In this document: positions 1 through 64,000 of the stretch, one piece after another | Numbering within the stretch: the first letter of the stretch is position 1 | Layout of the letters: the number at the start of each line of letters is the position of its first letter | Source of the DNA: Candidatus Spyradenecus sp. | GTDB lineage: Bacteria > Verrucomicrobiota > Kiritimatiellia > RFP12 > DVOR01 | Length of the DNA: 64,000 nt | NCBI GenBank assembly: GCA_045613865.1 | Contig: JAZLBT010000013.1 | Span: 26,846 to 90,845 of the forward strand | Reading direction: 5' to 3' | Position numbers and translations under genes: made by a program | Notes under the pieces: model-generated | The model's input: the letters and a program-made list of their open reading frames with translations, nothing else | The model's database searches: none | Told to the model about the DNA's origin: nothing

Positions 1-2
1 AT

Positions 3-770
3 GATGATGGAAACTTCCCTACATTCCCCATTGATGAGGGTGAAGACTTCATTGAAACATCCATCACCTCCGTTGATGACGATTCTCTTACCTCCATCAA
101 TCAATCCCCTCGCTCATTTGACATTACAGCGGACCAAAATCTTAACGACGCCCTTTGTGAGCTCCTCGTCCATTATTTTACCGACACCGCTGTCATGACG
201 TGCCTTGTGCAACATCTTCCCCCGAGCTTCGTTCACCACCCCTACACAGCTAAGCTCTACGACCTTGCCATCGAAGCCACACTTGCCAAGCGTGCGAATT
301 TATCTCCTTCTCGAGATGACCAAGCATTTGTTGACTTTCTCACGCACTGCTTTGCAATGCCCGATCGCATCCTTGCAAATAATGACGATATTACCCCTCT
401 TGCCTTCGCACAAGATCTCATTAAAAAATTCTGGCTTTCTGAATTTATCCTTCGCGAGCAACGTCTCGATCCAAACTCTGATGCGGCTTTTGAAATGGCC
501 CTTTCGCGAAAGCGCCTACAATCCTTGCCATGGGAGAATGCTGCGCCATTTATGAACGCTCTTGATCCGAAGCTTTCAGCGCCCGCGCCAGAAATCCTTG
601 CGCCAACCACACCACCAACGCGAAAAGACCCCCAACCCCTTGCGCTTGAGGATTCTCACGTCCCTCCTACTACGCAAACCACGCAAGAAGATCTCCAATC
701 TCCGTTAAGCGAAGACGACATTCTTGAAGACGTTCCCTATGAAAACTTTGACATCTATGCAATCCTCTAA
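3..770 (+). CDS. Hypothetical acidic protein, 5'-partial. The frame is open from the window edge and the track's 195 start is only the first internal Met.
   Basis: Frame 3 has no stop from position 3 to 770. The translation looks coding (acidic, Pro-rich C-terminus). The frame-1 ORF 1..198 reads as low-complexity and is probably spurious. Confidence 0.45.
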   Translation, partial: DDGNFPTFPIDEGEDFIETSITSVDDDSLTSINQSPRSFDITADQNLNDALCELLVHYFTDTAVMTCLVQHLPPSFVHHPYTAKLYDLAIEATLAKRANLSPSRDDQAFVDFLTHCFAMPDRILANNDDITPLAFAQDLIKKFWLSEFILREQRLDPNSDAAFEMALSRKRLQSLPWENAAPFMNALDPKLSAPAPEILAPTTPPTRKDPQPLALEDSHVPPTTQTTQEDLQSPLSEDDILEDVPYENFDIYAIL

Positions 771-1929
771 TGTAACTTCCCTTCAAAAAATTGAAAGCTG
801 GGCTCTTCAACGTTGTCCCCTTACACAAATTGAACGTCTTGAATCCATCGCCCAAGCGCTTACTCAATCCTTTACCCGAGAACGCCCCGATGCTTTTACC
901 CCCTACCTTAACACTCCTGACGCTCTTACCACCTATGCGCTTCTCTTTGCCCCCCAAACCTACGCTCGTGTAACAGCTGCGCTTGAGCAAATTTTCCAAC
1001 GGCTCCCTGATTTTCCGTCTCGCCCTTTGCGCATTCTTGACCTCGGTTGTGGCATTGGTTCTGCCGCACTTGCGGCCTATGATCTCCTTGAAGGAATGAC
1101 TGGCCATGCCCCCGAGTTAACAGGTGTTGACTGGTCAGAAGATGCTCTTCAAGCCTTTAAAACGATTCACCCAAAAGCAACAATTCTACGTTCAGATATT
1201 CGCGCATTCCAACCCACCTCGACCTACGATATTATTCTTTCTAGTTTTGCCTTTAACGAGGCACTTCCCGTCTTGCATGAAGCGCATGAAAAGCTCTATT
1301 CCCTTGCATCGGCTCTCACCGAAGATGCCCCTAGCTTTATTCTTTTACTTGAACCTGCAGATCGTATCGCTACTCCTCGACTGCTTGCGCTTCGCCCTCT
1401 TTTGACCCAACAAGGCTATCCACTTTACGCTCCCTGCCCCCATGCAGCTGCATGTCCCATGATAGCCTCCCAACATGGCATTTGCCATGACGTTCGAAAA
1501 TTTAAACCTCATCGTCCTGCCATCTTACTAACCCGACACTGCAAGAAAACGCTTGCAGAAATCAAATACACTCCCCTTGCCTTTGGTCGTAAAAATGGAC
1601 CTCATGCTAAAGGATTTTGCGACCCCGAATTTCTCCGTCTTGTGGGGCCCGTTGATCGTGGCAAGGGTGTACTTCAGGTTCGTGTTTGTATGGGCGATGG
1701 TACACTTCGTCGTCTAGAAATTCCCAATGCAGAGCTATCCTCCGATCGACGCCATAGCCTTCTCTCTCGCCAACGAGGAGACTGTGCTTGGCTTGATGGT
1801 CCAAATGACATTCGTAAACGTATTGAAAACGATACGGTTCAACGTACAGCAGACCTCTGTTTTATCGATGAAGATTCTCCCTCTCTCGACACTCTTGATG
1901 GTGAGGACTCTTTTACATTCTCCATCTAA
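724..1929 (+). CDS. Class I SAM-dependent methyltransferase, Rsm22-like, with a C-terminal Cys-rich region.
   Basis: SAM-binding motif LDLGCGIGSAALAAYDL. Downstream Cys cluster CPHAAACPM...CHDVRKF is typical of the Rsm22 family. Overlaps the upstream gene; alternative starts at 739 or 757. Confidence 0.55.
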   Translation: MKTFPMKTLTSMQSSNVTSLQKIESWALQRCPLTQIERLESIAQALTQSFTRERPDAFTPYLNTPDALTTYALLFAPQTYARVTAALEQIFQRLPDFPSRPLRILDLGCGIGSAALAAYDLLEGMTGHAPELTGVDWSEDALQAFKTIHPKATILRSDIRAFQPTSTYDIILSSFAFNEALPVLHEAHEKLYSLASALTEDAPSFILLLEPADRIATPRLLALRPLLTQQGYPLYAPCPHAAACPMIASQHGICHDVRKFKPHRPAILLTRHCKKTLAEIKYTPLAFGRKNGPHAKGFCDPEFLRLVGPVDRGKGVLQVRVCMGDGTLRRLEIPNAELSSDRRHSLLSRQRGDCAWLDGPNDIRKRIENDTVQRTADLCFIDEDSPSLDTLDGEDSFTFSI

Positions 1930-2105
1930 TTATGTATTTATTCTTCCCTTAACAAATGCATTTATTAAGGCGCTTTATATAACCTATGAGGCGCCTTAAT
2001 CGTCTATTTATATTTATAAAAAATCAATCTCGCAATTAGTTATCAGCTTACCTCAACGCAAATAACCTTTAGTATCTCGTCACACACTCATAGAGTTTTT
2101 TTCAT

Positions 2106-2132
2106 AAAAAAAGGCCCCGCTTTCGCGGAGCC
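2106..2132 (-). terminator. Rho-independent terminator downstream of the GH31 gene.
   Basis: On the minus strand, hairpin GGCTCCGC-GAAA-GCGGGGCC is followed by TTTTTTT, immediately after the stop at 2141. Confidence 0.7.
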
Positions 2133-2140
2133 ATTTTCAA

Positions 2141-5100
2141 TTACTTTGCCGAGCCCGCTCGGGAAAGTCGCATGTCAACCCAAACACCTGTAGCATCAGC
2201 ACTGCAATCTTCCGACTGCTTGACAAAGCTAAAGATAAGTTGCTTTGTACCAACAGGAATATCAACATTAACAAGTTGCTTCACATCTGTAGGCTTAATG
2301 CCAAGACGTTGGAAAATCTGCTTGCCATCAGCAAAAATGGTAAACGTTGAAGTACCTTCATTTGTATTTCCTGTTTCCATGCCGACGTGGCCAAGCACTT
2401 TCTCCCAAGTGCCATCAAGATCAATCGTCCATTGAGACCCTACGGTAACCTTGCGGCAACGCGGATATTCCTGGCCATCAACCAAACGTGTTTCATCGCA
2501 AATTGCCTTTGTTTCATCTGCGAGCGGTGCAGCGTTGATATCCTGATGGAAATCAATTTCTGCAGCAGAAGCATACTTTGCACCATTCTGCGAAGACGTA
2601 AAGACGAGACGAACGTAACGGCTCCATGTTGTATCAAAGTTAATCGTACGAGCTTCTGGCTTTTCAAAGGTTGCAAACTCACCTTCTGCAACCTTAATGT
2701 ACTGACCAGGGAAACGAGCAGTCCAAACTTCATAACCCTTCACTACACCATTACCAAGATTCTGGCGCGGAAGATACGAAACACCATTTAACGGATAGAG
2801 GCCATTCATATCCACATCAATCGCGTGCGGATAATCAACAGGAAGTTTACCATCCTCCTGCCAATAGGTATGCCACATCGTTTCATCCGTGCCATCAAAG
2901 GCATCCTTTGCCGGGCAGCTATTTGCCCAAGAAGAAGCCGAAACAAGGAATTCTGCCTTATCGAGTTCATTCGTGACTTCAGGCACAGGATATGGTTCCG
3001 TTGCTGCGATGGTGTCTGCGAGCGCGGGATTGACACGTACAAGCAAATCAACAGCTTCACTCGTCGAGCGACGATGCAACTTCACATGAAGCATACCATA
3101 GCGATCATCTGCATCATAATACCAGCCCTGACGTGCATTCTTATAAACCGATACATCGTCAAGCTGAAGCAGTTCCTGACCATCCACAAGCACCTTTAAC
3201 GGCTTTGTGCACATGTGAATTTCGAAAACATAGCAACGCTTTTGAAGCTTTCCTTCGAAGTCACCCACTGCAGGATTCAAATGCACCATAATATCGCCCG
3301 TGCCTTCAACTTCAGGAGCAGTACACTCAACAACCTGCTTCGAATATGCCCCCTCTTGATAAGCACGCGTTTCACCATCATCTTCGTAAACAACAAACGA
3401 TGCATAACCCTTTGGGTAAATATCAAACGTCAATGGATCTGGCGCCTTTTCACCCATGCTTATCATTTGCGGATACATCGGAAGAATCGAGCCTGCCTTC
3501 ACAAAAATCGGAAGCTTCGCCAAATCAATGGGATACGCTGCAATCGTTGTAGGCCCCACCACACGACGACCATCATTATAATCAATCCATGTGCCTTCAG
3601 GGAGATAGATTTCCTTCTTCCACCCCTTATTCAACTTCATCGAATTATAAACCGGTGCAATGAGCACTTCATTACCAACCATAAATTGATACTTTGTTGT
3701 TTCATCCCACGTATAACGATCATTCGGATAATTCCAAAAGAGCGGACGAATGATTGGTTCACCACAATCCCAAGCATTACGCATATACGCATAGAAGAAA
3801 GGCGTCATCCGCATCTTATGATAAAGCGCATCACGGAGCAACGAACGATACGGCTCATCATAACTCCACGGACCCTTATTCAAATGGCTCCACCCATTCA
3901 TTACATACATTGCCGGCGTCCAGCACTTCCACTGCATATCACGCAAATACGTTTCAGGGCTACCACCGAAAATACCATCAACATCTGTTGTTGCATATGC
4001 CTGACCACTCATTGCAGAACACGTCAACGTTGGAATATGATAGCGAATCAAATCCCATGAACCATACTGGTCACCCGTCCAACAAATACTATAACGTTGT
4101 GTACCTGCCCAACCCTGACACGTCCAAACAAATGCACGACCATCCGAATTCTTTTCAATTCCCTCTGCCGCCACACGGTTACACTCCAAGCCATGCTGAT
4201 AAGCTGGCCCCGACCATGCCACGTCAATCTTCTGCACACGCGTACCCGCTGTACCCACTTCCCAATCAATGAGATCAAGCGCACCTTCCGTCCAAAGACC
4301 CGTGCGGAAACCCAAATCCCAAAGTGTACTCACCGTATGAGCCAACTGCATGTGACCACTGCCATAGCCATCATTCACAAGCAACCAACCACCCGGCATA
4401 TCATGCTCACGATACTTCTTTGCCACCTCAATTGCTTGCTCATGTGTCACTTCCACATAAGTGCCATCAACATCCTGCTTAGGATCACGCGTATCCGGAT
4501 CACGCGTCATATAAGCATCCGCGTCACCGAGTTCAAGCCCCCACATCGGAATAAAATTCGGACGCCCCGTAAACAACGTATAAAGATCAATCGTCTTCTT
4601 AAAATCGCCGCCTATGAAATAAAACGCATCAAAGCGACGTTCACGATGAAACGTCTTCACAACGTCCTCACGCGAAAAATCATACGCCCCCACCGAGAAT
4701 GTATGACGAAGAACACCATAGCCCTTATTCGTGATATACCACGGAGCAGGATTAGGGTGCCCCCCTTCATCCCAATTGCAGTCCGCGACGATATCAATCT
4801 TACGGCCATTATGGCAAAGGTAACCATTCTGCTGGCCACCACCATAGAAGAACTCATCCTTCGCAAGTTTCAATGTCTGCACAGTCTCCACATCACCCAC
4901 ATCAATCGGTGCGGCCTCCTCGAAAATAACCTGCCCCAAATCATCCATCACCGAAATTGTTGCGTCCGCTTTCTTCAAGGTTACCGTGATATCTGGAGTT
5001 TCAAAGGTGTATGTCCCCGCCTCGCGATTATCACGAAACGTCACACGACTATTATCCTCCTTTGCAGCCTCAACGAGAATTTGCGCCTTTTCAGGATTAT

Positions 5101-5389
5101 TCAACGGATCCGTAAAGTCTGCCGTTGCATACGTCTTTACATTCCCATCCTTATCCTTGATAGGATTCCCTTGACGATCACGATACGGTGCCTGCGTTGT
5201 CGGTGCCGCGAGTAAACGGAAGACACGCGGAGTATAAAACTGTAAACGGAGCGTGATATTATTTTCCGTAATAATATCAAACGACTTTGACATTCCGCTT
5301 TGAGGAACCATCTTTAATACACGCCCAGGCACTATTGCAGACGCGCAAGCCGTCGCAAGCACCATCGCACCAAAAATCCATTGCTTCAT
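2141..5389 (-). CDS. Secreted glycoside hydrolase family 31 (alpha-glucosidase/alpha-xylosidase type) with a C-terminal F5/8 type C (discoidin) domain.
   Basis: N-terminal signal peptide. GH31 core motifs (…VNDGYGSG…, WTGDQYGSWDLIRYHIP, DVDGIFGG). C-terminal discoidin-like ~150 aa (WHTYWQ…YVRLVF…AAEIDF). Confidence 0.8.
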   Translation of the reverse strand: MKQWIFGAMVLATACASAIVPGRVLKMVPQSGMSKSFDIITENNITLRLQFYTPRVFRLLAAPTTQAPYRDRQGNPIKDKDGNVKTYATADFTDPLNNPEKAQILVEAAKEDNSRVTFRDNREAGTYTFETPDITVTLKKADATISVMDDLGQVIFEEAAPIDVGDVETVQTLKLAKDEFFYGGGQQNGYLCHNGRKIDIVADCNWDEGGHPNPAPWYITNKGYGVLRHTFSVGAYDFSREDVVKTFHRERRFDAFYFIGGDFKKTIDLYTLFTGRPNFIPMWGLELGDADAYMTRDPDTRDPKQDVDGTYVEVTHEQAIEVAKKYREHDMPGGWLLVNDGYGSGHMQLAHTVSTLWDLGFRTGLWTEGALDLIDWEVGTAGTRVQKIDVAWSGPAYQHGLECNRVAAEGIEKNSDGRAFVWTCQGWAGTQRYSICWTGDQYGSWDLIRYHIPTLTCSAMSGQAYATTDVDGIFGGSPETYLRDMQWKCWTPAMYVMNGWSHLNKGPWSYDEPYRSLLRDALYHKMRMTPFFYAYMRNAWDCGEPIIRPLFWNYPNDRYTWDETTKYQFMVGNEVLIAPVYNSMKLNKGWKKEIYLPEGTWIDYNDGRRVVGPTTIAAYPIDLAKLPIFVKAGSILPMYPQMISMGEKAPDPLTFDIYPKGYASFVVYEDDGETRAYQEGAYSKQVVECTAPEVEGTGDIMVHLNPAVGDFEGKLQKRCYVFEIHMCTKPLKVLVDGQELLQLDDVSVYKNARQGWYYDADDRYGMLHVKLHRRSTSEAVDLLVRVNPALADTIAATEPYPVPEVTNELDKAEFLVSASSWANSCPAKDAFDGTDETMWHTYWQEDGKLPVDYPHAIDVDMNGLYPLNGVSYLPRQNLGNGVVKGYEVWTARFPGQYIKVAEGEFATFEKPEARTINFDTTWSRYVRLVFTSSQNGAKYASAAEIDFHQDINAAPLADETKAICDETRLVDGQEYPRCRKVTVGSQWTIDLDGTWEKVLGHVGMETGNTNEGTSTFTIFADGKQIFQRLGIKPTDVKQLVNVDIPVGTKQLIFSFVKQSEDCSADATGVWVDMRLSRAGSAK

Positions 5390-5958
5390 AAAGACCTCAT
5401 CTCATAGAAGGAATAATAAACAAAATGAACACATCACCATATAATATACCATATATATTATAAAAAGAAAAGTAAGAATTAATAGCGAATGGAATATTGA
5501 ATATTGCACAATATAACCGCGGGGGTAAGAAGAGTACTTCTCAAAAGAAAGGATGTCAAAGAGGAAAGAAGAAGGATCATCAGCTTACGCCCCCGGGGGA
5601 CGGCGCGCCAAAATGAAAAATGTCAGCGAATCCGTTATAATGAAAGTTTCCAAACAAACCAAAATAAAGGACGCTGACATGGGCAATTATACCAAAAAAC
5701 GGGAGCATATTGACTACACAATGCGAAAAATTATTCAAAAACTTTGGAATTTTGATATTGATAGCCCAAAACACTGCTCAATCAAGTAACTTTCTGCTAT
5801 TTTGAGGATGCCGTATACAACGCATCGCGATGAAATTAAACAACACTCTACCACAATATCCCCATCAATAAAAATGTCGCCGCCAAGCGACATTTTCACT
5901 CTGTCACTAACCTTTATCTAATGCAAAATCAAACACGGAACGTTTGGCAATCAAACAT

Positions 5959-6050
5959 GGTGCGGTTTGAGCGTCATTCAGGTGCGGTTTGAACGTCGTT
6001 TAGGTGCGGTTTAAATGACACGTAAGTAAAGGTGCTTTAATCACGACATT
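5959..6050. repeat. Four tandem, progressively degenerate ~22-bp direct repeats (GGTGCGGTTTGARCGTCRTTYA). The last copy overlaps the 3' end of the 6037..7653 gene.
   Basis: Copies read directly: 5959-5980, 5981-6002, 6003-6024 and 6031-6050 (the last degenerate). Preceded by overlapping palindromes CAAAC-N7-GTTTG-N4-TCAAAC at about 5928-5956. Confidence 0.8.
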
Positions 6051-7653
6051 CACTCAGTGACATTTGATAATAAATCGTTCCCCGTGGAAATGTTATGAGA
6101 GGATATGCTGCTGGCATCTGAAGGTCGACCTGATAAATGCCACTTGCCTCCTCATCTCTGAAGATCACAGGGGCATCATAAACGACTTGTTGCGTTTCTC
6201 CAGAAGTTGCCCACACCGTCAAATGATAGGTTTTTTCTGCGTTAACAACGCTCTCCTCCGGTAAGATTATTTTAACCCTTACTAGTGGACCTTCTGCTTC
6301 AAGTAGAAAACGATCAAATCCTACATCAAAATCTAACGTACGAAATCCCTCTAATGTTGGTTCAAGTGGAAATTCAAACAATTCAAACGCATTTAACTCG
6401 TTTTCTACATCTTTTACACTCGAATCAAACTTCACCATTGCATCAGGCGCATTAACCACGATAATCTGTTCGTCATCAACTTCTACTCTTTCGGCAACAA
6501 GTGACGATGTAGGATTGGTAGGCGTTCCAGTAAAACACGCACAAAGCGTCGTCTCCATATCTACCACTCCCTCCGTATCAAGTGGGTAGCCATGCAGTTG
6601 TGTTTCTTTATTTAGACGTAAGATACCTCTTGTTATTTTTCCAGGTAAGACAAACAATTCATCTGGATAGGAAAAACTCGTATCATATGCTACACCTACC
6701 GATTTCATCGGCGTGTTGGAGATAGGCTTCCCCCCACGTGAGCGGATTTCTCCTCCATCCATTGTCACCGTTGTTGCACGGAATAACGAACATCGTTCCT
6801 TAACCCCCGACAGATCCTGTAATCGTAATCCTCCCGATGTCACAGAAGAGTCCACAACAACGTTCACTGTTGCTCCCTCAAGTCGAACAACTTTCGCCTC
6901 CGCAAGCGGACTAATAACAGGATTTGAATCCAACGTTCCGTCACTTGTTTTAAACAAAAGATTCCCAGATGCTAATGTTACCATTGCATCAATTACATAC
7001 TCTGTCCCATAGGACACTGGAAAATAGAGAGGTGCATAAGGTGTCGCAGGTTTTGCAACAAGACTTGTTCGCCCAACGAGCGTAAGCGAAGAAGATTTTT
7101 TATCTGCCCATGGTGCACGCGCGATATGAATCTCCACCTTAAGAGGATTCTCCTGCGTGAATCCCTTTGATGGAGCTGCTGTAATTGCGCTATGCCAAAC
7201 AGCTGCATATGATCCTACTTCTGAGCGTGCAATCAATGCGTTTTCACCCTCAAAAAGAATCTTTAAATTTGTCTTATATCCCTTGTTTTTTGGGCGGTCA
7301 ATAACGATTGGAGCAATGGTATAATGCGTATAATCAGAGTCGCTTGACGTTACAACTGATTGACTTGTTGGAGCAAGGTGACATTGATCAAGAATAAGCG
7401 TAACGTTTAAATCTTCTGTTGCATTATTTTTCATGACAATGCAAATTGAAGCATCTACAGGCTTCCCATTTGTTGTAATACGATATGTTCCAGACGTTTG
7501 AATTCTATAATTGTATTGTCGCACACCAGAGGCATTATTCAAGGGTAACTCCGATGTTCCCTGTGACAATGACCAACCGTTAAGAAAAGTTGCCACATCT
7601 GCTTTTAACATTGTTGCTAAAAGTCCAAGAAACACTAGGAGTGTATACTTCAC
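6037..7653 (-). CDS. Secreted hypothetical protein.
   Basis: N-terminal signal peptide MKYTLLVFLGLLATMLKA. No recognisable catalytic motifs. Last gene of the long minus-strand array. Confidence 0.5.
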   Translation of the reverse strand: MKYTLLVFLGLLATMLKADVATFLNGWSLSQGTSELPLNNASGVRQYNYRIQTSGTYRITTNGKPVDASICIVMKNNATEDLNVTLILDQCHLAPTSQSVVTSSDSDYTHYTIAPIVIDRPKNKGYKTNLKILFEGENALIARSEVGSYAAVWHSAITAAPSKGFTQENPLKVEIHIARAPWADKKSSSLTLVGRTSLVAKPATPYAPLYFPVSYGTEYVIDAMVTLASGNLLFKTSDGTLDSNPVISPLAEAKVVRLEGATVNVVVDSSVTSGGLRLQDLSGVKERCSLFRATTVTMDGGEIRSRGGKPISNTPMKSVGVAYDTSFSYPDELFVLPGKITRGILRLNKETQLHGYPLDTEGVVDMETTLCACFTGTPTNPTSSLVAERVEVDDEQIIVVNAPDAMVKFDSSVKDVENELNAFELFEFPLEPTLEGFRTLDFDVGFDRFLLEAEGPLVRVKIILPEESVVNAEKTYHLTVWATSGETQQVVYDAPVIFRDEEASGIYQVDLQMPAAYPLITFPRGTIYYQMSLSECRD

Positions 7654-7667
7654 TTCTACTCCTAACC

Positions 7668-8171
7668 TTATAAGGAGGTTGTCGTGCGAATTTTATAGTC
7701 AAAAAGAAGACTACGCACTTCCATAATAAGGTCTTCCTTAAATGTAAATTTATCAACTTTAATACCATTCACACGGCCCGCAAGAAGAACACGAGGAAAA
7801 AGCGGAGTATCTTCTGTAGCTTCTTCTAGATCAAAAAGCCCCGCATCCACAAGTATTTGGAGATGATATTTAATTTCTGACGGTGGCAAATGAAGGGTAT
7901 ATTTCTTAATATCACCATAAGTCGAGGTCTCATCAATACTAAACTGATCACTAACAGCAGCAGACATTCCTTCAATATAGGTAATATTACCATTCCCATT
8001 AATTTCACAATTAATTCGAGGTTTATCTTCTGCAAGTTGAAGTGTAATCTGCAAACGATTAAATTTAGAATCCGCAACATGTACATTATGATGTTCGCGA
8101 TACCAATACGGAGAACAACCATTCATTGTAAACGCAAAAAGAAAAAGTGTGATCATGAAAAAAATATGCAT
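7668..8171 (-). CDS. Hypothetical lipoprotein.
   Basis: Lipobox-like N-terminus (…FAFTMNGC). Sits 15 nt upstream of the secreted protein gene. Confidence 0.45.
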   Translation of the reverse strand: MHIFFMITLFLFAFTMNGCSPYWYREHHNVHVADSKFNRLQITLQLAEDKPRINCEINGNGNITYIEGMSAAVSDQFSIDETSTYGDIKKYTLHLPPSEIKYHLQILVDAGLFDLEEATEDTPLFPRVLLAGRVNGIKVDKFTFKEDLIMEVRSLLFDYKIRTTTSL

Positions 8172-8178
8172 ATCGAAA

Positions 8179-8793
8179 TTATCCTAAATGAGGTTGATAG
8201 ATATAAAGTGGCGCTTGAAACTCAAGGGTAATTTCACCTTGATCAAGCGTTCGATTAAGCGTTGCTTGCCAAAGATGCTCAAGCATAAGATTGCAAACCG
8301 GCCATTGTACTCCGCTAGCCGTAATTGTTTGACGCGTAAACGAAAGAAATGAAATCGGCGCATGAGTCTGAACTCTTACTGTTTGCAATTTTAATTCATT
8401 AGGCAAAATCAGTTGAAAGGTCCCACTTGGAGTGTGAATGGTCGCCGGCTTCGCCATCGCTGCAATAAGCGCAAGGTTGGCAAGCGTATGATCTTCTCGT
8501 TTACCTGTAACAGCAAAAAAATGCCAAATCGCCTTAGGGTAATGTTGTTGAGTCCAACGCATTGCCTTAGTGAGATCATTAGTATCTTGATCTTCATGAA
8601 GATCTGTAAGAAATTCCGCAGGGATAGCATCGCGACAGCTATCCATATCTCCTACAATTTGAAGGAGTGGAGGAGCCCCTGGAGGAGGAAGACGATCACA
8701 ACAAACACAACCATCACATTGTGCAAGTGCCGCTCGCGCATAAGGTGTATGCGCTTCTTCTCCATTAGCGATAATGGCAATAGTCTTGATCAT
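8179..8793 (-). CDS. thiN: Thiamine pyrophosphokinase.
   Basis: TPK motifs GDMDS (GDxDS), DQDTND (DQDTTD) and GKREDH, and about 200 aa in length. The start overlaps the upstream permease stop by 4 nt. Confidence 0.7.
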   Translation of the reverse strand: MIKTIAIIANGEEAHTPYARAALAQCDGCVCCDRLPPPGAPPLLQIVGDMDSCRDAIPAEFLTDLHEDQDTNDLTKAMRWTQQHYPKAIWHFFAVTGKREDHTLANLALIAAMAKPATIHTPSGTFQLILPNELKLQTVRVQTHAPISFLSFTRQTITASGVQWPVCNLMLEHLWQATLNRTLDQGEITLEFQAPLYIYQPHLG

Positions 8794-10034
8794 TGTTGGT
8801 CAACGAGGGTGAAACCAAGATCTTCAATATCTTTCGCAAGCGTTTCAGGGAGTAATCCTTGAACCGAAAAGGCATTAGGCGCGACTTGTTCCACTGACGT
8901 TACTGTAGGATAACTCTCAAGGAGACGTTTTGCAGCACCCCGACAGTGATCACACATCATACCTTTAATTGTAAGAATTTGACCGCTAGATGTTGTCATA
9001 GAGGAAGGACCTTTCATGAAACGTTTCATTAAATGATAACAAATGAGCATAACAAGTAAAATAGCAGATATGATAGAAATAAATGATGTCTCTACACACT
9101 TTGTACAAGCAGGTGTCGTCGCATGATATTGCGGAAGTATCTGCCATAGACTTTGTATAAAGTTTAATAGAAATGCTGCAATTACAGCAATACTACTAAG
9201 AACTGTAAGATGAATAAATAAACAAGTTTTACCAAGAAGACGCAGTAGCGTGGTGAGGCTTGCTCCATTAAGCGCAGGACCAACAATCAAGAAGATTAAT
9301 GCAGCTCCTGGCGAAAGGCCTTTGGCCATTAAGCTTAATGCAACTGGAATCGACGCCGTACTGCAAACGTACATTGGAATTCCTACAACAAGCATCAAAG
9401 GAAACGCAATCCAGTCATTCCCAAGTGTATTGGCCGTAAAGAGTGTTTCCGGTACAAAGACTGTAATACACGCGGAAAGCACAATACCTATGATTAAAGG
9501 CAATGTAACATTTCCAAGAAGCATTCCAAAACCATAAACGACTACTGCTTGAAGTTTAGAATAGATACCTCTTTGCGCCATACTTAGCGATTTAGCTGTG
9601 ACGGCCATAGGCAAAGGCTCTTGATCATAAAGATCTACTAAATGACCTCCTATAAGCCCTGTAAGAATTGCAACCAAAGGACGTGTTAGTGCATAGGCCC
9701 AACCAAGTAGAGAGCCAGTTGCGAAGAAGGAATCAAGCCCTGTTTGTGGCGTTGAAATAAGAAAAGCTGCAGTTGCACCTTTACTCGCCCCACTCTTTCG
9801 CAGGCCTACCGCTGCTGGAAGTACACCACATGAGCAAAGCGGAAGTGGCACACCAATAAGTACCGCTAGCCAAATAGCCTTACAACCCGCCTTTCTACCT
9901 AAAAAAGATTGAACGCGTTCTGGAGAAAAGCTAAGACTCAACACTCCTGCGGCAAGGAAACCAAAGAGAAGCCATGGTGCCATTGCGACAAGTGTACTCC
10001 AAATACCAACAAGAAGTGCAACTAAAATATCCAT
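8790..10034 (-). CDS. Predicted permease (DUF318/ArsP-like, CSC motif) fused to a C-terminal heavy-metal-associated (HMA) domain.
   Basis: Polytopic membrane protein with an LPLCSCGVLP motif. C-terminal ~70 aa carry GMMCDHC (HMA GMxCxxC). Translationally coupled to thiN. Confidence 0.55.
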   Translation of the reverse strand: MDILVALLVGIWSTLVAMAPWLLFGFLAAGVLSLSFSPERVQSFLGRKAGCKAIWLAVLIGVPLPLCSCGVLPAAVGLRKSGASKGATAAFLISTPQTGLDSFFATGSLLGWAYALTRPLVAILTGLIGGHLVDLYDQEPLPMAVTAKSLSMAQRGIYSKLQAVVVYGFGMLLGNVTLPLIIGIVLSACITVFVPETLFTANTLGNDWIAFPLMLVVGIPMYVCSTASIPVALSLMAKGLSPGAALIFLIVGPALNGASLTTLLRLLGKTCLFIHLTVLSSIAVIAAFLLNFIQSLWQILPQYHATTPACTKCVETSFISIISAILLVMLICYHLMKRFMKGPSSMTTSSGQILTIKGMMCDHCRGAAKRLLESYPTVTSVEQVAPNAFSVQGLLPETLAKDIEDLGFTLVDQQ

Positions 10035-10051
10035 GATTTATGTTCGTAAAA

Positions 10052-10750
10052 TTACTTTTTAGCTTTGCGCGCATCAACAAATGCCTCAAGTGCCGCACGT
10101 TGACGTTCCTCCGAAAGCATTTGTGTAAGACGTTCTTTAACCTCTTCAAAAAGTTGACGCTCTTCAGGAAGATGAGAGACTACACGAATAAGATGCCAAC
10201 CGAATTCAGTTTCGATAACATCAGAGATAGCACCTTCTTCAAGAGAGAACGCAACATTTTCAAAAGCCTCAACCATTACACCACGAGGGAAAAATCCAAG
10301 GTCACTTTGTTGCGGACAATGGGAGACCTCCGCGACAGCCGCCTCCCAAGTTTTCTTACCACCTAAAATTTCTGAGCGAAGATTTAAAAGTTGAGTATAG
10401 GCTACAGAAGCATTCGGGCTTTGATGACGATGGAGAACGATATGTTGGGCATGAACGCGTTCTGGTGCAATACATTGCTCGGGATGCGCTTTGTAATACG
10501 CTCGAACCTCATCAACAGTTACAACAGGCACTTCGTCAACAATGGATTGAAGCAAGCCATTTACATCCTTGCCTACACGTTTGGCTTCAGTCTCAAGGAT
10601 AATTTGCTCAACAATATTTTCCTCTGCCCATGCAAGAAGTTGTGCCTCATCGGGTTCGCCTCCTTGCGCCTTAATAAAAACTTCATAACGGGGACGTAAG
10701 CGATCCGCTTCTGTCTTAATCGCTTCTGGTGTAGGCATTGGATAGTTCAT
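10052..10750 (-). CDS. Parvulin-type peptidyl-prolyl cis-trans isomerase (PpiC/PrsA-like).
   Basis: C-terminal parvulin domain with FGWHLIRV and conserved His/Ser context. Overlaps the upstream gene by 4 nt. Confidence 0.65.
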
Positions 10751-11532
10751 TCAACCACCTCTATTGATTCATTATTCGCGGAAGGTTCGGAAGTCCTTTC
10801 ATCGAATACACCTGCTGCTTGAAGTTCCTGATCTTCTTCAGGGGTGAGTTCAATAGGTTTCGTAGGAGCAAGACCTTGCTTAATACGTTCAATTTGAACA
10901 CGACGTTCAGCTTTAGCACGTTCGGCCTCTGCTGTTTTGACGGCCGCTTCTGCCTTTCGTGTAGCGGCTTCCTTCTCTGCAGTTCGTTGAAGCAAACGAT
11001 CACGAAAAGAACCTTTTGCCGGTGGAATAGAACGCGCTATTTTGGCACTACGTTGTGGCTTAATCTCAACTTGCTCAATAGAAGGAGTTTTTGACTCCAC
11101 AAGTGTCTCCTCTTCAATCTCTGGAGGCTGATCAATTAAACCTCGCCCAAGCCCAAGTGTAAAGACAAGTCCGTCCTTCTCAAGTGTAGCATACTCTCGA
11201 TCGTAATCAGCTGCTACAAGGGTAAACCCATTATTTGACTCACCAATCGCCAGACTATAAAATTGAACATTTTTATTCGTTTCATCAACAAAAGCAATTT
11301 TACGCGAGCCATCAGGTAGATCTGTAATCATACACATACGAAACTTGCTCGCAATCTCCTCTTTTTGTTTCTGTTCTTCTAACAACTGCTGAGGAGAGGC
11401 TTTGTTGAGTGTACCCATTTCACCAAAGGGTTTCACATCAATAATTGGCTGATACACAGGCTTATCGCCCAATGCCGCAAGGGCAACGGTGTTTAAGCCA
11501 ACCATAAAAAGCATCATGAAGCACTTTTTCAT
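10747..11532 (-). CDS. Secreted charged/coiled-coil hypothetical protein.
   Basis: Signal peptide [21 protein letters not shown]-terminal half is Lys/Glu/Ala-rich and low complexity. Confidence 0.45.
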
Positions 11533-11535
11533 ATT

Positions 11536-13050
11536 TTAAATCTTCACTAGACCAGAAGTTGTAAGAAATACGAAGAGAATCCCAATAGGAGCAATCCAAC
11601 GGACAAGAAAACTCCACGTCGTTAAAAGCCAATTATAATCAGACGGGCGATCATCACAAGCAAGAAGCATCGGAGCAAGCTTCTTTGGATTCCATGCCCA
11701 ACCAACGAGCAAGACCGTTAAGAAGGCAACAAAGGGTAGACACCAATTTGAAGCAAAATTATCAACCGTATCAAACCATGTGCCCTGTGTAAGATCTCCC
11801 ATAAACCAACGCGTCCCCGCCTCAACACAAGGAATATTACTCCAATCTGCTGTTGAAGCAACCGTTAAAAGACCTAAGAGTGTACAGCCAATAAAGCCAA
11901 AAAGAACCGCCTTAGAGCGTGGCGTGCGACGACGACTAAAACGAACGCGTTCAATCACAACGGTTGCGCCACATTCAAGAAGTGAAGCCGAACTCGTTAC
12001 TGCAGCAAACAGAAGCATGATAAAGAAACATGTTGCCCAAATAGGTCCTAAGAACATTGCGTCAAAGACATTCGGCAAAACACCAAAGATCAACCCAGGA
12101 CCCGCTGCAACTTCCGCACCTGTTGCAAAAACTGCAGGGAAGATAGCAAGCCCCGCAAGAAGCGCTGCAAGGGTATCCAAAATTCCCACACAACCTGCGG
12201 CCTTAAGAACATTTTGCTCACGCTTCATATAAGAGCCATAAGTCACCGCAATTGCCATTCCAAGCGAAAGCGAGAAGAAGGCTTGTCCAAGTGCCATTAA
12301 GAAGACCTTCGGTGTAAATGCCGCCATGGTCGGCTTGAAAAGAAATTTCACGCCCTCCATCGCTCCAGGAAGGGTTAAACTACGACCAATCACCACGAGC
12401 AAAAGAATAAAGAGAGATGGCATAAGAATCTTATTGGCAAGTTCAATACCCTTTTGAATGCCACCCCAGACAACAACGCCCGTTAAACCCATGAAAAGAA
12501 GAAAACATGGCAAAACGCGCCATGGCGTTGCGATATACTCCCCAAAGGATGTACCCGTTGTAAGTGTATTAGATAATGATCGCCAAATATATTCAATAAT
12601 CCATGCGCCCACTACTGCATAGTAAGAAAGAATTACAAGCGCAACAATCGTGCAAATCCAACCAGCAATCGCAAAACCTTTTTTGGCAAAAGCCCAAATT
12701 CCTAAAAGGCAAAGGATTGTTAAACCAAACGCATTGACAGAAAAAAATGTCCCCGCAAGCGCAGCAATTAATCCACAGAGAATAAAACGCACCTTGGGAC
12801 GACGTGAAAGCTGTTCAAGTTTACCCATCGCGTTAATGACGTTACGGCGCATCGAACGACCGATAAGCATTTCCGAACACATTACTGGCAAACCAATAAA
12901 AAAGACGCAAAAAAGGTAAACCATCACAAATGAACCCCCGCCATTTTGTCCAACCATGTACGGGAACTTCCAAATATTACCCAAACCAATTGCTGACCCT
13001 GCTGCCGCTAAAATAAACCCAAGGGATGATCCCCATTTTTCACGTGCCAT
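11536..13050 (-). CDS. Neurotransmitter:sodium symporter (NSS/SNF) family transporter.
   Basis: Canonical NSS N-terminus (WGSSLGFILAAAGSAIGLGNIWKFPYMVGQNGGGSF). About 12 transmembrane segments. Confidence 0.85.
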   Translation of the reverse strand: MAREKWGSSLGFILAAAGSAIGLGNIWKFPYMVGQNGGGSFVMVYLFCVFFIGLPVMCSEMLIGRSMRRNVINAMGKLEQLSRRPKVRFILCGLIAALAGTFFSVNAFGLTILCLLGIWAFAKKGFAIAGWICTIVALVILSYYAVVGAWIIEYIWRSLSNTLTTGTSFGEYIATPWRVLPCFLLFMGLTGVVVWGGIQKGIELANKILMPSLFILLLVVIGRSLTLPGAMEGVKFLFKPTMAAFTPKVFLMALGQAFFSLSLGMAIAVTYGSYMKREQNVLKAAGCVGILDTLAALLAGLAIFPAVFATGAEVAAGPGLIFGVLPNVFDAMFLGPIWATCFFIMLLFAAVTSSASLLECGATVVIERVRFSRRRTPRSKAVLFGFIGCTLLGLLTVASTADWSNIPCVEAGTRWFMGDLTQGTWFDTVDNFASNWCLPFVAFLTVLLVGWAWNPKKLAPMLLACDDRPSDYNWLLTTWSFLVRWIAPIGILFVFLTTSGLVKI

Positions 13051-13175
13051 TGTTTTTCCTCGTGCGTTAATGATGACGCTAATACTACAGCTATCATATC
13101 TCTACATATGAAATAAGTATAGCATATTTTATTTCCTTAACCAAACAAAAAGTGAATATTAAATTGATTCGCTGT

Positions 13176-13216
13176 ATAAAAAAGAACGTACCATAGAAAT
13201 CCCTATGGTACGTTCA
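13176..13216 (-). terminator. Rho-independent terminator after the GH2-like gene.
   Basis: 13-bp perfect stem (GAACGTACCATAG…CTATGGTACGTTC). It is followed on the minus strand by a T-run. Confidence 0.7.
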
Positions 13217-13234
13217 AATATTACACTCTCTTAA

Positions 13235-16200
13235 TTAGTTTGGCATAATGATAATGCGATCAATCATAACATTTGCGCCAGTCGCCTTACGAATCATAAG
13301 ACGAAGTTTCCCATCAAGAAAATCCTCCATATCTACTGGTAGCGTTAACCAATAGATTCCTTGTTCATTTGCTTCGTGTAACGGAATATCAAAGGGGCGG
13401 TTATGTTCAAACTGTCCTGTCGCAGTACGATGTCCTTTGTCCGGATCACGGAAACGTATAAGTAATTTCCCACGAACGTTTGTAATGTCTGAAAGTGTGA
13501 GATATAACTCATCCCCTACCCAATATTGACCAAGGTTATCACTCCACGTACGAACATTCTTACCCGTAAGTGCATAACTGCCAGTAAGAAGCTCTGCGCG
13601 ATCTCGTTTCTTGTTATAAGTCACATCTTGAAATTTTTCATTAAGAGCAGCTGCACACTCAATATAGACAACGGCAGAAGCAAATTCCTCTGGGCGCGGA
13701 GCAAATTCTACCTTTGGCGGTTGAAGAAGATCCTTAAACCATTCCTCTGTGACCTCTTCACTAGGTGCAAAATCTGATGATGCAACATATGCAAGCAAAG
13801 AACGTTTGAGCTGACGTGCTTCGGGGCGATTCATTTCTAAATCAAAGCCCGAAACCAACACACGTCCAGCTCCCACCTTAACCTCAAAGAGCATTGCTGC
13901 TAATTGTGGTTTATGAAAATCCACCACGGGTAAAGCAAGAGGAGTAAAAGATTCACTCACATTGTCCAACTTAAAAGTCTTACCACGATTCACAAGATAA
14001 TACCACTGCCAATCTTGCCAATCTTCAGTAGGAAAGGCTTGAAATGCAGCGCTTTTCTCTTGAATTAACATACCCAACGTTGTCGCGCGCTGTCCAGGGA
14101 ACCATGTTGTACTCCAATAGACAGGTTTGAACGATGAATGAATAAGCTTCTTTGGATTACCCGCATCCGATGCATTAAAGAGTACCGGCTGCCCAACACG
14201 TACGGCCTCAAGTGCGGTCTCCACATCTGTTGCATAAACCACACCATCTGGAATTGGCGTCTCCACTCCATCAGGATAAACCCAAATATTCCAACGATTC
14301 TTACCAAAAGTTAAAACCTGCTTTGAGGGAACAGGAAGCTTATTCAAAGGGAATGTCAGCGTTTCAACCTTGACAAGAGACCCCGTAGCACCCTCGGCCG
14401 TCACAACACCAGATTGTCCTGCAAAGGACCACGGAATTTCACCCTTGTACATTGGACCATAGTTATAGAGATAAAGGTCTACAGTGAAGACTTCATTGGA
14501 AGACCAAATATCCTTATTGAAACGTGCAAGACAGACCATATCATTGAAGAAATCCTTTGCATGGACCATCTCTTCAATCCCAGGTTTCACATCGTAGAAA
14601 CTATCCAACCACCCAATTAAAGCCTCACCCTGACCAGAATAATCTTGAATTCCTAAAAGCGAAATGCCTGCACAAGATGGGGTGCGAAGGAAGCTCTCAA
14701 TTTCTGCTTTATATACAAGTCGATTTGTTTTAAGAGAAACACGCGCAAAGTCTGGAACAAAACGCAAGACTCCGGCCTTCTCACTTGCCTCTCGCAACTT
14801 CTCCAAGTTCCATGGGCGTAAAATCCCTGTATACTTTGGAATCTCAACATCAAAATTAGGATAAACAGGCCATTGACCAATCTCATGTGCAATAGTCGGC
14901 AATTGCGTCCGAGAAAAAGCACCTTCATAATCCCAATTCGTTCCAGGTTGAAGCACTTCGCGAATCATACCAATCCCTGGATAAGCATGCGTAACAAGAA
15001 AGTCATCTGCAGCCGTAATTTGACGTGCCGTGGACGCAGCATAGAGTCGACGATTATCGTAGTCTTTGCATGCCTGCATCCACTCTCCCATAAACTTAAA
15101 ATTAGAGCTGCCAAGCTCATTACCTATCGAGAGCGAAAGGAAAGAAGGGGCATTACCATACGCATCAAGAATACGACGTAATTCAAGTTGAACAAAGATG
15201 TCAACCGATGCAGGGCCCATACCAAGCCCTTGCAAATAAGGAAAATCCTTTGTCATCCATCCATCAATCCAAATACCGGCTTCAGGAGAAAGCATCATTC
15301 CCACTTCATCGGCAGCATCAAAAGCAGCTTGTGGTGGACACCACGTATGGAATCGCAACTGATTTGCCCCCTCATCCTTTTGAGCTTGAATGATTTTCTT
15401 CCATCCCTCTTTATCCATTACAGGATAACCTGTAAGTGGAAAGTGACAGTTTTCAAGATTTCCGCGAACAAAGAAGGGCTCTCCATTGAGGTAAAACTTA
15501 TTCCCCTTTGCCTCTAAGGTACGAAACCCGAAACGGAACTCCTTTTCATAACCTTGAGCCTCAAGTTTCAACCTATAAAGATTAGGATTTGACGGGGACC
15601 ACGGAGAAACCGATGAGACAACCTTAACCACACACTTCACTGTTTCGCCCGAAGATTGTGACCAACCCACTTGTTCAAGAACAAGCCCATCAAGACCTGT
15701 TACAACAAGGTCTTTTTGAAGAGTCTTCTTCACTTCAACAAAGAAACACTGATCTTGCAATGGCCATGGAGTAAAGAGGCGCGCCGAACGTAAAGGATTC
15801 TGAGGACGAATTTCAAGCTTCCCAAGAAGACCATTCCAACGCGTTTGCATCGCATCTCCATAACTATGTGCTTTTTCGCCAATAGGATGGATTAAACGAT
15901 TATCAACCGTGATTGAAAGTGTATGCTCTCCCACTGTTAAAGGAGGTAATGGATAAACATGTGGCGTTGCCAAAGAATCACATGTGTCAACAAGATTACC
16001 ATCAACAAGAACCGTTGTCTTCCAAAGCGCGCGCTCAAGAAAAAGCTCTAATGGTTGACTTGCCATTTCTTCATCAATCGTAAACGTACGCGTATAGGTT
16101 GCCTTACCCACAAATTGGTGTTTTGGTGTAAGCGCACCATAAACAGCCTCCTGTGCAGCAAGTCCAAGTTGTGCATCTCCCAACGTCGCGGGAAGTTGAA

Positions 16201-16315
16201 TCGCCATAGAAGAGGCGTCATCAAGTTTCACCTGCCATTCTCCCGCGATTGAGAATGCCCAAAGGGATTTTACCAGTGTTGCCATGAATAAAAATAGAGA
16301 TGTTCTCATTATCAT
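13235..16315 (-). CDS. Secreted glycoside hydrolase family 2-like enzyme (beta-galactosidase/beta-mannosidase superfamily).
   Basis: Signal peptide. GH2 sugar-binding N-domain pattern. FRTLEAKGNKFYLNGEPFFVRGNLE, then SIGNELG (acid/base-like) and TIAHEIGQW (nucleophile-like). Family assignment is by motif only. Confidence 0.55.
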   Translation of the reverse strand: MIMRTSLFLFMATLVKSLWAFSIAGEWQVKLDDASSMAIQLPATLGDAQLGLAAQEAVYGALTPKHQFVGKATYTRTFTIDEEMASQPLELFLERALWKTTVLVDGNLVDTCDSLATPHVYPLPPLTVGEHTLSITVDNRLIHPIGEKAHSYGDAMQTRWNGLLGKLEIRPQNPLRSARLFTPWPLQDQCFFVEVKKTLQKDLVVTGLDGLVLEQVGWSQSSGETVKCVVKVVSSVSPWSPSNPNLYRLKLEAQGYEKEFRFGFRTLEAKGNKFYLNGEPFFVRGNLENCHFPLTGYPVMDKEGWKKIIQAQKDEGANQLRFHTWCPPQAAFDAADEVGMMLSPEAGIWIDGWMTKDFPYLQGLGMGPASVDIFVQLELRRILDAYGNAPSFLSLSIGNELGSSNFKFMGEWMQACKDYDNRRLYAASTARQITAADDFLVTHAYPGIGMIREVLQPGTNWDYEGAFSRTQLPTIAHEIGQWPVYPNFDVEIPKYTGILRPWNLEKLREASEKAGVLRFVPDFARVSLKTNRLVYKAEIESFLRTPSCAGISLLGIQDYSGQGEALIGWLDSFYDVKPGIEEMVHAKDFFNDMVCLARFNKDIWSSNEVFTVDLYLYNYGPMYKGEIPWSFAGQSGVVTAEGATGSLVKVETLTFPLNKLPVPSKQVLTFGKNRWNIWVYPDGVETPIPDGVVYATDVETALEAVRVGQPVLFNASDAGNPKKLIHSSFKPVYWSTTWFPGQRATTLGMLIQEKSAAFQAFPTEDWQDWQWYYLVNRGKTFKLDNVSESFTPLALPVVDFHKPQLAAMLFEVKVGAGRVLVSGFDLEMNRPEARQLKRSLLAYVASSDFAPSEEVTEEWFKDLLQPPKVEFAPRPEEFASAVVYIECAAALNEKFQDVTYNKKRDRAELLTGSYALTGKNVRTWSDNLGQYWVGDELYLTLSDITNVRGKLLIRFRDPDKGHRTATGQFEHNRPFDIPLHEANEQGIYWLTLPVDMEDFLDGKLRLMIRKATGANVMIDRIIIMPN

Positions 16316-16331
16316 TTCTCTCTTTCGTGGT

Positions 16332-16362
16332 TAAAAAAGGGTAGCGAGTTTCCCCCTACCCT
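16332..16362 (-). terminator. Rho-independent terminator after the 16390..17925 gene.
   Basis: On the minus strand, hairpin GGGTAGGGGG…CTACCC is followed by TTTTTT. Confidence 0.6.
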
Positions 16363-16389
16363 CCGACATGCAATCTTTGTTAATAGAAC

Positions 16390-17925
16390 TTATTCAACAG
16401 CTCGCAACTCGACTTTAACAAAAGGCATTTCCTCATCATTGTCATTCGTACGAGGCAATGTTACAATAACACTCCCACCCTCATAACCTATTGAAGCATT
16501 AGGAATCTGATCTAGTGCAACATAGTCAGCCGTAGCGAGGGTGGCGATTGTTGTTGCACGCGAAATATAAAGTCGACCTGCACGTTTGGTCGCATTTGAC
16601 AAATTAGAGGATGCAGGACCTTCAATCGTTAAGACCATCTTATGTGCTTTTGGAGCAATTGCCTTAACATAAAGCTTTTGTTGCTCACCAAGCGTAGGAT
16701 CCATATCTAACAAAAAGGCGTTAAAAGTTTTTTCGGTAAGCTCTAAACCATTGGACAGTGCCATTGACCGTAATGTTGTCTTAGCGCTAAGATTTTCCGT
16801 TAAATCAACATTATAACGCGATACCCAATCAGCAAAGAGCGTGTAATTCGGAGAGCTTAAATCCAAGAATGATTCAAAACCACCAACATTCAAACTTGTA
16901 AGCGAAAGAGATTGCAACGTTACAATTTTTTCTCGCTCTTTAATTTGTGCACTATAAAGACCGCCAGCATCAGCAGAGAAACCAATTGCATTCCAAGAAG
17001 TAAATGCAGTCGTATCAGCTTCAAATTCGGTTGCATCAATAGCATAGAGCCACTTTCGTGCCGCTTTAGATATTTCCTCGTTATCAATGGATTTAAAATC
17101 CATACGATAACCACCACTTGTACTATCCATTTCCCATGTATAGCCGAGTCCTTCTGTTAGACACAACCAATCATCGGATTCAGGATTAGAATATTTTCGC
17201 ACATAAATAGCATAGGCTGTCGTACCTTCTGGGACAATATCCTCATGGCCACTTGCTCGATAGGTGTAAGATTCTATCTTAACATCAACACGACCACTCC
17301 CTACATCCCTATAGGAAATAGGAGATTTAATCCACACATATTCATTTGGATCATCAATTGTTGCTGCAGCTTTTACTCGAGCCACATAGAAATAGTCATC
17401 TTCTCCAACATAAACACCAAGCTTTGCTGCAAGCGGAGTTTTCATTTGAATACGGTCATCCGCGGTTCTATAGAGCTTACGTATTACATCGATCTGTTGT
17501 CTCGAGGTTGGCGTAAAACGCATTGAGAGAAGGATTTCTCGCGGAAAAACATAGTTTGATTCTTTTGGTGCAAGCGAATAAGGCGTATAAGTGCCATTTT
17601 CCGTCTTGCCGATTTTAAAGCACATAAAGGTTGTCTCTGAAAGTGTATTTCCTTCAAAGCCAAGATAAGAGGAGCCATTATCATCGCCCTTCACACTAAA
17701 GGAGCTCTCTTCTTCTCCCTGCTGCGGATTTAAAATAAACCAAGAATCAGGTAACTCTACGGGATTCCCAACCGTTAAACCCGTAAAATCATAAGCATTA
17801 CTTGTGCTCAAAGGAGCATTCAATTCTTGAGCCTTACACAGTTGTGTTGCGAAAAACGTCAACACTAGGCACCCTAATTGTATGCCTAGCATCCAGATTC
17901 GCTGAAGGGGGGTAAATACTTTCAT
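16390..17925 (-). CDS. Secreted hypothetical protein.
   Basis: Signal peptide with hydrophobic core. No identifiable motifs. Confidence 0.45.
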   Translation of the reverse strand: MKVFTPLQRIWMLGIQLGCLVLTFFATQLCKAQELNAPLSTSNAYDFTGLTVGNPVELPDSWFILNPQQGEEESSFSVKGDDNGSSYLGFEGNTLSETTFMCFKIGKTENGTYTPYSLAPKESNYVFPREILLSMRFTPTSRQQIDVIRKLYRTADDRIQMKTPLAAKLGVYVGEDDYFYVARVKAAATIDDPNEYVWIKSPISYRDVGSGRVDVKIESYTYRASGHEDIVPEGTTAYAIYVRKYSNPESDDWLCLTEGLGYTWEMDSTSGGYRMDFKSIDNEEISKAARKWLYAIDATEFEADTTAFTSWNAIGFSADAGGLYSAQIKEREKIVTLQSLSLTSLNVGGFESFLDLSSPNYTLFADWVSRYNVDLTENLSAKTTLRSMALSNGLELTEKTFNAFLLDMDPTLGEQQKLYVKAIAPKAHKMVLTIEGPASSNLSNATKRAGRLYISRATTIATLATADYVALDQIPNASIGYEGGSVIVTLPRTNDNDEEMPFVKVELRAVE

Positions 17926-18006
17926 AAAGCTATCCTCTCACTCCCTATAGCATATCTTATTTTCTTCTCTTACGCAAGCAAAAAGATATACTTTGGATGT
18001 GTTTAA

Positions 18007-19191
18007 CTAACGTTGTGCAAGAATAATCGTATATCCACGGCGAGAGAAGGTATTCAATAGAGTGAATCCCGCCTCTTCAAGGAGTGTCGTTGGTTTCCCT
18101 TCGCGTTTAGATACAAACGCGATAAGACCACCTTTTTTCAATAAACGTGCAGCCGTTTTAACAAAAAATTCAGCAATTCTCCAATCCCCAAAGTAAGGCG
18201 GATTTGCAAGGAAGAGATCATAAGAGCGCTCACACCCCTCGCCATCCGCAGAGAAAAATACACGACTTTTATGTGGATATTTTGCGAGATTTTCTTGGGT
18301 TGAAAGAATCGCTGCGATGTTCGAATCTTGATAATCGACCTGCAACTTCTTATCTGCGAAGGCCGTTGCGAGAAGAATCCCATCCATACCACATCCACAT
18401 CCCATATCCATGATGCGATCATTCTTTTCAAAGGAGACGTGTTCTGCAACGACTTCAGTTAAAGCAAGTCCTCCCATGTCTGCACGACGATGGCAGAAAC
18501 AACCTGGATAGGTAATGAGCGAAATAGGATTGTATCCCTTTAAAGAAACCTCAAATGTAGCACGACGCGATGCTCGATCATGTGCTTCAAGGGGGGATGT
18601 AACAGTACCAATTAACAAGGTTACCGTTCCCTCTCGACGAATCATAACACGTGAGCAATGCTTCTTAAAACGCTTAAGAAAAGTTTCATTGACGTCATCT
18701 GATGCGATAAGAAGTTGGCGATGTCCAACAGTTGAAGGACACAACAAACGCTCTAACGTATCAAGGTCGCGTTCAGCTGTGCCATCCCCCTTGGTCATTT
18801 GCCAAAAGACAAGATTACTTTCCTCAGCAAGAGCTTCAACACCCATTCGCGTCTCTACTTTAAAGAGATCATTGAGAGCATGATTATCCGAAAGGTTCCG
18901 CTCAAGAACTTTCTTTGTATGTGCATCAAAGGTATGCACATGAAAACATCCCTTTACATCTTTACCGCGTGTTAACCAAAGAGCCATTGCTAACGCACCT
19001 GTGCGCCCACCAAAAAAAAGTGGCGAAGCAAAAGATGTTGTGACATTCGTTTGAACTGTAGGCAACAACTGAATAAGAGCAAGTTCAGTTGGATTTAAAC
19101 CACTGCGCGAAACAACTCGAAGTGTCTTCCCAAGAAGGAGCTCTTTACGTGCGTGCGGATGATGAGTAAGTGAAATTGTTAACATAAGCAA
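18007..19191 (-). CDS. rRNA (guanine-N2)-methyltransferase, RsmC/RlmG family.
   Basis: Two-domain architecture. SAM motif VDMGCGCGMDG. NPPY-type catalytic motif LANPPYFGD. Confidence 0.65.
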   Translation of the reverse strand: MLMLTISLTHHPHARKELLLGKTLRVVSRSGLNPTELALIQLLPTVQTNVTTSFASPLFFGGRTGALAMALWLTRGKDVKGCFHVHTFDAHTKKVLERNLSDNHALNDLFKVETRMGVEALAEESNLVFWQMTKGDGTAERDLDTLERLLCPSTVGHRQLLIASDDVNETFLKRFKKHCSRVMIRREGTVTLLIGTVTSPLEAHDRASRRATFEVSLKGYNPISLITYPGCFCHRRADMGGLALTEVVAEHVSFEKNDRIMDMGCGCGMDGILLATAFADKKLQVDYQDSNIAAILSTQENLAKYPHKSRVFFSADGEGCERSYDLFLANPPYFGDWRIAEFFVKTAARLLKKGGLIAFVSKREGKPTTLLEEAGFTLLNTFSRRGYTIILAQR

Positions 19192-19194
19192 CCA

Positions 19195-19953
19195 TTAATG
19201 TAGAGGAGAGAAAAAGAGATTGGCGAGTTGCACAAACGTATCGGTCAAGTCATCAAGGCGAAGGATTGCTTTACGATCAAGCGCCGTTGGTGTGTCATTA
19301 ACGATGACCACGCGTGCACCACATCGATAAGCTTCTTCTGGTAATGCAGCAGCTGGATAAACAGTAAGCGAACTTCCAAGCACAAGACATAAATCTGCGC
19401 GCTGACAAGCCTCCACGGCTTGAGAAAAAACATCTTCGGGTAGGTTTTCCCCATAGAAAACAATATCAGGTTTTAAAATTCCACCGCATGAACATGTGGG
19501 AACCTCATCTGCACGTACTCGCGGAGCAACCTCATCGTATGTGTAAACTTTTCGACATTGCATGCAGTGATGAAGCGAGGGTGAACCATGAACCTCTAAG
19601 ACTTTTTTAGATCCCGCGAGAGTGTGAAGTCGATCAATATTTTGCGTAATTACCGACTTAACAAGACCGGCCTCTTCTAAACGTGCAAGTACCTTATGAA
19701 CAGTGCATGGTTGAAAGGCATCTAACCCATAAACAAAATCTTTTGACCATGCATAAAAGATAGAAGGATCATTACGAAAAAGGTCAATACCAAAGAGTTC
19801 CTCTACGTGAAATCCTCGAAAGGTATCATTATAAATACCATCCTTTCCACGAAAATCACGAATACCACTAGCAGTAGAAACTCCCGCTCCCGTAAAAACA
19901 ACCGTATTGGTTGACGAGAGAATCATATCGTGTAATTCACCCACAAGATTCAT
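19195..19953 (-). CDS. cobB: NAD-dependent protein deacylase (sirtuin, CobB-like).
   Basis: GAGVSTASGIRDFRG, QNIDRLH, Zn-ribbon CxxC…CxxC, and a catalytic His context. Confidence 0.85.
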   Translation of the reverse strand: MNLVGELHDMILSSTNTVVFTGAGVSTASGIRDFRGKDGIYNDTFRGFHVEELFGIDLFRNDPSIFYAWSKDFVYGLDAFQPCTVHKVLARLEEAGLVKSVITQNIDRLHTLAGSKKVLEVHGSPSLHHCMQCRKVYTYDEVAPRVRADEVPTCSCGGILKPDIVFYGENLPEDVFSQAVEACQRADLCLVLGSSLTVYPAAALPEEAYRCGARVVIVNDTPTALDRKAILRLDDLTDTFVQLANLFFSPLH

Positions 19954-19957
19954 GTTA

Positions 19958-20659
19958 TCACCTCATGATTACGCGTTGAAGGGATTCGTACACTGTTGCG
20001 TAGGTCCAAGCGTAGGCTTGATTTGTTGCCATCACCGTGCGACGATATTGATTCTTTAACGTACATGTATCATTATCTATAATCGCAATTGCAAACGATG
20101 CGACCACAAGATTCACCAAAAGAATTAATCCATACGAAAAAAAACGCCCATAGGCTCGAACATCTGTTTGCCCCACGGAAAGTAAAGTGTCTAACGTAAA
20201 GAAGATATGGTGTCCCGTACAGATTCCATAAAGAATAACCCATAGAACACTTGCTTGTGTACTTGGCCAAAAGCTAGCAAAGAGCGCATGAACACCCATT
20301 GTGACAAGCACATAAAAAGGAATAAAGTAAGGCGCCAACGTAATAACAATATTCGTTTTAGAAAGTTCAACCGATCCACCCGATTTCGTAACACGAAAAC
20401 TGTAAGGTCGCGCAAAAAAACAAAGTCCCACAAGCAAATGCGTCATCTCATGCGCAAAGACATAGGAAATTAATAATCGTTGACGAAGACAAAAATAAAA
20501 AAGTCCCATCACGCCAAGTGATACAAAGTAGATAATGGTTGTTGTTGTAGGTGCAACACTTGAAGAAAAAATCGACGCACACCCCTCAAGCAAGGCGTGT
20601 GCGAGACCCACTATCAATGGAAGCCAACATAGGGCGATGCACCAACGCAAAAATCCCAT
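19958..20659 (-). CDS. Polytopic membrane protein with an HExxH motif (putative intramembrane zinc metallopeptidase, M50/DUF3267-like).
   Basis: FAHEMTHLLVG sits within a transmembrane helix. There are 5–6 hydrophobic segments. Confidence 0.4.
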   Translation of the reverse strand: MGFLRWCIALCWLPLIVGLAHALLEGCASIFSSSVAPTTTTIIYFVSLGVMGLFYFCLRQRLLISYVFAHEMTHLLVGLCFFARPYSFRVTKSGGSVELSKTNIVITLAPYFIPFYVLVTMGVHALFASFWPSTQASVLWVILYGICTGHHIFFTLDTLLSVGQTDVRAYGRFFSYGLILLVNLVVASFAIAIIDNDTCTLKNQYRRTVMATNQAYAWTYATVYESLQRVIMR

Positions 20660-20664
20660 TCTAT

Positions 20665-23097
20665 TTATTCCTCGTCACTTTCTGTGGCATCTTCTGTATC
20701 CTCTTCTTCTGCAGAAGCTTCAGCTTGTTCCACGTCAAAAGGAATATTGAGACTTGGCAACATATCCGTTGTCTTCTTTAAACGTTGAGCATGTTCAATC
20801 AAACGTGCATAAAGATTTTTACCAGCAGCAGACTTTTCAATGGCATCCGCAAGATAGGTGTGAAGCACCATGGCTGCTCCAAGTGCAAGTTCCGAACGCA
20901 ATGATGGTTGAAGGGCAATTGCCTTAAGCGTAATATCATTTGCAATTGCCTGCTCAATCACGGGGATAATACGCGTACGTTCCGTTTCAAAGAACTTATT
21001 CCAACGCATTTCTCGGCCCTTGTAGACAATACTATCCTTATTTGCGACAGTAATGCCAAAATCTCGACGAACATGCTTCTGCAACTTCGCAAGATTCCCA
21101 TTGCTTACCCATTCAATCAACCATGTTTTAAAAGTATTTAAGACCGTAATACGCGTAGCATAAGCCTCTGCTGCAACTTTAGCCTCATTACTCTTTAAAC
21201 GTTGGAGAACCTTTTGATACTCAACTGTTGCATCTTCAGGCATAAAATCCTTTAATTCCTTCTCCACACGTGTCATACGGCTAGGAATTGATGCAACTTC
21301 TTCTTCGATACGCTTTTGTTCATCGCGAAGTGCTTCTTCCTTCGCACGTTGTTCTGCTTCTGCACGCTGAGCATTAACAATTTCTTGTTCCACGGAACGA
21401 CGATGTGCAAACGCAGTGCGCTTCATGGTATTAAGATTTTTCTCGTATCCTAGCAACTTAGATTTGATTGCCATTACCGTCTTTAGATTAGTTATTGTAA
21501 GCGTGTTTTCCAATGCTTCAAGAGCATCAATACTATCCATTTCCTCTAACGAAGCGAGAGCCTTTTCAATTGCTTCTGTTTCCGTTCGGATCTGCGTTGC
21601 TTGCGCTGTTAAAGAGGAAATATCTTCATTTGCTGTGCGAAGAACACGCAACAATTCCGTAGGAGCAGTTTCACCTTCGTATGTAGCCGAAAGATCAAGC
21701 CACTTCGCTTCCTTCTCATGCGTTGCCTCGTTCGCCGCTTTTTGAAGACGATCAAAAATGCTTTCACACGTACGAACATCAGCTTCAACTGTTGCAAGAT
21801 TTTGTTTAACAGTCTTTGCTTTTTCCTCAAGCGCTTTTTTTATCTTTACTTTTGCAGCACTCAACTGTTGTTGTGACTTTGTGCGTGCGGCTTGTTCCTG
21901 TTGCATAGCAATATCTGCTGCAGAGGTCTCTGTATTTGGTTGAGACTTATCTCCACCCATCATTAAAATTGCCACAACCGTTGCAATCACCAAACAAGCA
22001 ACACCTGCAATAATTCCAATAACAAGTGGCTTTTTGCTCTTCGTCGTTGGCACAAGAGGTGCATTAAAATTTGTCACCGTTGGCATCGGCATTGAAATAG
22101 GCCCCGTAACCGACTTGCCCTTAATCGTAATACGTTTACCCGACCCTATTGTAGACTTTAAGGGTGCAAGGGCCTTATCCATATCCTTGATAAGTGATTC
22201 ATAGTTTGGATAACGTCGATTCGGTTCAGCCTCAAGCATACGCATCACAATCTTATTGATGCTCTCAGGGCAATCGGGGCGCACTTCAATCAATGGACGT
22301 GCAGGACCAAGCAATCGCGCCTTAATCACCTCAACTGCATCTGCGCCTTCAAAAGGTGGAACACCTGCAATAGCATGATACAACGTACCACCGAGCGAAT
22401 AAATATCCGCGCGACAATCAACTTTTTGTTTACGTAATGTTTCTGGAGCAATGTAGTATGGCGTTCCCCACACATCATTGCTAGAAGATGCTCCCGCACC
22501 CGCAAGTGCAGCAATACCAAAATCTGCAAGCTTTGCTTCATGCGCTTCATTGATGAGAATATTTTCAGGTTTCACATCCCCGTGAACAAGACCATGTTCA
22601 CTTGCAGCGCGAAGACCATGAGCAGTTTGCAAACAATAATTCAATGCTGCAGCTGGCATCATCGGTCCTGCTGCCATCAGTTTGTCTAATGCATCTGGAA
22701 GCACCAACTCCATCACCAAATATGGCTGACCATCAACATCACCGAAAGCATAAATAGAAACAATATTCTGTGAATTCAAACGTGCTGCAGCTTGCGCTTC
22801 CTTGCGGAAAGAGTCAATAAAGGAGGGATCTTCTGCTGCCTTTTCACGAAGAATTACTTTGACTGCAATTTTACGCGCAAGACCATCGTCATATCCTTCA
22901 TAGACAGCGCCCATACCGCCTGCACCAATTAAACGCGTCAAACGATATTGCTGCCCCAAACGTCCAGGAACCATAATCTTCTGCGAACAATTCGGGCATT
23001 CAATTTCAGACAAAGGCGTTGCCGTTGTCGGCAATGCCGCATTGCAATTTGGGCAAGTCGGATTTTCAACTGGTTGAGCAATAATACCTACGGACAT
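20665..23097 (-). CDS. Ser/Thr protein kinase with N-terminal double zinc-ribbon, single TM and long coiled-coil C-terminal region.
   Basis: CPNC…CPNC N-terminus. Hanks kinase motifs GAGGMGAVY, HGDVKPENILI, DFG and APE. Transmembrane helix PLVIGIIAGVACLVIATVVAIL. C-terminal heptad-rich segment with an acidic tail. Confidence 0.85.
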   Translation of the reverse strand: MSVGIIAQPVENPTCPNCNAALPTTATPLSEIECPNCSQKIMVPGRLGQQYRLTRLIGAGGMGAVYEGYDDGLARKIAVKVILREKAAEDPSFIDSFRKEAQAAARLNSQNIVSIYAFGDVDGQPYLVMELVLPDALDKLMAAGPMMPAAALNYCLQTAHGLRAASEHGLVHGDVKPENILINEAHEAKLADFGIAALAGAGASSSNDVWGTPYYIAPETLRKQKVDCRADIYSLGGTLYHAIAGVPPFEGADAVEVIKARLLGPARPLIEVRPDCPESINKIVMRMLEAEPNRRYPNYESLIKDMDKALAPLKSTIGSGKRITIKGKSVTGPISMPMPTVTNFNAPLVPTTKSKKPLVIGIIAGVACLVIATVVAILMMGGDKSQPNTETSAADIAMQQEQAARTKSQQQLSAAKVKIKKALEEKAKTVKQNLATVEADVRTCESIFDRLQKAANEATHEKEAKWLDLSATYEGETAPTELLRVLRTANEDISSLTAQATQIRTETEAIEKALASLEEMDSIDALEALENTLTITNLKTVMAIKSKLLGYEKNLNTMKRTAFAHRRSVEQEIVNAQRAEAEQRAKEEALRDEQKRIEEEVASIPSRMTRVEKELKDFMPEDATVEYQKVLQRLKSNEAKVAAEAYATRITVLNTFKTWLIEWVSNGNLAKLQKHVRRDFGITVANKDSIVYKGREMRWNKFFETERTRIIPVIEQAIANDITLKAIALQPSLRSELALGAAMVLHTYLADAIEKSAAGKNLYARLIEHAQRLKKTTDMLPSLNIPFDVEQAEASAEEEDTEDATESDEE

Positions 23098-23117
23098 AAC
23101 TCAATTCCTCTCTTCAC

Positions 23118-24281
23118 TCAAGCATGACGTTCTTGCAACAAAGCAACCGAGCGTTCAATCAAACGCTCATTCATCTCATGAACTTCAATCTTTTGTCCCA
23201 AACCATTGGGCAACGTAACGCACAAATCGCCACCAAGATGTTCCTTGAATTGACGAAGCCCTTCAAGGATGGTTAATCGGTCATCTGTACCGCGTAAAGC
23301 AAGTTCATCACACCATACGCGTAACCCACAGCTCTTCAACAATGCAATAACACGCGCGGCCTCTACAGGAGTGATAAGATCCAACAAAGAAGCATACATC
23401 ACATCCAATGCAATTCCAATTGCGACTGCCTCTCCATGAGACATTTGATAACACGTCATCGCTTCCAAACGATGCGCACACCAATGACCAAAATCGAGCG
23501 GACGCGCAGTTCCACGTTCAAAAGGATCGCCACCAGCCGCAATGTGCGTAAGATGGAGTTGCGCTGTTCGATAGACCATTTCCTCCATCACAGGCAATTC
23601 GCGTGCAAGAAGTGCTGAGGCATTTTCTTGCAACCACTCAAGGAAGGCGACATCCTTAATGACTGCAACTTTCACCGCTTCTGAAATGCCATTACGCCAA
23701 TCCTTATCCGACAGCGTCGGCAAAAAAAGGCTATCATTCACAACGGCCGCGGGCGGGGCAAAGGTACCCAAGAAATTCTTACAGGATCCATAATCAACAC
23801 CATTTTTAACACCAACACCTGCATCTGCCTGTGAGAGTGTTGTTGTGTTAACACGAATCACACGACAACCACGATGAACAACCGATGCTGCATAACCAAC
23901 AACATCTTGTACAGACCCGCCACCAATAACAATGAACGTATCTTTACGCCCAATGTGTGTCTGATAAGCGAGCTTAACAAGGCGCTCTGTAACGCCATCA
24001 TGTTTCTTCACAAATTCATTACCGGGTAAAAACTCAATTGGCATTGCCAATTCAACCTTATCCTGACGTGCTGTAATCCATGCGGTAATCTTTTGTACAA
24101 GCTGAGGATGTGCACATTCTACCCCGCGATCAATCACGACAACAATACGATACGGCTTAGGCGCCATCTCATCACGGGCAAGCAAATCAATCAAGACATC
24201 ATTCTGCAGATCAAAGAGATCATGACAGAAAATGACAGGATAAGTATAAGTTACAGCAAAGCGTTGCTCAATCGTTTTCAT
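23118..24281 (-). CDS. 3-dehydroquinate synthase family protein (AroB-like sugar-phosphate cyclase).
   Basis: DHQS glycine-rich and metal-binding regions (VIGGGSVQDVVGYAA…RVNTTTLSQADAGVGVKNGV…). 387 aa. Confidence 0.6.
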   Translation of the reverse strand: MKTIEQRFAVTYTYPVIFCHDLFDLQNDVLIDLLARDEMAPKPYRIVVVIDRGVECAHPQLVQKITAWITARQDKVELAMPIEFLPGNEFVKKHDGVTERLVKLAYQTHIGRKDTFIVIGGGSVQDVVGYAASVVHRGCRVIRVNTTTLSQADAGVGVKNGVDYGSCKNFLGTFAPPAAVVNDSLFLPTLSDKDWRNGISEAVKVAVIKDVAFLEWLQENASALLARELPVMEEMVYRTAQLHLTHIAAGGDPFERGTARPLDFGHWCAHRLEAMTCYQMSHGEAVAIGIALDVMYASLLDLITPVEAARVIALLKSCGLRVWCDELALRGTDDRLTILEGLRQFKEHLGGDLCVTLPNGLGQKIEVHEMNERLIERSVALLQERHA

Positions 24282-24362
24282 ATTATAAGTATAACATACT
24301 TTTTCTTACCACGAAAGTGAAAAAATAAAATTATACCCATCACAGCATAGAAAATGCACCTT

Positions 24363-24389
24363 GCGCGAAATACACATAAACTTTCGCGC
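24363..24389. other. Perfect 8-bp stem-loop (GCGCGAAA-N11-TTTCGCGC) in the 143-nt gap between the radical SAM gene and the AroB-like gene.
   Basis: Read directly. There is no flanking U-tract in the transcribed orientation, so it is not a classical terminator. It could be a processing or attenuation element. Confidence 0.5.
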
Positions 24390-24424
24390 GACAAAAATCA
24401 ACAATCAGATGATAAAAATCACGC

Positions 24425-25420
24425 TTACGCTTCTTGAGGTGACAATCCAAGAGCGTCAAAATCTGCGTATAAAGCATCCATTGCATCAAGCTGAGGTGCC
24501 GCAACACAAATTTTACCAGGATAAATGCGATAACCTTCACGCACATCCACGGGGGTAAGATTGGGCATAAAGACATTCGCCCCAGAAGACAACCCCCGCA
24601 AACGTCCTTGATGTGGGTCGAGTGTTGATAGTGCTGTCGTTGAGGGAATATTCGCGTTAGGCAAAAGATGACGAACCAACGCATAACAACGGCATGTAAA
24701 GTCGACAGATACAGGCACTTCAGAGCGTTCTTTACACTGACCAAGCGGTGTTTGTGGATCTACAAGATAAGGTCCTAAACCAACCATATCAAGATTTAAT
24801 TCAGCAATTAATTGTAAATCCTCTACAACCGACTTTAAGGTCTGTCGTGGCAATCCAAGCATCATGCCACTCCCCACCTCATATCCCATCTCTCGTAACC
24901 GTTGGAGATACTCGATTCGCGCATGTACTGTGGACTTTTCAGCACCAGGATGAATCCACTTGAACAAGGCAATATCAGATGTTTCAAAACGTAAGAGATA
25001 ACGATCTGCACCAGCTTCTCGCCATGCTTCATAATCCCCAACATCACGCTCACCAAGCGAAAGTGTAATCTTTTGCCCCGTTTCTCCTTTAATGCGACGA
25101 ATAAGTTCACAAACCCGTTCTCGCGTCCACAAAGATGCACATTCTCCCGCTTGGAGAACAACGGTCCCAAAACGTTGCTTTTGAGCGAGTTTTGCACATG
25201 CAAGAATTGTCTCATCATTCAATACATAACGATGTGCTTGAGAGTTGGAATGACGCATTCCACAATAAAGACAATCACGATCACAAACACTCGCAAGCTC
25301 AATTAATCCTCGCAAGTAAACTCGATTTCCTTTGGTACGTTGACGAATCTCACGCGCAGCAGCAAAAAGCGCCTCGGCATGAGGTTGTGTAAGTGCTTGA
25401 AGGAGTTCTTCGCCTGTCAT
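24425..25420 (-). CDS. hydE: Radical SAM enzyme of the HydE / biotin-synthase-like subfamily (a [FeFe]-hydrogenase maturase HydE homologue).
   Basis: CDRDCLYCGMRHSN (Cx3Cx2C). LSLGE…AGADRYLLRFETSD. GYEVGSGMMLGLPRQT. NIPSTTAL…GANVFMPNLTP…YPGKICV. These recalled HydE landmarks line up along the whole length. Confidence 0.65.
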   Translation of the reverse strand: MTGEELLQALTQPHAEALFAAAREIRQRTKGNRVYLRGLIELASVCDRDCLYCGMRHSNSQAHRYVLNDETILACAKLAQKQRFGTVVLQAGECASLWTRERVCELIRRIKGETGQKITLSLGERDVGDYEAWREAGADRYLLRFETSDIALFKWIHPGAEKSTVHARIEYLQRLREMGYEVGSGMMLGLPRQTLKSVVEDLQLIAELNLDMVGLGPYLVDPQTPLGQCKERSEVPVSVDFTCRCYALVRHLLPNANIPSTTALSTLDPHQGRLRGLSSGANVFMPNLTPVDVREGYRIYPGKICVAAPQLDAMDALYADFDALGLSPQEA

Positions 25421-25425
25421 TCCCC

Positions 25426-25917
25426 CTAGCCTTTCTGCGGAATCACGGTTGCGACAGCCATCGCGGAAATTCCTTCACGACGACCAATCGCGCCAAGTCC
25501 TTCAACCGTTGTCGCTTTCACAGAAACCGCATCTATAGGAATTTGCATTGCATCTGCAAGACACTGTCGCATCGCGGGAATATGGGGCATTAATTTAGGT
25601 CGTTCTGCAAGCAGCGTTGCATCAACGTTAGAGATACTCCATCCCTTCGTATGAAGCCTTGCCACGACTGCACGCAAAAGCGCGATACTATTTGCACCTT
25701 TCCACTGTGGATCAGTATCAGGGAAGTGTTGCCCAATATCTCCATCTGCGATAGCGCCTAAAAGTGCGTCCATAATAGCGTGAGTTAACACATCCGCATC
25801 TGAATGGCCTAAGAGTCCATGCGTGTGTTCAATCTCAACACCACCTAAAATCAATTTACGTTCGGTGACCAAACGATGAGTATCAAAACCAATTCCAGTA
25901 CGCATCTCTACCTCCAT
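25426..25917 (-). CDS. ispF: 2-C-methyl-D-erythritol 2,4-cyclodiphosphate synthase.
   Basis: GIGFDTHRL, GHSDADVL, and about 160 aa. Confidence 0.9.
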   Translation of the reverse strand: MEVEMRTGIGFDTHRLVTERKLILGGVEIEHTHGLLGHSDADVLTHAIMDALLGAIADGDIGQHFPDTDPQWKGANSIALLRAVVARLHTKGWSISNVDATLLAERPKLMPHIPAMRQCLADAMQIPIDAVSVKATTVEGLGAIGRREGISAMAVATVIPQKG

Positions 25918-26711
25918 TAAATCTCAAAACATCTTCCTGTGGCAAGCGGCTCTAAATGTTCTCCGAGAATTTCTTTTAGAATAGCATATTGCTCATCACC
26001 TGTACAATGGCCCGTATAATAAATTGTTCCCGCCGTCTTCAACTGTTGTGCCAAGGTGCGTAATCGTTGACGATCTTCTTGCGTCTCTAATGACCACTTC
26101 GAGAGATGAAATCCCCCAATAAAAACATCTGGTTTCAACGCATTAACCCAATTCAAAATTCCCCAATGAGCACAACCACTCACAACAATATGTCGCCCTT
26201 TATCACGAAAAGACAAAACCATTTCATGGCGAAAATCGTCAGCCTTAAACATCCCCTTCTCATAACGCATGAGTCCACCTGCGTCAATAGGAACGCATTG
26301 CTTCTCCTTTGGGAAAGTACACACACATGCATCTGCAGACAATGCGTATCGCTCCGAAACGAAGTGAAGATCTGTAGCGCCTTTCAAATCAACATCAAGC
26401 CCAATACGCTTTCCTCGGCTATTGTAATAGTCATCAAAGGCATGTTCACTGAGGTAAATTGGAATATGAAGCCCCAACTGCAAGAGAGCCTCAAGTCCAC
26501 CGCCATGATCATAGTGCCCATGCGATAAAATCACACCATCAACTGTCGATAACGAAATCCCAAGTTGTTGAGCCGTTTCCAAAAAGAGACGCCCTTGTCC
26601 TAAATCAAAAATCCAATGGCGTCCCTCACTTTGAAGCGAAAGGCTTAAACCATGTTCACAGCCAAACGCTGCATTATCCGCATGATTCTCTGCTAAAACA
26701 GCACATTTCAC
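25917..26711 (-). CDS. MBL-fold metallo-hydrolase.
   Basis: HGHYDHGGG motif (HxHxDH) plus downstream His/Asp ligands. Confidence 0.7.
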   Translation of the reverse strand: MKCAVLAENHADNAAFGCEHGLSLSLQSEGRHWIFDLGQGRLFLETAQQLGISLSTVDGVILSHGHYDHGGGLEALLQLGLHIPIYLSEHAFDDYYNSRGKRIGLDVDLKGATDLHFVSERYALSADACVCTFPKEKQCVPIDAGGLMRYEKGMFKADDFRHEMVLSFRDKGRHIVVSGCAHWGILNWVNALKPDVFIGGFHLSKWSLETQEDRQRLRTLAQQLKTAGTIYYTGHCTGDEQYAILKEILGEHLEPLATGRCFEI

Positions 26712-27949
26712 GACAACAACTCCTCATAAAACGCACCATTATGATAGGCTTTAGGAACAATGATACGAGGTTCTCCTCGTGTCGCAGGCGCCTTTAATTT
26801 ACAACGCAAACGCTCTGCTGACCAGCCTTCCCAATAACCTGCCTTCTCTTGTTCTGGAATCACCTCAAGTGTACGTCCAAGATAACGCGGCATTAATGCC
26901 TCACGTTTAGCATTCGCAAGCGCAGTCAACGTTTGAACACGCGCATACTGAAGGTGTTGTGGAACTTGTTGAGGAAATGTTGCAGCAGGCGTCCCCGGGC
27001 GTCGTGAATAAGGAAAAATGTGCGCACCAGTGAAAGGATAATCTTGCACCAACTGCGCAGTGGCTTGTGCATCTGCATCCCTTTCTCCCGGAAGCCCTAC
27101 AATCCAATCTGCACCGAGTCCAGCATAAGGTAACGTTGTTGCAATCTTATCAAGTAACATGCGTATTTGACGCACCGTATATTTTCGTCCCATTGCTTTC
27201 AAAAGTGCATCTGACCCTGTTTGTAAAGGCAAATGCAAAAACTCGCAAACACGTCCACCTGACCTTGCAATAAAATCAACCAATGCCTGATCATCCAAAA
27301 GTCCCGGTTCTAGCGAACTAATACGAAATCGCCCTTCTCCCGCGCGTTCACACAAACGTTGAAGCAAGGTAAGAAAATCTACACCAGTTTCTGGATCTTG
27401 ATAAAGCGCCAAATGACACCCTGTGAGTACAATCTCACGATATCCCTCTTCAAAAAGACAATCCACCGATGCAATCAATTTCGACATCGGTTCTGAAACG
27501 GGTTTCCCACGCATATAAGGCACAATGCAATAGGCACAAAATTGATCACACCCATCTTGAATAATCAATGATGCTCGCGTTTTAAGCCGTGACGTCGTGA
27601 CGGGAACAGTAGATTCCGTAGAAGATGTCTCGAAAAAAGCAGACACATGTTGCAACCAAGCCGACTTCGCCTCATGCGGCAAACGCAACGTACATAACTG
27701 TTCAGGAAGTAGTGTTGCCGCACACCCACTCACAACAATCTTTAATTGAGGAAATTTACGATGATATGCACGTAACGCTTTTTCAATCTCATGCACTGCA
27801 GGTTCAGTCACCGCACACGAATGAACAAAAAGAACCTCTGCTTTTTCAACATCAACCGCATGCCATCCCTTTGCTTCAAGCGCTGTACGCCATCCTGCCG
27901 CCTCTGCTTGATTTAATCGACATCCATAAACTTGAAAAGTAAATCGCAT
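26708..27949 (-). CDS. MiaB-family radical SAM methylthiotransferase (MtaB/RimO/MiaB-like).
   Basis: N-terminal MTTase domain (QVYGCRLNQAEA). Radical SAM motif GCDQFCAYC. C-terminal TRAM-like region. 413 aa. Confidence 0.75.
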   Translation of the reverse strand: MRFTFQVYGCRLNQAEAAGWRTALEAKGWHAVDVEKAEVLFVHSCAVTEPAVHEIEKALRAYHRKFPQLKIVVSGCAATLLPEQLCTLRLPHEAKSAWLQHVSAFFETSSTESTVPVTTSRLKTRASLIIQDGCDQFCAYCIVPYMRGKPVSEPMSKLIASVDCLFEEGYREIVLTGCHLALYQDPETGVDFLTLLQRLCERAGEGRFRISSLEPGLLDDQALVDFIARSGGRVCEFLHLPLQTGSDALLKAMGRKYTVRQIRMLLDKIATTLPYAGLGADWIVGLPGERDADAQATAQLVQDYPFTGAHIFPYSRRPGTPAATFPQQVPQHLQYARVQTLTALANAKREALMPRYLGRTLEVIPEQEKAGYWEGWSAERLRCKLKAPATRGEPRIIVPKAYHNGAFYEELLS

Positions 27950-27963
27950 GCTACACCCTGTGA

Positions 27964-29085
27964 TTAGTAATCGTACTTATCCGTTGAGATTGGCACGAAC
28001 TGACGAGGATTCATCACACGACGAAGAATACGCTTTGCATAAGCCTCTGCATACGAAACACCTTCCATACGATCCGAAGTGCGGCCATTATAACGTTGCA
28101 ACGCCACGCGCCAAGAATCAAAGTAAGCCTTCGGTCGTTGTTCCAAGCCTGTACCCGAAACACCATATCCCTTACGCGCAAGAAACGCAATCCCCGCGCG
28201 AATATTTTGTTCAAGCGACCCCTCGTTACGCGAAGAAGGTTTCTTCAGGCCAAGTGCCTTTTTAGCATTTGACCAATCCCCTGGCACATTCACTTGCATG
28301 GGATCTTTTTTCCAAGCGCGCGTTGAGCGTGGACCATTACCACCCGTCTCTTCAATCATCATGGCTTTAATCAATGCAGGATCAAGCAATGGCAAATCGA
28401 GGACCGTCCCCTCTGCTGCACCCAATGCCTTCTCGGGATGATCATTAAACTCTTTTACCAACTTTAAAATCAATGCGTCATGCGCCTGATAACGCGCATC
28501 TTCAAACCCTGCAAAAACAGGCAAAGATGACACCTGCTTTAAAGGACTTTTCAAAAGCACCGCATCAGGGTGATTTGAAATCGATGTCTGGCTATAATAC
28601 GAACGGAAGAAAACCTCCAACCGCGAAACAATCTCATGCTCTTCATTATACACATGGCGACGATCAATAATGAATGCCCCCCATGCGTCAAATGCATACT
28701 CACGCCCTTGCCACACAATCGTATAATGAACAAACTCTTTCCAATTACTAGGATAAACCTGCGTTTCTGCCGTTGTTAATGGTGGCGGATCTCCTTTTGA
28801 GCGATGTTCTACACTAACGCGCAATGCATCCACCTTAAGAAAGAGATTCAAAACCCCATGGAGCGACTCCTCTCCCAATTGGAATTGTACACGTGCGTAT
28901 GGCTCACAAATCTGATAATCCCCAAGATGATAAACATGCACCTCTGGCATCTCCGCCGCGCGAGCACACATAACCGAGGCAAAAAAGAAAAATAATGCAA
29001 CAAACACACGGCGACAAAAGCCCCCCTGTGTTCCTTTCATTTGCGTCTTCTTCTCTGTCATAAATCGCACTGCACTCCCTCTCAA
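27964..29085 (-). CDS. Secreted or membrane-anchored protein with a C-terminal lytic-transglycosylase (SLT)-like domain.
   Basis: Signal/anchor at residues ~20–45 (probable true start near 29040). The C-terminus, MMIEETGG…NIRAGIAFLARK…ALQRYNG…YAEAYAKRIL, resembles the SLT catalytic region. Confidence 0.45.
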   Translation of the reverse strand: MRGSAVRFMTEKKTQMKGTQGGFCRRVFVALFFFFASVMCARAAEMPEVHVYHLGDYQICEPYARVQFQLGEESLHGVLNLFLKVDALRVSVEHRSKGDPPPLTTAETQVYPSNWKEFVHYTIVWQGREYAFDAWGAFIIDRRHVYNEEHEIVSRLEVFFRSYYSQTSISNHPDAVLLKSPLKQVSSLPVFAGFEDARYQAHDALILKLVKEFNDHPEKALGAAEGTVLDLPLLDPALIKAMMIEETGGNGPRSTRAWKKDPMQVNVPGDWSNAKKALGLKKPSSRNEGSLEQNIRAGIAFLARKGYGVSGTGLEQRPKAYFDSWRVALQRYNGRTSDRMEGVSYAEAYAKRILRRVMNPRQFVPISTDKYDY

Positions 29086-29117
29086 TCGAGATTTAACACA
29101 CGTGCTAAAACAATCGC

Positions 29118-30518
29118 CTACTTACTTGTTCCCAAGATTGTTGCAATTCGTTGAGGACTTGGCCGCCAATAAAGCTTCTTCGGCGTATGAATAACAGCAT
29201 TGCTCTCACGATGATAGAGCACGCCATCCTTAGAGTAAAACATTGGATTCGATTGATGACACGTAATATACATCAAATTCGGGAACTGCTCGAAAAATCC
29301 ATTTGGAATCACGGTAACATGTGCTGGCAAAACAATTGCTGTTACCCCTGGCACCTCTACCTCGGGTGTAATCAACGATGCCTCATCATCATAAACAACA
29401 ACCCCTTGATGATACGGAGAAAGAGTCTTAACAGTGGAATGATTTTGAATCGACTCCCACTGCCATTTTGCTTGATAATCCGCAACCACTTGCTTCGTTG
29501 ACGAAACGAGATAATACCCAACACCCGCCAACGCAACAAGTGCCGAAGCAAGTCCCATTGCCTTGACAGCCACTCCCATTCGACGGCGACGCGCCACTTT
29601 CTTCGCATAGGCAGGCAAGTTCAAAATCCACAAGATGATTTCGCGCATCGATTGCCAACGTTCCTCTGGATTCTTACGAATGCAACGTTCAATCAAAATA
29701 TCCCATCCTGGATTTAACCCCATGCTTGAAGGTCGCTTCCACATTCCAACAGGAAACGTTCCCGTCAACATACGACACATCATCACACCAAAAGCGTAAA
29801 TATCCACAGCAGGAGTGAGAACGGCCTTCGGATCCCACTGTTCGGGCGCCATATAATCCGGCGTTCCACGAACCGCATCATCGGTTAATGTCGAATCAAT
29901 TGCTGCAGCCGCACGTGCGATACCAAAGTCCGTCACAACGGCATGGCCATCGTCTCGAATCAACACATTTCCCGGCTTCAAGTCACAGTGAACAATTGCC
30001 CCGTCAACAAAGGTGTGTGCATAGAAAAGTGCACGTGCAACGTCAGAAGCTAGCGTTTGCACAATACGTTCATCTATGCGCCCCTGCTTCGCAAGCACAT
30101 CTTCAAGCGTGAGCGAAATACGCGAAGAGGTTTCTTCCACATTCGTCGTTACACGCGAGAACCAATTCCGTCCCGACAAAACATCTTTATAGCGATCACG
30201 CGGCAAACCCACGTAGTCCATGATAAAGTAAAGACGACCTGTTTCCGGCATTACACCCATTGTGTGTAGCGTCACAATGTTATTATGGCGCAAACGAACG
30301 GTTGTACGGGCTTCTTCAATAAAGTTTTCAATCGCTTCACTTGTATCTGCGCGTTGAATGTCCTCGCGCAAAACCTTCATTGCGAAAAATTCACGCAACA
30401 ATGGATTCACGACTTCATAAACATCACCCATGCCACCTGACGCAAAGTGCTTCACAACGCGATAGTCACCGACAAGCGTCTGAGAGGGAATAATTGAGCT
30501 ATTCTTCGTCTTATTCAT
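29118..30518 (-). CDS. Membrane-anchored Ser/Thr protein kinase.
   Basis: Hanks motifs GGMGDVYEV, HCDLKPGNVLI, DFG and APE. Transmembrane segment near residue ~330. Short extracytoplasmic C-terminus. Confidence 0.85.
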   Translation of the reverse strand: MNKTKNSSIIPSQTLVGDYRVVKHFASGGMGDVYEVVNPLLREFFAMKVLREDIQRADTSEAIENFIEEARTTVRLRHNNIVTLHTMGVMPETGRLYFIMDYVGLPRDRYKDVLSGRNWFSRVTTNVEETSSRISLTLEDVLAKQGRIDERIVQTLASDVARALFYAHTFVDGAIVHCDLKPGNVLIRDDGHAVVTDFGIARAAAAIDSTLTDDAVRGTPDYMAPEQWDPKAVLTPAVDIYAFGVMMCRMLTGTFPVGMWKRPSSMGLNPGWDILIERCIRKNPEERWQSMREIILWILNLPAYAKKVARRRRMGVAVKAMGLASALVALAGVGYYLVSSTKQVVADYQAKWQWESIQNHSTVKTLSPYHQGVVVYDDEASLITPEVEVPGVTAIVLPAHVTVIPNGFFEQFPNLMYITCHQSNPMFYSKDGVLYHRESNAVIHTPKKLYWRPSPQRIATILGTSK

Positions 30519-30537
30519 TCAACACCCGTTATCCCTC

Positions 30538-32583
30538 TTACAGCTTTCTACGAATACACTTTGTCGCGTTATCATATTCAAGCTGATATTTCTTGAGCCA
30601 TTCGGTCAAACGACTTGTCGCATAAGGGATTATTATCGCTTCAAGACGATTACGCTTAATCATTCCCTCAATGATTGTCGTTAAAAGAAACTTCTTATTT
30701 GTCTCTGAGAGCAATGAGGCCTCTTCAAAAACAAGACGCTTCATCTTTGTACACTTATCAAGGCAACCATCCAAAAATTCAACATTCATATTCATGATTT
30801 TTGTAGGCATCACAATCTCTTGCTCATCACTCTCATACTCGAAGAGATAGGCCGCCTTTTCTAAAATGCAAACCTTGGCGCCATCAACCTCTTCATAGGC
30901 CGCATTCCAATCGCGATCCCAGAAGCTTGGCAACTTCTTACCAAAGGCCGTACGCGGAATCAACCCACCCTCTGCGTTATACCAAACATCTGCAAGTTCA
31001 GTATCTCTAAACGCATTCCGTTCGTAGGTAATCGCAGTCGTATTCACATAGAGATTTTCAACCTTCATCCCCTTGAATGCTGTTGGTTTAACATTCAACG
31101 TATAACCTGCGATGTGCTGAATATAAATATCCGCATCCTTAGACGTACACTTCAAAAGGTGTAAACACTTTTCATCCGATGCATCAAGCTGCACGTCAAA
31201 AGACGACATCGGTTCATCAAGTTCAATCTGATGGGCAAGCAAGAATGAAGAAAGCGACTGAATAGGATTTGCAGGACGAACCTTCGGCACACTTTCCTTC
31301 TTTGATTTATCAATCAAAAGTGCTTGCATCACCTCAACAACCGCCTCACCAACATTCTCATCCGTTGCATTTGACAACGATGTGGTCGCAACAACTGATG
31401 TTGAGGTCTTCGCTTGCCGTCCAAAATAGGGGACATAACGGCCTTCTTCCGGCGAAGCAAGAGGTTTAAAGAGTGAAAGCGCCCACACGGCATAAAGAAG
31501 AATCGTCAACAAAAATGCACCCGCGCAAATAATACACTTTCGCACCAATGCACGCCAAGGCGTACGATAGCACGATTTCATTCGCATCAATGCGGTATGC
31601 AAATCACCCAATGTCCGATAACGATGCGTAGGATCTGAATCTAAACAGCAATGAAGAATCTTTTCCCACTTCTCATTCAACGGTGGCGTTGATGGCAAAA
31701 GAAATTCACCTGAGAAGATTTCACCCGTGAGCAATTGATACATCGTCACACCCAAGGCATAAAGATCCGTCTGCGGTGAAGGCGGCTCGCCCATACGCAA
31801 CTCAGGCGCCATGTAGTTAATCGTTCCCAACACAAGGTGATAGGCTTGACCATTCGTCTGCATACGCAAAGATAACGAACGATCCTGACCATTCATCATA
31901 CGCTTACGAAGCGAAGCATCGGCAACCTTTGCCACACCAAAATCTGCCACCATCGCATGCCCGTCAGGACGAATCAAAATGTTTGCAGGCTTAATATCAC
32001 GATGAATCACCCCGCTCCCATAATGGTGAGCATAATTCAAAGCCGCAGCAACGTCTGCCACAATTCGACGGACAAGCACTGGATGGATAAGACGATTTAT
32101 ACGATGACCATACGTCACCATGTCTTCAAGCGAAAGCGAAACACACCCACCACTAATCGTGGGCTCGGGAGTCTCGTCCCAACACTCCAAAGGATGTTCG
32201 CCAAATGCAGCATGGAGTAAAGCATTCTTGCGCTTACTCGACATTGCCACATAATCCATCACAAAGTAAAGCGTCTTTGTTGCGGCATCCTGCTCAAGGG
32301 TTTGCACCGAGACAATATTCTCATGACGCAACTGCGCAGTGATACGCGCTTCTTGCAAAAAGCGATCCGCACAATCCTGCCGTTCAATCTCCGTATCCCC
32401 CTGAACAAATAACGTCTTCAATGCAAAACGTTGATGAAGCATCGAATGCTCCACCTCATAAACCGCACCCATGCCACCAACACCAATTTTTCGCAATACG
32501 CGATAAGAGCCAAGCATCATCCCTGCGGTGAGCTCAACATGTTCGTGTAACTGATTAACATTGACGGTCGGTTCGTAACTCAA
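30538..32583 (-). CDS. Membrane-anchored Ser/Thr protein kinase with ~300-aa extracytoplasmic C-terminal domain.
   Basis: GVGGMGAVYEV, HRDIKPANILI, DFG and APE. Transmembrane helix AGAFLLTILLYAVWALSLF. Large C-terminal domain of unknown fold. Confidence 0.85.
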   Translation of the reverse strand: MSYEPTVNVNQLHEHVELTAGMMLGSYRVLRKIGVGGMGAVYEVEHSMLHQRFALKTLFVQGDTEIERQDCADRFLQEARITAQLRHENIVSVQTLEQDAATKTLYFVMDYVAMSSKRKNALLHAAFGEHPLECWDETPEPTISGGCVSLSLEDMVTYGHRINRLIHPVLVRRIVADVAAALNYAHHYGSGVIHRDIKPANILIRPDGHAMVADFGVAKVADASLRKRMMNGQDRSLSLRMQTNGQAYHLVLGTINYMAPELRMGEPPSPQTDLYALGVTMYQLLTGEIFSGEFLLPSTPPLNEKWEKILHCCLDSDPTHRYRTLGDLHTALMRMKSCYRTPWRALVRKCIICAGAFLLTILLYAVWALSLFKPLASPEEGRYVPYFGRQAKTSTSVVATTSLSNATDENVGEAVVEVMQALLIDKSKKESVPKVRPANPIQSLSSFLLAHQIELDEPMSSFDVQLDASDEKCLHLLKCTSKDADIYIQHIAGYTLNVKPTAFKGMKVENLYVNTTAITYERNAFRDTELADVWYNAEGGLIPRTAFGKKLPSFWDRDWNAAYEEVDGAKVCILEKAAYLFEYESDEQEIVMPTKIMNMNVEFLDGCLDKCTKMKRLVFEEASLLSETNKKFLLTTIIEGMIKRNRLEAIIIPYATSRLTEWLKKYQLEYDNATKCIRRKL

Positions 32584-34275
32584 AATCGAAATTCCTTAAT
32601 GGGGGATTGGAAACAACATAATATTATCATAATATATATATTAATGTCCAACGTTTTTTCATATATATCAGTCTCCAACGTTTTTCACATAGACATAGAC
32701 GTAACATAGAGAAAGAAAAATCTTCCAAAGCCCTCATTCATTCTCCAAAAAATCCCATCCAAAAAGAGGAAAATACTCCTTCATCCTTTACTCTTTTACC
32801 CCTACTTTTAACACAGTTTTGAACGCTAAGAAAAAAGCAACACTCTACGACGCATAGGAATACATTAACCTATTCAACTTAAATGAGATAACGTAAATTA
32901 AAGAAGCCCTTTCTCTACTACCGCTTCATCTTGTTGATAACTTGTTCATAAACCTCCATTTCAATCCCTATTGTATCAGTTTAACGAGTTTTATACTATG
33001 AGGTTTTAGGCGGAATCATTTTTTTGTAGGACATTTTTTACGAGTGCGAAATAGTACATTCTGAATAAGTTTGTACTATTCTTTTTTATGGTGAATAAAT
33101 TGTTGAAATAAAGTATTGCTAGTCGAATCTTTGCGGCACGATTGGTGGTAGTACAAATGGTTGAAAAATTGATACCTATTGATTTGAAGATCAAAGCAAT
33201 AGGGTTTGACGCTCAAACCAAAGGGTTTGACCTTCAAATCAATAGGTATTAATTCTTCATTATTCCGCACTATATTTGCCGAGCCATAACTTATACATTT
33301 ATAATAACTTATCTTGAGTATTTTATGGCCAGCAATTTTAAGCTTAAAATCAGTACAATTTTTTTGGGGGCCAACACTTTTAAGGGGAAAATGACAAGCG
33401 GGGAAAATTCTTAAATAGTACAATTTTTGGGCGGGGACTTTTTAGACCTGTTTAGAAAATTCTAGAAAATAGTACAAAGCCCTGAAGAACTGAAACAATA
33501 GGGTTTGATTTTACCTCCTAACACGTCTCTCTATAGATCTCACAACAGATTGTAAAATAAAGAACTTATTCCATGTGTTAATAATTATTCAAAAAAAGCA
33601 GTCTTACGCCTCCCAATCTCAATCTAGCCAACGAAATAAATGATAATTTCCCCTTTCTCCCACGACAAATCTTCCAAGGAAATTAGAATAAAGATAACTT
33701 TTTTATCCATTCATTTCTCATCTCCATCCATTATGACACATCGTCACTTTTCCTAAACAAATATTACAGAACATTTTATGCAACGAAATATTTTTTAAGA
33801 ACTGTAAGAATTTCTCTTGACTCTCTTTCGCTCAATTTGATACCATGCGTCTACCTTTTACCCAATCGACAGGAATAGTACCCGGCAGGGCCGCGTTTTT
33901 ACGCAAACCCGTAAGGCCCGGCGAAGCATCCTTATGAGTGTCGTTTTGATGCGCACGAGTTCGACTAAGGTAAAAGGTTATTTTTTTCTACGCACTTCTT
34001 CTGCGTTATTTCACCTATTGAATTGCCCAATTGTAATTCACCCCTTCCCCCTCATACTCCAAACAATACAGTTTCTAACGCGTTGATATTTCTAGCGTAA
34101 GAAAATTCCTCCGCATTGTTTTGCGACTTTTGCGATTTAAATTTTCAATTATGGCCATTTAAGGTTGTAGAGGGGCAACTTTCTTATTTGCGTGTTGTTT
34201 ATATTTATGGTATAATTTAAAGCAATTTGAATATGAAGGAGATTGCATTGGCGTCTCTTTGAAGGAGTATTATTT
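32584..34275. promoter_or_regulatory. 1.7-kb AT-rich ORF-free intergenic island carrying several short-repeat families. Candidate divergent regulatory region, replication origin or ncRNA locus.
   Basis: The six-frame track shows no ORF longer than 60 aa. It lies between a 14-gene minus-strand array and a >13-gene plus-strand array. The repeats are detailed in the findings. Confidence 0.6.
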
Positions 34276-36699
34276 ATGCGCGTAGCATTAAGTTGGTTAA
34301 ACGAATTTGTTGATTTACATGACCAAACCGTTCAGAGCGTTTCGGATTTATTGACGTTTTCTGGTGTTGAAGTTGAAGCAATTGAGAATACTGGCACGGT
34401 TTTAGATGAATATTTTGTCGTTGGCGAAGTGCTCGAATGTGATGCGCATCCTGATTCGGATCACTTGCATGTGTGCAAGGTTTCTGATGGTAAAGATGTT
34501 TTACAGGTTGTGTGTGGTGCACCGAATGTTCGCGTGGGTGTCAAGGCTCCGCTTGCACGTATTGGCGCAGTAATGCCTGGGCCGGAAGGTTTTAAGATTA
34601 AGAAGGGCAAACTCCGTGGCGTTGAGAGCTTTGGCATGCTTTGCTCGAAGGATGAGCTTGGTCTCGGTGGCGCACATGATGGCATTTGGGAATTGCCGGA
34701 AGAGGCAAAGGCTGGCGAAAGCGTTCAGCAGTTCATGCCTGAGGCCGATACGATTTATGATTTAGAAATTACGTGGAATCGTCCGGACTGTTTGTCGGTG
34801 GTGGGTATTGCACGTGAATTGGCGGCATTGTTGGATCGTCCGCTCAAGTTGCCTGAAGTTGACTTTAACGAAGAAGGTCCGAGCGTCAAGGATGAAGCAC
34901 GTGTAATCGTTGAAGATTCGGAACTTTGCCCGCGTTACACAGCACGTGTTTTGAAGCAGCTTGACCCGAAGGCGCCTACACCGGATTGGATGGCGCGTCG
35001 CCTTGAACAGTGTGGCATGCGTAGTCTTGGCCTCGCGGTTGACGTGACGAATTATGTGATGTTGGAATTGGGCCAACCGTTGCATGCGTTTGACCATACA
35101 ACGTTGACGGATTCGACGATTATCGTTCGCCGTGCAAAGGATGGCGAAGAGATGCGTACGTTGGATGGCGTTGATCGTACACTTGATGAGTCGATGCTCG
35201 TGATTGCAGATTCTACGCGCGCTACGGCGATTGCGGGTATCATGGGTGGCGAAGAGACTGAAATTGCAGATGGTGCAACTGGTACGATTTTGTTGGAATC
35301 GGCATTGTTTGATGCAGCATCGGTGAAGTTCACTGCGACAAAGTTGGGGATTTCTTCGGAATCTTCGTATCGTTATGCTCGTGGTGTTGATCGCGATTTG
35401 GCAGATTTTGCAAGCCGTCGCGCTGCCTCGTTGCTCGCTCAGTATGGCGGAGCGGTTGTTTGCCGTGGCGTGATTGACGCTGATGCACGTGATACGCGTC
35501 CGATTGACGTGAAGTTAGAATATAAGCGTGTGAGCGATGTGATTGGCGTTGAAGTTGCGCCAAAGCGTGTTGATGCAATTTTGACATCGCTCGGCATCAA
35601 GAAGGTTTCGAGCCATGACACGTATGCAACATTCCGTAGCCCGTCTTGGCGTTATGATATTTCGTTGCCGGCAGATTTGATTGAAGAAGTGACGCGTATG
35701 AATGGCTTGGATGCTATTCCGACGCAGCTCCCGACGTTGGCCGCAGTCTCGCAGTTGCCGGAAGATTCCTTCCGCACGAAGAAGGCGGTTCGCCACGCAT
35801 TGTTGGCATTGGGCTTCACTGAAGCTATGCACTATTCGTTCCTCTCAAAGGCCGAATTGGATGCGTTTGATCCAACGGTCACCAATCGTCTTGTGATTCC
35901 TAATCCTGTTTCGGCAGATTATGGCATTTTGCGTGATAGCTTATTGCCGCAGATGATTGGTTCGTTGGGTCGTAATGCTGCACGTCAGATTGAATGTTGC
36001 GCACTTTTCGAAATTGGTCGCGTTTTCGCAGTTGATGCAAAGACGAACGCACCGACGGAATCGGATCGTGTTTCGTTTGGTATTATGGGTCCGTTTGGTC
36101 GTGATGCGCTTTCGCGCCGCAAGCCGTTGCGTGACGAAGAGGCTATGCTTTGGTTGAAGGGCGCCGTGGAATCGTTGTGCGAACGTCTTCATGCGCCGCG
36201 TTTTTCCTTCTATCCCATTCAGCACCCCGCGTTTGCAAAGGGTTATGCTGCGGAAATTTGCATCGGCCGTAAGCGCGTTGGTTTGATTGGTGCTGCAAGT
36301 GCAGAGATTCGCCATCGTTATCGTTTGAATACGCCGATGGTGGTGGCAGAAATTGATGTTGAGCAGTTGACGAAGGGCTTGGATGCGTTGCCTCGTTTAA
36401 AGCCGGTGCCGCAGTTCCCCGCAAGCCGTAAGGATATTGCCTTTATCGCGCCCTCCACGTTGACGCACGAAACAATTGTCAAGACCATTCGTAAGCATGC
36501 CCCAGCTGAGTTGAGTGATGTTGCACTCTTTGACATCTTCACCTCTAAGCAAATGGCCGATGGCACGCGCTCGATGGGTTATACATTAGAATTCCGCTCT
36601 GCAGAACGCACGTTGAAGGATGCAGAAGTGAATGCTGCTTTCGCAAAGATTGTTGCCGCGCTTCATGACGAGCTCGGCGTCGAGATTCGCGAAGCATAA
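34276..36699 (+). CDS. pheT: Phenylalanine--tRNA ligase beta subunit.
   Basis: Canonical N-terminus MRVALSWLNEF with AGGAG RBS 8 nt upstream (the track start at 34243 is too early). tRNA-binding, B3/4, B5 and C-terminal FDX-ACB regions are recognisable. Confidence 0.9.
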   Translation: MRVALSWLNEFVDLHDQTVQSVSDLLTFSGVEVEAIENTGTVLDEYFVVGEVLECDAHPDSDHLHVCKVSDGKDVLQVVCGAPNVRVGVKAPLARIGAVMPGPEGFKIKKGKLRGVESFGMLCSKDELGLGGAHDGIWELPEEAKAGESVQQFMPEADTIYDLEITWNRPDCLSVVGIARELAALLDRPLKLPEVDFNEEGPSVKDEARVIVEDSELCPRYTARVLKQLDPKAPTPDWMARRLEQCGMRSLGLAVDVTNYVMLELGQPLHAFDHTTLTDSTIIVRRAKDGEEMRTLDGVDRTLDESMLVIADSTRATAIAGIMGGEETEIADGATGTILLESALFDAASVKFTATKLGISSESSYRYARGVDRDLADFASRRAASLLAQYGGAVVCRGVIDADARDTRPIDVKLEYKRVSDVIGVEVAPKRVDAILTSLGIKKVSSHDTYATFRSPSWRYDISLPADLIEEVTRMNGLDAIPTQLPTLAAVSQLPEDSFRTKKAVRHALLALGFTEAMHYSFLSKAELDAFDPTVTNRLVIPNPVSADYGILRDSLLPQMIGSLGRNAARQIECCALFEIGRVFAVDAKTNAPTESDRVSFGIMGPFGRDALSRRKPLRDEEAMLWLKGAVESLCERLHAPRFSFYPIQHPAFAKGYAAEICIGRKRVGLIGAASAEIRHRYRLNTPMVVAEIDVEQLTKGLDALPRLKPVPQFPASRKDIAFIAPSTLTHETIVKTIRKHAPAELSDVALFDIFTSKQMADGTRSMGYTLEFRSAERTLKDAEVNAAFAKIVAALHDELGVEIREA

Positions 36700-36955
36700 T
36701 TGTAAAGGATTTGCGACACTGTCGCATCAGGAAGTGGACCCTGTCCTAAACGCGAATGGGCTGAATTTTCTCGAGCCTACGATTTTTTAGGATGGACCGA
36801 CTCGCCTTAAACAATTGGCACGCATATGCGTTGCGTACCGGCGGATGAGGCTTAGGACTGTCACTTGGACGCTTAGGGCTCCGAGGAACATGCAATACGT
36901 CTGGATGGGGTTTTTATTTTAGGTTTGAGCTTGGCTTAAGAGAGAGAGGTTAAGA

Positions 36956-37939
36956 ATGAAAAACTGGATGATGAGTCTTCTTCTCGTATGTCTTACCACT
37001 GCACTGCATGCAGCGGGAGCAAGTGATGTCGCCAAAAATATCTTTGGCAGTCGTGAGGCTGAGAAAAAGAACATTGAAAAGGGTGCAATCTTTATTGATG
37101 GCAACTTTATTCCTGCTCCTTATACACTCAAGCGTGAGGGCAACCTCATTCTTGTAAATGACAGGGTTGCTGCACGTTTCTTGGTTGATGACAAGGAAGA
37201 TGAGGCAGAAGGTGAAGATTCGCCCGAACTTCAAGATTCTGCCACACCCGCACGTCGTCAGTCTGCACGTGATGCTGAACAAGAGAAGCGTCTTAAGGCC
37301 GAAGAATTCCGCAAGAAGGGAATGAAGGGTGGCTCTCTCGCAGACAAGGCAAAGGCAAGAGAAAAAGCAAAGGCACCCAAGCCAAAGGCTGAATTCAATC
37401 GTGAAGCCTCTTCTTCGGGTGGTAATGGTCTCTTTGAAGAAGCCGATTATACTTATACCCCACCTTCCAAGCCTGAACCAAAGGCTGTTCCTTACATTCG
37501 CCCTGCAGCAAAGAAGTCGTTGAAGGAAATCGTTGCAGAACGTGATGCTATTGACGCAGCAAAGCGTGTCGATACCGCCGCTCTTGCTGCAGATGAAGCC
37601 TTTAAGGCCTTGGATGAAGAAGAAGTCGCACGTTATCGTAAGTCCTTGGATGCACGTTTAGCCAAAATTGAAGAAGCACTCCAAAAGGATGCTCTCGTCT
37701 TCTTCATTTCAACGAACATGAATATGAAGCTTGAAGGTCGCAAAACAATGTATAAGTTTGTTGCCAACTTTGAAAAGGATGCGAAGGGTAAGGCTGACGC
37801 ATTTGTAAAGGAATGGCCGGATCTTCCCAAGGCTTACTTAAAGCGCATCCACACCAATCGTTCGACAAATCTCAAGCAGATGAAGACCTTGATTGCGCGT
37901 GTCACGCGCGAATTAAAGGCTGCGAAGAAGGATGAGTAA
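36956..37939 (+). CDS. Secreted Lys/Ala/Glu-rich hypothetical protein, first gene of the Mla-like operon.
   Basis: Signal peptide MKNWMMSLLLVCLTTALHAAGA. Low-complexity charged protein. Stop lies 5 nt before the next gene. Confidence 0.5.
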   Translation: MKNWMMSLLLVCLTTALHAAGASDVAKNIFGSREAEKKNIEKGAIFIDGNFIPAPYTLKREGNLILVNDRVAARFLVDDKEDEAEGEDSPELQDSATPARRQSARDAEQEKRLKAEEFRKKGMKGGSLADKAKAREKAKAPKPKAEFNREASSSGGNGLFEEADYTYTPPSKPEPKAVPYIRPAAKKSLKEIVAERDAIDAAKRVDTAALAADEAFKALDEEEVARYRKSLDARLAKIEEALQKDALVFFISTNMNMKLEGRKTMYKFVANFEKDAKGKADAFVKEWPDLPKAYLKRIHTNRSTNLKQMKTLIARVTRELKAAKKDE

Positions 37940-37944
37940 TCACC

Positions 37945-39048
37945 TTGGAGGTCATTAACGTGGCAACGCGTACCGATCTACAGCTACCTGCGCTTCTCAC
38001 ACAGGCGCAGGTAGTATTGTTTTATAAAGACGCGTTAAAAGCGATTTCTAAAAGTGATGTAAAAGACATTTATCTCGACGCGTCAAGTGTTGAACAGGCC
38101 GATGGCACGGGGATTGCATTTTTGGGATATCTCCGCGCATTTGCGCGTCGCCATGAGAAAAATTGTCACATTCTTTCCCTCGCAGCGCATCATCAGCGAC
38201 AGCTCGATCTTTATGAAGCGGCACAAGCCACACATTCAGAAGAAAGTAAGACCAAGGACAAATCAAATTGTATCGTACGTATAGGTTCTGCGATTTGTCA
38301 AATTCTTGATCAGCTTTGTCGCATCATTGCTTATGTTGGCGAATTAATTTATGATCTCGCCACCCTTTATGCAGGCCATTTTCGTTGGCGAGAATGTAAG
38401 GAAGCCTTCTATCGCGCGGGGGTACAAGCTGTACCAGTTGTAATGTTAATTGGTTTTTTGCTTGGTCTTATTCTCGCGTTTCAGTCTGCGATGCCACTTA
38501 AGATGTTTGGCGCAGAAGGTTTTGTCGGCGGACTTGTTGGCATTGCTCTTGTACGTGAGTTAGGTCTCATCATTACAGCAATTTTAATGGCAGGACGAAG
38601 CGGTTCTGCCTTTGCCGCTGAACTCGGCACAATGAAGGTGAATGAAGAAATTGATGCGCTCTCAACAATGGGATTAAGACCTGTGCGCTTTTTAGCATTG
38701 CCACGCGTTCTTGCAGGTACGTTAGCGCTTCCCCTACTCTCGCTTTTTGCTTCTTTTGCAGGGCTTATCGGCGGCTGGGTTGTTATGCATATTCTCGGCT
38801 TTTCAACAACGTATTACCTTGACCAATTGACAGCATTTGTTAGCTTTGGAGATCTTGTTGGTAGTCTTTGCAAAGCTATTGTTTTCGGATTTACTGTCTC
38901 TGCGGTTGGATGTCGTTGTGGGCTTCAAGCCGGAAGTGATGCTGGCGCTGTTGGAACCGCCACAACGTCCGCAGTCGTAACAAGTATTATTCTTGTTGCA
39001 GCACTTGAGGGCATCTTCTCTGTTCTCTTCTATGCGATGGGGTGGTAA
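37945..39048 (+). CDS. mlaE: STAS (MlaB-like) domain fused to an MlaE-type ABC transporter permease.
   Basis: N-terminal ~100 aa have an anti-sigma-antagonist/STAS pattern. The remainder is a 5-TM MlaE-like permease. The probable real start is GTG 37960, after GGAGG. Confidence 0.7.
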   Translation: MEVINVATRTDLQLPALLTQAQVVLFYKDALKAISKSDVKDIYLDASSVEQADGTGIAFLGYLRAFARRHEKNCHILSLAAHHQRQLDLYEAAQATHSEESKTKDKSNCIVRIGSAICQILDQLCRIIAYVGELIYDLATLYAGHFRWRECKEAFYRAGVQAVPVVMLIGFLLGLILAFQSAMPLKMFGAEGFVGGLVGIALVRELGLIITAILMAGRSGSAFAAELGTMKVNEEIDALSTMGLRPVRFLALPRVLAGTLALPLLSLFASFAGLIGGWVVMHILGFSTTYYLDQLTAFVSFGDLVGSLCKAIVFGFTVSAVGCRCGLQAGSDAGAVGTATTSAVVTSIILVAALEGIFSVLFYAMGW

Positions 39049-39830
39049 CAATGAAGCGACCTCCCGCCATTCGCTGTGAACATGTCGCAACAGGTTATCT
39101 TGACCGTCCATTGATGGGAGATGTCAATTTCGATATCCACGCAGGTGAAATCGCTTTTATCCTCGGCAGTTCTGGCTGTGGGAAGTCGACACTCGTTAAA
39201 CATATCATTGGACAGCAGCCTCTTCTTGGTGGAGAGATTTATATTCACGGCGAAGCGCTCTCCACTGCCAGTGGTGATTCGCTTGAGCGTATTTTACGTT
39301 CTTTTGGTGTGATGTATCAAAGTGGTGCACTTTTTGGAAATTTAACATTGCTTGAGAATGTTATGTTGCCGCTAGAGGAGTTTTCGGGGCTCCCTCAAGA
39401 TCTATGCAAGGCAACCGCTCAACTTAAATTACGCCAAGTGGGGCTCTTAGATTATTGCAATGCTATGCCAGCGGATATTTCTGGAGGCATGAAAAAACGT
39501 GCAGCAATCGCACGTGCAATGGCACTTGAGCCAAGCATTCTCTTCCTTGACGAACCAAGCGCAGGGCTTGACCCCATTACCTCGGCAAATATTGATGCGC
39601 TTATTTATCAGCTCTCTCGCGAGCTTGGGATGACAATTGTTATTGTTTCACACGAGCTTGCAAGCATTGAAGCGATTGCAGATCGCGCCATCTTTCTTGA
39701 TCGCAAGGCAAATGGTGTGCTCGCGCAAGGAACGCCGAACGAATTAAAACAACTTTCCCAACTCCCACTTATTTATAACTTCTTTAATCGCTGTGCAAGC
39801 GAACATGAGAAAGGACTCCCTCATGCGTAA
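39042..39830 (+). CDS. mlaF: ABC transporter ATP-binding protein, MlaF-like.
   Basis: Walker A GSSGCGKST, signature LSGGMKKR, Walker B LFLDEPSAGLD, and H-loop. Alternative start at 39051. Confidence 0.85.
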   Translation: MVTMKRPPAIRCEHVATGYLDRPLMGDVNFDIHAGEIAFILGSSGCGKSTLVKHIIGQQPLLGGEIYIHGEALSTASGDSLERILRSFGVMYQSGALFGNLTLLENVMLPLEEFSGLPQDLCKATAQLKLRQVGLLDYCNAMPADISGGMKKRAAIARAMALEPSILFLDEPSAGLDPITSANIDALIYQLSRELGMTIVIVSHELASIEAIADRAIFLDRKANGVLAQGTPNELKQLSQLPLIYNFFNRCASEHEKGLPHA

Positions 39831-40866
39831 AGAAAAACGATATTTTGCAATTGGTGCATTTGTGCTCTCGAGCTTAATGCTTTTAATTCTTGCTGGTATA
39901 CTCTTTGGTGGAGGCGACTTATTCCCCAAAAAATGTTATTTTGAAACCTATTTCAACACCTCTATTCAAGGGTTGGATGTTGGGAGCGCTGTGAAGTTTC
40001 GAGGCGTTTCTGTCGGCAAGGTTGAGTCCATTTCCTTTACACAGCAAATCTATCCTAATCAAACGCTTGATTTCTCAAATACAGAAGCATGTCTATCGTG
40101 TTCCTATGTGCGTATTCTCTGTTCTCTTGACCTCAAAAAATTCCCCAATCTTACGCAAGAACAACTTGAGATGATGAAAACGTTAGGTCTCTCTACAACG
40201 TTATCTATGCAAGGCATTACTGGAGGTATGCTCATCAATCTTGATTTCTTCTCTGAACCCGCGCCACAGCTTTCCTTTGATTGGACACCTGAAGAAGTTT
40301 ATATCCCCTCTCGCCCTACACAACTTGAAAACTTCATCAATGTCGCTGAAAAAATTGCAACGAATATTGAAAAGATTGACTTTTCAAGTACAATTGATTC
40401 AATCACAAAACTCACAGATCAAATTTCATTGTCTATCGAGAAGTCCAATATTCCGCATTTAACAGAATCTTGTCTTTCGCTTGTTACCTCGCTCAATAAT
40501 ATCGCTCAACAAATTAACAATTATATGAATGATGACAATGTAAAAGATATTATTGTCAATCTCAAAGACATTACACAGCATATCGCGAGTATAACATCAA
40601 CTGTCGATAATGAATTACCTACATTCGCCCAATCATCGACGGCAACCATTGTCACTATGCAGGAAAGTCTTTCAAAGCTTAATGAAACCTTAACAACAAT
40701 CTCTACTCTTTTAAAGACTGTTGCAACCGAGGTGGATTTTGGCGATATCTCAAATGAGGTCTCCTCGTCTGTCGGTCACCTCTCTCGTACGCTTTCCGCA
40801 CTTGAAGCATTAATCCATCAAATTCGTGAACGACCTTCACGTTTGCTCATTGATGACAAAGAATAA
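39793..40866 (+). CDS. mlaD: MCE-domain substrate-binding protein, MlaD-like, with extended C-terminal region.
   Basis: Transmembrane anchor, then MCE domain (VKFRGVSVGKVESI). 357 aa against ~180 for canonical MlaD. The start may be 39805 or 39823. Confidence 0.7.
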   Translation: MQANMRKDSLMRKEKRYFAIGAFVLSSLMLLILAGILFGGGDLFPKKCYFETYFNTSIQGLDVGSAVKFRGVSVGKVESISFTQQIYPNQTLDFSNTEACLSCSYVRILCSLDLKKFPNLTQEQLEMMKTLGLSTTLSMQGITGGMLINLDFFSEPAPQLSFDWTPEEVYIPSRPTQLENFINVAEKIATNIEKIDFSSTIDSITKLTDQISLSIEKSNIPHLTESCLSLVTSLNNIAQQINNYMNDDNVKDIIVNLKDITQHIASITSTVDNELPTFAQSSTATIVTMQESLSKLNETLTTISTLLKTVATEVDFGDISNEVSSSVGHLSRTLSALEALIHQIRERPSRLLIDDKE

Positions 40867-40880
40867 AGAAAGGGTTCCCC

Positions 40881-41444
40881 ATGAAAAAGCTTCCTCTCTT
40901 ATTACTTGCATTAACATGCTTCACAGGTTGTTTTTCAAGACCCGAAGCGAAACCTCATTATAGTGTTGGCCTAGAAGAAATCCGCGCACAGGATATTGAA
41001 TTCCCTCAATTTAAAACATTGAAGCTTACCCTTGAAAATGACATTCAGGCGATGTATGCGCCCTATGTATTCCACAACGATGGTCGCGTAACACTCTATA
41101 CTGCGCTCACCTATTATGCTCCGCTTCCTATCGCATTAGAACGCGCAATCAAGGATAATATCGTTCCGACAGCAACCATTGGAGAAGTCCCCCATCTAAA
41201 GCTCACGCTTACAGATTATGCTATCGACTTACGAAAAGAAAAGCCATTTGTTTTTGTTGGTATTAGAAGTAATGCCGCCTATATCACGCATGAAGATGGT
41301 CGCCGAACCCTTCAAACAAAAATTCCAGAGGGTTTACAAACGCTGGTAATAGCTACTGTTGAGCTCCCGATTCACTACACTCCTCAAGATGTGCGTCAAG
41401 CATTTGCACGTGCACTTCTTATCGTTTGCGATTCGCTCTATTAA
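40881..41444 (+). CDS. Lipoprotein, probable ABC-transport auxiliary component (MlaC/PqiC-like position).
   Basis: Lipobox LALTCFTGC. 187 aa. Immediately follows the MCE gene. Confidence 0.45.
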   Translation: MKKLPLLLLALTCFTGCFSRPEAKPHYSVGLEEIRAQDIEFPQFKTLKLTLENDIQAMYAPYVFHNDGRVTLYTALTYYAPLPIALERAIKDNIVPTATIGEVPHLKLTLTDYAIDLRKEKPFVFVGIRSNAAYITHEDGRRTLQTKIPEGLQTLVIATVELPIHYTPQDVRQAFARALLIVCDSLY

Positions 41445-41631
41445 AGTCAATCGTAAACAATATTTCTTCGCACGTATATCGTTTAAATTCACAAGAATTC
41501 AGTTATCCAATCGAATTCTTAAAAGAATGTTTAGAAATTTAGAAATTTTACAAAAAAAGTCTTTTCTTTTTAGATTCTTTTTTGTATAATACGCGCATTA
41601 CAACATTTTTGAGATTATTCAAAAAAAATGC

Positions 41632-41660
41632 TTGTAATGCGAGTGACTCTTTGCTATACT
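41632..41660 (+). promoter_or_regulatory. Sigma70-like promoter for the tRNA cluster.
   Basis: -35 TTGTAA (41632-41637), a 17-nt spacer, -10 TATACT (41655-41660). The tRNA 5' end is at 41675. Confidence 0.5.
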
Positions 41661-41674
41661 ATATTCCACTTTTT

Positions 41675-41748
41675 GCGGGTGTAGCTCAATGGCAGAGCTC
41701 CAGCCTTCCAAGCTGGCTACGAGGGTTCGATTCCCTTCACCCGCTCCA
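41675..41748 (+). tRNA. tRNA-Gly (anticodon UCC).
   Basis: Cloverleaf folded by hand: acceptor GCGGGTG/CACCCGC, anticodon loop CTTCCAA, T-loop TTCGATT, CCA encoded. Confidence 0.85.
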
Positions 41749-41757
41749 TCCATTCCT

Positions 41758-41842
41758 GCCGGAGTGGTGAAATGGCAGACACAGCAGACTCAAAATCTGC
41801 CGCCCCTAAAGCGTGTGGGTTCGACTCCCACCTCCGGCACCA
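41758..41842 (+). tRNA. tRNA-Leu (anticodon CAA), with long variable arm.
   Basis: Acceptor GCCGGAG/CTCCGGC, anticodon loop CTCAAAA, long variable arm, T-loop TTCGACT, CCA encoded. Confidence 0.85.
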
Positions 41843-41866
41843 TTAATCCCTAGGATGGGGGAGTTC

Positions 41867-41943
41867 GGGCGGTTAACTCAGTTGGTTAGAGTTCCTGATT
41901 TACACTCAGGCTGTCGGTGGTTCGAGTCCGCCACCGCCCACCA
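41867..41943 (+). tRNA. tRNA-Val (anticodon UAC).
   Basis: Acceptor GGGCGGT/ACCGCCC, anticodon loop TTTACAC, T-loop TTCGAGT, CCA encoded. Confidence 0.85.
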
Positions 41944-41961
41944 AATAAAATGATTGATTGG

Positions 41962-41985
41962 CAGCGCATATGCGCTGTTTTTTTG
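41962..41985 (+). terminator. Rho-independent terminator after the tRNA cluster.
   Basis: Palindrome CAGCGCATATGCGCTG followed by TTTTTTT. Confidence 0.75.
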
Positions 41986-42121
41986 TTTTAAGACCTCGTT
42001 TATTTAGTGTCAATGCATTATCGTCTCTAATAAAAAAATGCTAAAAAGTCTTTTGCTATTTTCATTTGTATAAAGTATAATATATAAATACAAAAGATTT
42101 CACGTAAGGAGTCGCCCAAAA

Positions 42122-43114
42122 ATGACAAAGACGAATATTCCAACAAATGAAACAATCAAACATTGTATTTCTATCCTCTCTGCAATTCGTACAGAAGTCA
42201 ATAAAACGCTTATCGGACAAGAGCGTCTTGTTAACGCGCTTCTTATTGCACTCTTAACTGGTGGACATATTTTGTTGGAAGGCGTTCCTGGTTTGGCCAA
42301 AACAACCGCAGTGCGAGCACTTGCCGCAGCATTGGGGCTTGATACAAAACGCATTTCTTTTACTCCAGACTTGCTCCCCGCGGATGTTATTGGTAATTTG
42401 ATTTACAATCAAAAAGATGGCACCTTTACGCCTCACAAAGGACCTGTTTTCTCTAACTTACTCATTGCCGACGAAATTAACCGTGCACCAGCCAAGGTTC
42501 AGTCTGCATTACTCGAAGCCATGCAAGAACGACAAGTCACGCTTGGCGATACGACTTATCAGCTTCCTAAGCCCTTCCTTGTTATGGCAACCCAAAACCC
42601 AATTGAACAAGAAGGCACCTACCCTTTGCCAGAAGCACAAACAGATCGTTTTATGTTAAAGTGTGTCGTTCGCCATCCCTCAATGGATGAAGAACGTCGC
42701 ATTATGGAACGTTTCACACAACCCGTTTTAGTAACGCCTGAATGCTGTGTTACGGCGGAGGAACTAAAGACTTTAACCACGGCAATTCAATCGGTTTACT
42801 GCGATAGTAAAATACAAGACTACATCCTTGCCATTGTATTTGCAACGCGTGAACCCGAAAAAACACCCGCATTAGTTTCTTTAAAGAATGCAATTGCCCT
42901 CGGGGCATCTCCTCGCGCATCCCTTTGTCTTAATCTTGCGGCACGTGCAAATGCGCTTCTTAAAGGTCGCGATTATGCTACACCACAAGACGTTAAAGAT
43001 GTCGCACACGAAGTCTTACGTCACCGCATTCTTCTCACCTATGAAGCAGAAGCAGAAGAACTCACAAGTGAAGAGGTCATCAACAAAATCCTTGACGAGA
43101 TTCCCGTTCCTTAA
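42122..43114 (+). CDS. MoxR-family AAA+ ATPase.
   Basis: Walker A GVPGLAKT, Walker B LIADEINRA, and a MoxR-specific C-terminal region. Confidence 0.85.
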   Translation: MTKTNIPTNETIKHCISILSAIRTEVNKTLIGQERLVNALLIALLTGGHILLEGVPGLAKTTAVRALAAALGLDTKRISFTPDLLPADVIGNLIYNQKDGTFTPHKGPVFSNLLIADEINRAPAKVQSALLEAMQERQVTLGDTTYQLPKPFLVMATQNPIEQEGTYPLPEAQTDRFMLKCVVRHPSMDEERRIMERFTQPVLVTPECCVTAEELKTLTTAIQSVYCDSKIQDYILAIVFATREPEKTPALVSLKNAIALGASPRASLCLNLAARANALLKGRDYATPQDVKDVAHEVLRHRILLTYEAEAEELTSEEVINKILDEIPVP

Positions 43115-43129
43115 GCGTAAAGTTTACCA

Positions 43130-44014
43130 ATGGCAATTGATACGACCGAATTAATGAAGGAAGTAGGACGCATTCGCATCCTCACGCGGCGTCTTCTTGA
43201 TGATCAACTCAGCGGTGATTATCATTCCGTATTCAAAGGTCAAGGTGTTGAATTTGATGAGTCGCGCCCTTATCAACCAGGCGATGACGTTCGCAAGATT
43301 GACTGGAATGTCACCGCACGTACAGGCATCCCTCACGTCAAACGATTTAATGAAGAGCGAGAATTAACAATTCTCTTTGTTGTAGACGTTTCAGGAAGCC
43401 ATAGTTTTGGTACTGGCGGCCACTCAAAAGCAATGCGTGCAGCAGAAATTACAGCACTTCTTGCAATGACTGCCTTACAAAACCAAGACAAGGTTGGGCT
43501 CGTTCTTTTTTCCGATAGGATTGTCAAGACTCTACCTCCAAGAAAAGGAAGAACTGCGGTACAGCGCTTGGTCCGCGAAGTGCTTGCGACGGAAGAAACA
43601 CGTGAAGGGACAAATATCAAAGAAGCGATTCGTTATCTCTCCGCAACACTTCACCGTAAGGCGATCATTTTCTTTGTTTCAGACTTCCGTGATCAAAACT
43701 TTGAACGAGAACTTACCGTGCTCGCTCGACGTCATGACGTAATTGCTTGCCGCATTTTTGATCCTGCAGAGAATCAACTCCCCAATGTCGGGCTTGTTGA
43801 ACTTCTTGATCCTGAAACACATCAAACTATTCTTGTTGACACCTCAAGTCGTTTTGTACGAGATTCCTTTGCAAAAGCTGAGACGGAACGTATTGAACGC
43901 CTTCATAAAACATTTCTCCGCATTGGTGCAGACGTACTTGACGTTTCCACCCAAGCCCCTTATATTAAGGATGTTCGCGACCTCTTTCGCCGTCGTGCTT
44001 TAAGGAGACATTAG
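43130..44014 (+). CDS. DUF58 (vWA-like) protein, MoxR partner.
   Basis: DUF58 pattern (…KGQGVEFDESRPYQPGDD…IDWN…) immediately downstream of moxR. Confidence 0.7.
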   Translation: MAIDTTELMKEVGRIRILTRRLLDDQLSGDYHSVFKGQGVEFDESRPYQPGDDVRKIDWNVTARTGIPHVKRFNEERELTILFVVDVSGSHSFGTGGHSKAMRAAEITALLAMTALQNQDKVGLVLFSDRIVKTLPPRKGRTAVQRLVREVLATEETREGTNIKEAIRYLSATLHRKAIIFFVSDFRDQNFERELTVLARRHDVIACRIFDPAENQLPNVGLVELLDPETHQTILVDTSSRFVRDSFAKAETERIERLHKTFLRIGADVLDVSTQAPYIKDVRDLFRRRALRRH

Positions 44015-44017
44015 TAT

Positions 44018-45241
44018 ATGGATTCTGTTATTGACATTTTCAAAATCGGCATTGGTCCCTCAAGTTCACATACCATGGGCCCTCGACGCGCCGCAGAAAA
44101 GTTCTTACTCAAAGCGCCTCAAGCTGTGCGTTTTCGTGTCACACTCTTTGGGTCTCTTGCCGCCACTGGAAAAGGTCACTTAACAGATAAAGCCATCCTT
44201 GATATCCTCGGAGCTGATCGTACCGAAATCCTCTGGGAACCCTATACTATTCTCCCCTTCCATCCTAATGGCATGCTCTTTGAAGGATTAACGGAGGCGG
44301 GAACATCCTTTATTCAGTGGGAAGTCTATAGTATTGGCGGAGGCTTTTTAAGTGAAGGTCCCGATCAAGAGAAAAAGCCCTCCGTTCACTATCCCTACAC
44401 GACAATGGATGGCGTCTTAAAGTGGTATGGTGAAACAGGTCGCATCTTTTGGGAATATGTCCTCGAATACGAAGGTCAGAGTGTTTTTGAACATCTTCGT
44501 GAAGTTTGGCGCGTGATGCGAGAATCCGTAGAGAGAGGTCTTGAAGCAGAGGGTGTTCTTCCTGGAGGTTTAGGTCTTCAACGCAAGGCAAGTGCATACT
44601 ATCGACGCGCGGTTGGCATGCGCGAAGGTCTTCGTGGACGAGGCCTCCTTTTTGCGTACGCACTTGCTGTATCAGAAGAGAATGCCGCTGGAACGGGCTT
44701 AATTGTTACTGCTCCAACATGTGGTAGCGCGGGTGTCTTGCCTGCCGTCTTATACTACCTTTATCGCCATCATGATGTTCCAGAAAAACGTATAATCCGA
44801 GCACTCGCAACTGCAGGATTAATCGGCGCAATTGTTAAAGAAAATGCTTCCATCAGCGGCGCAGAAGTTGGTTGCCAAGGAGAAATCGGGGTTGCTTGTG
44901 CAATGGCTGCAGCAGCCGTTAACCAAATTTTTGGAGGTTCTCCCAATCAAATCGAATATGCAGCCGAAATGGGACTTGAGCACCATCTCGGTTTAACCTG
45001 TGACCCAGTATGCGGACTTGTTCAAATTCCTTGTATCGAGCGTAATGCGTTTGCTGCTGCTCGTGCAATGGATGCCAATATGTATGCATGTCTCTCTGAT
45101 GGTCGCCACAATATATCCTTTGATAAGGTCGTTCGAACAATGTTAGAAACGGGGCACGATCTTCCAAATCTCTATAAAGAAACCTCTACTGGTGGACTTG
45201 CACGTTTCACACATGAAAACGTATTCGACAAGTTAACCTAA
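44018..45241 (+). CDS. sdaA: L-serine dehydratase, iron-sulfur dependent (single chain).
   Basis: The N-terminus MDSVIDIFKIGIGPSSSHTMGP is diagnostic. Conserved Cys residues further in. Confidence 0.8.
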   Translation: MDSVIDIFKIGIGPSSSHTMGPRRAAEKFLLKAPQAVRFRVTLFGSLAATGKGHLTDKAILDILGADRTEILWEPYTILPFHPNGMLFEGLTEAGTSFIQWEVYSIGGGFLSEGPDQEKKPSVHYPYTTMDGVLKWYGETGRIFWEYVLEYEGQSVFEHLREVWRVMRESVERGLEAEGVLPGGLGLQRKASAYYRRAVGMREGLRGRGLLFAYALAVSEENAAGTGLIVTAPTCGSAGVLPAVLYYLYRHHDVPEKRIIRALATAGLIGAIVKENASISGAEVGCQGEIGVACAMAAAAVNQIFGGSPNQIEYAAEMGLEHHLGLTCDPVCGLVQIPCIERNAFAAARAMDANMYACLSDGRHNISFDKVVRTMLETGHDLPNLYKETSTGGLARFTHENVFDKLT

Positions 45242-45308
45242 TTATGTTATACTTCACTTAATGTTTTTCGACAAAACTTTTTAATACTTCGTAAGAAAGG
45301 TTCTACTC

Positions 45309-45884
45309 ATGACAGACAATGATGTTCTTGATATCTTCAAGGAAACAAAGGCACTTCTTGAAGGACATTTTGAGTTACGCTCAAAGCTTCACTCTAATCG
45401 CTACTTCCAATGCGCAGAAGTTCTTCGCTGGCCACATCATGCACAAACTCTTTGTACAGAGCTCGTCCAACGTATGAAGGCAACGGAAGACATCGGAGAA
45501 ATCGAAGGTGTTATTTCTCCCGCGCTCGGCGGTATTATTGTGGGTCATGAAGTTGCTAAAGCTCTTAATACCCAATGCATCTTTGCTGAAAAGAATGCAG
45601 AAGGTATGCTTGTCATGCGTCGCTTCAAGATTATCCCTGGCAAGCGCTATGTTGTCGCAGAGGACGTAATTACACGTGGTGGCCGCGTACAGGAAACCAT
45701 CGACATCGTCAAGGCTGCAGGAGCAGAGGTTGCTGCAGTTCTCGTGCTTGTTGATCGTTCTGGTGGAAAAGCCAAGTTTGATTATCCAACCCACGCACTT
45801 CTTCATATTGAACCACAAGTTTGGGAACCTTGCGATTGTCCTATGTGTAAGGCTGAAGAGCCCTTCGTACACCCAGGCTCGTAA
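45309..45884 (+). CDS. pyrE: Orotate phosphoribosyltransferase.
   Basis: GHFELRSKLHSNRYFQ (PRPP/orotate loop) and PRTase motif YVVAEDVITRGG. 191 aa. Confidence 0.7.
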   Translation: MTDNDVLDIFKETKALLEGHFELRSKLHSNRYFQCAEVLRWPHHAQTLCTELVQRMKATEDIGEIEGVISPALGGIIVGHEVAKALNTQCIFAEKNAEGMLVMRRFKIIPGKRYVVAEDVITRGGRVQETIDIVKAAGAEVAAVLVLVDRSGGKAKFDYPTHALLHIEPQVWEPCDCPMCKAEEPFVHPGS

Positions 45885-45901
45885 AACACATACATCTAGC
45901 A

Positions 45902-45937
45902 AGAGAGAGGCAAGACTTTGCCTCTCTCTTTGTTTTA
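45902..45937 (+). terminator. Rho-independent terminator after pyrE.
   Basis: 12-bp perfect stem AGAGAGAGGCAA-GACT-TTGCCTCTCTCT followed by a T-rich tract. Confidence 0.7.
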
Positions 45938-46064
45938 TCCGTGTCGATCTGTGCACAAAAGAATACATCTACAATCACCTCATTCAAGGACCTCCACAAA
46001 TATACAAAAATATACTATACTATAGGTATGTAAAAAATACAAAACCAATAAAGGAGGATTAACT

Positions 46065-46496
46065 ATGAACAAGAAAATAATCATACTCACACTTGCAAGT
46101 GTCCTTTTAATTACACCCCCAGCACAGGCAAGTGTTGGCAAAATTGCCGCAGCTGCAGGCGTTACACTTATTGGAGGACTTATTGCATATGACCTTCTAA
46201 CCGATGACGATGCTTCATGTCATGCATCATGCTATGTATGTGGAGAACGTCTTCAACACCACGAAATCGCGCATTGGGCCCATCGTAGAGATTATCATTA
46301 CTCAGACTTTTGCCCACATGGCGTACGTTGCTGTTACGAACAACGTCCAATTGTAGTTAATCACGTTGTCGTTAAACACCCCAAACCACATAAGCCAACG
46401 ATCAAACCCAAGAGAGAGCCTTCACGAAAAGCTCCACCAGCAAAGAAGGGACCTCCCAAACACAATAAGCCAGCAAAGAAAAAACCGCGTCATTAA
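46065..46496 (+). CDS. Small secreted Cys/His-rich protein with Lys/Pro-rich basic tail.
   Basis: Signal peptide. Cluster CHASCYVCGERLQHHEIAHWAHRRDYHYSDFCPHGVRCCYEQ. C-terminal KP-rich tail. Confidence 0.4.
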   Translation: MNKKIIILTLASVLLITPPAQASVGKIAAAAGVTLIGGLIAYDLLTDDDASCHASCYVCGERLQHHEIAHWAHRRDYHYSDFCPHGVRCCYEQRPIVVNHVVVKHPKPHKPTIKPKREPSRKAPPAKKGPPKHNKPAKKKPRH

Positions 46497-46532
46497 AAAA
46501 GAAGAGGATAGGTAAATGCCTATCCTCTTTTT
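46495..46532. terminator. Bidirectional rho-independent terminator between convergent genes.
   Basis: 9-bp stem GAGGATAGG-TAAATG-CCTATCCTC, flanked by an A-run upstream and a T-run downstream. Confidence 0.7.
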
Positions 46533-46538
46533 ATACCA

Positions 46539-47531
46539 CTACTTCCTTGCACACGCAAGCATATGCGGCATTGGTGGTGGCACCGGCCCAATCATAAACT
46601 CCTTAAACCCTGCCTCCGCACACCATTGTGAAAGCTCAACATCCGAAAACACCCAACCATGTTCCGTTGTTAATGCCATATTCACAGCGAACAACGCAGA
46701 GAAGGTTGGTGTTGTATGATCCGCGCCTGTCATCATATCAAGAATATAAACACACCCGCCTACGCGTATCGCACGATAAGCCCGCTTAAGAATATCAACA
46801 ATCATCGCTGGTGACTCTTGATGCAAACAACCAAAAAGTGTTACTACATCATACATCTCTTCTGGCCATTGATCAACATGATAATCCCCTGCATGACATG
46901 TAATTTGACGAGCATGTGAAGCCGTCATTTCCGTTGCAATCGCAGATATTGCAGGCAAGTCATAAGTATCACACGTTAGCGTTTCATCCGCCTTTGCCAT
47001 CAATAGCGCATAAGCTCCAGGTCCACCTGCGAGGTCAAGCACTCGCGCGCCCTTCGGCAACTTTAAATGTGGCACTATTGCCTGCCCAATTGCCATTGCT
47101 CGACCATACATTGACAATGCGAAACGACGTGTTCGTTCTGCATCTTCACCCAAATGAATCTCTGGCTTTTCTACAGGTTTACCTGTCTGTACAAATTGTG
47201 TTAATTTTCCCCATGCTTGATATACATCTCGATTATACGCGATAGCACAAGTAAGGTCATGTGACGCCTGTTTAACTAACGTCAAGGCTGTTGCTGGTGT
47301 CAAAGCATAACGGCCATCGCTCTTCGTTAACAGACCAATGGAAACCGCAGCATCAAGCAATAACGTTATCCCACGTTGCGAACAGTGGCAATGAACCGCG
47401 AGTTTCTCTGCTGTTGGATCATCACACTCTTTGATCATCGTAAAAAGATCTAAATCAAGCGCAGAAAAAAGAACTGATGACCCGTAGAAGGCGCTCGCTA
47501 AATCAATAATTTGAGGAACCTGCAATTCCAT
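46539..47531 (-). CDS. Class I SAM-dependent O-methyltransferase (COMT/PF00891-like with N-terminal dimerisation domain).
   Basis: SAM motif VLDLAGGPGAYA plus the downstream acidic and catalytic His region. Start overlaps the upstream gene's stop by 1 nt. Confidence 0.7.
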   Translation of the reverse strand: MELQVPQIIDLASAFYGSSVLFSALDLDLFTMIKECDDPTAEKLAVHCHCSQRGITLLLDAAVSIGLLTKSDGRYALTPATALTLVKQASHDLTCAIAYNRDVYQAWGKLTQFVQTGKPVEKPEIHLGEDAERTRRFALSMYGRAMAIGQAIVPHLKLPKGARVLDLAGGPGAYALLMAKADETLTCDTYDLPAISAIATEMTASHARQITCHAGDYHVDQWPEEMYDVVTLFGCLHQESPAMIVDILKRAYRAIRVGGCVYILDMMTGADHTTPTFSALFAVNMALTTEHGWVFSDVELSQWCAEAGFKEFMIGPVPPPMPHMLACARK

Positions 47532-50500
47532 TAATACAACTTCTTTCCATAAATCATCATCTTACGCAAATGTAAGAAGGTTTTATTCGCACCCGTGCAA
47601 CGTACACGAACATATTGACCTTTCACAGGAGGGAATGTATACGTATAATCACGTTTGGCAGTAGCTTCCTCTACTACCGTTTGCCACTTCTTCCCATCCT
47701 CAGAAACTTCAACCACAAAAGGCACCAATCGCGCTATATTTCCCGTTGTATTCTTAAGGAAGACTCGCGAGACCTCAGAAGGTCCTGCCAATTCTACTTC
47801 TGCCCAAGGACCGACCTCTTCCCGTGTATGGAATGCATCCGTTTCAACCTTATCATCAATCACATGACGATAAGCAGATGGATGATCCCATTGAGACGTT
47901 GAAGAGATGCGAAGCAATCCATTCGCGGAACACAAATACCCCCACTGTTTTGCCTCTTCTTCATTAAACAATACAGCACGATCCACCGGTTTCAAACGAT
48001 CTTGCAAATCACAAAGAGACTGAAATGCCGCTATATTTTGCGCATTACTAGCGCCAATAATCGCATCCCTAACGTACTTGCCAAGCACATCTCCCGCACC
48101 ATCCTCCTTATCAAGTATTTCATTTAGTGCAGCGATATAACGCGAAGCATAATCTTTATCTTCAAGAAAGCGTCCGCTCCCCCAACGAATCACGCGTCCA
48201 AATGCATCTCTTGTTCCAAACTGTGCAGTTAATACTGCGTTAAATAAATCAAATACTTGAGACTTCCCAGAAAGACGTTTCTCATGATCATTAAGGATTC
48301 GCTCATAATCACAAAATTCCGCAGTTTCATGTTCTCCCTGCTTCATTAGTCGATGTAAATCTATAAGAATCTTTGCAACTTCTTCCTTCTTTAAAAGTTG
48401 CTCAATCGTTGGCAAAATTTCACGATGAATTAAATCCCATACTGGTTCAAGGTGATGTCCCATGCCCCTTGCGGTCAGCTTAGCAAAGCGCACCCACTCT
48501 GCACGCGCATCCTTAAACGTGCCACACTTCTTAAGATAGTTCGCATATGCTCGCCAAGTGTGGAGGTTTACGGGACAAAGTTTACCGCTCAAACGATAAA
48601 GTCCAAGAACCTTCTTATTCACCTTCTCAACAGGCTCAACCGAAACTTCAAGTCCTGCCCCATAATTAAAATTGAAATACCGCAATTCAAAACGATGTAC
48701 ACCCTTCTTCAATTTTAGCGTCTTTGACGTTCCACGCATCGCATGAACCCCATCCTCGCCTGCAACAGGTTTACCATCTATCCAAAGTCTTGCGCCATCA
48801 TCCGAGCGAACGTCCACCATTACCTCACCCGTCTGAGGCATCGTCAAAGTCCCCTTCCAAACATAACACACATAATCCTTTTGGACACGATTAATTGCAA
48901 AATTCTCAACAGCCTCCCACCTTCCAAGCACTTCAAGCAAGGCGAGGCTTTTCGGCAATTCCTTTCCTTGCCATGCATAAGCTACACACTTCATTGGAGA
49001 GAGTTTTGGCGTAGCCGTCAATTGACCGCGTAGAATCTCTGCCGTCCAAAGAGCTCGCATGGAATCACGATACTTAGAATGAGCAAACAACTCATTTTGT
49101 AAGTCCAACATAGAAAACGAATAAACGTTCTTCCACGGCAAGAAATGTGCACCTGTATACGGATTTACATTATAGTCAATTTCCCAACGTAACATCCGAG
49201 GTTGCCATAAGTTATACGCACAATGCGCAGGCTGTCCTCCTGTTGTTGCTGGTAATCCGTGTGCACGTGCAGCCATACAACCATAATGACTCAATGACCC
49301 ACACACACCTCCTATCTTGCGGGCCGTCTCATGACGTACATAAACATGATCCCATGGTCGATAATAAATCGGACCATGAATTGAATCACCAAAGAAATTA
49401 TGTACACGATATGCCGCAAACCAACACACCCCTGCATAATCACTTGGCGAAACATGATGTTGCTTTACAATCCATGCCATTGATGCCGCATCACCCTGAC
49501 TTGTTGCAAAAACAAAGCGCATTTGATCTACGCGTAAATCATCCATTCCCTTTATTAGCAACAACTCCTTACGCGTCTGCAATAATACTTGTAACGCATA
49601 GAAAACATCCGATGGATCTTCCTGTGCATTTAATGCAGCAGCAGTTGCCCATCGTAAATCAGCATCCGTCGGCATTGTTTCCTTAAATGAATGATAATAA
49701 ATCGCATCCAAAGCAAGTAATGCATTATCCCATGTTGTTGAAGGATCACCCGAGGCAAAAAAATCCTCCATCCATACTTGATTGTCAAAAAAAGCCTTTA
49801 AAAAAGATGCTCCACCTTCACGTGCAAGAATTTTTTCAAACGTGCTTTCTTTTAAAACGGTCCATGCATATCGCTTCACAATGGGGTCGCGGGGTTTTAT
49901 TTGATATGGTTTTAAATCCACCTTCTCTTCAAGAACCTCTCTCAAAGGCATCACCCGACGAATTGTAATTGCGCCCTCATTCTCCGTAGGATTCTCAACA
50001 TCGAGTATAAAATTCAACATTGGCCCTTCAAGAGTTGTCTCGAAAATAATATCCTTTCCCTCATGAAGGACAAGATCAACTGGCTTCTCAAACGAGGTTT
50101 CAAGAGAAAGACAGTTGCCCGTCAAAGAGACAAGCGACATTTTCCCCGAGCCCTTCGTTCGCTTAATATTGATTGCGTAACGCCCAGGACCTGATATATA
50201 ACGCTTTATCCCCGTTGACACCGTCCATTTATTCGTCCCAGTAGACACATGCTTTGCACGCCAACCATATGGAACAGCCACAGGCCCCTCACCCCACATA
50301 CATAGATAACCTAAAGCACCAGCTCCAAAATGCGTCTCCGTACCCATTGCCACGACCTGTTTCAGTACTTCTACACATGCCTCACGCTTTGCTGGCACAT
50401 CCTTATAAAGCACAAATGGCAACAATGCAATTGCTTGACGTTGATTTAATGTCAATTGTTCTTGCGGTTTTGCCTTAATCTCAGCAATTCGCGCCTCCCC

Positions 50501-51109
50501 CTCCTCAAACTTCTTTTCCGTTGCGAATTTTTGAATTTCATAACATACTCCATCCGTAGGGAAAAACGTAAGAGCAAAATGCCACCCACTCTTATCCTCA
50601 GGATCGAGCGCCTGTATTTTCTTTAAAATATCTCCTGTGAAAACAGGTGCTTTTGCACGCCACTCTCCCACATTCTCCTGCAACACACGATACATCTGCC
50701 CAAGAGAATCGACTGTATTTGTTGCGAGATAAGAATCAAAAAGCTTCTCTCGCATTCGCCCCTCTGCAATTGCAATCTTCAAATCTTCCTTCGTTGTTGT
50801 AGCAGACAATCCCTCAACAAGATAAACACAACGCCCAGCAGAATTAAAATACCCCACCGCTGGCAATCGTTCCACCGAAATCCGAAATTTATCTAACGTC
50901 GCATCTTTCTTCGTTCCCTTAGGTTGCACATCTGGCATATCCACAATTACTGTTGAAACACCTACTGTCTTTTGGAAATCTGCATCTTGCCACAAAGTTT
51001 GTACGTGAGGCGAAATTTGACACCAATCACTCCCCGTATAAAGCACTGCATGTTGCGCAAAAAGTGGAAGAGTGAAACAGCTCACCAAAAGTAAGAAAAA
51101 AATCTTCAT
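47531..51109 (-). CDS. Large secreted multidomain protein: transglutaminase-like cysteine-protease core + PA14 domain + C-terminal F5/8 discoidin domain.
   Basis: Signal peptide MKIFFLLLVSCFTLPLFA (start taken at 51109). Transglutaminase-like Cys/His core (GGVCGSLSHYG…RAHGLPATTGG…AHCAY). PA14 (VDVRSDDGARLWIDGKPV…RFELRYFNFNYGAGLEV). Discoidin-like C-terminus. Confidence 0.6.
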   Translation of the reverse strand: MKIFFLLLVSCFTLPLFAQHAVLYTGSDWCQISPHVQTLWQDADFQKTVGVSTVIVDMPDVQPKGTKKDATLDKFRISVERLPAVGYFNSAGRCVYLVEGLSATTTKEDLKIAIAEGRMREKLFDSYLATNTVDSLGQMYRVLQENVGEWRAKAPVFTGDILKKIQALDPEDKSGWHFALTFFPTDGVCYEIQKFATEKKFEEGEARIAEIKAKPQEQLTLNQRQAIALLPFVLYKDVPAKREACVEVLKQVVAMGTETHFGAGALGYLCMWGEGPVAVPYGWRAKHVSTGTNKWTVSTGIKRYISGPGRYAINIKRTKGSGKMSLVSLTGNCLSLETSFEKPVDLVLHEGKDIIFETTLEGPMLNFILDVENPTENEGAITIRRVMPLREVLEEKVDLKPYQIKPRDPIVKRYAWTVLKESTFEKILAREGGASFLKAFFDNQVWMEDFFASGDPSTTWDNALLALDAIYYHSFKETMPTDADLRWATAAALNAQEDPSDVFYALQVLLQTRKELLLIKGMDDLRVDQMRFVFATSQGDAASMAWIVKQHHVSPSDYAGVCWFAAYRVHNFFGDSIHGPIYYRPWDHVYVRHETARKIGGVCGSLSHYGCMAARAHGLPATTGGQPAHCAYNLWQPRMLRWEIDYNVNPYTGAHFLPWKNVYSFSMLDLQNELFAHSKYRDSMRALWTAEILRGQLTATPKLSPMKCVAYAWQGKELPKSLALLEVLGRWEAVENFAINRVQKDYVCYVWKGTLTMPQTGEVMVDVRSDDGARLWIDGKPVAGEDGVHAMRGTSKTLKLKKGVHRFELRYFNFNYGAGLEVSVEPVEKVNKKVLGLYRLSGKLCPVNLHTWRAYANYLKKCGTFKDARAEWVRFAKLTARGMGHHLEPVWDLIHREILPTIEQLLKKEEVAKILIDLHRLMKQGEHETAEFCDYERILNDHEKRLSGKSQVFDLFNAVLTAQFGTRDAFGRVIRWGSGRFLEDKDYASRYIAALNEILDKEDGAGDVLGKYVRDAIIGASNAQNIAAFQSLCDLQDRLKPVDRAVLFNEEEAKQWGYLCSANGLLRISSTSQWDHPSAYRHVIDDKVETDAFHTREEVGPWAEVELAGPSEVSRVFLKNTTGNIARLVPFVVEVSEDGKKWQTVVEEATAKRDYTYTFPPVKGQYVRVRCTGANKTFLHLRKMMIYGKKLY

Positions 51110-51113
51110 CCCA

Positions 51114-51959
51114 TTACTCCACATTAATACGGACTTGAACCTCATAATTACGAGACTTCAAATACGTGGTTGAGATACCGCTAATTGAGCGCACCTGGCG
51201 ACACGCAGCTAAAACTTCGTTATCATGTGTTGCGTTTCCCGATGATGACGCGAGGGAAATCGATGCAATCATACCAGGTGACCCACCCTTACGAAAAAGA
51301 ACCTTCACAACAGGCGCACGCCCCCCTACTGGCTCAATTCCAGCCTCTTGGCAACGACGTTTAAACTCTGCCTGAATAAGTCCTGCGACACGCGATGCTT
51401 CATTTGGTGGAATTTGATTCTTATTCCCAACCTTTGCACCTGCACCTAAGAGTTTTTGGACCTCTTCATCCGACAACTTTTTCTGCGTTGCAACCTTTGT
51501 TACATCCTTTTTACCTGTTGTGATTGGTCCCACACGCTTCCCAATTTGAATTTTGGGCTTCGGTTTATCTTTAGGCTTATTTACCGGTTTCGGCTTTTCC
51601 TTTGGAGGTTCAACCTTTTTCTCTTTTGGTTTCTCTTGAGGCGGCTTTGGAGGTTCAATTCGCACCTCTTCCACAGGATCAGGTAATGGAGGTGGCGGAG
51701 GAACAACCTCCTCAATTTTTGGCTCCGGTTTTGGCTCTGGTTCCGGTTCTGGTTCTGGCTCTACAATATCATTTGGCTCCTCCGCCAAGACATCTGCAGC
51801 ATTTTCCTCCATAACCACAAGAAACTCCATTGGAACAATCTTCTCCTCTGACGTTGAAGAACATCCATTTCCCGTTCCAATAAACAACCAAGCAAAAAGG
51901 AGGAAATTAATCCCCACAGACAAACCATAATATAGCTTATTATCTTTACTTTCCATCAT
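51114..51959 (-). CDS. tonB: TonB family energy-transducer protein.
   Basis: N-terminal TM anchor, (EP)n/(KP)n proline-rich spacer, and a C-terminal TonB domain pattern (…VVKVLFRKGGSPGMIASISLASSSGNATHDNEVLAACRQV…). Confidence 0.75.
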   Translation of the reverse strand: MMESKDNKLYYGLSVGINFLLFAWLFIGTGNGCSSTSEEKIVPMEFLVVMEENAADVLAEEPNDIVEPEPEPEPEPKPEPKIEEVVPPPPPLPDPVEEVRIEPPKPPQEKPKEKKVEPPKEKPKPVNKPKDKPKPKIQIGKRVGPITTGKKDVTKVATQKKLSDEEVQKLLGAGAKVGNKNQIPPNEASRVAGLIQAEFKRRCQEAGIEPVGGRAPVVKVLFRKGGSPGMIASISLASSSGNATHDNEVLAACRQVRSISGISTTYLKSRNYEVQVRINVE

Positions 51960-52291
51960 AGGACTATTATACCATGAATCTTTTCCAAATAAAATAGCTT
52001 TTTTTACTAGTAAAAGATGGGACTTATATTAGACGATCATACGCATTTGATATGTTAACATGATAAAAATATATTCCGTACGTCTTTCAAAAAAGCACCC
52101 TTTAATAGACAAAAAAATACACAACCTATTACATCTAAAATCTTCGCTAACAACCAATGAATCGTATACTTTTCTCTTCTTTTTATTCAAAAAAAAGAAA
52201 ATGGAGAAAGATTTGTAAAAATATTTCATCTAGAAGCCTCTTTTTTTTGGTAAAATAGATACCAAGTAAGCGATGGTACTGGAGCAGTATA

Positions 52292-53812
52292 ATGAGACCA
52301 ATCGGTTTTGATAATGAATTATATTTAAAACATCAAGCAGAAGGCTTGATGGAACGTGCAAAGACATTTGGCAATAAGCTCTATCTTGAATTTGGTGGTA
52401 AGCTAATGTATGACTACCACGCAGCACGTGTTCTCCCTGGATATGACCCGAATGTTAAGTTACGATTATTACGTTCTCTCGGTAATAATGCTGAGATTAT
52501 TCTTTGCGTTTACGCAGAAGATATTGAACGTAAAAAAATGCGCGCAGACTTTGGCATTTCATACGATGATGATGCACTGAAGCTTATTGATAGCCTACGT
52601 GCATGGGACATTCATGTGTGTGCTGTTGTCATCACACGTTTTGAAGGTCAACCTGCGGCATTACAATTTCGCAACAAGCTTGAAGCGCGTGGTATAACAG
52701 TAAAATTACATCGCGCTGTCCCAGGATATCCATCGAATCTTGATCTTGTCGTCTCTGACGATGGTTATGGCGCGAACGAATATGTACAGACAACACGTCC
52801 TATTGTTGTCGTCACAGGACCTGGGCCAGGTTCTGGAAAATTGGCGACATGTTTAACAATGTTGTATCACGATCGTATGCAAGGACGTGCTGCGGGGTAT
52901 GCAAAGTTTGAAACATTTCCTGTTTGGGATTTACCATTAAAACATCCTGTAAACCTTGCTTATGAAGCTGCAACAGCAGATCTCGGCGATATTAACATGA
53001 TTGACCCCTTCCATCTTGAGGCATATGGGGAAATTTCTGTTAATTACAATCGCGATGTAGACGCATTTCCGCTTTTGCGTGAAATTTGGACGCGTTTGGA
53101 TGCAAGTGGCCAGTGTCCTTATAAAAGCCCCACGGACATGGGGGTTAATTGCATTAGTAAAGGCATTATCGATGAAACGGTTTGTGTCGAAGCTGCGAAG
53201 CAAGAAGTTATTCGTCGTTACTTCCGCTATTTGTCTGATGCCGTTGCCAAGGGGTCTTCAGACAAACGTCCTGTTGAAATTATGCAAAACCTTATGCAAC
53301 AGCTTAGTCTCACACCTGAATGCCGACCTACGGTTATCCCCGCACGTCAGGCTGCGAATGAAGCCTCTGAGCGTCATACCCTTGAAGGTGTAAGCTGTGG
53401 TGCTGCAATGTCATTACCAGACGGAACTATTATTCGTGGACGCAACTCTTCGTGTTTACATGCCGCAGCATCTACGGTACTCAATGCTGCGAAAACACTT
53501 GCTGGTATTGATCATGACAAACACTTACTTGCACCAGAAACAATTAACAGCGTAATGCATATGAAGCAAGGCATCCTCAAGGGTAAATATGGCTCACTCA
53601 ATCTTGATGAGACCCTTGTTGCACTTGCCATTTGTGCGGCTTCTGACGAACATGCAAAATTAGCACTTGAGCAACTCGTTCATTTGCGCGATTGTGAAAT
53701 GCACCTCTCGCATATGTTGACACCAGGTGATGAAGCGGGCCTTCGTCGTCTCGGAATTCGCGCAACGAACGACCCTCTTTTCGCAACAGCGGAACTTTTT
53801 GTTGATGCCTAA
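52292..53812 (+). CDS. UPF0371 / DUF1846 family protein.
   Basis: Family-typical N-terminus (…KLYLEFGGKLMYDYHAARVLPGYDPNVK…). About 500 aa. Confidence 0.55.
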   Translation: MRPIGFDNELYLKHQAEGLMERAKTFGNKLYLEFGGKLMYDYHAARVLPGYDPNVKLRLLRSLGNNAEIILCVYAEDIERKKMRADFGISYDDDALKLIDSLRAWDIHVCAVVITRFEGQPAALQFRNKLEARGITVKLHRAVPGYPSNLDLVVSDDGYGANEYVQTTRPIVVVTGPGPGSGKLATCLTMLYHDRMQGRAAGYAKFETFPVWDLPLKHPVNLAYEAATADLGDINMIDPFHLEAYGEISVNYNRDVDAFPLLREIWTRLDASGQCPYKSPTDMGVNCISKGIIDETVCVEAAKQEVIRRYFRYLSDAVAKGSSDKRPVEIMQNLMQQLSLTPECRPTVIPARQAANEASERHTLEGVSCGAAMSLPDGTIIRGRNSSCLHAAASTVLNAAKTLAGIDHDKHLLAPETINSVMHMKQGILKGKYGSLNLDETLVALAICAASDEHAKLALEQLVHLRDCEMHLSHMLTPGDEAGLRRLGIRATNDPLFATAELFVDA

Positions 53813-53840
53813 ATATTCTAACACACGAAAGGAATTCAAC

Positions 53841-54425
53841 ATGAAAAAATCCACCCTCCTTGCTTTAGTTGCACTACTCGGTGTTTCTATTGCGTCTACA
53901 AATGCGTTTGCAGATAATGATTGTGCCGTTTGCAAGGCAGCAAAGAATCATCCAAATGCACCCGTAGCACCAAAAAACATCTCTCTCACACCTACAGCAA
54001 GAAAAACGCTTGAAGCAAATCTTTTACCCGCTGATCCAGCTCTTTGGGTAAAAGGTGCTCCAATCCAACAATGGGAACCCAATACACTTTATCTTTTAGA
54101 ATTTTGGGCCTCATGGTGTCGTCCCTGTCGTGAAGCTATCCCACATATACAACAGTTAAATGAAGCTATGCAGGGAAAAGGCTTTAAAATTATTGGTGTC
54201 AATCTTGATCACGGCTATACACCTGAAAAAGCACGCGACTTCCTCATTCGCCAACCCATTCAACCCTCTTATGATTTAGTGCTCGGCATTAACTCAGGAC
54301 TTGTTCAAGCTGTTCAGCCCCGAGGGATTCCACATGGTGTAATCGTTAAGAATGGTGAAATCATTTGGGCAGGTCACCCCGTATCTCTTACAGTTGATAA
54401 GATTAAAGAACTTCAAAACAAATAA
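53841..54425 (+). CDS. Secreted TlpA/ResA-like thiol:disulfide oxidoreductase (thioredoxin fold).
   Basis: Start moved to MKKSTLL, which has an AGGAA RBS. Signal peptide. WASWCRPC active site. Confidence 0.75.
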   Translation: MKKSTLLALVALLGVSIASTNAFADNDCAVCKAAKNHPNAPVAPKNISLTPTARKTLEANLLPADPALWVKGAPIQQWEPNTLYLLEFWASWCRPCREAIPHIQQLNEAMQGKGFKIIGVNLDHGYTPEKARDFLIRQPIQPSYDLVLGINSGLVQAVQPRGIPHGVIVKNGEIIWAGHPVSLTVDKIKELQNK

Positions 54426-54441
54426 TTAAGGAGTATATCTC

Positions 54442-54975
54442 ATGGAATTAAAAGGTAGCAAGACAGAAAAGAACTTGTGGGATGCCTTTGCTGGCGAATC
54501 ACAAGCACGTAACAAGTATTCTTATTTTGCATCTGTAGCAAAAAAAGAAGGCTATGTTCAAATCTCTAAGATTTTTGAAGAGACTGCCAACAACGAAAAA
54601 GAACATGCTAAATTATGGTTTAAGCACCTTCAGGGCATTGGTTCCACAATTGAAAACTTGAAGTGCGCTGCCGCTGGCGAAAATTATGAATGGACGGATA
54701 TGTACAAGCGCATGGCCGAAGAAGCCGAAGAAGAAGGCTTTAAGGAAATCGCTGCACAAATGCGCGCTGTAGCTGCTGTTGAAGCACGTCATGAAGAACG
54801 TTATAACGCTTTGGCAAAGAATATTGAAACCGGCGAAGTTTTCGTTCGCTCTGGTAAGAATCGTTGGGAATGCTTGAACTGCGGTGCTATCGTTATCAGT
54901 GAAAAAGCTCCTGAAATGTGCCCCGTTTGTAAGCATCCTAAGGCTTACTTCGCACTTGAAGCTCAAAACTATTAA
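54442..54975 (+). CDS. rbr: Rubrerythrin.
   Basis: Ferritin-like diiron domain (E…EH…E…EARH) plus C-terminal rubredoxin-like CxxC…CxxC. Confidence 0.85.
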
Positions 54976-55041
54976 GCTTTGTAGTTCTTACACGGATGAA
55001 GCTCTTTCGTGTAAAACCTAAAAGCCGTTTGCGCTTATCTC

Positions 55042-55069
55042 TTGAGGCACGCTGAAAGGCGTGCCTCAA
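55042..55069. other. Perfect 11-bp stem-loop (TTGAGGCACGC-TGAAAG-GCGTGCCTCAA) downstream of rubrerythrin, without a U-tract.
   Basis: Read directly. A weaker 7-bp hairpin lies at 54988-55014. Confidence 0.5.
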
Positions 55070-55091
55070 ATAGCAAAAGAGGAGACACCCC

Positions 55092-56693
55092 ATGTTTGAT
55101 ACTATTTATCGCCAAGCGACCATCTATGATGGTTCAGGACAAATACCTTTTGTTGCAGACGTTGGAATTAAAGGTGATAAAATTCATACTATAGGTGACC
55201 TCTCACAAACACACGCACACCTTGAACGAGACGCTCGTGGACTTTGGCTTACACCAGGCTTTATTGATGCGCACACACATTCAGACGCCTTTCTACTGAT
55301 TGAACCCTACGCACCAAGTAAACTTACACAGGGTGTTACAACGGAAGTCTGTGGTCAATGCGGAGGAAGTGCTGCGCCTCGTCTCAATGGAGCAAAATTG
55401 CCTTCTGATTGGGAAGCACTCACCTACCCCGAACGACAAGGACGTGAAACACAAGGCCCCAACTGGGACACCGTTGCAGATTATCGTTCCTGCCTTGAAC
55501 GCGCCCGCCCCGCCGTTAACATCCTTCTTTTTGCAGGACATAACACACTCCGTAAAGGTGTAATGGGAAATGCGCCTCGTGCAGCAACCAATGATGAATG
55601 CCGGCAAATGATTTACAACCTTGAACAAGCACTTGATGAGGGTGCTTGGGGGTTAACAACAGGCCTTGTTTATCATCCTGGCATCCATAGCACACGTGAA
55701 GAAGTTTTACAACTCACACAAGCATGCGCCCGCCGTGGAGGGATGTATGCGACCCATATGCGAAGCGAGGGAGACAAACTTCTTGAAGCAATAGATGAAG
55801 TTTTTGATCTCGTCAAAGAAACAGGGATTCATACTGAAATCTCGCACTTAAAAACTTCGGGTAAAGAAAATTGGAAGAAACTCCCCGAGGTCTTAAATAA
55901 AATAGAATCCATGCGTGAAGCGGGTTATCATATCTATGCAGATCGTTATCCCTATCTTTCCGCAGGAACCGATCTTGATATTCTTCTTCCCGATTGGGCA
56001 GCAGCAGGCGGCCAACCCGCAATTCTCGCTCGACTTAAAAATACGACCGACACAACGAAAATCATAGAAGAATTAAATAAAACAACCGCACATCGTGCAG
56101 CGGATATTATGGTTGGTGGAACCTGGCACGAAACAACAAAACCTCTTTCAGGAAAAACAATTAAAGAAATCATGGCATTGTGGTCCTGTTCTTTTGGAGA
56201 AGCCATTATTCGTATTCTCCAAGCAGACCAATCACGCACTGGCGGTTTCTTCTTTGGAATGAGTGAAAGCAACTTACATACGATTCTTTCGCAGCCATGG
56301 GTTATGCCTGGATCTGACGCATCCCTTCGTGCACCATGGGGACCATTAGGAAAAGATTGGCCTCATCCCCGCGCGTATGGTACAATGCCACGCTTCTTCC
56401 ATCTTTTAACAACACAATTAAAGTATACTCCACAAGAAGCCATTCGACGTATGACTGCTTTACCTGCAGAAGCCTTTGGTATTAAAAAGCGTGGCAAAAT
56501 TAAAGAAGGTTATTACGCAGACCTTGTTTTACTTACCCCCGAAACATGGAAAGACCGTTCCACCTACGATAATCCTCATCAATTCTCTACCGGTGTTGAT
56601 ACTGTTATGGTTAATGGGGCTCCCGTTTTCATGCATGGGAAAATCAATAATGCTACACAACGCAATGGACGATTCCTCTCTCGTGTAGATTAA
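55092..56693 (+). CDS. N-acyl-D-amino-acid deacylase (D-aminoacylase) family amidohydrolase.
   Basis: GFIDAHTHSD metal-binding motif. 533 aa. D-aminoacylase-like C-terminal beta-barrel region. Confidence 0.7.
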   Translation: MFDTIYRQATIYDGSGQIPFVADVGIKGDKIHTIGDLSQTHAHLERDARGLWLTPGFIDAHTHSDAFLLIEPYAPSKLTQGVTTEVCGQCGGSAAPRLNGAKLPSDWEALTYPERQGRETQGPNWDTVADYRSCLERARPAVNILLFAGHNTLRKGVMGNAPRAATNDECRQMIYNLEQALDEGAWGLTTGLVYHPGIHSTREEVLQLTQACARRGGMYATHMRSEGDKLLEAIDEVFDLVKETGIHTEISHLKTSGKENWKKLPEVLNKIESMREAGYHIYADRYPYLSAGTDLDILLPDWAAAGGQPAILARLKNTTDTTKIIEELNKTTAHRAADIMVGGTWHETTKPLSGKTIKEIMALWSCSFGEAIIRILQADQSRTGGFFFGMSESNLHTILSQPWVMPGSDASLRAPWGPLGKDWPHPRAYGTMPRFFHLLTTQLKYTPQEAIRRMTALPAEAFGIKKRGKIKEGYYADLVLLTPETWKDRSTYDNPHQFSTGVDTVMVNGAPVFMHGKINNATQRNGRFLSRVD

Positions 56694-56731
56694 ATATAAA
56701 TTGCACAATTACTCCTGCAGTCATAACATCT

Positions 56732-56764
56732 AAAAAAAAGGCGCCCCGAAGGACGCCTTTTTTG
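56732..56764. terminator. Bidirectional terminator between convergent genes.
   Basis: The hairpin AGGCG…CGCCT is flanked by an A8 run on one side and a T7 run on the other. Confidence 0.65.
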
Positions 56765-56783
56765 TTGATTGAGTTTGGGAAGA

Positions 56784-58706
56784 TTAAAGATCGCCAAGAC
56801 CTTCAATCTCAACACCGCCTTCGTCCTGCACCTGGACCTTGACTTCTTCTTCAATCTTCGTCAAAGCACCCTTTGCAAGAGGCGAGTAGCGATAGTATGC
56901 CATCAACTGCAATGCGGTGAAGCAACCACCGAGCACACGGTTATCACCGTCGCCATCTTGGTTAATCCACGAGCTGTGCGAGGCCATGTCGACGTTGAGC
57001 AACTTCTCGACAGGGATGCCATTACGCTTACCATCCTTGGTTGCCTTATCCTTCATGAGACGATCCTTGTCGGACATCTTCTTGCCGCCAAAGGTGGTTG
57101 CACCTTCAGCAAGGCCCCAATAGGTAATATACTGCGGTTTACCGTTGTGATCTTTATAACCCGACTCTTCTGCAGGGATGTTAATCGCTGCAGCGGTGTA
57201 GAGACGCTGTTGCTTCACGTGCCAATCATTCCAAGCCTTAGACTTTTCACCCTGATTATAGCGCACCTGCGAGAGGTAATAGCAATAATACTGAGGCGAG
57301 TTACCCGCTTGCTTCTTTGCGCCAGAACCAGCGCCCGTCGGCATATGATCCTTTTCGAATGCAGGCTCCCACCCGTTCATATAAGTAAGCGCCTTTTTGC
57401 AGTCGGGGTGATCTGCCTGGTCAAGCATCTGAAGGATAAGTGCACAAGCCGCCGTCAAACCGGGATACTGATTCTTACGCGTATTCACATAACCGAAAGA
57501 GCCATCCTGATTCATCACTTGACGAATACCCTTTGTGGACTTCTTCAATGCTTCAACCACGCGATCCCTACCATCCGGTCCAGGCACATGAATCTTTGCA
57601 AGCTTTGCAGCCTTCAACGCCTGAACAGCCCAACTTGTGAAGGAGGAGTCTTCCTGGTCCTTGCCGGGATATTTCGGGAAGAAGTTGTAGTACCAACCAC
57701 CATTCGGCGTCTGACCATCCAAGATTGGAGGAAGTGCGAGAAGCACCGCCTGCTTCACTTCAGGAATATTGGTCATTGCATACGCTTCAGCGAGTGCATA
57801 CACGGCCACCATCTGGTCATAGTTCGTCTTACAGCGATGACGGAAGTAACCCACTTGGTCGTCACGCATGTCATGATAACCTTCAGGCTTGTTGCCACCC
57901 TTTTGCTTCTGACACTGACTCTTGTCGGTGATTTGATCCTTTAAGAGACCTTCGATTGCACGACGAACAACGTCATCGAATTCACCTGTTTCACTCATAC
58001 CCGGAACTTCACCGTGTGCGAGGAAGCAGAGAAGTGCAATTGCAGAAGTACCTGTGCTCTTATCCCAAAGACCCGTATTCTTGTCTTGACGCAACGCCAA
58101 GAAGCGCAAGAAGCCAACAACATACTGTTCCGAGCGAACACCTTTGAGGCTACCGAGCTTTTCACCACGCACACCAGGATTACGTGAGGTTGGCACGTTA
58201 ATCTTCACGAGCGAAGGAGTTTCAAGCACAGAGTCAAATGGTGCAGGTTGAGGCGACTGTTCGACAGAGGTCGTTGGCGGTGCTTCAATATCAATTTCCA
58301 CATCAACTTCAACAGGCTCTTCGAGCTCAGGCATCTCTTCCGGTGGTTCCGGCGGTTCTTCCTCGAGCTCTTCTGGCGGAACTTCTTCAATCACCTTGGT
58401 TTCAAACTTTGCCACCTTTTCTGGCGGTTGAAATTTGACCACAAGCATTGCGAGAATTGCGAGACCCACAATTGCAATAGCTGCGATAGGAGCACCCAAA
58501 CGTTGCAATTCAATCATTGCCTTTTTACGTTCGAGCGAATCCTTCGGTGCCTTAAAGCCCTTAATCATATCAATGATACGACGAAGATACGAGCGTTCCG
58601 TTTCTTCAAAGAGCTTCAGCAATTCGTCTTTATTATCGATATCTGCCATAACAACACCTCTTACATTGTCATGATGGCCAAGTTTGTCATGCCATATTTG
58701 CTGCAA
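56784..58706 (-). CDS. TonB-like N-terminal module (TM anchor + Glu/Pro-rich spacer) fused to a prenyltransferase/terpene-cyclase-like (alpha/alpha-toroid QW-repeat) domain. Last gene of the exbBD operon.
   Basis: Transmembrane helix IAAIAIVGLAILAMLVV, then the EEVPPEELEEEPPEPPEEMPELEEP spacer. C-terminal ~450 aa carry repeated QxxDG(S/G)(F/W) motifs (QTPNGGWYY, NQDGSFGY). The probable start is internal, near 58649. Confidence 0.5.
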   Translation of the reverse strand: MQQIWHDKLGHHDNVRGVVMADIDNKDELLKLFEETERSYLRRIIDMIKGFKAPKDSLERKKAMIELQRLGAPIAAIAIVGLAILAMLVVKFQPPEKVAKFETKVIEEVPPEELEEEPPEPPEEMPELEEPVEVDVEIDIEAPPTTSVEQSPQPAPFDSVLETPSLVKINVPTSRNPGVRGEKLGSLKGVRSEQYVVGFLRFLALRQDKNTGLWDKSTGTSAIALLCFLAHGEVPGMSETGEFDDVVRRAIEGLLKDQITDKSQCQKQKGGNKPEGYHDMRDDQVGYFRHRCKTNYDQMVAVYALAEAYAMTNIPEVKQAVLLALPPILDGQTPNGGWYYNFFPKYPGKDQEDSSFTSWAVQALKAAKLAKIHVPGPDGRDRVVEALKKSTKGIRQVMNQDGSFGYVNTRKNQYPGLTAACALILQMLDQADHPDCKKALTYMNGWEPAFEKDHMPTGAGSGAKKQAGNSPQYYCYYLSQVRYNQGEKSKAWNDWHVKQQRLYTAAAINIPAEESGYKDHNGKPQYITYWGLAEGATTFGGKKMSDKDRLMKDKATKDGKRNGIPVEKLLNVDMASHSSWINQDGDGDNRVLGGCFTALQLMAYYRYSPLAKGALTKIEEEVKVQVQDEGGVEIEGLGDL

Positions 58707-59092
58707 CTGTTAAGCACTTGAATTAACGTTTCATGCTTTGAGTCACGCGAACACTTGATGACAACATTGGATTTTTTGTTGTTACGAGCAACACGTTCAA
58801 ACGCAGCATCAAATTGAGCAAGCGAAGCGAAGGGGCGCTTATTTAACATAATACCGCAGCCCGGTTGCGTCTTCTTGTTGTAAACAACAATATCGATGCT
58901 TTCAATTTGTTCTGTCGAGGAAGAGGAGCTATTACCCGAGGGTGCAAGTGCATCAAGGTAAGCGAGTACGTCTTCCTGTTTGAGCGTCACGACGAAGAAG
59001 ATGATGAGCTGGAACACAACGTCAATCATTGGCGTCATGTCGAGTGCGACATCTTCAGAAGGTTTACGTCTACTTTTTTTAGCCATCGTCAA
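58661..59092 (-). CDS. exbD: Biopolymer transport protein ExbD/TolR (copy 2).
   Basis: DMTPMIDVVFQLIIFFVV N-terminal transmembrane motif. About 140 aa. Confidence 0.8.
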   Translation of the reverse strand: MTMAKKSRRKPSEDVALDMTPMIDVVFQLIIFFVVTLKQEDVLAYLDALAPSGNSSSSSTEQIESIDIVVYNKKTQPGCGIMLNKRPFASLAQFDAAFERVARNNKKSNVVIKCSRDSKHETLIQVLNSCSKYGMTNLAIMTM

Positions 59093-59098
59093 CCTCCC

Positions 59099-59587
59099 TT
59101 ACTTCTTATTTTTGCTACGCGACTCAGCCGATTCCTTCATACCAAAGAAGGAAAACTTCCAAAGTCGTTGCATTTGGCAGATATCCATCAAGCGACGCAC
59201 ATCCTTGTGGTCGGTATTTTTATCTGCACGGATCATAACAGGGACATTATTGCCGCGGCGCTTAACGATTTGCTGAAGGATCGCCGCCAATTGGCTATCG
59301 CTAACGACAGCACCATTGACAGAAATACAGCATCCCTTACCAGTGAAGAACTCGGTTGCCTTGCTATAGGTCATGACTTCGAGGACGACAGGCGCATTAT
59401 CCTTATACTCATCCTGCTTGAATTCGGGACCATCCTTAGCATCGGCGAGCACGATATCAGGGTTGACTGATTCAGCCGTCTTAAGCGTCACGACGAAGAA
59501 GATAATGAGCTGGAACACAACGTCAATCATTGGCGTCATATCCAAATTCGCACTATCATTTTGTCGTTTAGATTTTTTCTTTGCCAT
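59099..59587 (-). CDS. exbD: Biopolymer transport protein ExbD/TolR (copy 1).
   Basis: Same N-terminal motif. The first ~55 nt of the ExbD core are almost identical to copy 2. Confidence 0.8.
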   Translation of the reverse strand: MAKKKSKRQNDSANLDMTPMIDVVFQLIIFFVVTLKTAESVNPDIVLADAKDGPEFKQDEYKDNAPVVLEVMTYSKATEFFTGKGCCISVNGAVVSDSQLAAILQQIVKRRGNNVPVMIRADKNTDHKDVRRLMDICQMQRLWKFSFFGMKESAESRSKNKK

Positions 59588-59674
59588 AGGAGAATCTCCA
59601 GATGAAATGGTTTACCGTAGAAACTACGAGTACAACGAGATGCACCGCATTTAGCGATGCCTCTTCATCACGGA

Positions 59675-60478
59675 TTATTCTTCGACAATTTCGATGCCAC
59701 GGAGGTTCTTCACCAAATCACCGGTGACCACCTGCATGCGCAAAACAAGGCGATTTGCACTGTTACGCAAAGCATAGAAGAAGGTCACAGCAGGAATTGC
59801 GACAACGAGACCACCTGCCGTCGTATAGAGTGCCTGCGAAATGGTCAATGCGAGGGAGCTAATTTCAACACCGGTCTGTGCGATCGAGGCGAAGGTCATG
59901 ATCATGCCCTGCACCGTACCCAAGAGGCCCAACATCGGTGCGAGAGAGCCGCACACAGAAATCCAGTTCAAACGCTGCATCATCTGTTCGATTTCGAGGT
60001 CACCAGCGGCACCGATTGCTTCGTCAATCACATCAAAGCCTTCTTCAACGTGAGAGAAGCCTGCCTTCAAGATCTTTGCCATGGAGGAAGGATCATTATC
60101 GCAGATTTCGAGCGCCTTCATCACATCGCCCTGATCCATTGCTTCCTTCACCTGGTCGATCAAGTTCTGAGGCATAATCTTTGCGGGGCGAACGAGAATG
60201 TAGCCGTCAACAATGAAGTAGGCAGCAAAGATACCCGAACCAAAGAGTGCGAACCAAAGGATAATACCGACCATACCCGAACCGAAGACAACGTCAAGGA
60301 AGCTTGTTCCTCCAGCTGCGGGATCTTCTGCAGGTGTCTGCATTGCACTTTCTGCAGCGGGTGCTTCATCTTGAGCATAGACTTGAGGAGCAACAACGGT
60401 GGCACCAAAGAACAATGTCACGATTGCTAAGAATTTCATCATCTTTTTCATGTTTGATTTCCTTGTTTGTTTAACCAA
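59675..60478 (-). CDS. exbB: MotA/TolQ/ExbB proton-channel protein with N-terminal signal peptide/periplasmic extension.
   Basis: Three transmembrane helices with the ExbB signature region (…GLLGTVQGMIMTFASIA…). Cleavable signal-peptide-like N-terminus. Confidence 0.8.
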   Translation of the reverse strand: MVKQTRKSNMKKMMKFLAIVTLFFGATVVAPQVYAQDEAPAAESAMQTPAEDPAAGGTSFLDVVFGSGMVGIILWFALFGSGIFAAYFIVDGYILVRPAKIMPQNLIDQVKEAMDQGDVMKALEICDNDPSSMAKILKAGFSHVEEGFDVIDEAIGAAGDLEIEQMMQRLNWISVCGSLAPMLGLLGTVQGMIMTFASIAQTGVEISSLALTISQALYTTAGGLVVAIPAVTFFYALRNSANRLVLRMQVVTGDLVKNLRGIEIVEE

Positions 60479-60516
60479 TTTAAAAAACGTTTAAGACATT
60501 CACATATAGGCTCAGA

Positions 60517-61317
60517 TTACTTCATCTTTGCCCACCGCGTTTTCGCGCAGTCTCTCTGAAGCAACGCACGCAATTCATTTGCGCGAGCACCATGCCCCAT
60601 ACCCGTGAAAGCCTTTGCGCCCTTGTAAAGGGCCTCTGCATAAGCATCATAGGAGGGGTCATTATAGAGAAGAATGACACGAAGATAACCGACAAGGAGG
60701 GCTTCCTTGTAATTTGCAGTATTTGCACCCTTTGCAAGTGAAGCATTACCACGTGCAACGTAGGCATCAGCAATCACTTCGGGGTTACCCGTTGCGATGG
60801 CTTGTTCTAACTGCTTTTCCAAATCCTTAATCTTGTTCTCAGCAATGAGCGCTTCCCAATAACGCTTTGCGAGGGGACCTTCATACTGCACCTCGGGTTT
60901 CAAACGCGCCTTTTCACGCACGAGTGTGAGGACATCTGCAGTTTTACCCTTCTTGATATAGATTTCTGCGAGCCATGCAGCGGCTTCAATATCATGGGTT
61001 AAATTGTTATACGTCTCAACAATTTCCTTAAGTACGGCCTCAGCGGTGAGATCACCAGCAAGCACTTGCTTAATGGCGGGATCTAATTCCTTCGGACGTT
61101 CGATTTCAAGCTTTTCAACATTGTCAGCTTCGCAGTTCGTAGACGAGCGACCACTCACGATATCGAAACGCTTTGAAGCATTACGCCAAGTGATTTCACC
61201 CTTCATTTCACCGCCATCGAGCGTATAGATAACGCCCTTAGGCTTGGAGATTGCCGCCATCATTGGCATAGCCATACAGGCGGCGAGAGCTAAAAGTGTA
61301 GTACGTGTCATTTTCAT
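60517..61317 (-). CDS. Secreted TPR-like repeat protein.
   Basis: Signal peptide MKMTRTTLLALAACMAMPMMAA. A/L/Y-rich helical repeats. Confidence 0.45.
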   Translation of the reverse strand: MKMTRTTLLALAACMAMPMMAAISKPKGVIYTLDGGEMKGEITWRNASKRFDIVSGRSSTNCEADNVEKLEIERPKELDPAIKQVLAGDLTAEAVLKEIVETYNNLTHDIEAAAWLAEIYIKKGKTADVLTLVREKARLKPEVQYEGPLAKRYWEALIAENKIKDLEKQLEQAIATGNPEVIADAYVARGNASLAKGANTANYKEALLVGYLRVILLYNDPSYDAYAEALYKGAKAFTGMGHGARANELRALLQRDCAKTRWAKMK

Positions 61318-61343
61318 TTTTATTCTCCTCGTCTAAAGGCGCC

Positions 61344-63977
61344 TTAGTTTGCGGTTGCCATAATTGCACGTACGCGCTGAGTGTAGGTGCCTTCGGGGAA
61401 GGTGTCGAGATAAGTCTGACCAATCGTCTTGATATCGGTTGCGAAGCTTGAGCGAGCGGTTGCATCCTTTTCATTATCCATACGATACTTTGCCAATTCC
61501 AAGTAGCCGAGATAAGCCTTTTGGATATAAGGCGAAACGCGAGGATCCTGTTCATTACCAACGAAACCTTCAACCATCATCGCACCGTCAAAGGCGTTCA
61601 TTGCAGAACCAGCAGAATCAAGACGTGTTTCCGAGCCTTCAGGTTCAGCCTCGAAGGTCTTCTGCGCCAATTGAGCCAAGGCGAGCTGAGTCTTTGCCGT
61701 CAATTCAGGATCAGCGATTTGCTTCGAGCCATCCGCATTCAAGGCAACCTTACCTGCAGCATCGCGAGCAACGTTGTTATTCTTAATGAAGGTTTCAGAC
61801 TTCTTTGCATTCGCGATAATCGCGTTACGTTCATCCAACGTTGTTGCATGACGCATTTCTGCAGCGGTGAGATCAATGATTAAGCAGTGTGCACCGAGTG
61901 CAAGCTTGGACTTGCCAAAGGTTGCAAGCATTTCATCTGCGCGCTTACGAGCAGCCGCGACGCTTGCCTTGTCCCCCTTCATCAAGAGCGCCTTGATGGC
62001 GAGTTCTGTACCTTCAAACTTCAATGTCTGAGAAAGATTCTTTGTTGCAAGAAGAGCTTGACATGCTTCAAGCGTCATGTCGGCATCCTTTGCTTCGAAG
62101 AGCTTCTTTGCTGCGTTCAAATACTGACTTGCAGTATATTGACCACCCGACTTGAACATTTCGCGATACTGACGCACCGATTCAGACTTCATACCCATCT
62201 GAGCGAGTGCATCTGCGAGCATCGGGATAGCATTCTGAGCTTCCGCGGAATTGGGGAACTTACGGCGCAAGGTATCCAATGTCTTCTGTGCATTTGCAAC
62301 GCCCTCTTCACCCTGAGTCGTCTGCAAGGTACCCATCTGGAGCAACACTGCAGGGGCGAACTTGCCATTGGGATATTCCTTGAGATAAGCTTCATAGAGA
62401 GCCAAGGTCTTTGCAGTAATCTTATCTGCAGCGGCCTTACCCTTTGCCGTTGCCGTCGAGGGCATCGTGCGTTGTGCGCAGAAGGCCGTCAAATACGTTG
62501 CGGCATCAGCCAAATCACGTCCCTTCTGACGTTCATCAGCGGCCGTAATATACTTACTTTCAGGCGCCTTCAAATCTGCAGCAAGCGCCTTAAAGACAGC
62601 TTCTGCAGCGGCATATGTCTTGCAAATTGTAGCATTCTTAGAACCATCGGTATCATCACGGCGGAGTTCTGTTGCCAATGCAACGAGTGCATTTGCCGTT
62701 TCGTGTTGCGCAACAGCGGCGTAATAACCAGGACGTGCAACGCCCTTGAAGTGATCAACAAGAGCCTTTGCTGCAGCCGTACGTTTCTTCGTATCTGCAC
62801 AAGGGCCCTTCTTGTAAGCTTCGAGAATCGAGAAGCGAGCAGACATACACAAATCGCGCTGCGATTCATCTGCCTTAATTTGTTCAATAATTGCTTCGAG
62901 ATCAGCAATTGCCTTTTCGATATCTTCCTTTGCCGTAGCCGTTTCAACAATGCTCTGAGCGCGCTTCAACTTACGTGCCAATGCGCCAGAGTGGTTGCCA
63001 TAATAACGGAAGAAGGCATTTTCCGATTCCTTCTGAAGATTCGTCAACTTCTTTTCTGCAAGGAAGTCTGCCAATTCACCCAATGCATTACCTGCTTGAG
63101 GTGCGAGCTTTTCATCCTTTGCAAAGGCTTCTGCGAAAGCATTGATGCGCTTGACAGCATCTTTATAACGATCTGCTGGAGCCATTTCCTTATTCGCGCT
63201 ATCAATATAGATGCTTGCCTTGATCATCTTCATCAAGGGGCCCATCATATCAAGTGTATAAGCGCCTTTTTCTGCATCGAGAATTGCCTGATAAGCGACC
63301 AATGCTTCATCAAACTTGTTCGAGTCAAAGAGCATATCCGCATTGATGAACTTCTGACGACGCACCTTTGCACGCGTTTCATCATTTGCTTTAACCGAAA
63401 TCTTCGTCGCGAACTGCTTATCAAGAATTTCCGTCACGCTATCAACAATCTTAATTGCGCCCTCAGCACTTTCCGATTCAGGATAGTTCATGAACACGTT
63501 CACGCAGTGGTGTAATGCACCCTGGTTGTTACGCTTCTTCGTCTTCGGATCGCGTTCACCTAAGAGATAGTCCAACACGAGTTTGCCGTTAGGATCATTC
63601 TTCGTCACCTTGCCACCAGCCTTAGCGATTTGTTCTTCAGCAAGGCGATAGAGCAAGCTACCGAGCAAGTAGCGGCACTTCGGCAACGGCGAAATACGCA
63701 ACAATGCGGGATCCTGTTCACGCAACTGTTCGTGAATCTTATTGAGCATTTCCAAGTAGTCGTCAATCAACAACTGAGCGCCCTTGACGTCGTTCTTCAA
63801 AATGCAAATGTGTGCTTTACCATTGATTGCATCACCGAAGTAAAGATCTTGCGACCAAAGCATTTCTTTGATCAACTTTTCGGCTTCAACAATGTTTGCA
63901 TCACGCTTCGCCTTATCGGTTGTGCGTTCGGCTTGTGCAAGCAAGGCGTTCAAATAATTTGCACGCATTGCCTTCAT
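61344..63977 (-). CDS. Large TPR-repeat protein. The N-terminus may lie beyond the window edge.
   Basis: Multiple Ala/Leu/Tyr-rich 34-residue-like repeats throughout. The track start at 63977 is the first Met, 23 nt from the window end. Confidence 0.5.
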   Translation of the reverse strand: MKAMRANYLNALLAQAERTTDKAKRDANIVEAEKLIKEMLWSQDLYFGDAINGKAHICILKNDVKGAQLLIDDYLEMLNKIHEQLREQDPALLRISPLPKCRYLLGSLLYRLAEEQIAKAGGKVTKNDPNGKLVLDYLLGERDPKTKKRNNQGALHHCVNVFMNYPESESAEGAIKIVDSVTEILDKQFATKISVKANDETRAKVRRQKFINADMLFDSNKFDEALVAYQAILDAEKGAYTLDMMGPLMKMIKASIYIDSANKEMAPADRYKDAVKRINAFAEAFAKDEKLAPQAGNALGELADFLAEKKLTNLQKESENAFFRYYGNHSGALARKLKRAQSIVETATAKEDIEKAIADLEAIIEQIKADESQRDLCMSARFSILEAYKKGPCADTKKRTAAAKALVDHFKGVARPGYYAAVAQHETANALVALATELRRDDTDGSKNATICKTYAAAEAVFKALAADLKAPESKYITAADERQKGRDLADAATYLTAFCAQRTMPSTATAKGKAAADKITAKTLALYEAYLKEYPNGKFAPAVLLQMGTLQTTQGEEGVANAQKTLDTLRRKFPNSAEAQNAIPMLADALAQMGMKSESVRQYREMFKSGGQYTASQYLNAAKKLFEAKDADMTLEACQALLATKNLSQTLKFEGTELAIKALLMKGDKASVAAARKRADEMLATFGKSKLALGAHCLIIDLTAAEMRHATTLDERNAIIANAKKSETFIKNNNVARDAAGKVALNADGSKQIADPELTAKTQLALAQLAQKTFEAEPEGSETRLDSAGSAMNAFDGAMMVEGFVGNEQDPRVSPYIQKAYLGYLELAKYRMDNEKDATARSSFATDIKTIGQTYLDTFPEGTYTQRVRAIMATAN

Positions 63978-64000
63978 TGCCTGTTCATTCGCGGCATTAG

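Follow-up and report, generated by a model that had tools for sequence, protein, structure and literature searches.

The spacer ahead of a GH31 glycoside hydrolase gene in Candidatus Spyradenecus sp. contains a degenerate array of 22-bp repeats, which raises the question of what these repeats do, or once did, between two minus-strand genes. A first-pass annotation, made from the DNA sequence, had described four tandem copies sharing a half-site with a palindrome near 33 kb of the same DNA, and had suggested that a common regulator, or an iteron-binding initiator, acts at both places. The array was analyzed within the whole 64,000-nucleotide stretch that contains it (hereafter the window) and was compared with related loci, referred to below by L numbers. 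The original observation was partly confirmed, as the repeat is real and smaller than described. Its interpretation also stood in part: the sequence link to 33 kb holds, and the functional inference is without support. The array is neither a replication origin nor a proven regulator site, and it is probably a worn copy of the palindrome-based repeat present at 33 kb.

Anatomy of the 22-bp array

Tandem Repeats Finder places the array at 5959–6012 (period 22, 2.5 copies, 90% matches, score 87), and a repeat search returned copies at 5959, 5981, 6003, and 6031 with 100, 86, 68, and 64% identity to copy 1, respectively (Table 1). The first two of the four copies reported previously fit the consensus given for them, but the third is partial, with homology limited to its first ~12 nt and the Tandem Repeats Finder array ending at 6012, and the fourth is a poor match. 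That last copy had been placed inside the 3′ end of the neighboring gene; it does cover the stop codon and last codons of the 538-aa gene, but only as a weak and displaced unit. In the other direction, the 22-bp phase runs farther upstream than had been described, with 22 bp between AATCAAACACGG (5927) and AATCAAACATGG (5949). The palindromic motifs reported just before the repeats are present as CAAAC(5930)-N7-GTTTG(5942)-N4-TCAAAC(5951). Written in rows of 22 bp, the DNA from 5927 to 6052 comprises approximately six units of falling quality.

The best surviving dyad at 5.9 kb is GTTTGGCAATCAAAC (5942–5956), in a unit that reads GTTTGG-CAA-TCAAAC and has one mismatch to GTTTGA-N3-TCAAAC. The right half is partly eroded in the 5964 unit (GGTTTGA-GCG-TCATTC) and eroded in the 5986 unit (GGTTTGA-ACG-TCGTTT), while both halves are eroded in the 6008 unit (GGTTTAA-ATG-ACACGT); the units are spaced 22–23 bp from center to center. 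Because the right half-sites are worn (TCATTCA, TCGTTTA, and ACACGTA), the units at 5.9 kb are no longer dyads, and no palindromic fold was found for the array (DNA fold z = -0.76). When the 17-mer GGTGCGGTTTGARCGTC was searched with up to three mismatches, five matches were found in the window versus 0.25 expected, three of them at the array. The best-kept block of the array, GGTGCGGTTT, extends past the motif shared with the 33.2-kb locus and includes GGTGC, which is missing from the units there.

Table 1. Coordinates of the repeats, genes, and other features discussed in the text (positions in the window).
Feature	Position	Strand	Description
GH31 glycoside hydrolase, 1082 aa	2141–5389	-	F5/8-C and NPCBM domains
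Small-gene cassette relic	5499–5841	+	343 bp; 40-bp leader (5499–5544) and ORF78 (5553–5789); read as a relic
Intrinsic terminator hairpin	5871–5896	-	Arms 5871–5880/5887–5896, 6-nt loop, then TTTTTATT
Two older units	5927–5958	.	Same 22-bp phase; AATCAAACAYGG at 5927 and 5949
Repeat copy 1	5959–5980	.	GGTGCGGTTTGAGCGTCATTCA; holds the 13-mer common to 33207–33219
Repeat copy 2	5981–6002	.	GGTGCGGTTTGAACGTCGTTTA; 19/22 identical to copy 1
Partial copy 3	6003–6024	.	GGTGCGGTTTAA, then unrelated sequence
Weak copy 4	6031–6052	.	14/22 matches, 6-bp displacement
538-aa signal-peptide protein	6037–7653	-	GTG start after AGGAG; no Pfam domain
21-nt inverted repeat, left arm	32961–32981	.	Partner 33488–33508, 19/21 complementary
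Composite palindrome	33167–33254	.	88 nt; three G[GA]TTTGA-N3-TCAAA dyads, 21–22 bp apart
21-nt inverted repeat, right arm	33488–33508	.	Partner 32961–32981

Genomic setting and conservation

The spacer that holds the array is 647 bp long and lies between two minus-strand genes. As annotated in the first pass, the stop codon of the 6037–7653 gene is at 6037–6039 and the array lies 570–663 bp from the GH31 start at 5389. A feature beyond that description is the minus-strand intrinsic terminator, ~140 nt from the stop codon of the 538-aa gene. Since the array is located between this stop codon and the terminator of the gene, it is 3′-UTR DNA. The GH31 promoter must sit in 5390–5550, parted from the array by the terminator and by the gene relic described below, and the AT-rich stretch at 5430–5500, which is the divergent promoter region of GH31 and ORF78, is more than 400 bp from the array. 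The genes of the window are housekeeping genes in the chromosome of a gut-type Kiritimatiellae bacterium, and relatives of the 167-aa lipoprotein, GH31, and PheT of the window are found in Kiritimatiellae/Kiritimatiellia MAGs. A comparison of the 538-aa protein with 5.8 billion clusters yielded a single exact copy and a single relative, the latter at 34% identity, and the six syntenic neighbors of the 538-aa gene encode proteins with 64–79% identity to those of the L001 relative. The 538-aa product seems to evolve fast as a secreted or surface protein, and it is restricted to this lineage.

Located 85 bp from the array, on its GH31 side, is a segment that, in our reading, is what remains of a mobile cassette carrying a small gene. 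The DNA at 5499–5841 is 82.5% identical to a segment of an unrelated polysaccharide-biosynthesis locus on metagenome contigs L179–L182, and the cassette is positioned at 4947–5288 of L179, 96–544 of L183, and 11026–11070 of L175. The 40-bp leader, GAATATTGCACAATATAACCGCGGGGGTAAGAAGAGT, is conserved in four contexts, namely the window, the L179 group, L183, and L175. ORF78 shares 70% identity with P0243, and a search of 1.84 billion representatives returned four homologues; the window copy is truncated and broken by a stop codon, and the homologue P0246 aligns through that stop codon to 5843, where similarity ends. The ORF78 family has no significant match in Pfam, NCBIfam, or PHROGs, and an assignment as IS30-like, considered on account of a PYTT.RDE.K motif that recalls the IS30-type helix-turn-helix, was rejected with the same three collections. 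The fuller cassette copies on L179–L182 are not accompanied by such an array.

Conservation of the array in related genomes, which the first-pass annotation had named as a test of its reading, was not found. On L001, a terminator and a tRNA gene come straight after the gene for the 535-aa homologue of the 538-aa protein, and repeats are absent. The GH31 orthologues on L173–L175 (81, 79, and 75% identity) are preceded by a contig end, a TetR gene, and argS with a tRNA, so the neighbors differ in every relative examined, and neither related sequence nor a GTTTGA cluster was detected in these three upstream regions. The regions upstream of pheT orthologues differ too, and the closest of them is without the array, as are the 27.5 kb of the closest relative assembly (L002, L173, and L176). 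On the available data, the array is lineage-specific and the junction prone to rearrangement.

Relationship to the palindrome at 33.2 kb

The 13-nt identity with the 33.2-kb palindrome noted in the first pass is exact: GGTTTGAGCGTCA occurs at 5964 on the plus strand and at 33207 on the minus strand, and it is the sole 13-mer common to the array and the rest of the window. By our estimate, ~0.3 chance matches of a 13-mer are expected anywhere in 64 kb, and the match is notable only because it lies inside another array of 21–22-bp period. The 33.2-kb palindrome is near-perfect (DNA fold z = -9.9), with dyad centers 22 and 21 bp apart. Both loci are built from units of the GGTTTGA-N3-TCA(AACC) type at a spacing of 21–23 bp, or approximately two helical turns; the units at 33.2 kb are good dyads, and at 5.9 kb this is true only of 5942–5956. 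Five of the seven window matches to the dyad GGTTTGANNNTCAAACC (up to three mismatches) fall within the two clusters, and nowhere else in the window is GTTTGA packed as densely as in these two. The GTTTGA density at 5.9 kb, four in 100 bp, was attained in 0 of 200 shuffles. In a gapped local alignment, three successive units match in register over ~70 nt; the score is 91, whereas random segments of the window give 60 ± 11 (p ~0.01–0.02 for a comparison examined after the fact). With this unit-for-unit alignment and common spacing, the sequence link is stronger than had been claimed. The expectation of half-site clusters beyond the two loci was not borne out, as the GGTTTGA 7-mer occurs 13 times in the 64-kb window versus 11.4 expected. 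Similarity outside the 13-mer is modest, and on sequence grounds we regard the link between the two loci as plausible, not overwhelming.

The inverted repeats that bracket the 88-nt palindrome are 506 nt apart, and each arm carries CAATAGGG(T/A)TTGA. The 548 bp from 32961 to 33508 may represent a MITE-like unit; there is no clear target-site duplication at this locus, and the unit as a whole is not repeated elsewhere in the window. Other repeats occur in the same non-coding island. The sequence TAGTACAA is found four times at 33071–33477, some copies forming inverted pairs, and five times in the window versus 1.1 expected, and a 27-bp tandem repeat (32634–32691, ~2.2 copies of ATATATATCAxTCTCCAACGTTTTT) is located at the kinase-gene end of the island. 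Pairs of TAGTACA/TGTACTA are also present in intergenic DNA of L175 (10800–10920), beside a 22-bp array. A chromosomal origin at 33 kb was considered and rejected, as GC skew tracks gene strand without a lasting switch and DnaA boxes are at chance level.

Arrays of similar period in other Kiritimatiellae loci

Kiritimatiellae loci that had been fetched via protein homology, and not chosen for repeats, contain further arrays of this kind. In their intergenic DNA, units repeated three to four times at a period of 21–23 bp were found at 1723–1804 of L004, 3153–3230 and 16076–16149 of L006, 10631–10711 of L175, and 4746–4836 and 12344–12406 of L178. The L178 array at 4746–4836 consists of dyads with a 22-bp period and AAACCCGTACGGGTTT units and is located 170–250 bp upstream of pheT. 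Several of the Kiritimatiellae arrays are composite palindromes (DNA fold z = -7.9, -8.3, -4.0, and -6.5). The arrays of L006 lie beyond the 3′ ends of genes and represent one ~95-bp element at two loci, nearly invariant over ~70 bp, with one copy ~120 bp after the stop codon of uvrB. An exact 283-bp tandem duplication (15867–16433) surrounds the palindromic array downstream of uvrB in L006, and this duplication is possibly an assembly artifact caused by the repeat.

A census of arrays with a period of 22–23 and a score of at least 50 resulted in seven arrays in the 186 kb of Kiritimatiellae loci plus the window, one array in 1,064 kb of viral control loci, and one array in the mixed metagenome loci (205 kb, pattern matches excluded). 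At the control rate, ~0.3 arrays would be expected, and we estimate a Poisson p < 1e-4 even with five independent loci. We treat the excess as a lead and not a result, the controls being unmatched for phylum or intergenic content. Tentatively, and with more doubt than confidence, we propose that these arrays constitute a possibly undescribed intergenic class in Kiritimatiellae, in which three to five dyad units are set at a 21–23-bp pitch, often as a 90–100-bp composite palindrome, with sequence that is specific to the genome and one element at several loci. Such a class could comprise a novel type of non-autonomous mobile repeat or the binding arrays of an architectural or partition-like protein found across the Kiritimatiellae, with the 5.9-kb array as a decayed member and the 33.2-kb palindrome as an intact one. 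The 5.9-kb array matters little alone, being a decaying 3′-UTR repeat with no sign of GH31 or replication control. The wider pattern is that 22–23-bp arrays, often palindromic, are many times more common in the sampled Kiritimatiellae than in control DNA. If they form a dispersed family or are sites of a DNA-binding protein, they would be a new example of structured intergenic repeats in poorly studied phyla, and the arrays would offer a way to track down the transposase or protein responsible for them.

Broader searches for the motif itself returned no relatives of the array. A metagenome scan for GGTGCGGTTT-N12-GGTGCGGTTT identified 46 loci, none of which is the 5.9-kb array; they have no neighboring gene family and no Rfam family in common, and were set aside as unrelated tandem repeats that happen to hold the 10-mer. 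Scanning viral sequences for GGTTTGA-N3-TCAAACC gave single, chance-type matches only, and a literature search on the 10-mer, or on the truncated terms Kiritimatiell and palindrom together, found nothing relevant.

Likely origin of the array

The explanation that we favor, and to which we would assign a nearly even chance, places the array among the eroded copies of a repeat class typical of the lineage and resembling REP/BIME or MITE elements; the array itself most likely has no function. The REP/BIME elements of enterobacteria and pseudomonads are extragenic and often follow gene 3′ ends. The array is placed likewise, with the stop codon at 6037 on one side and the terminator at 5871–5896 on the other. 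Such elements also resemble the arrays described here in having imperfect palindromic units (good dyads at 33.2 kb, but at 5.9 kb only at 5942–5956) in short arrays, genome-specific sequence, and one element at several loci. The last of these properties is shown here for L006, with one element at two loci in 18.5 kb, and the window has only two related loci in 64 kb, too few to establish dispersal in this genome. The two kinds of repeat differ in their dimensions, as the dyads described here are 15–17 bp long at a 21–23-bp period, whereas REPs are ~35 bp long with alternating orientation and longer linkers. No RAYT-type (Y1) transposase was found among the ~40 ORFs of the window with Pfam, and the copy at 5.9 kb consists of direct repeats that have lost dyad symmetry. 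The likeness to a MITE lies in the 33.2-kb palindrome being bracketed by 21-nt inverted repeats in surrounding DNA that is non-coding and AT-rich, but that locus is without a clear target-site duplication, and no terminal inverted repeats are present around the array (5927–6052).

As an eroded repeat of this class, the array could have formed in the following way. The repeat type would consist of short arrays of 15–17-bp dyads, here GGTTTGA-N3-TCAAACC, placed 21–23 bp apart, with the 88-nt palindrome as the intact form in this genome, and the two loci would share a common descent or mechanism. At 5.9 kb, a unit would have been deposited or copied repeatedly in a single phase (5927–6052), with the youngest slippage event giving rise to copies 1 and 2 and half of copy 3, after which the right half-sites would have decayed. 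The array would thus lie in non-essential 3′-UTR DNA at a junction presumably scarred by mobile DNA. At most, it may retain residual binding by a putative dyad-recognizing protein or have a minor effect on the mRNA 3′ end.

Alternatively, the array could be a neutral slippage duplication in a 3′ UTR whose likeness to the 33.2-kb palindrome is coincidental. Only 2.5 copies are good and identity drops away from them, GGTTTGA is not enriched in the window, a 13-mer match is estimated to arise by chance ~0.3 times, relatives are without the array, and the array has no fold, all of which such a duplication would accommodate. We nevertheless consider it unlikely, because the match falls within one of just three intergenic tandem arrays that Tandem Repeats Finder detects in the window and the period of the two is identical, the units align in register over ~70 nt, a single phase extends over approximately six units that include the almost intact dyad at 5942–5956, and 22–23-bp-period arrays are over-represented in the Kiritimatiellae class. 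We judge it improbable, and more so than slippage, that the dyads at both loci are operators to which a dimeric protein binds cooperatively on one face of the helix, regulating GH31, the 538-aa gene, pheT, or the kinase gene. The geometry is suggestive: dyad-symmetric units are approximately two helical turns apart at both loci, the three 17-bp dyads at 33.2 kb with their 21–22-bp spacing have the cooperative-dimer arrangement of lambdoid OR/OL triplets and tandem ARG boxes, and the 22-bp-period dyads of L178 lie 170–250 bp upstream of pheT. However, OR/OL and ARG boxes differ from these loci, where no repressor gene adjoins and the 5.9-kb copy is off-promoter with its right half-sites lost. 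Where operators place dyads near a promoter, the terminator and the 343-bp relic come between the array and the GH31 start, at least 540 bp away. No regulator gene is adjacent, the regions upstream of the GH31 orthologues and of the closest pheT are without the array, and similar arrays in L006 sit after gene 3′ ends. A DNA-binding protein shared by both loci is conceivable, but the regulator or iteron initiator put forward in the first pass is at odds with the terminator and relic in between, with the failure to find the array in relatives, and with surroundings that contain no regulator, initiator, or partition gene. A sigma-54 promoter and a pho-box half-repeat were also compared with the units by eye, and neither fits.

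A role in RNA was weighed as well, in which the threefold minus-strand motif AAACCGCACC would be a site for an sRNA or an RNA-binding protein, or would serve as a C-rich element for Rho loading or stability. Use of the terminator at 5871–5896 would mean that the array is transcribed, and the minus-strand fold is marginally more stable than that of shuffled sequence (z = -2.2). We hold this role to be highly improbable, however, as the fold signal comes mostly from the terminator hairpin, the array is not conserved, and Rfam provides no match: its window matches are three tRNAs only, and the best sub-threshold match in 5350–6100 (E = 0.096) is driven by the same hairpin. A tRNA-derived or att-site origin, considered as L001 has a tRNA at this position, was rejected; the units are unlike a T-arm or acceptor by eye, and ARAGORN finds nothing. 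A CRISPR array was rejected on the grounds that the copies are head to tail without spacers. A further reading would derive the array from a plasmid or phage replicon that had integrated here: its repeats would then be iterons, recognized by an initiator, or part of a partition centromere, recognized by a centromere-binding protein. A 22-bp period of direct repeats is the classical geometry of iterons and of type II centromeres. With three to five repeats of ~19–22 bp at a pitch of ~22 bp, the arrays resemble both the four dyad-symmetric iterons at the lambda origin and plasmid iterons such as those of R6K, RK2, and pSC101, and the mobile-gene relic is only 85 bp away. Of the iteron hallmark of at least three direct repeats of 17–22 bp in helical phase, the array presents only the weakest form. 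Against this origin, no Rep, Par, or integrase domain was found in any neighboring ORF, searches for Rep with Pfam, NCBIfam, and PHROGs being negative for ORF78 as well. The DnaA box TTATCCACA is absent from 5390–6100 at up to one mismatch, and no AT-rich unwinding element was found next to the repeats. By blastn, there is no match in collections of 72,556 plasmids and 50,697 phages, and the unit array is unmatched in viral contigs. The copies are degenerate, the flanking genes are syntenic housekeeping genes in chromosomal surroundings, and the fuller copies of the relic cassette on L179–L182 have no such array. An iteron role for the array is unlikely, and we give an integrated replicon hardly any chance as its source.

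Other repeats in the window and related contigs

Runs of the heptamer AATTACG (GAATTACGAATTACG...) were observed at 4900–4990 of L176, 4500–4600 of L178, and 3396–3450 of L179, in intergenic DNA that includes the region upstream of pheT; this is another repeat common to several related contigs. At least seven groups of JGI metagenome contigs, unrelated to one another (L007, L011, L013, L018, L021, L028, L033, L037, L041, L042, L044, L048, and L050), carry three- to four-copy arrays of TGGTGCGGTTT at an 11-bp period, with no common neighboring gene and no Rfam match. In the window, a 62-bp direct repeat with 95% identity (58980–59041 and 59481–59542) is contained in two adjacent minus-strand frames, which by eye are tandem paralogues with ExbD/TolR-like N-termini.

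Follow-up and report, generated by a model that had tools for sequence, protein, structure and literature searches.

A long lineage-specific spacer between the kinase and pheT operons of a Candidatus Spyradenecus genome and its possible mobile-element relic

A long non-coding island between divergent operons

What is the role of a long, repeat-filled and apparently gene-free stretch of DNA at the point where two runs of bacterial genes diverge? In the 64-kb window (the whole stretch of Candidatus Spyradenecus sp. DNA analysed here), such an island occupies positions 32584-34275, between a Ser/Thr kinase gene on the minus strand (30538-32583) and pheT on the plus strand, whose true start is the ATG at 34276. 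The initial annotation proposed a candidate replication origin or, alternatively, a large divergent promoter region or non-coding RNA (ncRNA) hub. The island is real, and across 2.28 Mb of the window and relatives' loci it is the longest stretch devoid of an open frame of at least 130 aa (1641 bp; runner-up, 1115 bp).

The island was said to hold no ORF longer than 60 aa. It contains two mechanical ORFs, both with TTG starts on the minus strand, one of 62 aa (33006-33194; dicodon coding score -0.40) and one of 115 aa (33076-33423; -0.23), and Pfam searches returned no match to either. The best-of-six-frames dicodon score of the island has a mean of -0.13 and a maximum of 0.19, and the real genes average 0.72 (5th percentile 0.43). 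Thus, the negative or low dicodon scores and the lack of Pfam matches mark the island as non-coding. No tRNA or tmRNA lies within it, and six-frame pieces compared with 81 loci, among them the neighbouring genes of the relatives, revealed no pseudogene remnants (nothing below E = 0.04). The island shows no similarity to phages or plasmids, and blastn, nhmmer and tblastn matched it neither to the remainder of the window nor to the fetched loci (3.2 Mb).

The leftward gene run, first counted as 14 genes, comprises 22 ORF-defined genes (2141-32583). A rightward run, for which at least 13 genes had been claimed, does exist; it consists of 11 CDS and 3 tRNAs (34276-46496), after which the strand changes again. 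The island is also AT-rich as described (34% GC), yet this is usual for intergenic DNA of this genome, where the other gaps have 26-47% GC (mostly 26-39%). The island is unusual for its length, not for its AT content.

Gene order in related genomes and the edge promoters

The relatives used for comparison have PheT proteins 74-86% identical to that of the window. The right flank (pheT, an unnamed gene, mlaE, mlaF, mlaD and a second unnamed gene) is syntenic in six of six relatives (L001, L003, L005, L008, L203 and L205), with the tRNA cluster downstream of the pheT-mla block seen in L008. Similarity to these six relatives ends at pheT, and most relatives have different genes within ~170 bp upstream of it. 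On the other side, kinase homologues reach at most 61% identity, and the closest of them adjoins queF/queC across a gap of ~180 bp. A stretch of ~960 bp poor in ORFs upstream of pheT in L205 and L206 was considered as a counterpart of the island and rejected, being unrelated in sequence and having few repeats. The best PheT identities were 86% in genomes and 77% in metagenomes; no relative above 86% was found in any collection searched, and no record has the exact PheT sequence. Judged from these comparisons, the island is a lineage-specific spacer located exactly where gene order breaks relative to the relatives.

An identifiable function is limited, as far as sequence conservation indicates, to the outermost ~70-110 bp at either edge, in the form of conserved proximal promoters and leaders. 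These edge promoters would serve leftward transcription of the kinase operon and rightward transcription of the pheT-mla-tRNA block, with predicted 5' ends at ~32615 and ~34223, respectively. On the left, a promoter-like site of the kinase operon (TGGACA-16-GATAAT, minus strand, 32623-32650) overlaps two tandem 25-nt direct repeats (32634-32685) that are 88% identical with a 27-nt period, and a similar GGACA...AT-rich...TATTAT arrangement occurs in L081 upstream of the 61%-identical kinase. On the right, the predicted pheT promoter carries an extended -10 element, TGGTATAAT (34208-34216, plus strand), and a TGnTAnAAT-like element is present at this promoter position in eight relatives. The pheT Shine-Dalgarno sequence GAAGGAG lies at 34261-34267. 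A 12-nt perfect complement between 32772-32783 and the Shine-Dalgarno region (34260-34271) is compatible with chance (an estimated ~0.1-0.3 occurrences expected) and was discarded.

Signals of a replication origin

A non-canonical chromosomal oriC, with the short repeats acting as initiator-binding sites, would account for several features of this locus: the genes diverge from the island, the island is AT-rich and repeat-dense with a large palindrome, the raw GC skew changes sign at ~34 kb, and the locus is a synteny breakpoint. However, the AT content is that of ordinary intergenic DNA, and the relatives have no conserved island. A search for DnaA boxes revealed no cluster, the island containing one one-mismatch TTATCCACA-like box (32932-32940); the whole window has 21 one-mismatch boxes versus 16.3 expected. 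The initial annotation correctly recorded that no dnaA or dnaN gene is adjacent, and Pfam scans of 49 ORFs found neither gene anywhere in the window. The window also contains no parS site with fewer than two mismatches and no match to the 28-bp XerCD site dif at up to three mismatches.

The cumulative GC skew, which for an origin here should reach its minimum at ~33.3 kb, has just a local minimum at ~34 kb (-4.88); it goes on falling after 40 kb and is down to -6.66 by 64 kb. We expect the minimum of the complete genome to the right of the window. The plus-strand GC3 skew is -0.33 in the minus-strand genes on the left, -0.17 in the plus-strand genes on the right and -0.35 in the minus-strand genes on the right. 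At four-fold degenerate sites, all three gene groups have plus-strand C of 0.22-0.24 and G of 0.13-0.16, and intergenic skew is -0.13 left of the island and -0.05 right of it. The neutral-like segments of the island on either side of a 548-bp module (see below) share the same skew sign. Since C exceeds G on the plus strand on both sides, whatever the gene strand, the inflection of the raw skew reflects the gene-strand switch, and with the gene-strand effect removed there is no polarity switch at the island. Thus, DnaA boxes, marker genes, skew and the absence of the island in relatives all contradict the proposed origin, which is largely refuted within the window; that the island is an oriC appears extremely improbable.

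Neutral background and an inverted-repeat module

Between the promoter-bearing edges, ~730 bp in three segments match the neutral sites of this replication arm (plus-strand G ~10%, C ~24%). The first segment (32690-32960; A.37, C.24, G.10, T.28) has the composition of four-fold sites in the left minus-strand genes, and the third (33990-34110; A.26, C.29, G.11, T.34) that of four-fold sites in the right plus-strand genes. The second (33510-33850; A.34, C.23, G.09, T.34) is equally G-poor and nearly without structure as plus-strand RNA. We propose that two modules of departing composition are embedded in this neutral background.

The larger of them is a repeat-dense module of 548 bp with inverted repeats at its ends (32961-33508). 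Its composition, with G exceeding C, is unlike that of the flanks and breaks at the module boundaries, and its dicodon scores, at the level of shuffled sequence, leave it without coding capacity. The left arm, TCAATCCCTATTGTATCAGTT (32961-32981, plus strand), is 21 nt long, and the right arm (33488-33508, minus strand; reverse complement TCAAACCCTATTGTTTCAGTT) matches it at 19 of 21 positions; a match as good arose in 2 of 200 shuffles, and the 21-nt repeat is unique in the window. Both ends have a subterminal ATAGTAC-type motif, and further end-like copies (AAaCAAtAGGGTTTGA) are found in the interior, with additional IR-like copies at 33194 and 33215. Outward-facing -10-like sequences are present at both ends, TGATACAAT and TGAAACAAT; the former reads leftward on the minus strand of the left arm (32970-32978) as an extended -10-like element, with a predicted 5' end at ~32963. 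The 6-bp sequence ACCTCC occurs 3-4 nt outside each arm (32952-32957 and 33513-33518), with an estimated chance probability of ~0.04; it is no clean target-site duplication and may be there by chance.

The module interior contains a long near-perfect hairpin or cruciform (33156-33264; 109 nt) with 45-nt arms that are 82% complementary, an apex of GGTTTGA-CGC-TCAAACC and four CAATAGG-type motifs. Its predicted fold is far more stable than that of shuffled sequence (z = -9.1). It is followed by the best sigma-70-like match in the island (33276-33305, plus strand; TTGCCG-18-TATAAT, 10 of 12 positions). The idea that the module is one long degenerate palindrome was rejected, as the match of the interior to its reverse complement was equalled by 119 of 500 shuffles; the ends and the hairpin are its only self-complementary parts.

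The region 32961-33508 may be a relic left by a non-autonomous element of the transposable or site-specific recombination type. Multiple copies are the hallmark of mobile elements; no other copy of this module or its inverted repeat was found in the window, in viral contigs (0 matches to the 21-nt repeat) or in the fetched loci (3.2 Mb). The hairpin arms likewise gave 0 matches in a metagenome scan, and Pfam searches revealed no gene for a transposase or recombinase in the 30 kb to either side.

Repeated motifs and possible protein binding

The short repeats reported earlier are genuine. In a conservative test on the highest count of any k-mer, the excess was reached by 2 of 200 shuffles for 8-mers and 1 of 200 for 9-mers. 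All five exact copies of AATAGTAC in the window fall within 33050-33881, and 6 of the 16 window copies of CAATAGG lie within 32967-34020. Two AATAGTAC copies form an inverted pair (33050-33057 plus, 33073-33080 minus) with centres 22-23 bp, or about two helical turns, apart. Three direct repeat units with the core AAATAGTACAA (33336-33508, plus strand) start 65 and 54 nt from one another, corresponding to ~6 and 5 helical turns, and units 1 and 2 continue into a T-run and then a G-run. The T-tract and G-tract strings noted earlier were confirmed at 33358-33436. Copies of AATAGTAC (33874) and CAATAGG (34014) also occur beyond the module, and the motifs thus extend over more of the island than the putative element does.

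These arrays raise the possibility that AAATAGTACAA and CAATAGG(G/T) are operator sites for one or two DNA-binding proteins, whose nucleoprotein complex would control internal transcripts, the two divergent operons (kinase and pheT) or both, that is, the regulatory hub of the initial annotation. The confinement of the motifs to the island, the helical spacing of the inverted pair (33050/33073) and of the direct units, and the copies outside the inverted repeats are consistent with such a resident array, and the departure of the module from neutral composition would fit selective constraint. Yet the proximal promoters of the flanking operons are conserved in relatives that lack the array, the array itself is conserved in no relative and no regulator gene is adjacent. 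Thirteen sites over 1 kb are also far above the need of ordinary operators, and we consider this reading rather unlikely.

The pattern TAGTACAA...TAGTACAA, a degenerate 16-base pattern, hit at least 120 scattered, unrelated viral contigs in a chance-like manner, a scan for the CAATAGGGTTTGA pair pattern gave one match inside a 1410-aa ORF that was taken as chance, and a literature search for the motif strings returned primer noise only. Resemblances to TrpR, LexA, hix and lambda arm sites were given no weight.

The same repeats could belong to a DNA inversion switch. Invertons, defined as DNA between inverted repeats of 10-40 nt to which an invertase binds, have been reported in Akkermansia, a member of the Verrucomicrobiota (PMC11892184), and the 21-nt repeats, which enclose a segment of 548 bp, fit this definition in length. 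An invertase encoded elsewhere would then target the 21-nt repeats and flip the 506-bp interior, redirecting the internal promoter or promoters to the kinase operon or to the sRNA/pheT side. In favour of this, the host belongs to the gut bacteria, the segment encloses the island's best sigma-70-like site (33276-33305), and the IR-like copies at 33194 and 33215 are possible alternative partners. However, the 64 kb contain no recombinase detectable by Pfam, for which a trans-acting enzyme could substitute, and no second locus with the same repeat, and the neighbours are housekeeping or kinase genes and not surface-structure genes. Flipping would also change little because promoter-like elements point outward at both ends, which makes an inverton quite improbable here. 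There is a similarly slim chance that the AAATAGTACAA and CAATAGGGTTTGA motifs, the nested GGTTTGA/TCAAACC palindromes and the 21-nt repeats constitute a functioning switch for recombination or phase variation, or else a centromere-like or iteron-like platform. They would then be a resident DNA machine for a Kiritimatiellia DNA-binding protein, with no described relatives, instead of a relic.

A candidate small RNA

The smaller module, ~135 nt long, is GC-rich (52%) and occupies 33853-33987 on the plus strand. It is preceded by a promoter-like site (TTGACT-18-TACCAT, 33817-33846, plus strand) with TG before the -10 element and a predicted start at ~33853. A 10-bp stem closes its 5' and 3' ends and is followed by a run of seven T, and it contains one AATAGTAC copy. 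On the plus strand it folds marginally better than shuffled sequences (z = -1.3 to -1.8). Neither covariance-model nor nhmmer searches of 2.28 Mb of loci from relatives recovered a homologue. As the unit has promoter-like and terminator-like signals of its own, it is a candidate orphan sRNA gene.

A further possibility is that the island consists chiefly of a cluster of unannotated ncRNA genes, encoding the hairpin RNA, the GC-rich RNA of 135 nt and the G-initiated repeats. The strong fold of the hairpin and the signals around the GC-rich patch are in line with this, and divergent RNAs of this lineage do escape the Rfam thresholds, as shown by a 6S candidate that scores only 27.5 bits. However, the search of the island against Rfam 15 returned nothing at the gathering score and, at E ≤ 10, plant and animal miRNA-model noise on the hairpin and other noise only. 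Clear folding beyond shuffles was restricted to the long hairpin, with a weak region at ~34000-34150 (z to -3.4), and both strands lack structure over most of the island. The searches for homologues of the 135-nt unit were likewise negative, and promoter-like and terminator-like sites occur at chance density (8 versus 8.0 expected). Thus, of the proposed promoter region or ncRNA hub, the conserved proximal promoters of both operons and one candidate sRNA gene were retained, whereas the site density and the lack of an Rfam family do not support the remainder, and an ncRNA cluster is decidedly unlikely. A CsrB-like GGA-rich RNA on the minus strand was rejected, as GGA counts fit the base composition. 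Outside the island, the 6S candidate lies at 36735-36915.

Proposed nature of the island and its significance

The island is not a replication origin. Our preferred reading, at a little less than an even chance, is that it is the spacer of a rearrangement junction in which a non-autonomous mobile or recombination element has left a relic. The element may have mediated the rearrangement that joined the two operons or arrived afterwards, and its outward -10-like ends may add transcription into the flanks.

The main value of this result is negative. Divergent gene runs, an AT-rich repeat-filled gap and an inflection of the raw skew form a misleading origin signature, which was produced here by a gene-strand switch and an oversized spacer, and skew at neutral sites distinguishes such a switch from an origin with just 64 kb of sequence. 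If the module is mobile or invertible, no element of this kind would have been described before in this little-studied gut lineage, and the module would mark how gene order was rearranged there. If the 135-nt unit is transcribed, it would represent an orphan sRNA. Several genome copies of TCAAWCCCTATTGTWTCAGTT or of the 548-bp module with flanking duplications would identify a MITE, and a single copy would count against this.

Comparison with known systems

Like a bacterial oriC, the island is an AT-rich, repeat-containing gap between divergent gene runs, but it lacks a DnaA-box cluster, a skew switch at neutral sites, linkage to dnaA or dnaN and conservation in relatives.

Surface-structure genes are the usual neighbours of invertons, an invertase gene is often nearby and both orientations occur in a population. 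The module shares with invertons (fimS and those of Bacteroides and Akkermansia) an intergenic location, inverted repeats in the 10-40-nt range, an internal promoter-like site and a gut-associated host of the PVC group. It differs from them in having no nearby invertase gene, no sister loci sharing the repeat and no surface-structure neighbours.

As in the nucleoprotein platforms of iterons, Tn7 and Mu ends and lambda arm sites, a motif of ~10-11 bp recurs in the island as direct and inverted copies within a few hundred bp, interspersed with another motif and a palindrome. This likeness concerns architecture as generally known and not sequence. The window contains no Rep, transposase or integrase gene, and the spacing of 54-65 bp differs from the 21-23 bp of classic plasmid iterons.

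MITEs such as the ERIC and Correia-type palindromic units differ from the module in that it was seen once, has no clean target-site duplication and has no related transposase or sequence family in the collections searched; its arrays of two motif families are also not typical of bacterial MITEs. Nevertheless, the module resembles them in being small (548 bp), non-coding and intergenic, in its terminal inverted repeats (19/21) with extra subterminal similarity and an internal palindrome, and in a composition unlike that of its flanks, a position at a synteny breakpoint and outward promoter-like ends.

Gene context and coding potential of the island

The island (32584-34275) is a 1692-bp gap between a minus-strand gene for a Ser/Thr protein kinase (30538-32583) and pheT on the plus strand, whose ATG start codon at 34276 is supported by homology. 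It was initially annotated as free of ORFs over 60 aa; mechanical ORF calling does give two, of 62 and 115 aa, both on the minus strand, but both score as non-coding, with negative dicodon coding scores. A Pfam scan of the 115-aa ORF (the sole island ORF scanned) gave no match. The best-of-six-frame dicodon score of the island (mean -0.13, maximum 0.19) was equivalent to that of shuffled sequence (-0.17) and far lower than that of real genes (mean 0.72, 5th percentile 0.43). Across 2.28 Mb comprising the window and the loci of relatives, this is the longest stretch lacking an open frame of at least 130 aa. Its GC content of 34% is the plain intergenic GC of this genome (other gaps 26-47%, mostly 26-39%), and the feature, itself real, is unusual in size alone. 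The second-longest gap in the window (5390-6036, 647 bp, 38% GC) lies between two minus-strand genes, with TGGTATAAT on its minus strand (5686-5694).

The divergent gene runs described in the initial annotation stand with different counts: 22 ORF-defined genes, not 14, run leftward (2141-32583), and the rightward run comprises 11 CDS with three tRNAs and reaches 46496, beyond which the strand alternates. The genes around the island are ordinary housekeeping genes, including miaB-like, ispF, aroB, sirtuin, GH31 glycosidase and three kinase genes on the left, and pheT, mlaEFD, moxR, sdaA, rubrerythrin and exbBD genes on the right. Of the Ser/Thr kinase genes (20665-23097, 29118-30518 and 30538-32583), the last two are neighbouring paralogues, and BspA-type leucine-rich repeats (PF13306) are frequent in homologues of the 681-aa kinase. 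pheS is not adjacent to pheT. Directly 3' of pheT lies a sub-threshold 6S RNA candidate (36735-36915, plus strand) ending in a T-run, which a scan at the gathering threshold overlooked (RF00013; 27.5 bits, the gathering score being 46.4, and E = 8e-4 when 451 nt were searched); at the equivalent position of the distant relative L049 (12491-12669), a 6S match reaches 47.8 bits, above threshold.

Strand asymmetry and the replication-origin hypothesis

The leading proposal of the initial annotation, that the island is a replication origin, is rejected, and we regard it as a very remote prospect. The island has a single DnaA box with one mismatch, with no enrichment of boxes across the window, and no parS or dif sites were found. 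The remark that dnaA and dnaN do not adjoin the island was borne out and extends to the whole window, in which rep, transposase and recombinase genes are likewise missing. Nor is the island conserved among the six relatives compared.

Raw GC skew does switch sign near 34 kb, but the cumulative curve rises for just 6 kb thereafter and then drops far beneath its level at 34 kb (-6.66 versus -4.88), which makes the minimum expected at the island a local one. The decisive step was to separate the effect of gene strand from that of replication. On the left side, third-position GC skew of the plus strand is -0.33 for minus-strand and -0.37 for plus-strand genes, and on the right -0.17 for plus-strand and -0.35 for minus-strand genes. 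At 4-fold sites, C (0.22-0.24) exceeds G (0.13-0.16) on the plus strand in all three gene groups, with A and T swapping with gene strand, and intergenic GC skew is non-positive on both sides of the island. This neutral-site strand asymmetry is very strong across the window, and only pheT clearly departs from it (GC3 skew +0.28). Since neutral-site skew has the same sign on both sides, the replication-associated asymmetry does not flip at the island. Such asymmetry reverses at the origin and terminus, and therefore all of the window seems to belong to a single replication arm. The excess of C over G for either gene orientation points to the minus strand as the leading one over all 64 kb, with the origin past the right end.

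Comparison with related loci

PheT relatives come from MAGs of gut and rumen origin that carry the labels Kiritimatiellia, Lentisphaeraceae or Ca. Spyradenecus. The closest (L008) is 86% identical and the closest in metagenomes 77%, with no identical PheT sequence on record; the closest kinase homologue is 61% identical. The block headed by pheT (34276-41943; pheT, an unknown 327-aa gene, mlaE, mlaF, mlaD and an unknown 187-aa gene) is syntenic in the six relatives compared (L001, L003, L005, L008, L203 and L205), down to 74% PheT identity, and L008 also has, downstream, the cluster of Gly/Leu/Val tRNAs present after this block in the window. Similarity to these relatives stops at the pheT start, and synteny always breaks just upstream, where most relatives have other same-strand genes within about 170 bp. 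The nearest kinase homologue abuts queF/queC across a gap of about 180 bp. On its Logan contig (L081, 1-1654), the small upstream genes called are antisense artefacts, the real genes on the opposite strand being queC (171-956) and an N-terminally extended queF (887-1654).

Stretches of about 960 bp without long ORFs lie directly upstream of pheT in two relatives with 74% PheT identity, L205 (5491-6451) and L206 (5760-6720). They are unrelated in sequence to the island, with 48% GC and few repeats apart from the 14-mer GAAACAATGCTCCG, present twice 480 nt apart. A 1.1-kb ORF-poor stretch of L049 contains a group II intron domain match (5574-5648; RF00029, 41.9 bits) beside two tRNAs.

No part of the island had a match in Rfam at E <= 10, among phages and plasmids, by nhmmer against 3.2 Mb of fetched loci, or when viral contigs and metagenomes were scanned for patterns. 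The most economical account, which we favour tentatively at somewhat less than even probability, is that the island would be a spacer at a lineage-specific rearrangement junction, with conserved promoters at its edges and neutral DNA between them, in which one repeat-dense module bounded by inverted repeats and an orphan sRNA candidate may be embedded.

Organization of the island

At the right edge, pheT has the extended -10 element TGGTATAAT (34208-34216, plus strand), with T-rich sequence and GGAG downstream of it; in eight relatives a TGnTAnAAT-like element aligns here. At the left edge, a promoter-like TGGACA-16-GATAAT site of the kinase gene (32623-32650, minus strand) has a similar arrangement in L081. 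Two 25-nt repeats in tandem with a 27-nt period (32634-32685, ATATATATyArTsTCCAACGTTTTT) overlap this site, perhaps as duplicated promoters or as operator sites. Deep in the island, AATACTCCTTCA (32772-32783) is complementary at all 12 positions to the ribosome-binding region of pheT, TGAAGGAGTATT (34260-34271); this may be due to chance, with about 0.1-0.3 such cases expected by our estimate. TGAAGGAG is present a second time in the pheT leader, at 34234.

The background segments (32690-32960, 33510-33850 and 33990-34110) are G-poor (plus strand G 9-11%, C 23-29%), with the same C over G bias as 4-fold sites. In A/T composition, the left segment resembles minus-strand genes and the right one plus-strand genes. 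They are almost without structure as plus-strand RNA and contain no detectable protein remnants, and we read them as long-resident, neutrally drifting DNA.

The candidate sRNA, module 2 (33853-33987), has 52% GC versus 28-36% in its surroundings. A promoter-like TTGACT-18-(TG)TACCAT precedes it, with a predicted transcription start at about 33853; its 5' and 3' ends pair in a 10-bp stem, after which come seven consecutive T. Its fold z-score is just -1.3 to -1.8 on the plus strand, and a covariance model found no match in 2.28 Mb of relatives' loci. The conserved edge promoters and this single candidate agree in part with the secondary suggestion of a divergent promoter region or ncRNA hub, but the lack of Rfam matches does not, and a cluster of ncRNA genes is unlikely.

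Module 1 (32961-33508) is bounded by 21-nt inverted repeats matching at 19/21 positions, unique in the window and equalled in 2/200 shuffles, with a TT(A/G)TACTAT motif about 30 nt inside each end. G exceeds C within it, opposite to its flanks. Two motif families, AAATAGTACAA and CAATAGG(G/T), have most of their copies here; all five exact AATAGTAC copies in the window, and 6 of 16 CAATAGG copies, fall in the island. Three direct units are spaced by 65 and 54 nt, with a T-run and a G-run after the motif in the first two, and a near-perfect 109-nt hairpin (z = -9.1) has an apex of GGTTTGA/TCAAACC palindromes. That such repeats form a putative resident protein-binding array is a minor possibility. 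Module 1 also contains the island's best sigma-70-like site (33276-33305), and the left arm carries an outward-facing TGATACAAT with the same pattern as the pheT promoter. The length of the inverted repeats is within the definition of invertons (PMC11892184), but the vicinity has no invertase and both ends carry promoter-like elements that point outward; an inverton is improbable. In construction, module 1 resembles a non-autonomous mobile or recombination element, and we read it as a putative one.

Follow-up and report, generated by a model that had tools for sequence, protein, structure and literature searches.

A helically phased triple palindrome in an intergenic region of Candidatus Spyradenecus, a candidate protein-binding array on a lineage-specific repeat element

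The window analysed here is a stretch of 64,000 nucleotides from Candidatus Spyradenecus sp. (Kiritimatiellia). It contains an unusually long, ORF-free intergenic gap of 1,692 bp (32584-34275). No other intergenic region of the window is as large or as rich in AT, and the GC content of the gap is about 0.33 compared with 0.45 for the window as a whole. The gap is flanked by a Ser/Thr kinase gene on the minus strand (30538-32583) and by pheT on the plus strand, the true start of which is the ATG at 34276. Gene orientation thus switches at the gap and the flanking genes diverge, and the genes around it are housekeeping genes. No coding remnant was found in the gap by tblastx against all fetched loci, and no decayed genes were found there by tblastn with an ECF sigma factor and the ORFs located upstream of the kinase ortholog in relatives. 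A GC-rich island in the gap (33835-33995) is without significant structure (z -1.3).

A tandem array of three units of 21-22 bp (33183-33246, repeat family D1) is located 600 bp from the start codon of the kinase gene and 1,040 bp from that of pheT. Each unit consists of the palindrome TTTGA-N3-TCAAA and a (C)AATAGG linker, and Tandem Repeats Finder (TRF) describes the region as 3.0 copies with a period of 21 bp. Site 1 has the core TTTGAagaTCAAA at 33183-33195 with a GATC at 33189-33192, as given in the preliminary description of this DNA, and belongs to an extended palindrome, CCTATTGATTTGA-aga-TCAAAGCAATAGG (33175-33203, inverted repeat I15), with 13-nt arms and one mismatch. Site 2, GTTTGAcgcTCAAAC at 33204-33218, had been called near-perfect but is in fact a perfect 6+3+6 palindrome, which extends to GGTTTGA-cgc-TCAAACC (GGTTTGAcgcTCAAACC, 33203-33219). 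Site 3, GTTTGA-cct-TCAAAT (GTTTGAcctTCAAAT), was read from the sequence and recovered by exact-pattern search at 33225-33239, in agreement with the earlier observation.

With their centres at 33189, 33211 and 33232, the three sites are spaced by 22 and 21 bp, about two helical turns, and the distances of 16 and 23 bp proposed earlier have to be corrected. This spacing of 21-22 bp places the sites of the array on one face of the helix. All six half-sites (TTTGA or TCAAA) are invariant, and variation is found in the central triplets (AGA, CGC and CCT) and in the linkers. The preliminary description also placed a CAATAGG(G) before each site, which is strictly correct for site 2 only; site 3 has CCAAAGG and site 1 the inverse, CCTATTG, and an extra CAATAGG stands after site 3.

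The three palindromes are real and non-random. Exact matches to TTTGA-N3-TCAAA occur three times in the 64-kb window, all of them in the array and thus intergenic, compared with 0.30 expected from shuffled sequences, and none of 100 shuffles of the window reached three matches. The looser pattern GTTTGANNNTCAAAC (at most two mismatches) is not enriched in genes, with six genic matches compared with about five expected, and its remaining five matches fall in two intergenic clusters.

A large imperfect palindrome (33144-33283, about 100-140 bp) joins sites 1-3 and had been missed in the preliminary description. It is built from two copies of a module of about 45 nt, M2 in plus orientation and M4 in minus orientation, arranged around site 2. 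The best-matching arms (33162-33206 and 33215-33259, inverted repeat I1) are 45 nt long and 82% complementary. Site 2, with an apical stem of 7 bp, is the apex of this palindrome, and its two arms are sites 1 and 3. The outer 34 nt of the arms differ by three A/G transitions only. The predicted RNA folds of the large palindrome have energies of -53.2 kcal/mol (z -7.5) and -56.2 kcal/mol (z -9.7), and the predicted fold of single-stranded DNA has an energy of -30.4 kcal/mol (z -7.9).

The module, ATAGTAyAAA..TGAwAC..ATAGGGwTTGA, is found in four copies in both orientations in the gap. Apart from M2 and M4 these are an inverted copy, M1 (32957-33005, minus strand; alignment A1, inverted repeat I2, nhmmer E = 5e-6), and a direct copy, M3 (33464-33512, plus strand; nhmmer E = 2e-8), and both end in a lone half-site. 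The half-site of M3 is the exact recurrence of CAATAGGGTTTGA at 33496-33508, noticed earlier at about 33494; an inverted copy of this 13-mer with one mismatch is found at 32961-32973. No further copies of the module were found by nhmmer in the remaining 62 kb of the window or among loci from relatives totalling 1.5 Mb. The 5' part of the module constitutes a second repeated motif, (A)TAGTACAA, with seven occurrences within 33049-33884 (33051+, 33071-, 33149+, 33352+, 33415+, 33469+ and 33875+). Copies of TAGTACAA in the gap make up 4/5 of the total in the window (P ~2e-8; 0 of 2000 shuffles reached this). M1 holds an extended -10-like sequence, TGATACAAT, that points to the kinase gene, yet one-mismatch matches to TGNTATAAT occur about once per kb by chance, and the module was rejected as a promoter. 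A reading of the whole region of about 560 bp as one big palindrome was also rejected as weak: its support comes from M1 and M3 only, and its score of 50.5 should be compared with 30.9 +/- 6.6 for shuffled sequences, the maximum of which was 52.5.

A second GTTTGA array is found at 5929-6014, 27 kb from the triple array. It consists of TCAAAC, N7, GTTTGGcaaTCAAAC, N8 and then 2.5 copies of GGTGCGGTTTGA followed by 10 nt, and TRF gives a period of 22 bp and 2.5 copies. Two GTTTGA clusters in the window should be compared with 0.003 expected. The 13-mer GGTTTGAGCGTCA is common to site 2 and the second array; as a plain BLAST match it is not significant (E = 1.3), and it becomes significant only because the comparison is array-to-array and is backed by the hexamer-cluster test. 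The second array lacks hairpin potential (z -0.14). Because it cannot form a hairpin, the feature shared by the two loci is the hexamer and its phase, not the stem-loop.

Comparison with orthologous intergenic regions, suggested in the preliminary description, gave no counterpart of the array in any available relative. In relatives with 74-86% PheT identity the array motif is missing upstream of pheT, and it is likewise missing upstream of the 61%-identical kinase ortholog. No homologues of the gap were found in 86 Kiritimatiellia pheT loci or in phage or plasmid collections, and the pattern of the whole element had no match in metagenome contigs. Matches in viral contigs were coding repeats or chance matches and were discarded. 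The PheT protein of the source genome is a singleton cluster, with its closest relative 86% identical, and the gap sits at a synteny breakpoint. As far as these comparisons reach, the gap and its motifs appear unique to the source genome and absent from all available relatives, whose spacers upstream of pheT are full of unrelated simple repeats.

Close relatives in the Kiritimatiellia carry many arrays of 22-23 bp with genome-specific cores, so that the triple array belongs to a class found across the clade. Among tandem repeats in 1.5 Mb of Kiritimatiellia loci, periods of 16-40 bp not divisible by 3 hardly occur apart from 22 bp (16 arrays) and 23 bp (3 arrays). Within the class the period is constant whatever the length of the core, some cores are non-palindromic, several members are unable to form hairpins, and the variable columns concentrate in the linkers (Fisher P = 3e-5). 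In one relative (L105) one and the same triple array is present in four copies within 17.6 kb, one of them between convergent genes. These triples have conserved flanks, are often found 25-250 bp downstream of stop codons and look more like a dispersed repeat than a regulon. Different triples are found at the same place upstream of pheT in L105 and in another relative, L106. A further contig, L110, ends inside such an array.

We tentatively prefer to regard the triple array as a set of binding sites, in phase with the helix, for a dimeric DNA-binding protein, and to see it as carried by a repeat element specific to the lineage. The three palindromes would be recognition sites on double-stranded DNA for a sequence-specific dimer, most plausibly of the winged-helix type, with one dimer reading one TTTGA-N3-TCAAA dyad. 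The two-turn spacing of 21-22 bp would place three dimers on the same face, and in the proposed model this phasing makes cooperative binding possible, as in plasmid iterons and tandem operators. The array would not be an ancient operator of the flanking genes but would ride on the module of about 45 nt that has been amplified four times locally, as one instance of a family of arrays, with 3-6 repeats of 22-23 bp, that is abundant in this Kiritimatiellia clade. We infer that a protein binds the array and that the complex organises or regulates the divergent control region of the kinase gene and pheT rather than being inert.

Cooperative binding of a dimer had been suggested in the preliminary description, and the invariant half-sites, the period of 21-22 bp with its same-face phase, the 22-bp-phased GTTTGA at a second locus without hairpins and the likeness to known winged-helix targets count in its favour. 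On the other hand, invariant half-sites could reflect recent duplication alone, and the suggestion has no regulator, promoter or orthologous conservation on its side. No genes for DNA-binding proteins were found in the 64-kb window, and regulator, rep and par genes are likewise absent (Pfam, ORFs of at least 150 aa). The only HTH match (HTH_5, in 7668-8171) comprises 20 residues of a lipoprotein with a signal peptide and was rejected as a local regulator; no relatives of this product were found in the PDB. There is no convincing promoter overlapping the array. The only exact lineage-type promoter in the gap, TGGTATAAT, is at 34208, 970 bp from the array, and a sigma-70-like match (33276-33305) is located just to the right of the element, with promoter-like matches at chance level (8 found compared with 6.4 expected).

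The core of the array is known from other systems. TTTGA-N3-TCAAA is the palindrome of FabT, a winged-helix protein of the MarR family, and the FabT operator ANTTTGACTGTNAAATT has the same core of TTTGA, a 3-bp spacer and TCAAA in about 15-17 bp overall (PMC8406281). Operators matching this palindrome were found upstream of acpP/accB/fabH in three gut contigs (L134, L156 and L160). Unlike the FabT operator, the array is a triple at a fixed phase of 21-22 bp and is located away from fab genes, between a Ser/Thr kinase gene and pheT, and no fab or MarR-family genes were found in the 64-kb window. FabT is known from Lactobacillales and not from PVC bacteria.

Iterons are similar in another respect, namely their arrangement. 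Cooperativity in iterons depends on helical phase, and the iterons of Rep_3 plasmids (R6K, pPS10 and pSC101 types) resemble the array in having three to seven direct repeats with a phase of about 22 bp and cooperative binding on the same face (PMC4980987). The array likewise has at least three direct repeats of 17-22 bp at a phase of about 22 bp. Moreover, metagenomic contigs (L133/L141 and L112) have five 22-bp iterons with TTTGA-N3-TCAAA directly upstream of Rep3_N/Rep3_C genes. Unlike Rep_3 iterons, the array has neither a rep gene or remnant nor a clear adjacent DnaA box in its AT-rich gap, and its context is chromosomal and housekeeping. Its units are internal dyads, and all three together lie within a larger palindrome.

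The lambda operators OR1-3/OL1-3, the GlpR operators and paired ARG boxes have two to four dyad-symmetric sites, about two helical turns from centre to centre and bound by contacting dimers, and the array resembles them in the symmetry and spacing of its sites. Such operators overlap promoters and adjoin, or are controlled by, a known regulator gene; the array, by contrast, overlaps no promoter and has no regulator in the window. The array thus shares with classical tandem operators dyad sites phased by whole turns, but not promoter proximity, a nearby gene for a cognate protein or orthologous conservation. Because the sites are nested in a large palindrome, the module is amplified locally and the family is clade-wide, an origin as a repeat element is at least as important as a classical operator.

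In the main alternative, which is possible though somewhat doubtful, the element belongs to the selfish or neutral palindromic repeats of extragenic DNA (REP/BIME, REPIN or MITE type) and is spread or maintained as a hairpin of single-stranded DNA or RNA, with the sites being sub-palindromes without a regulatory role for the host. REPs are likewise species-specific, extragenic, clustered and sometimes tandemly reiterated (PMC3733652), and in REP/BIME and REPIN doublets two inverted units give a hairpin of about 100 nt. In the element, sites 1 and 3 are arms of one hairpin of 100-140 bp (z -7.5 to -9.7), and these two inverted arms form a long hairpin as in REPINs and MITEs. The stem-loop of 20-40 bp typical of REPs is present at site 1 (13-nt arms) and site 2 (7-nt arms), but no GTAG or CGTC tag adjoins the three stems as in REPs (PMC3733652), the only GTAG (33148-33151) being about 27 nt outside site 1. 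Neither a target-site duplication, in the form of a direct repeat flanking 33144-33283, nor a transposase or RAYT gene in the window was found. Amplification of the module in both orientations fits a selfish repeat, as does the position at a synteny breakpoint in a gap unique to the source genome, but the lack of module copies elsewhere in the window and in the loci of relatives does not, and there are two related loci in 64 kb only. The genome-specific palindromic arrays of relatives, and the fourfold triple of L105 with its conserved flanks, also favour a selfish repeat. However, the array at 5929-6014 and several members of the class have no hairpin capacity, some related arrays lack palindromes altogether, and a phase constant at 22 bp here, and at 22-23 bp in the class, is not expected of elements driven by hairpins.

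It is unlikely that local tandem and inverted duplications in rapidly evolving junk DNA left the element behind as a decaying relic, unbound and without function, the symmetry of which is a by-product of inverted duplication of a segment that contained a palindrome. The outer arms, differing by three transitions only, suggest a recent duplication, the gap has no conserved counterpart anywhere searched, and unrelated simple repeats fill the spacers of relatives upstream of pheT. A test of the longest invariant run is also not significant for the triple array alone (P = 0.85). An independent second array with the same hexamer and the same phase counts against a relic, and the excess of arrays at exactly 22-23 bp across the clade, in which cores are conserved and linkers vary, speaks for constraint.

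There is little probability that the region is transcribed and that the long hairpin, or three small hairpins, acts as RNA, whether as an sRNA or terminator or as an element for processing or stability. The z-scores of the RNA folds are strong on both strands, there is a weak terminator-like call on the minus strand (33219-33203), and the sigma-70-like match lies next to the element, but promoter-like matches are no more frequent than chance. Because the flanking genes diverge there is nothing to terminate at the element. The mismatches favour neither strand, the plus strand having one G-U compared with two for the minus strand, and there are no homologues for covariation. The Rfam 15 matches, searched for at both gathering and E-value cut-offs, are to models of eukaryotic miRNA precursors only, at 21-37 bits compared with gathering cut-offs of 100-249 bits, and are spurious.

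The origin-binding and partition sites suggested in the preliminary description did not survive. It is most improbable that the repeats are iterons of a replication origin, whether chromosomal oriC or that of an integrated plasmid or phage, with the ATAGTACAA 9-mers as auxiliary initiator boxes: the switch in gene orientation, the size and AT-richness of the gap, the three repeats of 21-22 bp with seven copies of a second 9-mer and the same core palindrome in genuine Rep_3 iterons are countered by the lack of a DnaA-box cluster, by the course of the skew and by housekeeping surroundings with no dnaA, dnaN or rep gene nearby. The gap has a single DnaA box with one mismatch, at 32932, and matches with at most one mismatch are at chance level in the window (21 compared with 16.3 expected). 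Genes on the minus strand are rich in G to either side of the gap (coding-strand skew +0.15 to +0.22, with an average of about +0.03 for plus-strand genes to the right of it) and the cumulative skew continues to fall through the gap, thus the replication strand does not switch there. An integrated plasmid origin was rejected since tblastn with two Rep_3 proteins gave no Rep_3 remnant in the gap, and a parS/ParB centromere since the gap has no match to TGTTNCACGTGAAACA, a 16-bp palindrome, with at most three mismatches.

Taken alone, the array is an orphan candidate for a protein-binding or repeat element and of modest importance. It is also an entry point into an uncultured gut lineage with almost no experimental genetics, where intergenic islands are packed with phased, genome-specific repeat arrays. 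Such arrays have practical consequences because they break assemblies of metagenome-assembled genomes, as in L110, and trigger spurious gene calls.

The triple palindrome may belong to a hitherto undescribed class of chromosomal 'iteron-like' elements that is specific to this clade of gut Kiritimatiellia, a proposal that we regard as speculative. Members of this class may typically have three to six units of 22-23-bp repeats, in which the linkers vary, the core is specific to the genome and often palindromic, and the phase of two turns is strictly maintained. They may be dispersed at about one array per 20 kb, and one core may take the place of another at orthologous positions, as upstream of pheT in L105 and L106. 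If the arrays are binding platforms, the cis-regulatory or architectural code of the lineage would be marked by them, and they could serve as defined probes for the proteins that read them. If they are mobile, they would be a new flavour of small bacterial repeat in which the unit is a phased triple instead of a single hairpin. If the class is real, it would imply either that proteins binding such arrays form a large repertoire that evolves fast, or that arrays with a 22-bp phase are written or mobilised by a new mechanism.

The three palindromic sites TTTGA-N3-TCAAA (33183-33195, 33204-18 and 33225-39) are real and non-random. They are the only exact occurrences in the 64-kb window, where 0.30 would be expected and no shuffle reached three. 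The geometry required correction: from centre to centre the sites are separated by 22 and 21 bp, and not by 16 and 23 bp as given in the preliminary description, and Tandem Repeats Finder detects 3.0 copies at a period of 21 bp. A preceding CAATAGG, previously ascribed to every site, is present at site 2 only, while site 1 has the inverse CCTATTG and site 3 has CCAAAGG, and a further CAATAGG sits 3' of site 3. The recurrence of the motif near 33494 was confirmed by an exact copy at 33496, and a one-mismatch inverted copy is found at 32961.

The source is an uncultured gut bacterium, Kiritimatiellia/Lentisphaerota-like, whose PheT is a singleton cluster with 86% identity to MAG contig JAUNQZ010000017 (L007) and 74-81% identity to a small clade of 'Lentisphaeraceae/Kiritimatiellia' MAGs. 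The sites are located in the largest intergenic region of the window (32584-34275, 1,692 bp), a gap without a credible ORF and with a GC content of ~0.33 compared to 0.45 for the window. It is bordered by a Ser/Thr kinase gene (30538-32583, minus) on one side and by pheT (plus) on the other, with a switch in gene orientation between them. A TTG at 34243 opens the longest pheT ORF, but all orthologues align from the true ATG at 34276, which gives the 807-aa form found in the protein database. Three minus-strand Ser/Thr protein kinase genes occur within 12 kb (20665-23097, 29118-30518 and 30538-32583), including two that are neighbours and paralogues. The start codon of the kinase gene next to the gap is immediately preceded by a 27-bp tandem repeat in 2.2 copies (ATATATATCAATCTCCAACGTTTTTTC, 32634-32691), overlapping a sigma-70-like promoter match (minus strand, 32650-32623). 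The gap contains no coding remnant of pseudogenes. No local regulator gene was found in the window; the sole HTH match, a weak HTH_5/HTH_20 Pfam match of only 20 residues, is probably spurious and belongs to a 167-aa lipoprotein with signal peptide and Cys lipobox (7668-8171, minus). Elsewhere, an apparent 654-bp intergenic gap holds an ORF of ~143 aa (46066-46497) with a signal peptide and terminator-like hairpins on either side, missed in ORF lists cut off at 150 aa.

The mla-like operon downstream of pheT keeps its synteny in relatives, and the synteny is broken exactly at the gap. Upstream of pheT the relatives have other genes and spacers of 170-680 bp, and the nearest kinase ortholog (locus L182, 61% identity) has an upstream region of only 150 bp. 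Both gap and motifs are thus genome-specific, and this comparison of orthologous regions, proposed in the preliminary description, revealed no conserved operator of the kinase gene or pheT. The spacers of the relatives are crowded with unrelated simple repeats such as AATTAGT heptamers, ATTACGA-type repeats and ATGGACnnn 9-mers (L106:9480-9730; L109:5147-5200 and 5398-5493; L007:9832-10000), some of which were wrongly called as small genes; contig L110 terminates within one.

The array architecture recurs in relatives with other sequences. In locus L105, three GATACGSCGTATC units with a 22-bp period precede the pheT promoter by ~215 bp; L106 and L107 carry three or four GAAACCCGTACGGGTTTC units in the corresponding place. 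L106/L107 also show three consecutive 22-23-bp arrays followed by an ECF sigma gene and then a kinase gene. Among tandem repeats with a period of 16-40 bp in the 1.5 Mb of loci from Kiritimatiellia, periods not divisible by three hardly occur apart from 22 bp (16 arrays) and 23 bp (3 arrays); these arrays have a density of ~45 per Mb in the close clade of the window versus 2.5 per Mb in distant Kiritimatiellia. Members occur in L105, L106/L107, L108, L109, L002, L004 and L008 (for example L105:4896-4954, L106:9746-9836, L106:17344-17559 and L109:3272-3428). Their cores are genome-specific and often, not always, palindromic, and the period is constant over core lengths of 11-20 bp. Variable columns concentrate in the linkers (combined P = 3e-5; not significant for the array of the window alone).

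The window has a second GTTTGA array (5929-6014) consisting of TCAAAC, N7, GTTTGGcaaTCAAAC, N8 and 2.5 copies of GGTGCGGTTTGA plus 10 nt (unit GGTGCGGTTTGAnCGTC..), with a 22-bp period. Clusters of at least three GTTTGA sites thereby number two, versus 0.003 expected. This array occupies the second-largest true gap; it follows the stop codon at the end of 6037-7653 by 25 bp and precedes the TGGTATAAT promoter (5686-5694, minus) of a GH31 gene by ~240 bp. The same exact extended -10 is found just 5' of two more genes, at 34208-34216 (plus) and 51966-51974 (minus), and relatives have TGGTATAnT upstream of pheT; it appears to be the strong promoter signature of the lineage.

When metagenomes were scanned for pairs of adjacent GTTTGA-N3-TCAAA sites, 71 heterogeneous contigs emerged, and two groups of them were informative. 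In small replicons (L133:2122-2230, L141 and L112:1696-1790) five 22-bp units with TTTGA-N3-TCAAA lie directly upstream of Rep3_N/Rep3_C initiator genes and are thus genuine iterons; in L112 a perfect DnaA box (TGTGGATAA) adjoins them. For iterons, it is established that cooperativity at 22-bp repeats depends on phase (PMC4980987). In gut metagenome contigs (L115, L131, L134:10922-10955, 11299 and 11354, L156, L164 and L160:10357-10390) two to four palindromes (AGTTTGAnnnTCAAA) upstream of acpP/accB/fabH match the published operator of the MarR-family protein FabT (ANTTTGACTGTNAAATT, PMC8406281), and probably represent a FabT-like regulon in a low-GC organism. The core dyad is thus a proven winged-helix target.

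The array geometry and this dyad lend partial support to the protein-binding part of the earlier proposal; a conserved local operator is not supported. Our best-fitting, tentative reading is a double-stranded DNA recognition array, borne by a lineage-specific repeat element and not by an ancient operator. The three dyads would then be on a single helical face, where a dimeric protein, probably of the winged-helix type, would bind them cooperatively.

The main rival, a selfish REP/REPIN-like palindromic repeat, is somewhat unlikely. It would explain the lack of conservation and the big hairpin: sites 1 and 3 form the arms of one large imperfect palindrome (33162-33206 and 33215-33259; 45 nt, 82% complementary) with site 2 at the apex, folding as a single strand into one long hairpin (RNA -53 and -56 kcal/mol, z -7.5 and -9.7; DNA -30 kcal/mol, z -7.9). 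It would also explain local amplification, as the arms are inverted copies (M2 and M4) of a ~45-nt module, ATAGTAyAAA..TGAwAC..(AATAGGG or CTATTGA)TTTGA, with two further copies, M1 (32957-33005, minus) and M3 (33464-33512, plus), each terminating in a lone half-site. (A)TAGTACAA, the 5' portion of the module, has seven copies, all in the gap (33049-33884, P ~1e-8), which holds 4/5 of the TAGTACAA copies in the window. Moreover, L105 carries a 3 x 22-bp array of its own (core GATACGGCGTATC, conserved flank GGGGACCCCAAAAAGA) four times in 17.6 kb, always with three units (41-97, 4896-4954, 12561-12619 and 12759-12817), which is dispersed-repeat behaviour. One to two of these lie between convergent genes. 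In two, a ~100-bp tract of alternating purines and pyrimidines (Z-DNA-like) comes next and then a TGGTATAnT promoter, which gives these copies the look of a repeated cassette upstream of promoters. On the other hand, a transposase gene in the window, tags, target-site duplications and other copies are lacking; nhmmer found no module beyond the four gap positions in the window and 1.5 Mb of related loci, and the stems have no adjoining tag as in GTAG/CGTC REPs (PMC3733652). The sister array at 5929-6014 has no hairpin potential (z -0.14), so that both loci have the hexamer and the two-turn phase in common but no stem-loop.

The element could also be a relic of neutral duplication, which we regard as improbable. 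That the hairpin belongs to an RNA element is very improbable; Rfam gave only spurious miRNA-precursor matches, which the hairpin accounts for. Least probable is the replication origin suggested earlier, since the gap has no DnaA-box cluster, dnaA, dnaN, rep gene or rep remnant, and no skew switch (minus-strand genes are G-rich on both sides and the cumulative skew is still falling). The partition-site proposal failed as well, with no parS match in the gap.

If the sites constitute a recognition array, a protein would bind them and the complex may organise the divergent kinase/pheT control region. In M1 an extended -10-like TGATACAAT is directed toward the kinase gene and in M3 a weaker match toward pheT, both with the lone half-site after them; such matches are common by chance. 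What is new is mainly the clade-wide class of phased arrays with 22-23-bp units, to which the array in the window belongs.

Follow-up and report, generated by a model that had tools for sequence, protein, structure and literature searches.

A divergent transglutaminase-like Cys-His core in an exported protein with predicted sugar-binding domains, encoded in a three-gene Kiritimatiellia locus

What does a very large exported protein with a putative thiol active site do, and do the TonB-like protein and the methyltransferase encoded on either side of it share in that task? The question is raised by three co-directional open reading frames on the minus strand of a 64-kb stretch of DNA from Candidatus Spyradenecus sp. 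(the window); all features below lie on that strand. Gene 1 (51114-51959) encodes 281 aa, gene 2 lies within the frame 47531-51145, and gene 3 (46539-47531) encodes 330 aa. Homologue alignment places the true start of gene 2 at Met13, position 51109, giving a product of 1,192 aa. From this start, the gap to gene 1 is 4 nt (TAA-tggg-ATG), as the initial annotation had stated. That annotation had also described an overlap between the stop of the large gene and the methyltransferase start, and the junction does read TAATG, where the last A of TAA is common to the ATG (a 1-nt overlap).

A strong intrinsic-terminator-like hairpin with an 11-bp stem followed by a T-run (46502-46529) lies 3' of the methyltransferase stop and would mark the operon end. 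Upstream of gene 1, direct reading of the sequence gives a candidate extended -10 promoter element, TGGTATAAT (51966-51974), as a lead only; it is absent from a consensus promoter scan because it has no matching -35 element. Its last T is only 7 nt ahead of the gene 1 ATG (51959), so the operon mRNA may be leaderless. The G+C content of the operon (0.443) is close to that of the window (0.447), and the locus is thus not an island. Relatives are from PVC bacteria of gut and rumen. The three genes form a genuine native operon in a Kiritimatiellia bacterium of the gut or rumen.

Gene 1, identified as an open reading frame and by profile searches, is a divergent, non-canonical TonB/TolA-family protein. 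It is predicted to have an anchor in the inner membrane, a spacer rich in proline that would span the periplasm, and a C-terminal domain of TolA/TonB type. As in E. coli TonB-ExbBD and TolAQR, the anchor is an N-in single membrane helix with a Ser-x3-(His)-x6-Leu-x3-Ser register, the SHLS motif of TonB/TolA defined in PMC12215075. The variant in gene 1 is SVGINFLLFAWLFIGT, or Ser-x3-Asn-x6-Leu-x3-Thr (51873-51920), and the pattern [S/A]x3Nx6Lx3[S/T] is present in all 13 of 13 aligned orthologues. Unlike TonB and TolA, gene 1 therefore has Asn where the essential His stands. Asn reportedly can replace TonB His20 (Swayne and Postle 2011, cited in PMC8928145). A conserved GGC after the membrane helix could be a lipobox. 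The NCBI gene call (P0191, 238 aa) lacks the membrane anchor.

The TonB-like spacer with EP and KP repeats (51555-51779) was read directly from the translation. The conserved C-terminal region (51117-51551), delimited by orthologue alignment and a TolA match, includes a domain of roughly 90 residues with an SSGN..HD..VL..C motif, which is linked to TolA/TonB through profile searches only. A profile of 12 orthologues matches the TolA C-terminal domains 6s3w and 1lr0 (E 3e-4), and a profile search returns 127 relatives, some with PF13103/PF03544 and named 'energy transducer TonB', and extends to Serratia TonB (E 8e-6). Unlike in TonB and TolA, this domain scores below the curated cut-offs for PF13103 and TIGR01352 (E about 0.025 only against Pfam TonB_2 and TIGR01352), so that "canonical", the word first applied to gene 1, is overstated.

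Gene 3 encodes a SAM-dependent methyltransferase of O-methyltransferase family 2, predicted to be cytoplasmic, in line with its first assignment as a SAM O-methyltransferase. Pfam identifies Methyltransf_2 (5.5e-22) together with the dimerisation domain of OMTs (5.1e-14), and the best solved relatives are the DsyB/MTHB methyltransferase (E 8e-28), RedM, and ASMT. The product resembles family-2 enzymes (PF00891 + PF08100; DsyB/MTHB S-methyltransferase 7wdq, RedM, ASMT, plant COMT) over its full length, with the SAM motif VLDLAGGPG as well as the dimerisation domain. It is not of the catechol-OMT (Methyltransf_3) type. Gene 3 scores far under all NCBIfam equivalog cut-offs (best FlxJ, 45.9 bits versus 560), so a substrate cannot be assigned.

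The complete cassette is found in four relatives (loci L090, L091, L092, and L007) with different flanking genes, so the operon is conserved beyond this genome. Across these relatives, the big protein drops to 50% identity, while the methyltransferase retains 76-85%. The TonB-like gene and gene 2 are paired in 12 of the 80 loci recovered with the big protein as query and in three of the seven contigs recovered with the TonB-like protein; about a dozen loci beyond those with the full cassette have the pair alone. Gaps within the pair range from 1 to 64 nt, and adjacency holds from 80% to about 40% big-protein identity. Methyltransferase linkage is limited to a subclade in which big-protein identity is 50% or higher. 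The initial annotation had tied TonB to the large gene, a claim weakened by the other four of the seven sampled contigs, where the gene 1 homologue lies away from any gene 2 homologue and beside unrelated genes. In one Spyradenecus MAG, the two genes are on separate contigs (L025 and L086). Nothing was found in favour of the suggested mechanistic link between the methyltransferase and the other two genes.

It is possible, at a modest probability, that the three genes are functionally unrelated, with adjacency an inherited gene order of one lineage and co-transcription incidental. Neighbours of gene 2 over the 80 loci are unrelated housekeeping genes (QueC, HprK, UxaC, TsaD, and others), with each neighbour family in at most seven loci. 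The confinement of the methyltransferase to one subclade agrees with this, as does its cytoplasmic location versus the envelope location of the other two products. However, the cassette persists although the genes on either side of it differ (L091, L092, and L007 versus the window), intergenic distances are tight or overlapping, and the TonB-like gene and the big gene stay paired in MAGs whose labels place them in different PVC classes.

Gene 2 (P0001; 47531-51109) encodes an exported multidomain protein that is 100% identical to a 1,192-aa database protein, and its full-length AlphaFold model has a pLDDT of 85.3 and a pTM of 0.81. The product is predicted to be Sec-exported, which upholds its earlier description as a giant secreted protein. 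The putative signal peptide, MKIFFLLLVSCFTLPLFAQ (51053-51109), is a hydrophobic N-terminus followed by a homologue-conserved A-Q-Q-AVLYTGSDW junction. Residues 20-100 (50810-51052) form a thioredoxin-like alpha/beta domain, judged by the order of secondary structure in the model, and some family members have Thioredoxin_7 matches (6e-8). Its Cys is not conserved, so the domain is probably non-redox. An accessory helical domain and beta-sandwich follow in the model (residues 101-404; 49898-50809); shorter family members lack this segment, and many relatives align from about residue 405 onward. The family core (residues 405-700; 49010-49897) is composed of an all-alpha subdomain and a transglutaminase-like alpha/beta subdomain.

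A PA14 domain (48632-48994; PF07691, E 5.4e-13, 49.4 bits versus a cut-off of 24) is inserted between the core and a modelled helical repeat domain (residues 832-1039; 47993-48616), which has weak TPR/HAT matches in relatives. About half of the family lacks PA14. The C-terminus is a discoidin domain (F5/8 type C, CBM32-like; 47534-47917) identified by Pfam (F5/8 type C E 6.2e-12; F5_F8_type_C_2 3.5e-13) and by Foldseek, where it matches CBM32 and F-type lectins at target TM 0.74-0.79. Both domains had been named from the sequence at the outset. Discoidin is present in 46 of 53 diverse family members. The conserved evolutionary unit is the ~300-residue core, the helical domain, and the C-terminal discoidin lectin domain; the N-terminal thioredoxin-like/helical/beta-sandwich module and the inserted PA14 lectin domain are additions in the lineage of gene 2. 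The protein belongs to an undescribed family that combines predicted sugar-binding domains with a very divergent transglutaminase-like Cys-His core.

No Pfam model covers the core. A sequence search with it at E<=1e-3 among 1.84 billion entries gave 337 cluster representatives. Transglut_core is the most frequent sub-threshold Pfam match of the family and aligns to the Cys region; against the window protein it reaches E 0.11, below every curated threshold. An hhalign comparison with a two-sequence alignment of genuine Transglut_core proteins gave a probability below 1%. The AlphaFold model of the core (pLDDT 94.1, pTM 0.92) has as best Foldseek matches 3isr, a putative cysteine protease (probability 0.97), TG2, mouse and yeast PNGase, TG3, FXIIIa, NAT, and TglA. 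These matches are weak, with a best E of 0.075 and a TM near 0.3 across some 150 columns, below normal significance, yet almost all are transglutaminase-like proteins. As modelled, the core most resembles the transglutaminase/PNGase (papain-like) fold, as a very divergent member.

The motif GVCGSLSHYG...RAHGLPATTGG...AHC lies at residues 601-630, as first read. Cys603 (49301-49303), the candidate nucleophile, begins a helix that spans 199-211 in the core model, and His629 (49223-49225) is the first residue of the strand that follows (225-232). All 153 of 153 family domains have both residues, so the Cys-His part of the proposed transglutaminase/PNGase-like core stands together with the fold resemblance, while its profile and structural scores stay under significance. 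Asp645 (49175-49177), the last residue of strand 237-241, occupies the canonical third-residue position in the window protein. Asp is found there in only nine of the 153 domains and is missing from the other 144; the classical Cys-His-Asp triad expected from the initial annotation is therefore not a family feature.

As in Transglut_core proteins (PF01841; 3isr of Cytophaga hutchinsonii), a Cys-led helix (GVCG) packs on a small antiparallel sheet and His opens the next strand. The local pattern GVC...A..hG.P is similar to that in genuine members such as the DUF3857-Transglut_core proteins in L082 and L009. Unlike PF01841, the core has no significant sequence or profile match and rarely the canonical Asp. 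It also has a 160-residue all-alpha subdomain ahead of the fold, an almost constant fusion to helical and discoidin domains, and the family-specific Cys630 beside His, Q/E626-Pro627, and loop YRxxNxFGDSIHGxxYYxPW. PNGase/Png1 (2f4m, 2f4o, 1x3w, 3esw) similarly joins a transglutaminase-fold Cys-His core to a separate carbohydrate-binding beta-sandwich domain, and PNGase is among the best Foldseek matches (probability 0.75-0.80, in alignments with TM <0.2 and RMSD >10 A). By this analogy, an amidase acting on glycoconjugates is plausible. Eukaryotic PNGase is a cytosolic enzyme whose Cys-His-Asp triad is conserved and which carries a zinc-binding CxxC module; unlike it, the gene 2 core has no CxxC pairs on direct reading and no conserved Asp.

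The most likely explanation, at about an even chance, is that this native operon encodes in gene 2 a glycan-guided thiol acyl-enzyme, either hydrolase or amidase, that belongs to the cell envelope or surface. The core would act through a thiol acyl-enzyme intermediate in a protease-like or PNGase-like manner rather than as a cross-linker. Within the periplasm or on the cell surface, the PA14 and discoidin lectin domains would keep it on its glycoconjugate; candidate substrates are glycoproteins or polysaccharides from host or diet, or the glycan of the cell's own envelope. The TonB-like protein would most likely be a general TonB-type transducer or tether of the cell, its adjacency to gene 2 reflecting co-expression or envelope docking of the exported enzyme rather than a dedicated uptake machine. 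Gene 3 would be a cytoplasmic small-molecule methyltransferase co-inherited with the pair in this subclade. The initial observation is partly confirmed and its interpretation partly supported.

A doubtful alternative is that gene 2 encodes an adhesin or scaffold that binds glycans without catalysis, with PA14 and discoidin as the functional parts. The core would have lost catalysis, as in XPC/Rad4 and protein 4.2, or Cys603, His629, the invariant Cys630, and the frequent Cys562 could instead form a structural metal site. The two lectin-type domains, the conserved Cys/His cluster, the lack of the canonical Asp in most members, and the presence of the catalytically dead XPC and protein 4.2 among the structural matches agree with this. 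Against it, Pro627, Gly618, and Ser607 are as invariant as Cys603 and His629 across 153 divergent domains, and the highly conserved loop YRxxNxFGDSIHG neighbours the candidate site, a pattern typical of an active site; moreover, half of the family dispenses with PA14.

It is improbable that the TonB-like protein is a dedicated energiser that couples proton-motive force to export, release, or conformational activation of the gene 2 product at the outer membrane. Conserved spacing suggests translational coupling, adjacency outlasts wide divergence of the big protein, and the anchor motif implies that the protein docks to a motor of ExbBD/TolQR type. A precedent comes from Myxococcus, where secretion of the protease PopC through Oar depends on a TonB system (PMC6434023). 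However, the TonB-like gene is unlinked in most of the sampled contigs, many big-protein homologues have no TonB-like neighbour, and a TonB box was not identified. Unlike TonB and TolA, gene 1 has no nearby ExbBD/TolQR, Pal/TolB, or TonB-dependent transporter genes; the 64-kb window has no TonB-dependent receptor or ExbB/ExbD, and so the uptake part of the proposed glycan processing and uptake system is unsupported.

Equally hard to favour is genuine transglutaminase or acyl-transferase activity, by which the gene 2 product would cross-link or modify proteins or glycans of the envelope or surface with the TonB-like protein as envelope partner (S-layer or capsule anchoring being an example), since, although TG2, TG3, FXIIIa, TglA, and arylamine N-acetyltransferases among the structural matches are transferases rather than hydrolases, gene 2 has no significant similarity to any characterised transglutaminase, nearby genes include no acceptor or donor substrate genes, and bacterial PF01841-fold proteins are mostly predicted peptidases or amidases.

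Elsewhere in the 64-kb window, discoidin is also found in a GH31 enzyme, together with an NPCBM domain.

The operon at 46539-51959 (minus strand) defines an uncurated, PVC-restricted protein family, a probable variant of the transglutaminase-like fold whose lectin architecture is characteristic. It contradicts nothing in current understanding. The unit is composed of a TonB-like gene (gene 1; 51114-51959, minus strand, 281 aa), a gene for a large protein (gene 2; 47531-51145 as the longest frame, minus strand), and a methyltransferase gene (gene 3; 46539-47531, minus strand, 330 aa). Gene 2 is taken to start at Met13 (51109), the start indicated both by an identical (100%) database entry of 1,192 aa and by an alignment of 19 homologues. 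From Met13, the product begins with the signal peptide MKIFFLLLVSCFTLPLFAQ and continues into a conserved mature N-terminus, QxAVLYTGSDW. With this start, the TAA of gene 1 and the ATG of gene 2 are separated by four nucleotides (TAA-tggg-ATG), which is the spacing described in the initial annotation. The last A of the gene 2 TAA is the first base of the gene 3 ATG (TAATG). Ten bases past the gene 3 stop is a terminator-like hairpin with an 11-bp stem and a T-run (46502-46529, minus strand). Both flanking genes are on the opposite strand, a divergent DUF1846 gene upstream and a convergent 143-aa ORF downstream, and the unit is therefore exactly the three genes. The G+C content of the operon equals that of the window (0.443 vs. 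0.447), so the DNA is native, and a genomic island or horizontal transfer is ruled out by composition. The source is probably a gut or rumen Kiritimatiellia, since one protein of the window clusters (at least 90% identity) with proteins named as serine dehydratases from Kiritimatiellae MAGs.

The gene 2 protein has only two Pfam domains, PA14 and a C-terminal F5/8 type C (discoidin) domain. PA14 is recognized by PF07691 (E 5.4e-13; 49.4 bits, cut-off 24), and a profile also matches the PA14 protein 6qdi (E 1.2e-8). The discoidin domain is recognized by PF00754 (46.2 bits, cut-off 28.2; E 6e-12) and PF22633 (50.4 bits, cut-off 27.8; E 3.5e-13) and superposes on CBM32s and F-type fucose lectins, with the SpX-3 fucose-binding module and the lectinolysin lectin domain among the matches (Foldseek target TM 0.74-0.79). 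Behind the signal peptide (residues 1-19), the full-length AlphaFold model (pLDDT 85.3, pTM 0.81) is made up of a thioredoxin-like alpha/beta domain (20-100), a helical domain (107-271), a beta-sandwich (291-385), the core (405-700), PA14 (706-826), a helical repeat domain (832-1039), and the discoidin domain (1065-1192). The N-terminal 400 residues are optional, as the alignment of many relatives begins only at about residue 405. PA14 is an insertion that roughly half of the close family lacks and 17 of 53 diverse members have; the discoidin domain is found in 46 of the 53. The core, the helical domain, and the discoidin domain make up the invariant architecture. A lipoprotein reading of LVSC (residues 8-11) was rejected; homologues lack the Cys and have an A-Q-Q junction of the signal peptidase I type. 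At one related locus, the big-family gene is preceded by a TonB-like gene whose start is overlapped by a distinct 225-aa Thioredoxin_7/DsbH-like gene (L087:5327-6004), an echo of the thioredoxin-like domain fused at the N-terminus of the gene 2 protein.

Core residues 405-705 retrieve 337 relatives at E<=1e-3 (220 at E<=1e-10) from 1.84 billion cluster representatives, and a scan of GTDB species genomes returns 253. Nearly all are gut or rumen MAGs of Kiritimatiellia, Lentisphaerae (Ca. Spyradenecus), Thermoguttaceae, and Opitutales. No model in Pfam or NCBIfam covers the core, and its profile finds no relative among PDB sequences (best E 1.5, spurious). The databases name the family only "discoidin domain-containing protein", and literature searches on the domain combination turned up no description of the family.

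The fold of the core was examined by structure prediction. Whole-protein Foldseek against the PDB returns mostly CBM32, PA14, and long helical proteins (BIRC6) and is uninformative on the core, which was therefore modelled alone with a deeper alignment of 43 core sequences (AlphaFold; pLDDT 94.1, pTM 0.92). The model has ten helices, then helix 199-211 with Cys603 as its first residue, then three strands, the second of which (225-232) starts with His629 and the third of which (237-241) ends with Asp645. A Foldseek search of the PDB with this model gives nothing at E<=1e-3, yet the ranking points one way. First comes 3isr, a putative cysteine protease (E 0.075, probability 0.97, TM 0.28-0.30); next are transglutaminase 2, PNGase from mouse and yeast (probability 0.75-0.80), TG3, and factor XIIIa, and after them arylamine N-acetyltransferases, TglA, XPC, and protein 4.2, every one of the same fold. 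Transglut_core is the commonest sub-threshold Pfam match, reached by 5 of the 43 core sequences (best E 0.0054) and by 4 of 19 members. The window protein itself scores 13.2 bits (E 0.11; cut-off 23), with residues 596-621 aligned to Transglut_core on the Cys region of the model. The hhalign comparison of the core with genuine Transglut_core regions, those of the DUF3857 proteins at L082 and L009, gives a probability below 1%, a weak negative because the template holds only two sequences. Judged by sequence, the core family lies far outside the curated Transglut_core family.

Across 153 family domains, Cys603, His629, Pro627, and Gly618 are conserved in all 153, Ser607 and Trp642 in 152, Cys630 in 150, and Cys562 in 128. 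The column of the canonical Asp (645) holds Asp in only 9 of the 153, with Ala in 56 and Gly in 41. Asp645 is retained in the window protein, and its subclade is one of the few lineages to do so. Possible substitutes are D/E575 (134/153) and S/N/D647. PNGase has a Cys-His-Asp triad and zinc-binding CxxC pairs, whereas the gene 2 family has no conserved Asp and core residues 405-705 contain no CxxC; the resemblance to PNGase is confined to fold and architecture. The transglutaminase/PNGase-like assignment made originally holds for the predicted fold and the candidate Cys-His pair; the family itself has no conserved Asp and is remote from the curated family.

The best-supported account of gene 2 is an exported enzyme with a thiol acyl-enzyme core that acts on a glycoconjugate. 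The lectin domains would bring the predicted core onto this substrate. Domain composition and conservation are observed directly; catalysis and the substrate we infer. The first rival explanation is a lectin or adhesin without catalysis, in which the Cys and His residues serve as metal ligands. It has to be weighed with the lectin modules and the variable column 645 on one side and, on the other, the invariance of Cys603 and His629 over the 153 domains. The second rival is a true transferase or transglutaminase; transglutaminase 2, TG3, and factor XIIIa are among the structural matches, which stay below significance, and the curated Transglut_core threshold is not reached. For the exported enzyme, hydrolysis of a protease-, amidase-, or PNGase-like kind is more likely than cross-linking.

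Gene 1 was originally described as a canonical TonB, a description that the curated models do not sustain, since they are reached only below threshold. PF13103 (TonB_2), the model for the C-terminal domain, gives 15.1 bits (cut-off 22) and TIGR01352 gives 14.9 bits (cut-off 27.1), and a single-sequence search with gene 1 matches no solved TonB structure. A profile of 12 orthologues matches the TolA C-terminal domains 6s3w and 1lr0 (E 3e-4). Searched against a large protein collection, the profile finds 127 relatives, some with precomputed PF13103/PF03544 matches and some named "energy transducer TonB [Kiritimatiellia bacterium]", and extends to true TolA proteins and, at E 8e-6, to Serratia TonB. 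The product has a TonB-like proline-rich spacer of EP and then KP repeats (EPEPEPEPKPEPK ... KPKEKKVEPPKEKPKPVNKPKDKPKP, residues 61-135) and an N-terminal hydrophobic helix preceded by basic residues. The anchor register [S/A]-x3-Asn-x6-Leu-x3-[S/T] is present in 13 of 13 aligned orthologues, with SVGINFLLFAWLFIGT as the window version. The anchor motif of the TonB/TolA family is defined in PMC12215075. This SHLS-type motif has His where the gene 1 family has Asn; a title cited in PMC8928145 reports that Asn in place of His20 is functional in E. coli TonB. Because of the profile links, the spacer, and the anchor, gene 1 is assigned on sequence grounds to the TonB/TolA family as a non-canonical member.

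The NCBI gene call for gene 1 (P0191, 238 aa) begins at Met44 and omits the conserved membrane-anchor helix (window 51832-51959, minus strand). The long ORF is the better reading because the Met44 position is Val in several orthologues and the upstream motif is kept in all. The sequence TGGTATAAT (51966-51974) stops 7 nt ahead of the long-form ATG, which suggests a leaderless transcript. Directly after the helix is a conserved GGC, a possible lipobox; read that way, the helix would be a signal peptide that is cleaved off.

At L083:7001-7828, and also at L001:9145-9918, the big gene is immediately preceded by a chimeric gene. The first 99 nt of the chimera match the 5' end of that same big gene at 97% identity, covering the signal peptide and about 33 residues, and the remainder, a proline-rich spacer and TonB-like C-terminal domain, is 73% identical to the normal membrane-anchored TonB-like gene one position further upstream. 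The chimera, found in two independent MAG assemblies, would yield a secreted, unanchored TonB C-domain protein. At L082:2100-5888 and L009:4262-8068, a large DUF3857-Transglut_core protein (~1,265 aa) and then TsaD are encoded shortly before the TonB-like gene; at these two loci this TonB family has a genuine transglutaminase-like gene as a second neighbour.

The TonB-family neighbour is recurrent but non-obligate. In 12 of 80 GTDB loci (L001-L007, L009, L013, L018, L022, and L033), the big gene directly follows a TonB-like gene on the same strand. This set comprises the closest full-length relatives, labelled in part Kiritimatiellia and in part Lentisphaeraceae. The remaining big-gene loci have unrelated, clade-specific housekeeping neighbours (QueC, HprK, UxaC, TsaD), and among the 80 GTDB loci there is no widely conserved neighbour, with no family in more than seven. 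Viewed from the TonB-like protein outward, the big-family gene is next on three of seven long contigs and not on the other four; in one Spyradenecus MAG the two genes are on separate contigs (L025, L086).

Conservation of the operon in relatives, a point on which the initial annotation turned, is confirmed by the full cassette with short gaps in four of them (L090, L091, L092, L007). The big protein is 80% identical and the methyltransferase 85% in L090, and the values are ~50% and 76% in L091, L092, and L007. Within the cassette, conservation is much stronger in the methyltransferase (76-85% identity) than in the big protein (50-80%) or the TonB-like protein (63% in L007). The flanks of L091, L092, and L007 are unlike those of the window, and in L093 the contig stops after the TonB-like and big pair. 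An earlier conclusion that the methyltransferase linkage is not conserved, drawn from L007 alone among the GTDB loci, was overturned by the closest metagenomic relatives. From these counts, the operon is conserved in the subclade and the pair in the wider clade, and adjacency is not obligate for either. The methyltransferase link is real as inheritance.

Gene 3 is a predicted family-2 small-molecule methyltransferase, and its description as an O-methyltransferase stands: Methyltransf_2 (PF00891; 78.6 bits, cut-off 22.3) and the dimerisation domain (PF08100; 52.3 bits, cut-off 25.6) are both above their cut-offs. The product has SAM motif I (VLDLAGGPG) and no signal peptide. Its best solved relatives, matched over the full length, are the DsyB/MTHB methyltransferase (E 8e-28), RedM, and ASMT, and it reaches no NCBIfam equivalog cut-off.

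Overall, the observation behind the initial annotation is largely correct and its interpretation partly supported. The TonB-family protein probably serves the cell as a general transducer or tether that spans the envelope; it is probably co-expressed with the putative gene 2 enzyme and may dock it. Gene order is observed directly; localisation and physical coupling of the products we infer. TonB-energised export of the gene 2 product is a rival for which PMC6434023 offers a precedent in Oar/PopC; the window ORFs scanned include no ExbB/ExbD, TolQR, or TonB-dependent transporter. Gene adjacency without functional meaning, the last rival, agrees with the non-obligate pairing and must be set beside cassettes that persist between dissimilar flanks.

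A bolder reading, which we consider improbable, is that the cassette is a new envelope system of PVC gut bacteria. An Asn-anchor TonB-family protein would dock or energise an exported, lectin-guided enzyme, and the methyltransferase would act on a small-molecule product. The core would be a new catalytic family, with a Cys-His dyad on a transglutaminase-like scaffold, no Asp, and its own active-site loop, YRxxNxFGDSIHG. If so, the Ton machinery would gain a role independent of a TonB-dependent transporter.

Kiritimatiellia, Lentisphaerae, and gut Planctomycetes, which have barely been cultured, abound in the gut and rumen and are presumed specialists on complex host and dietary glycans. Should the Cys-His pair prove catalytic, the family would represent a new type of thiol enzyme targeted to glycans and a candidate for glycoprotein or glycoconjugate processing in these bacteria, and the recurrent TonB-family pairing would be a handle on enzyme placement in the PVC envelope. 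If the pair is not catalytic, gene 2 encodes an ordinary lectin-type surface protein beside a housekeeping TonB. The locus is a good target for structure-function work.

Elsewhere in the window, a second glycan enzyme armed with lectin domains is a 1,082-aa GH31 glycosidase (2141-5389, minus strand), which ends in F5/8 type C and NPCBM domains. Long ORFs (327-877 aa) without a Pfam match at E<=1e-3 or 1e-4 are located at 6037-7653, 16390-17925, 27964-29085, 36956-37939, 56784-58706, and 61344-63977. On the opposite strand, a 391-aa ORF (56769-57944) overlaps the one at 56784-58706 (minus strand); one of them is therefore probably spurious. Three genes for eukaryotic-type Ser/Thr protein kinases are found within 12 kb (20665-23097, 29118-30518, and 30538-32583, minus strand). 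A cluster of tRNA-Gly(TCC), tRNA-Leu(CAA), and tRNA-Val(TAC) genes (41675-41943, plus strand) is upstream of a MoxR-DUF58 pair (42122-44014).
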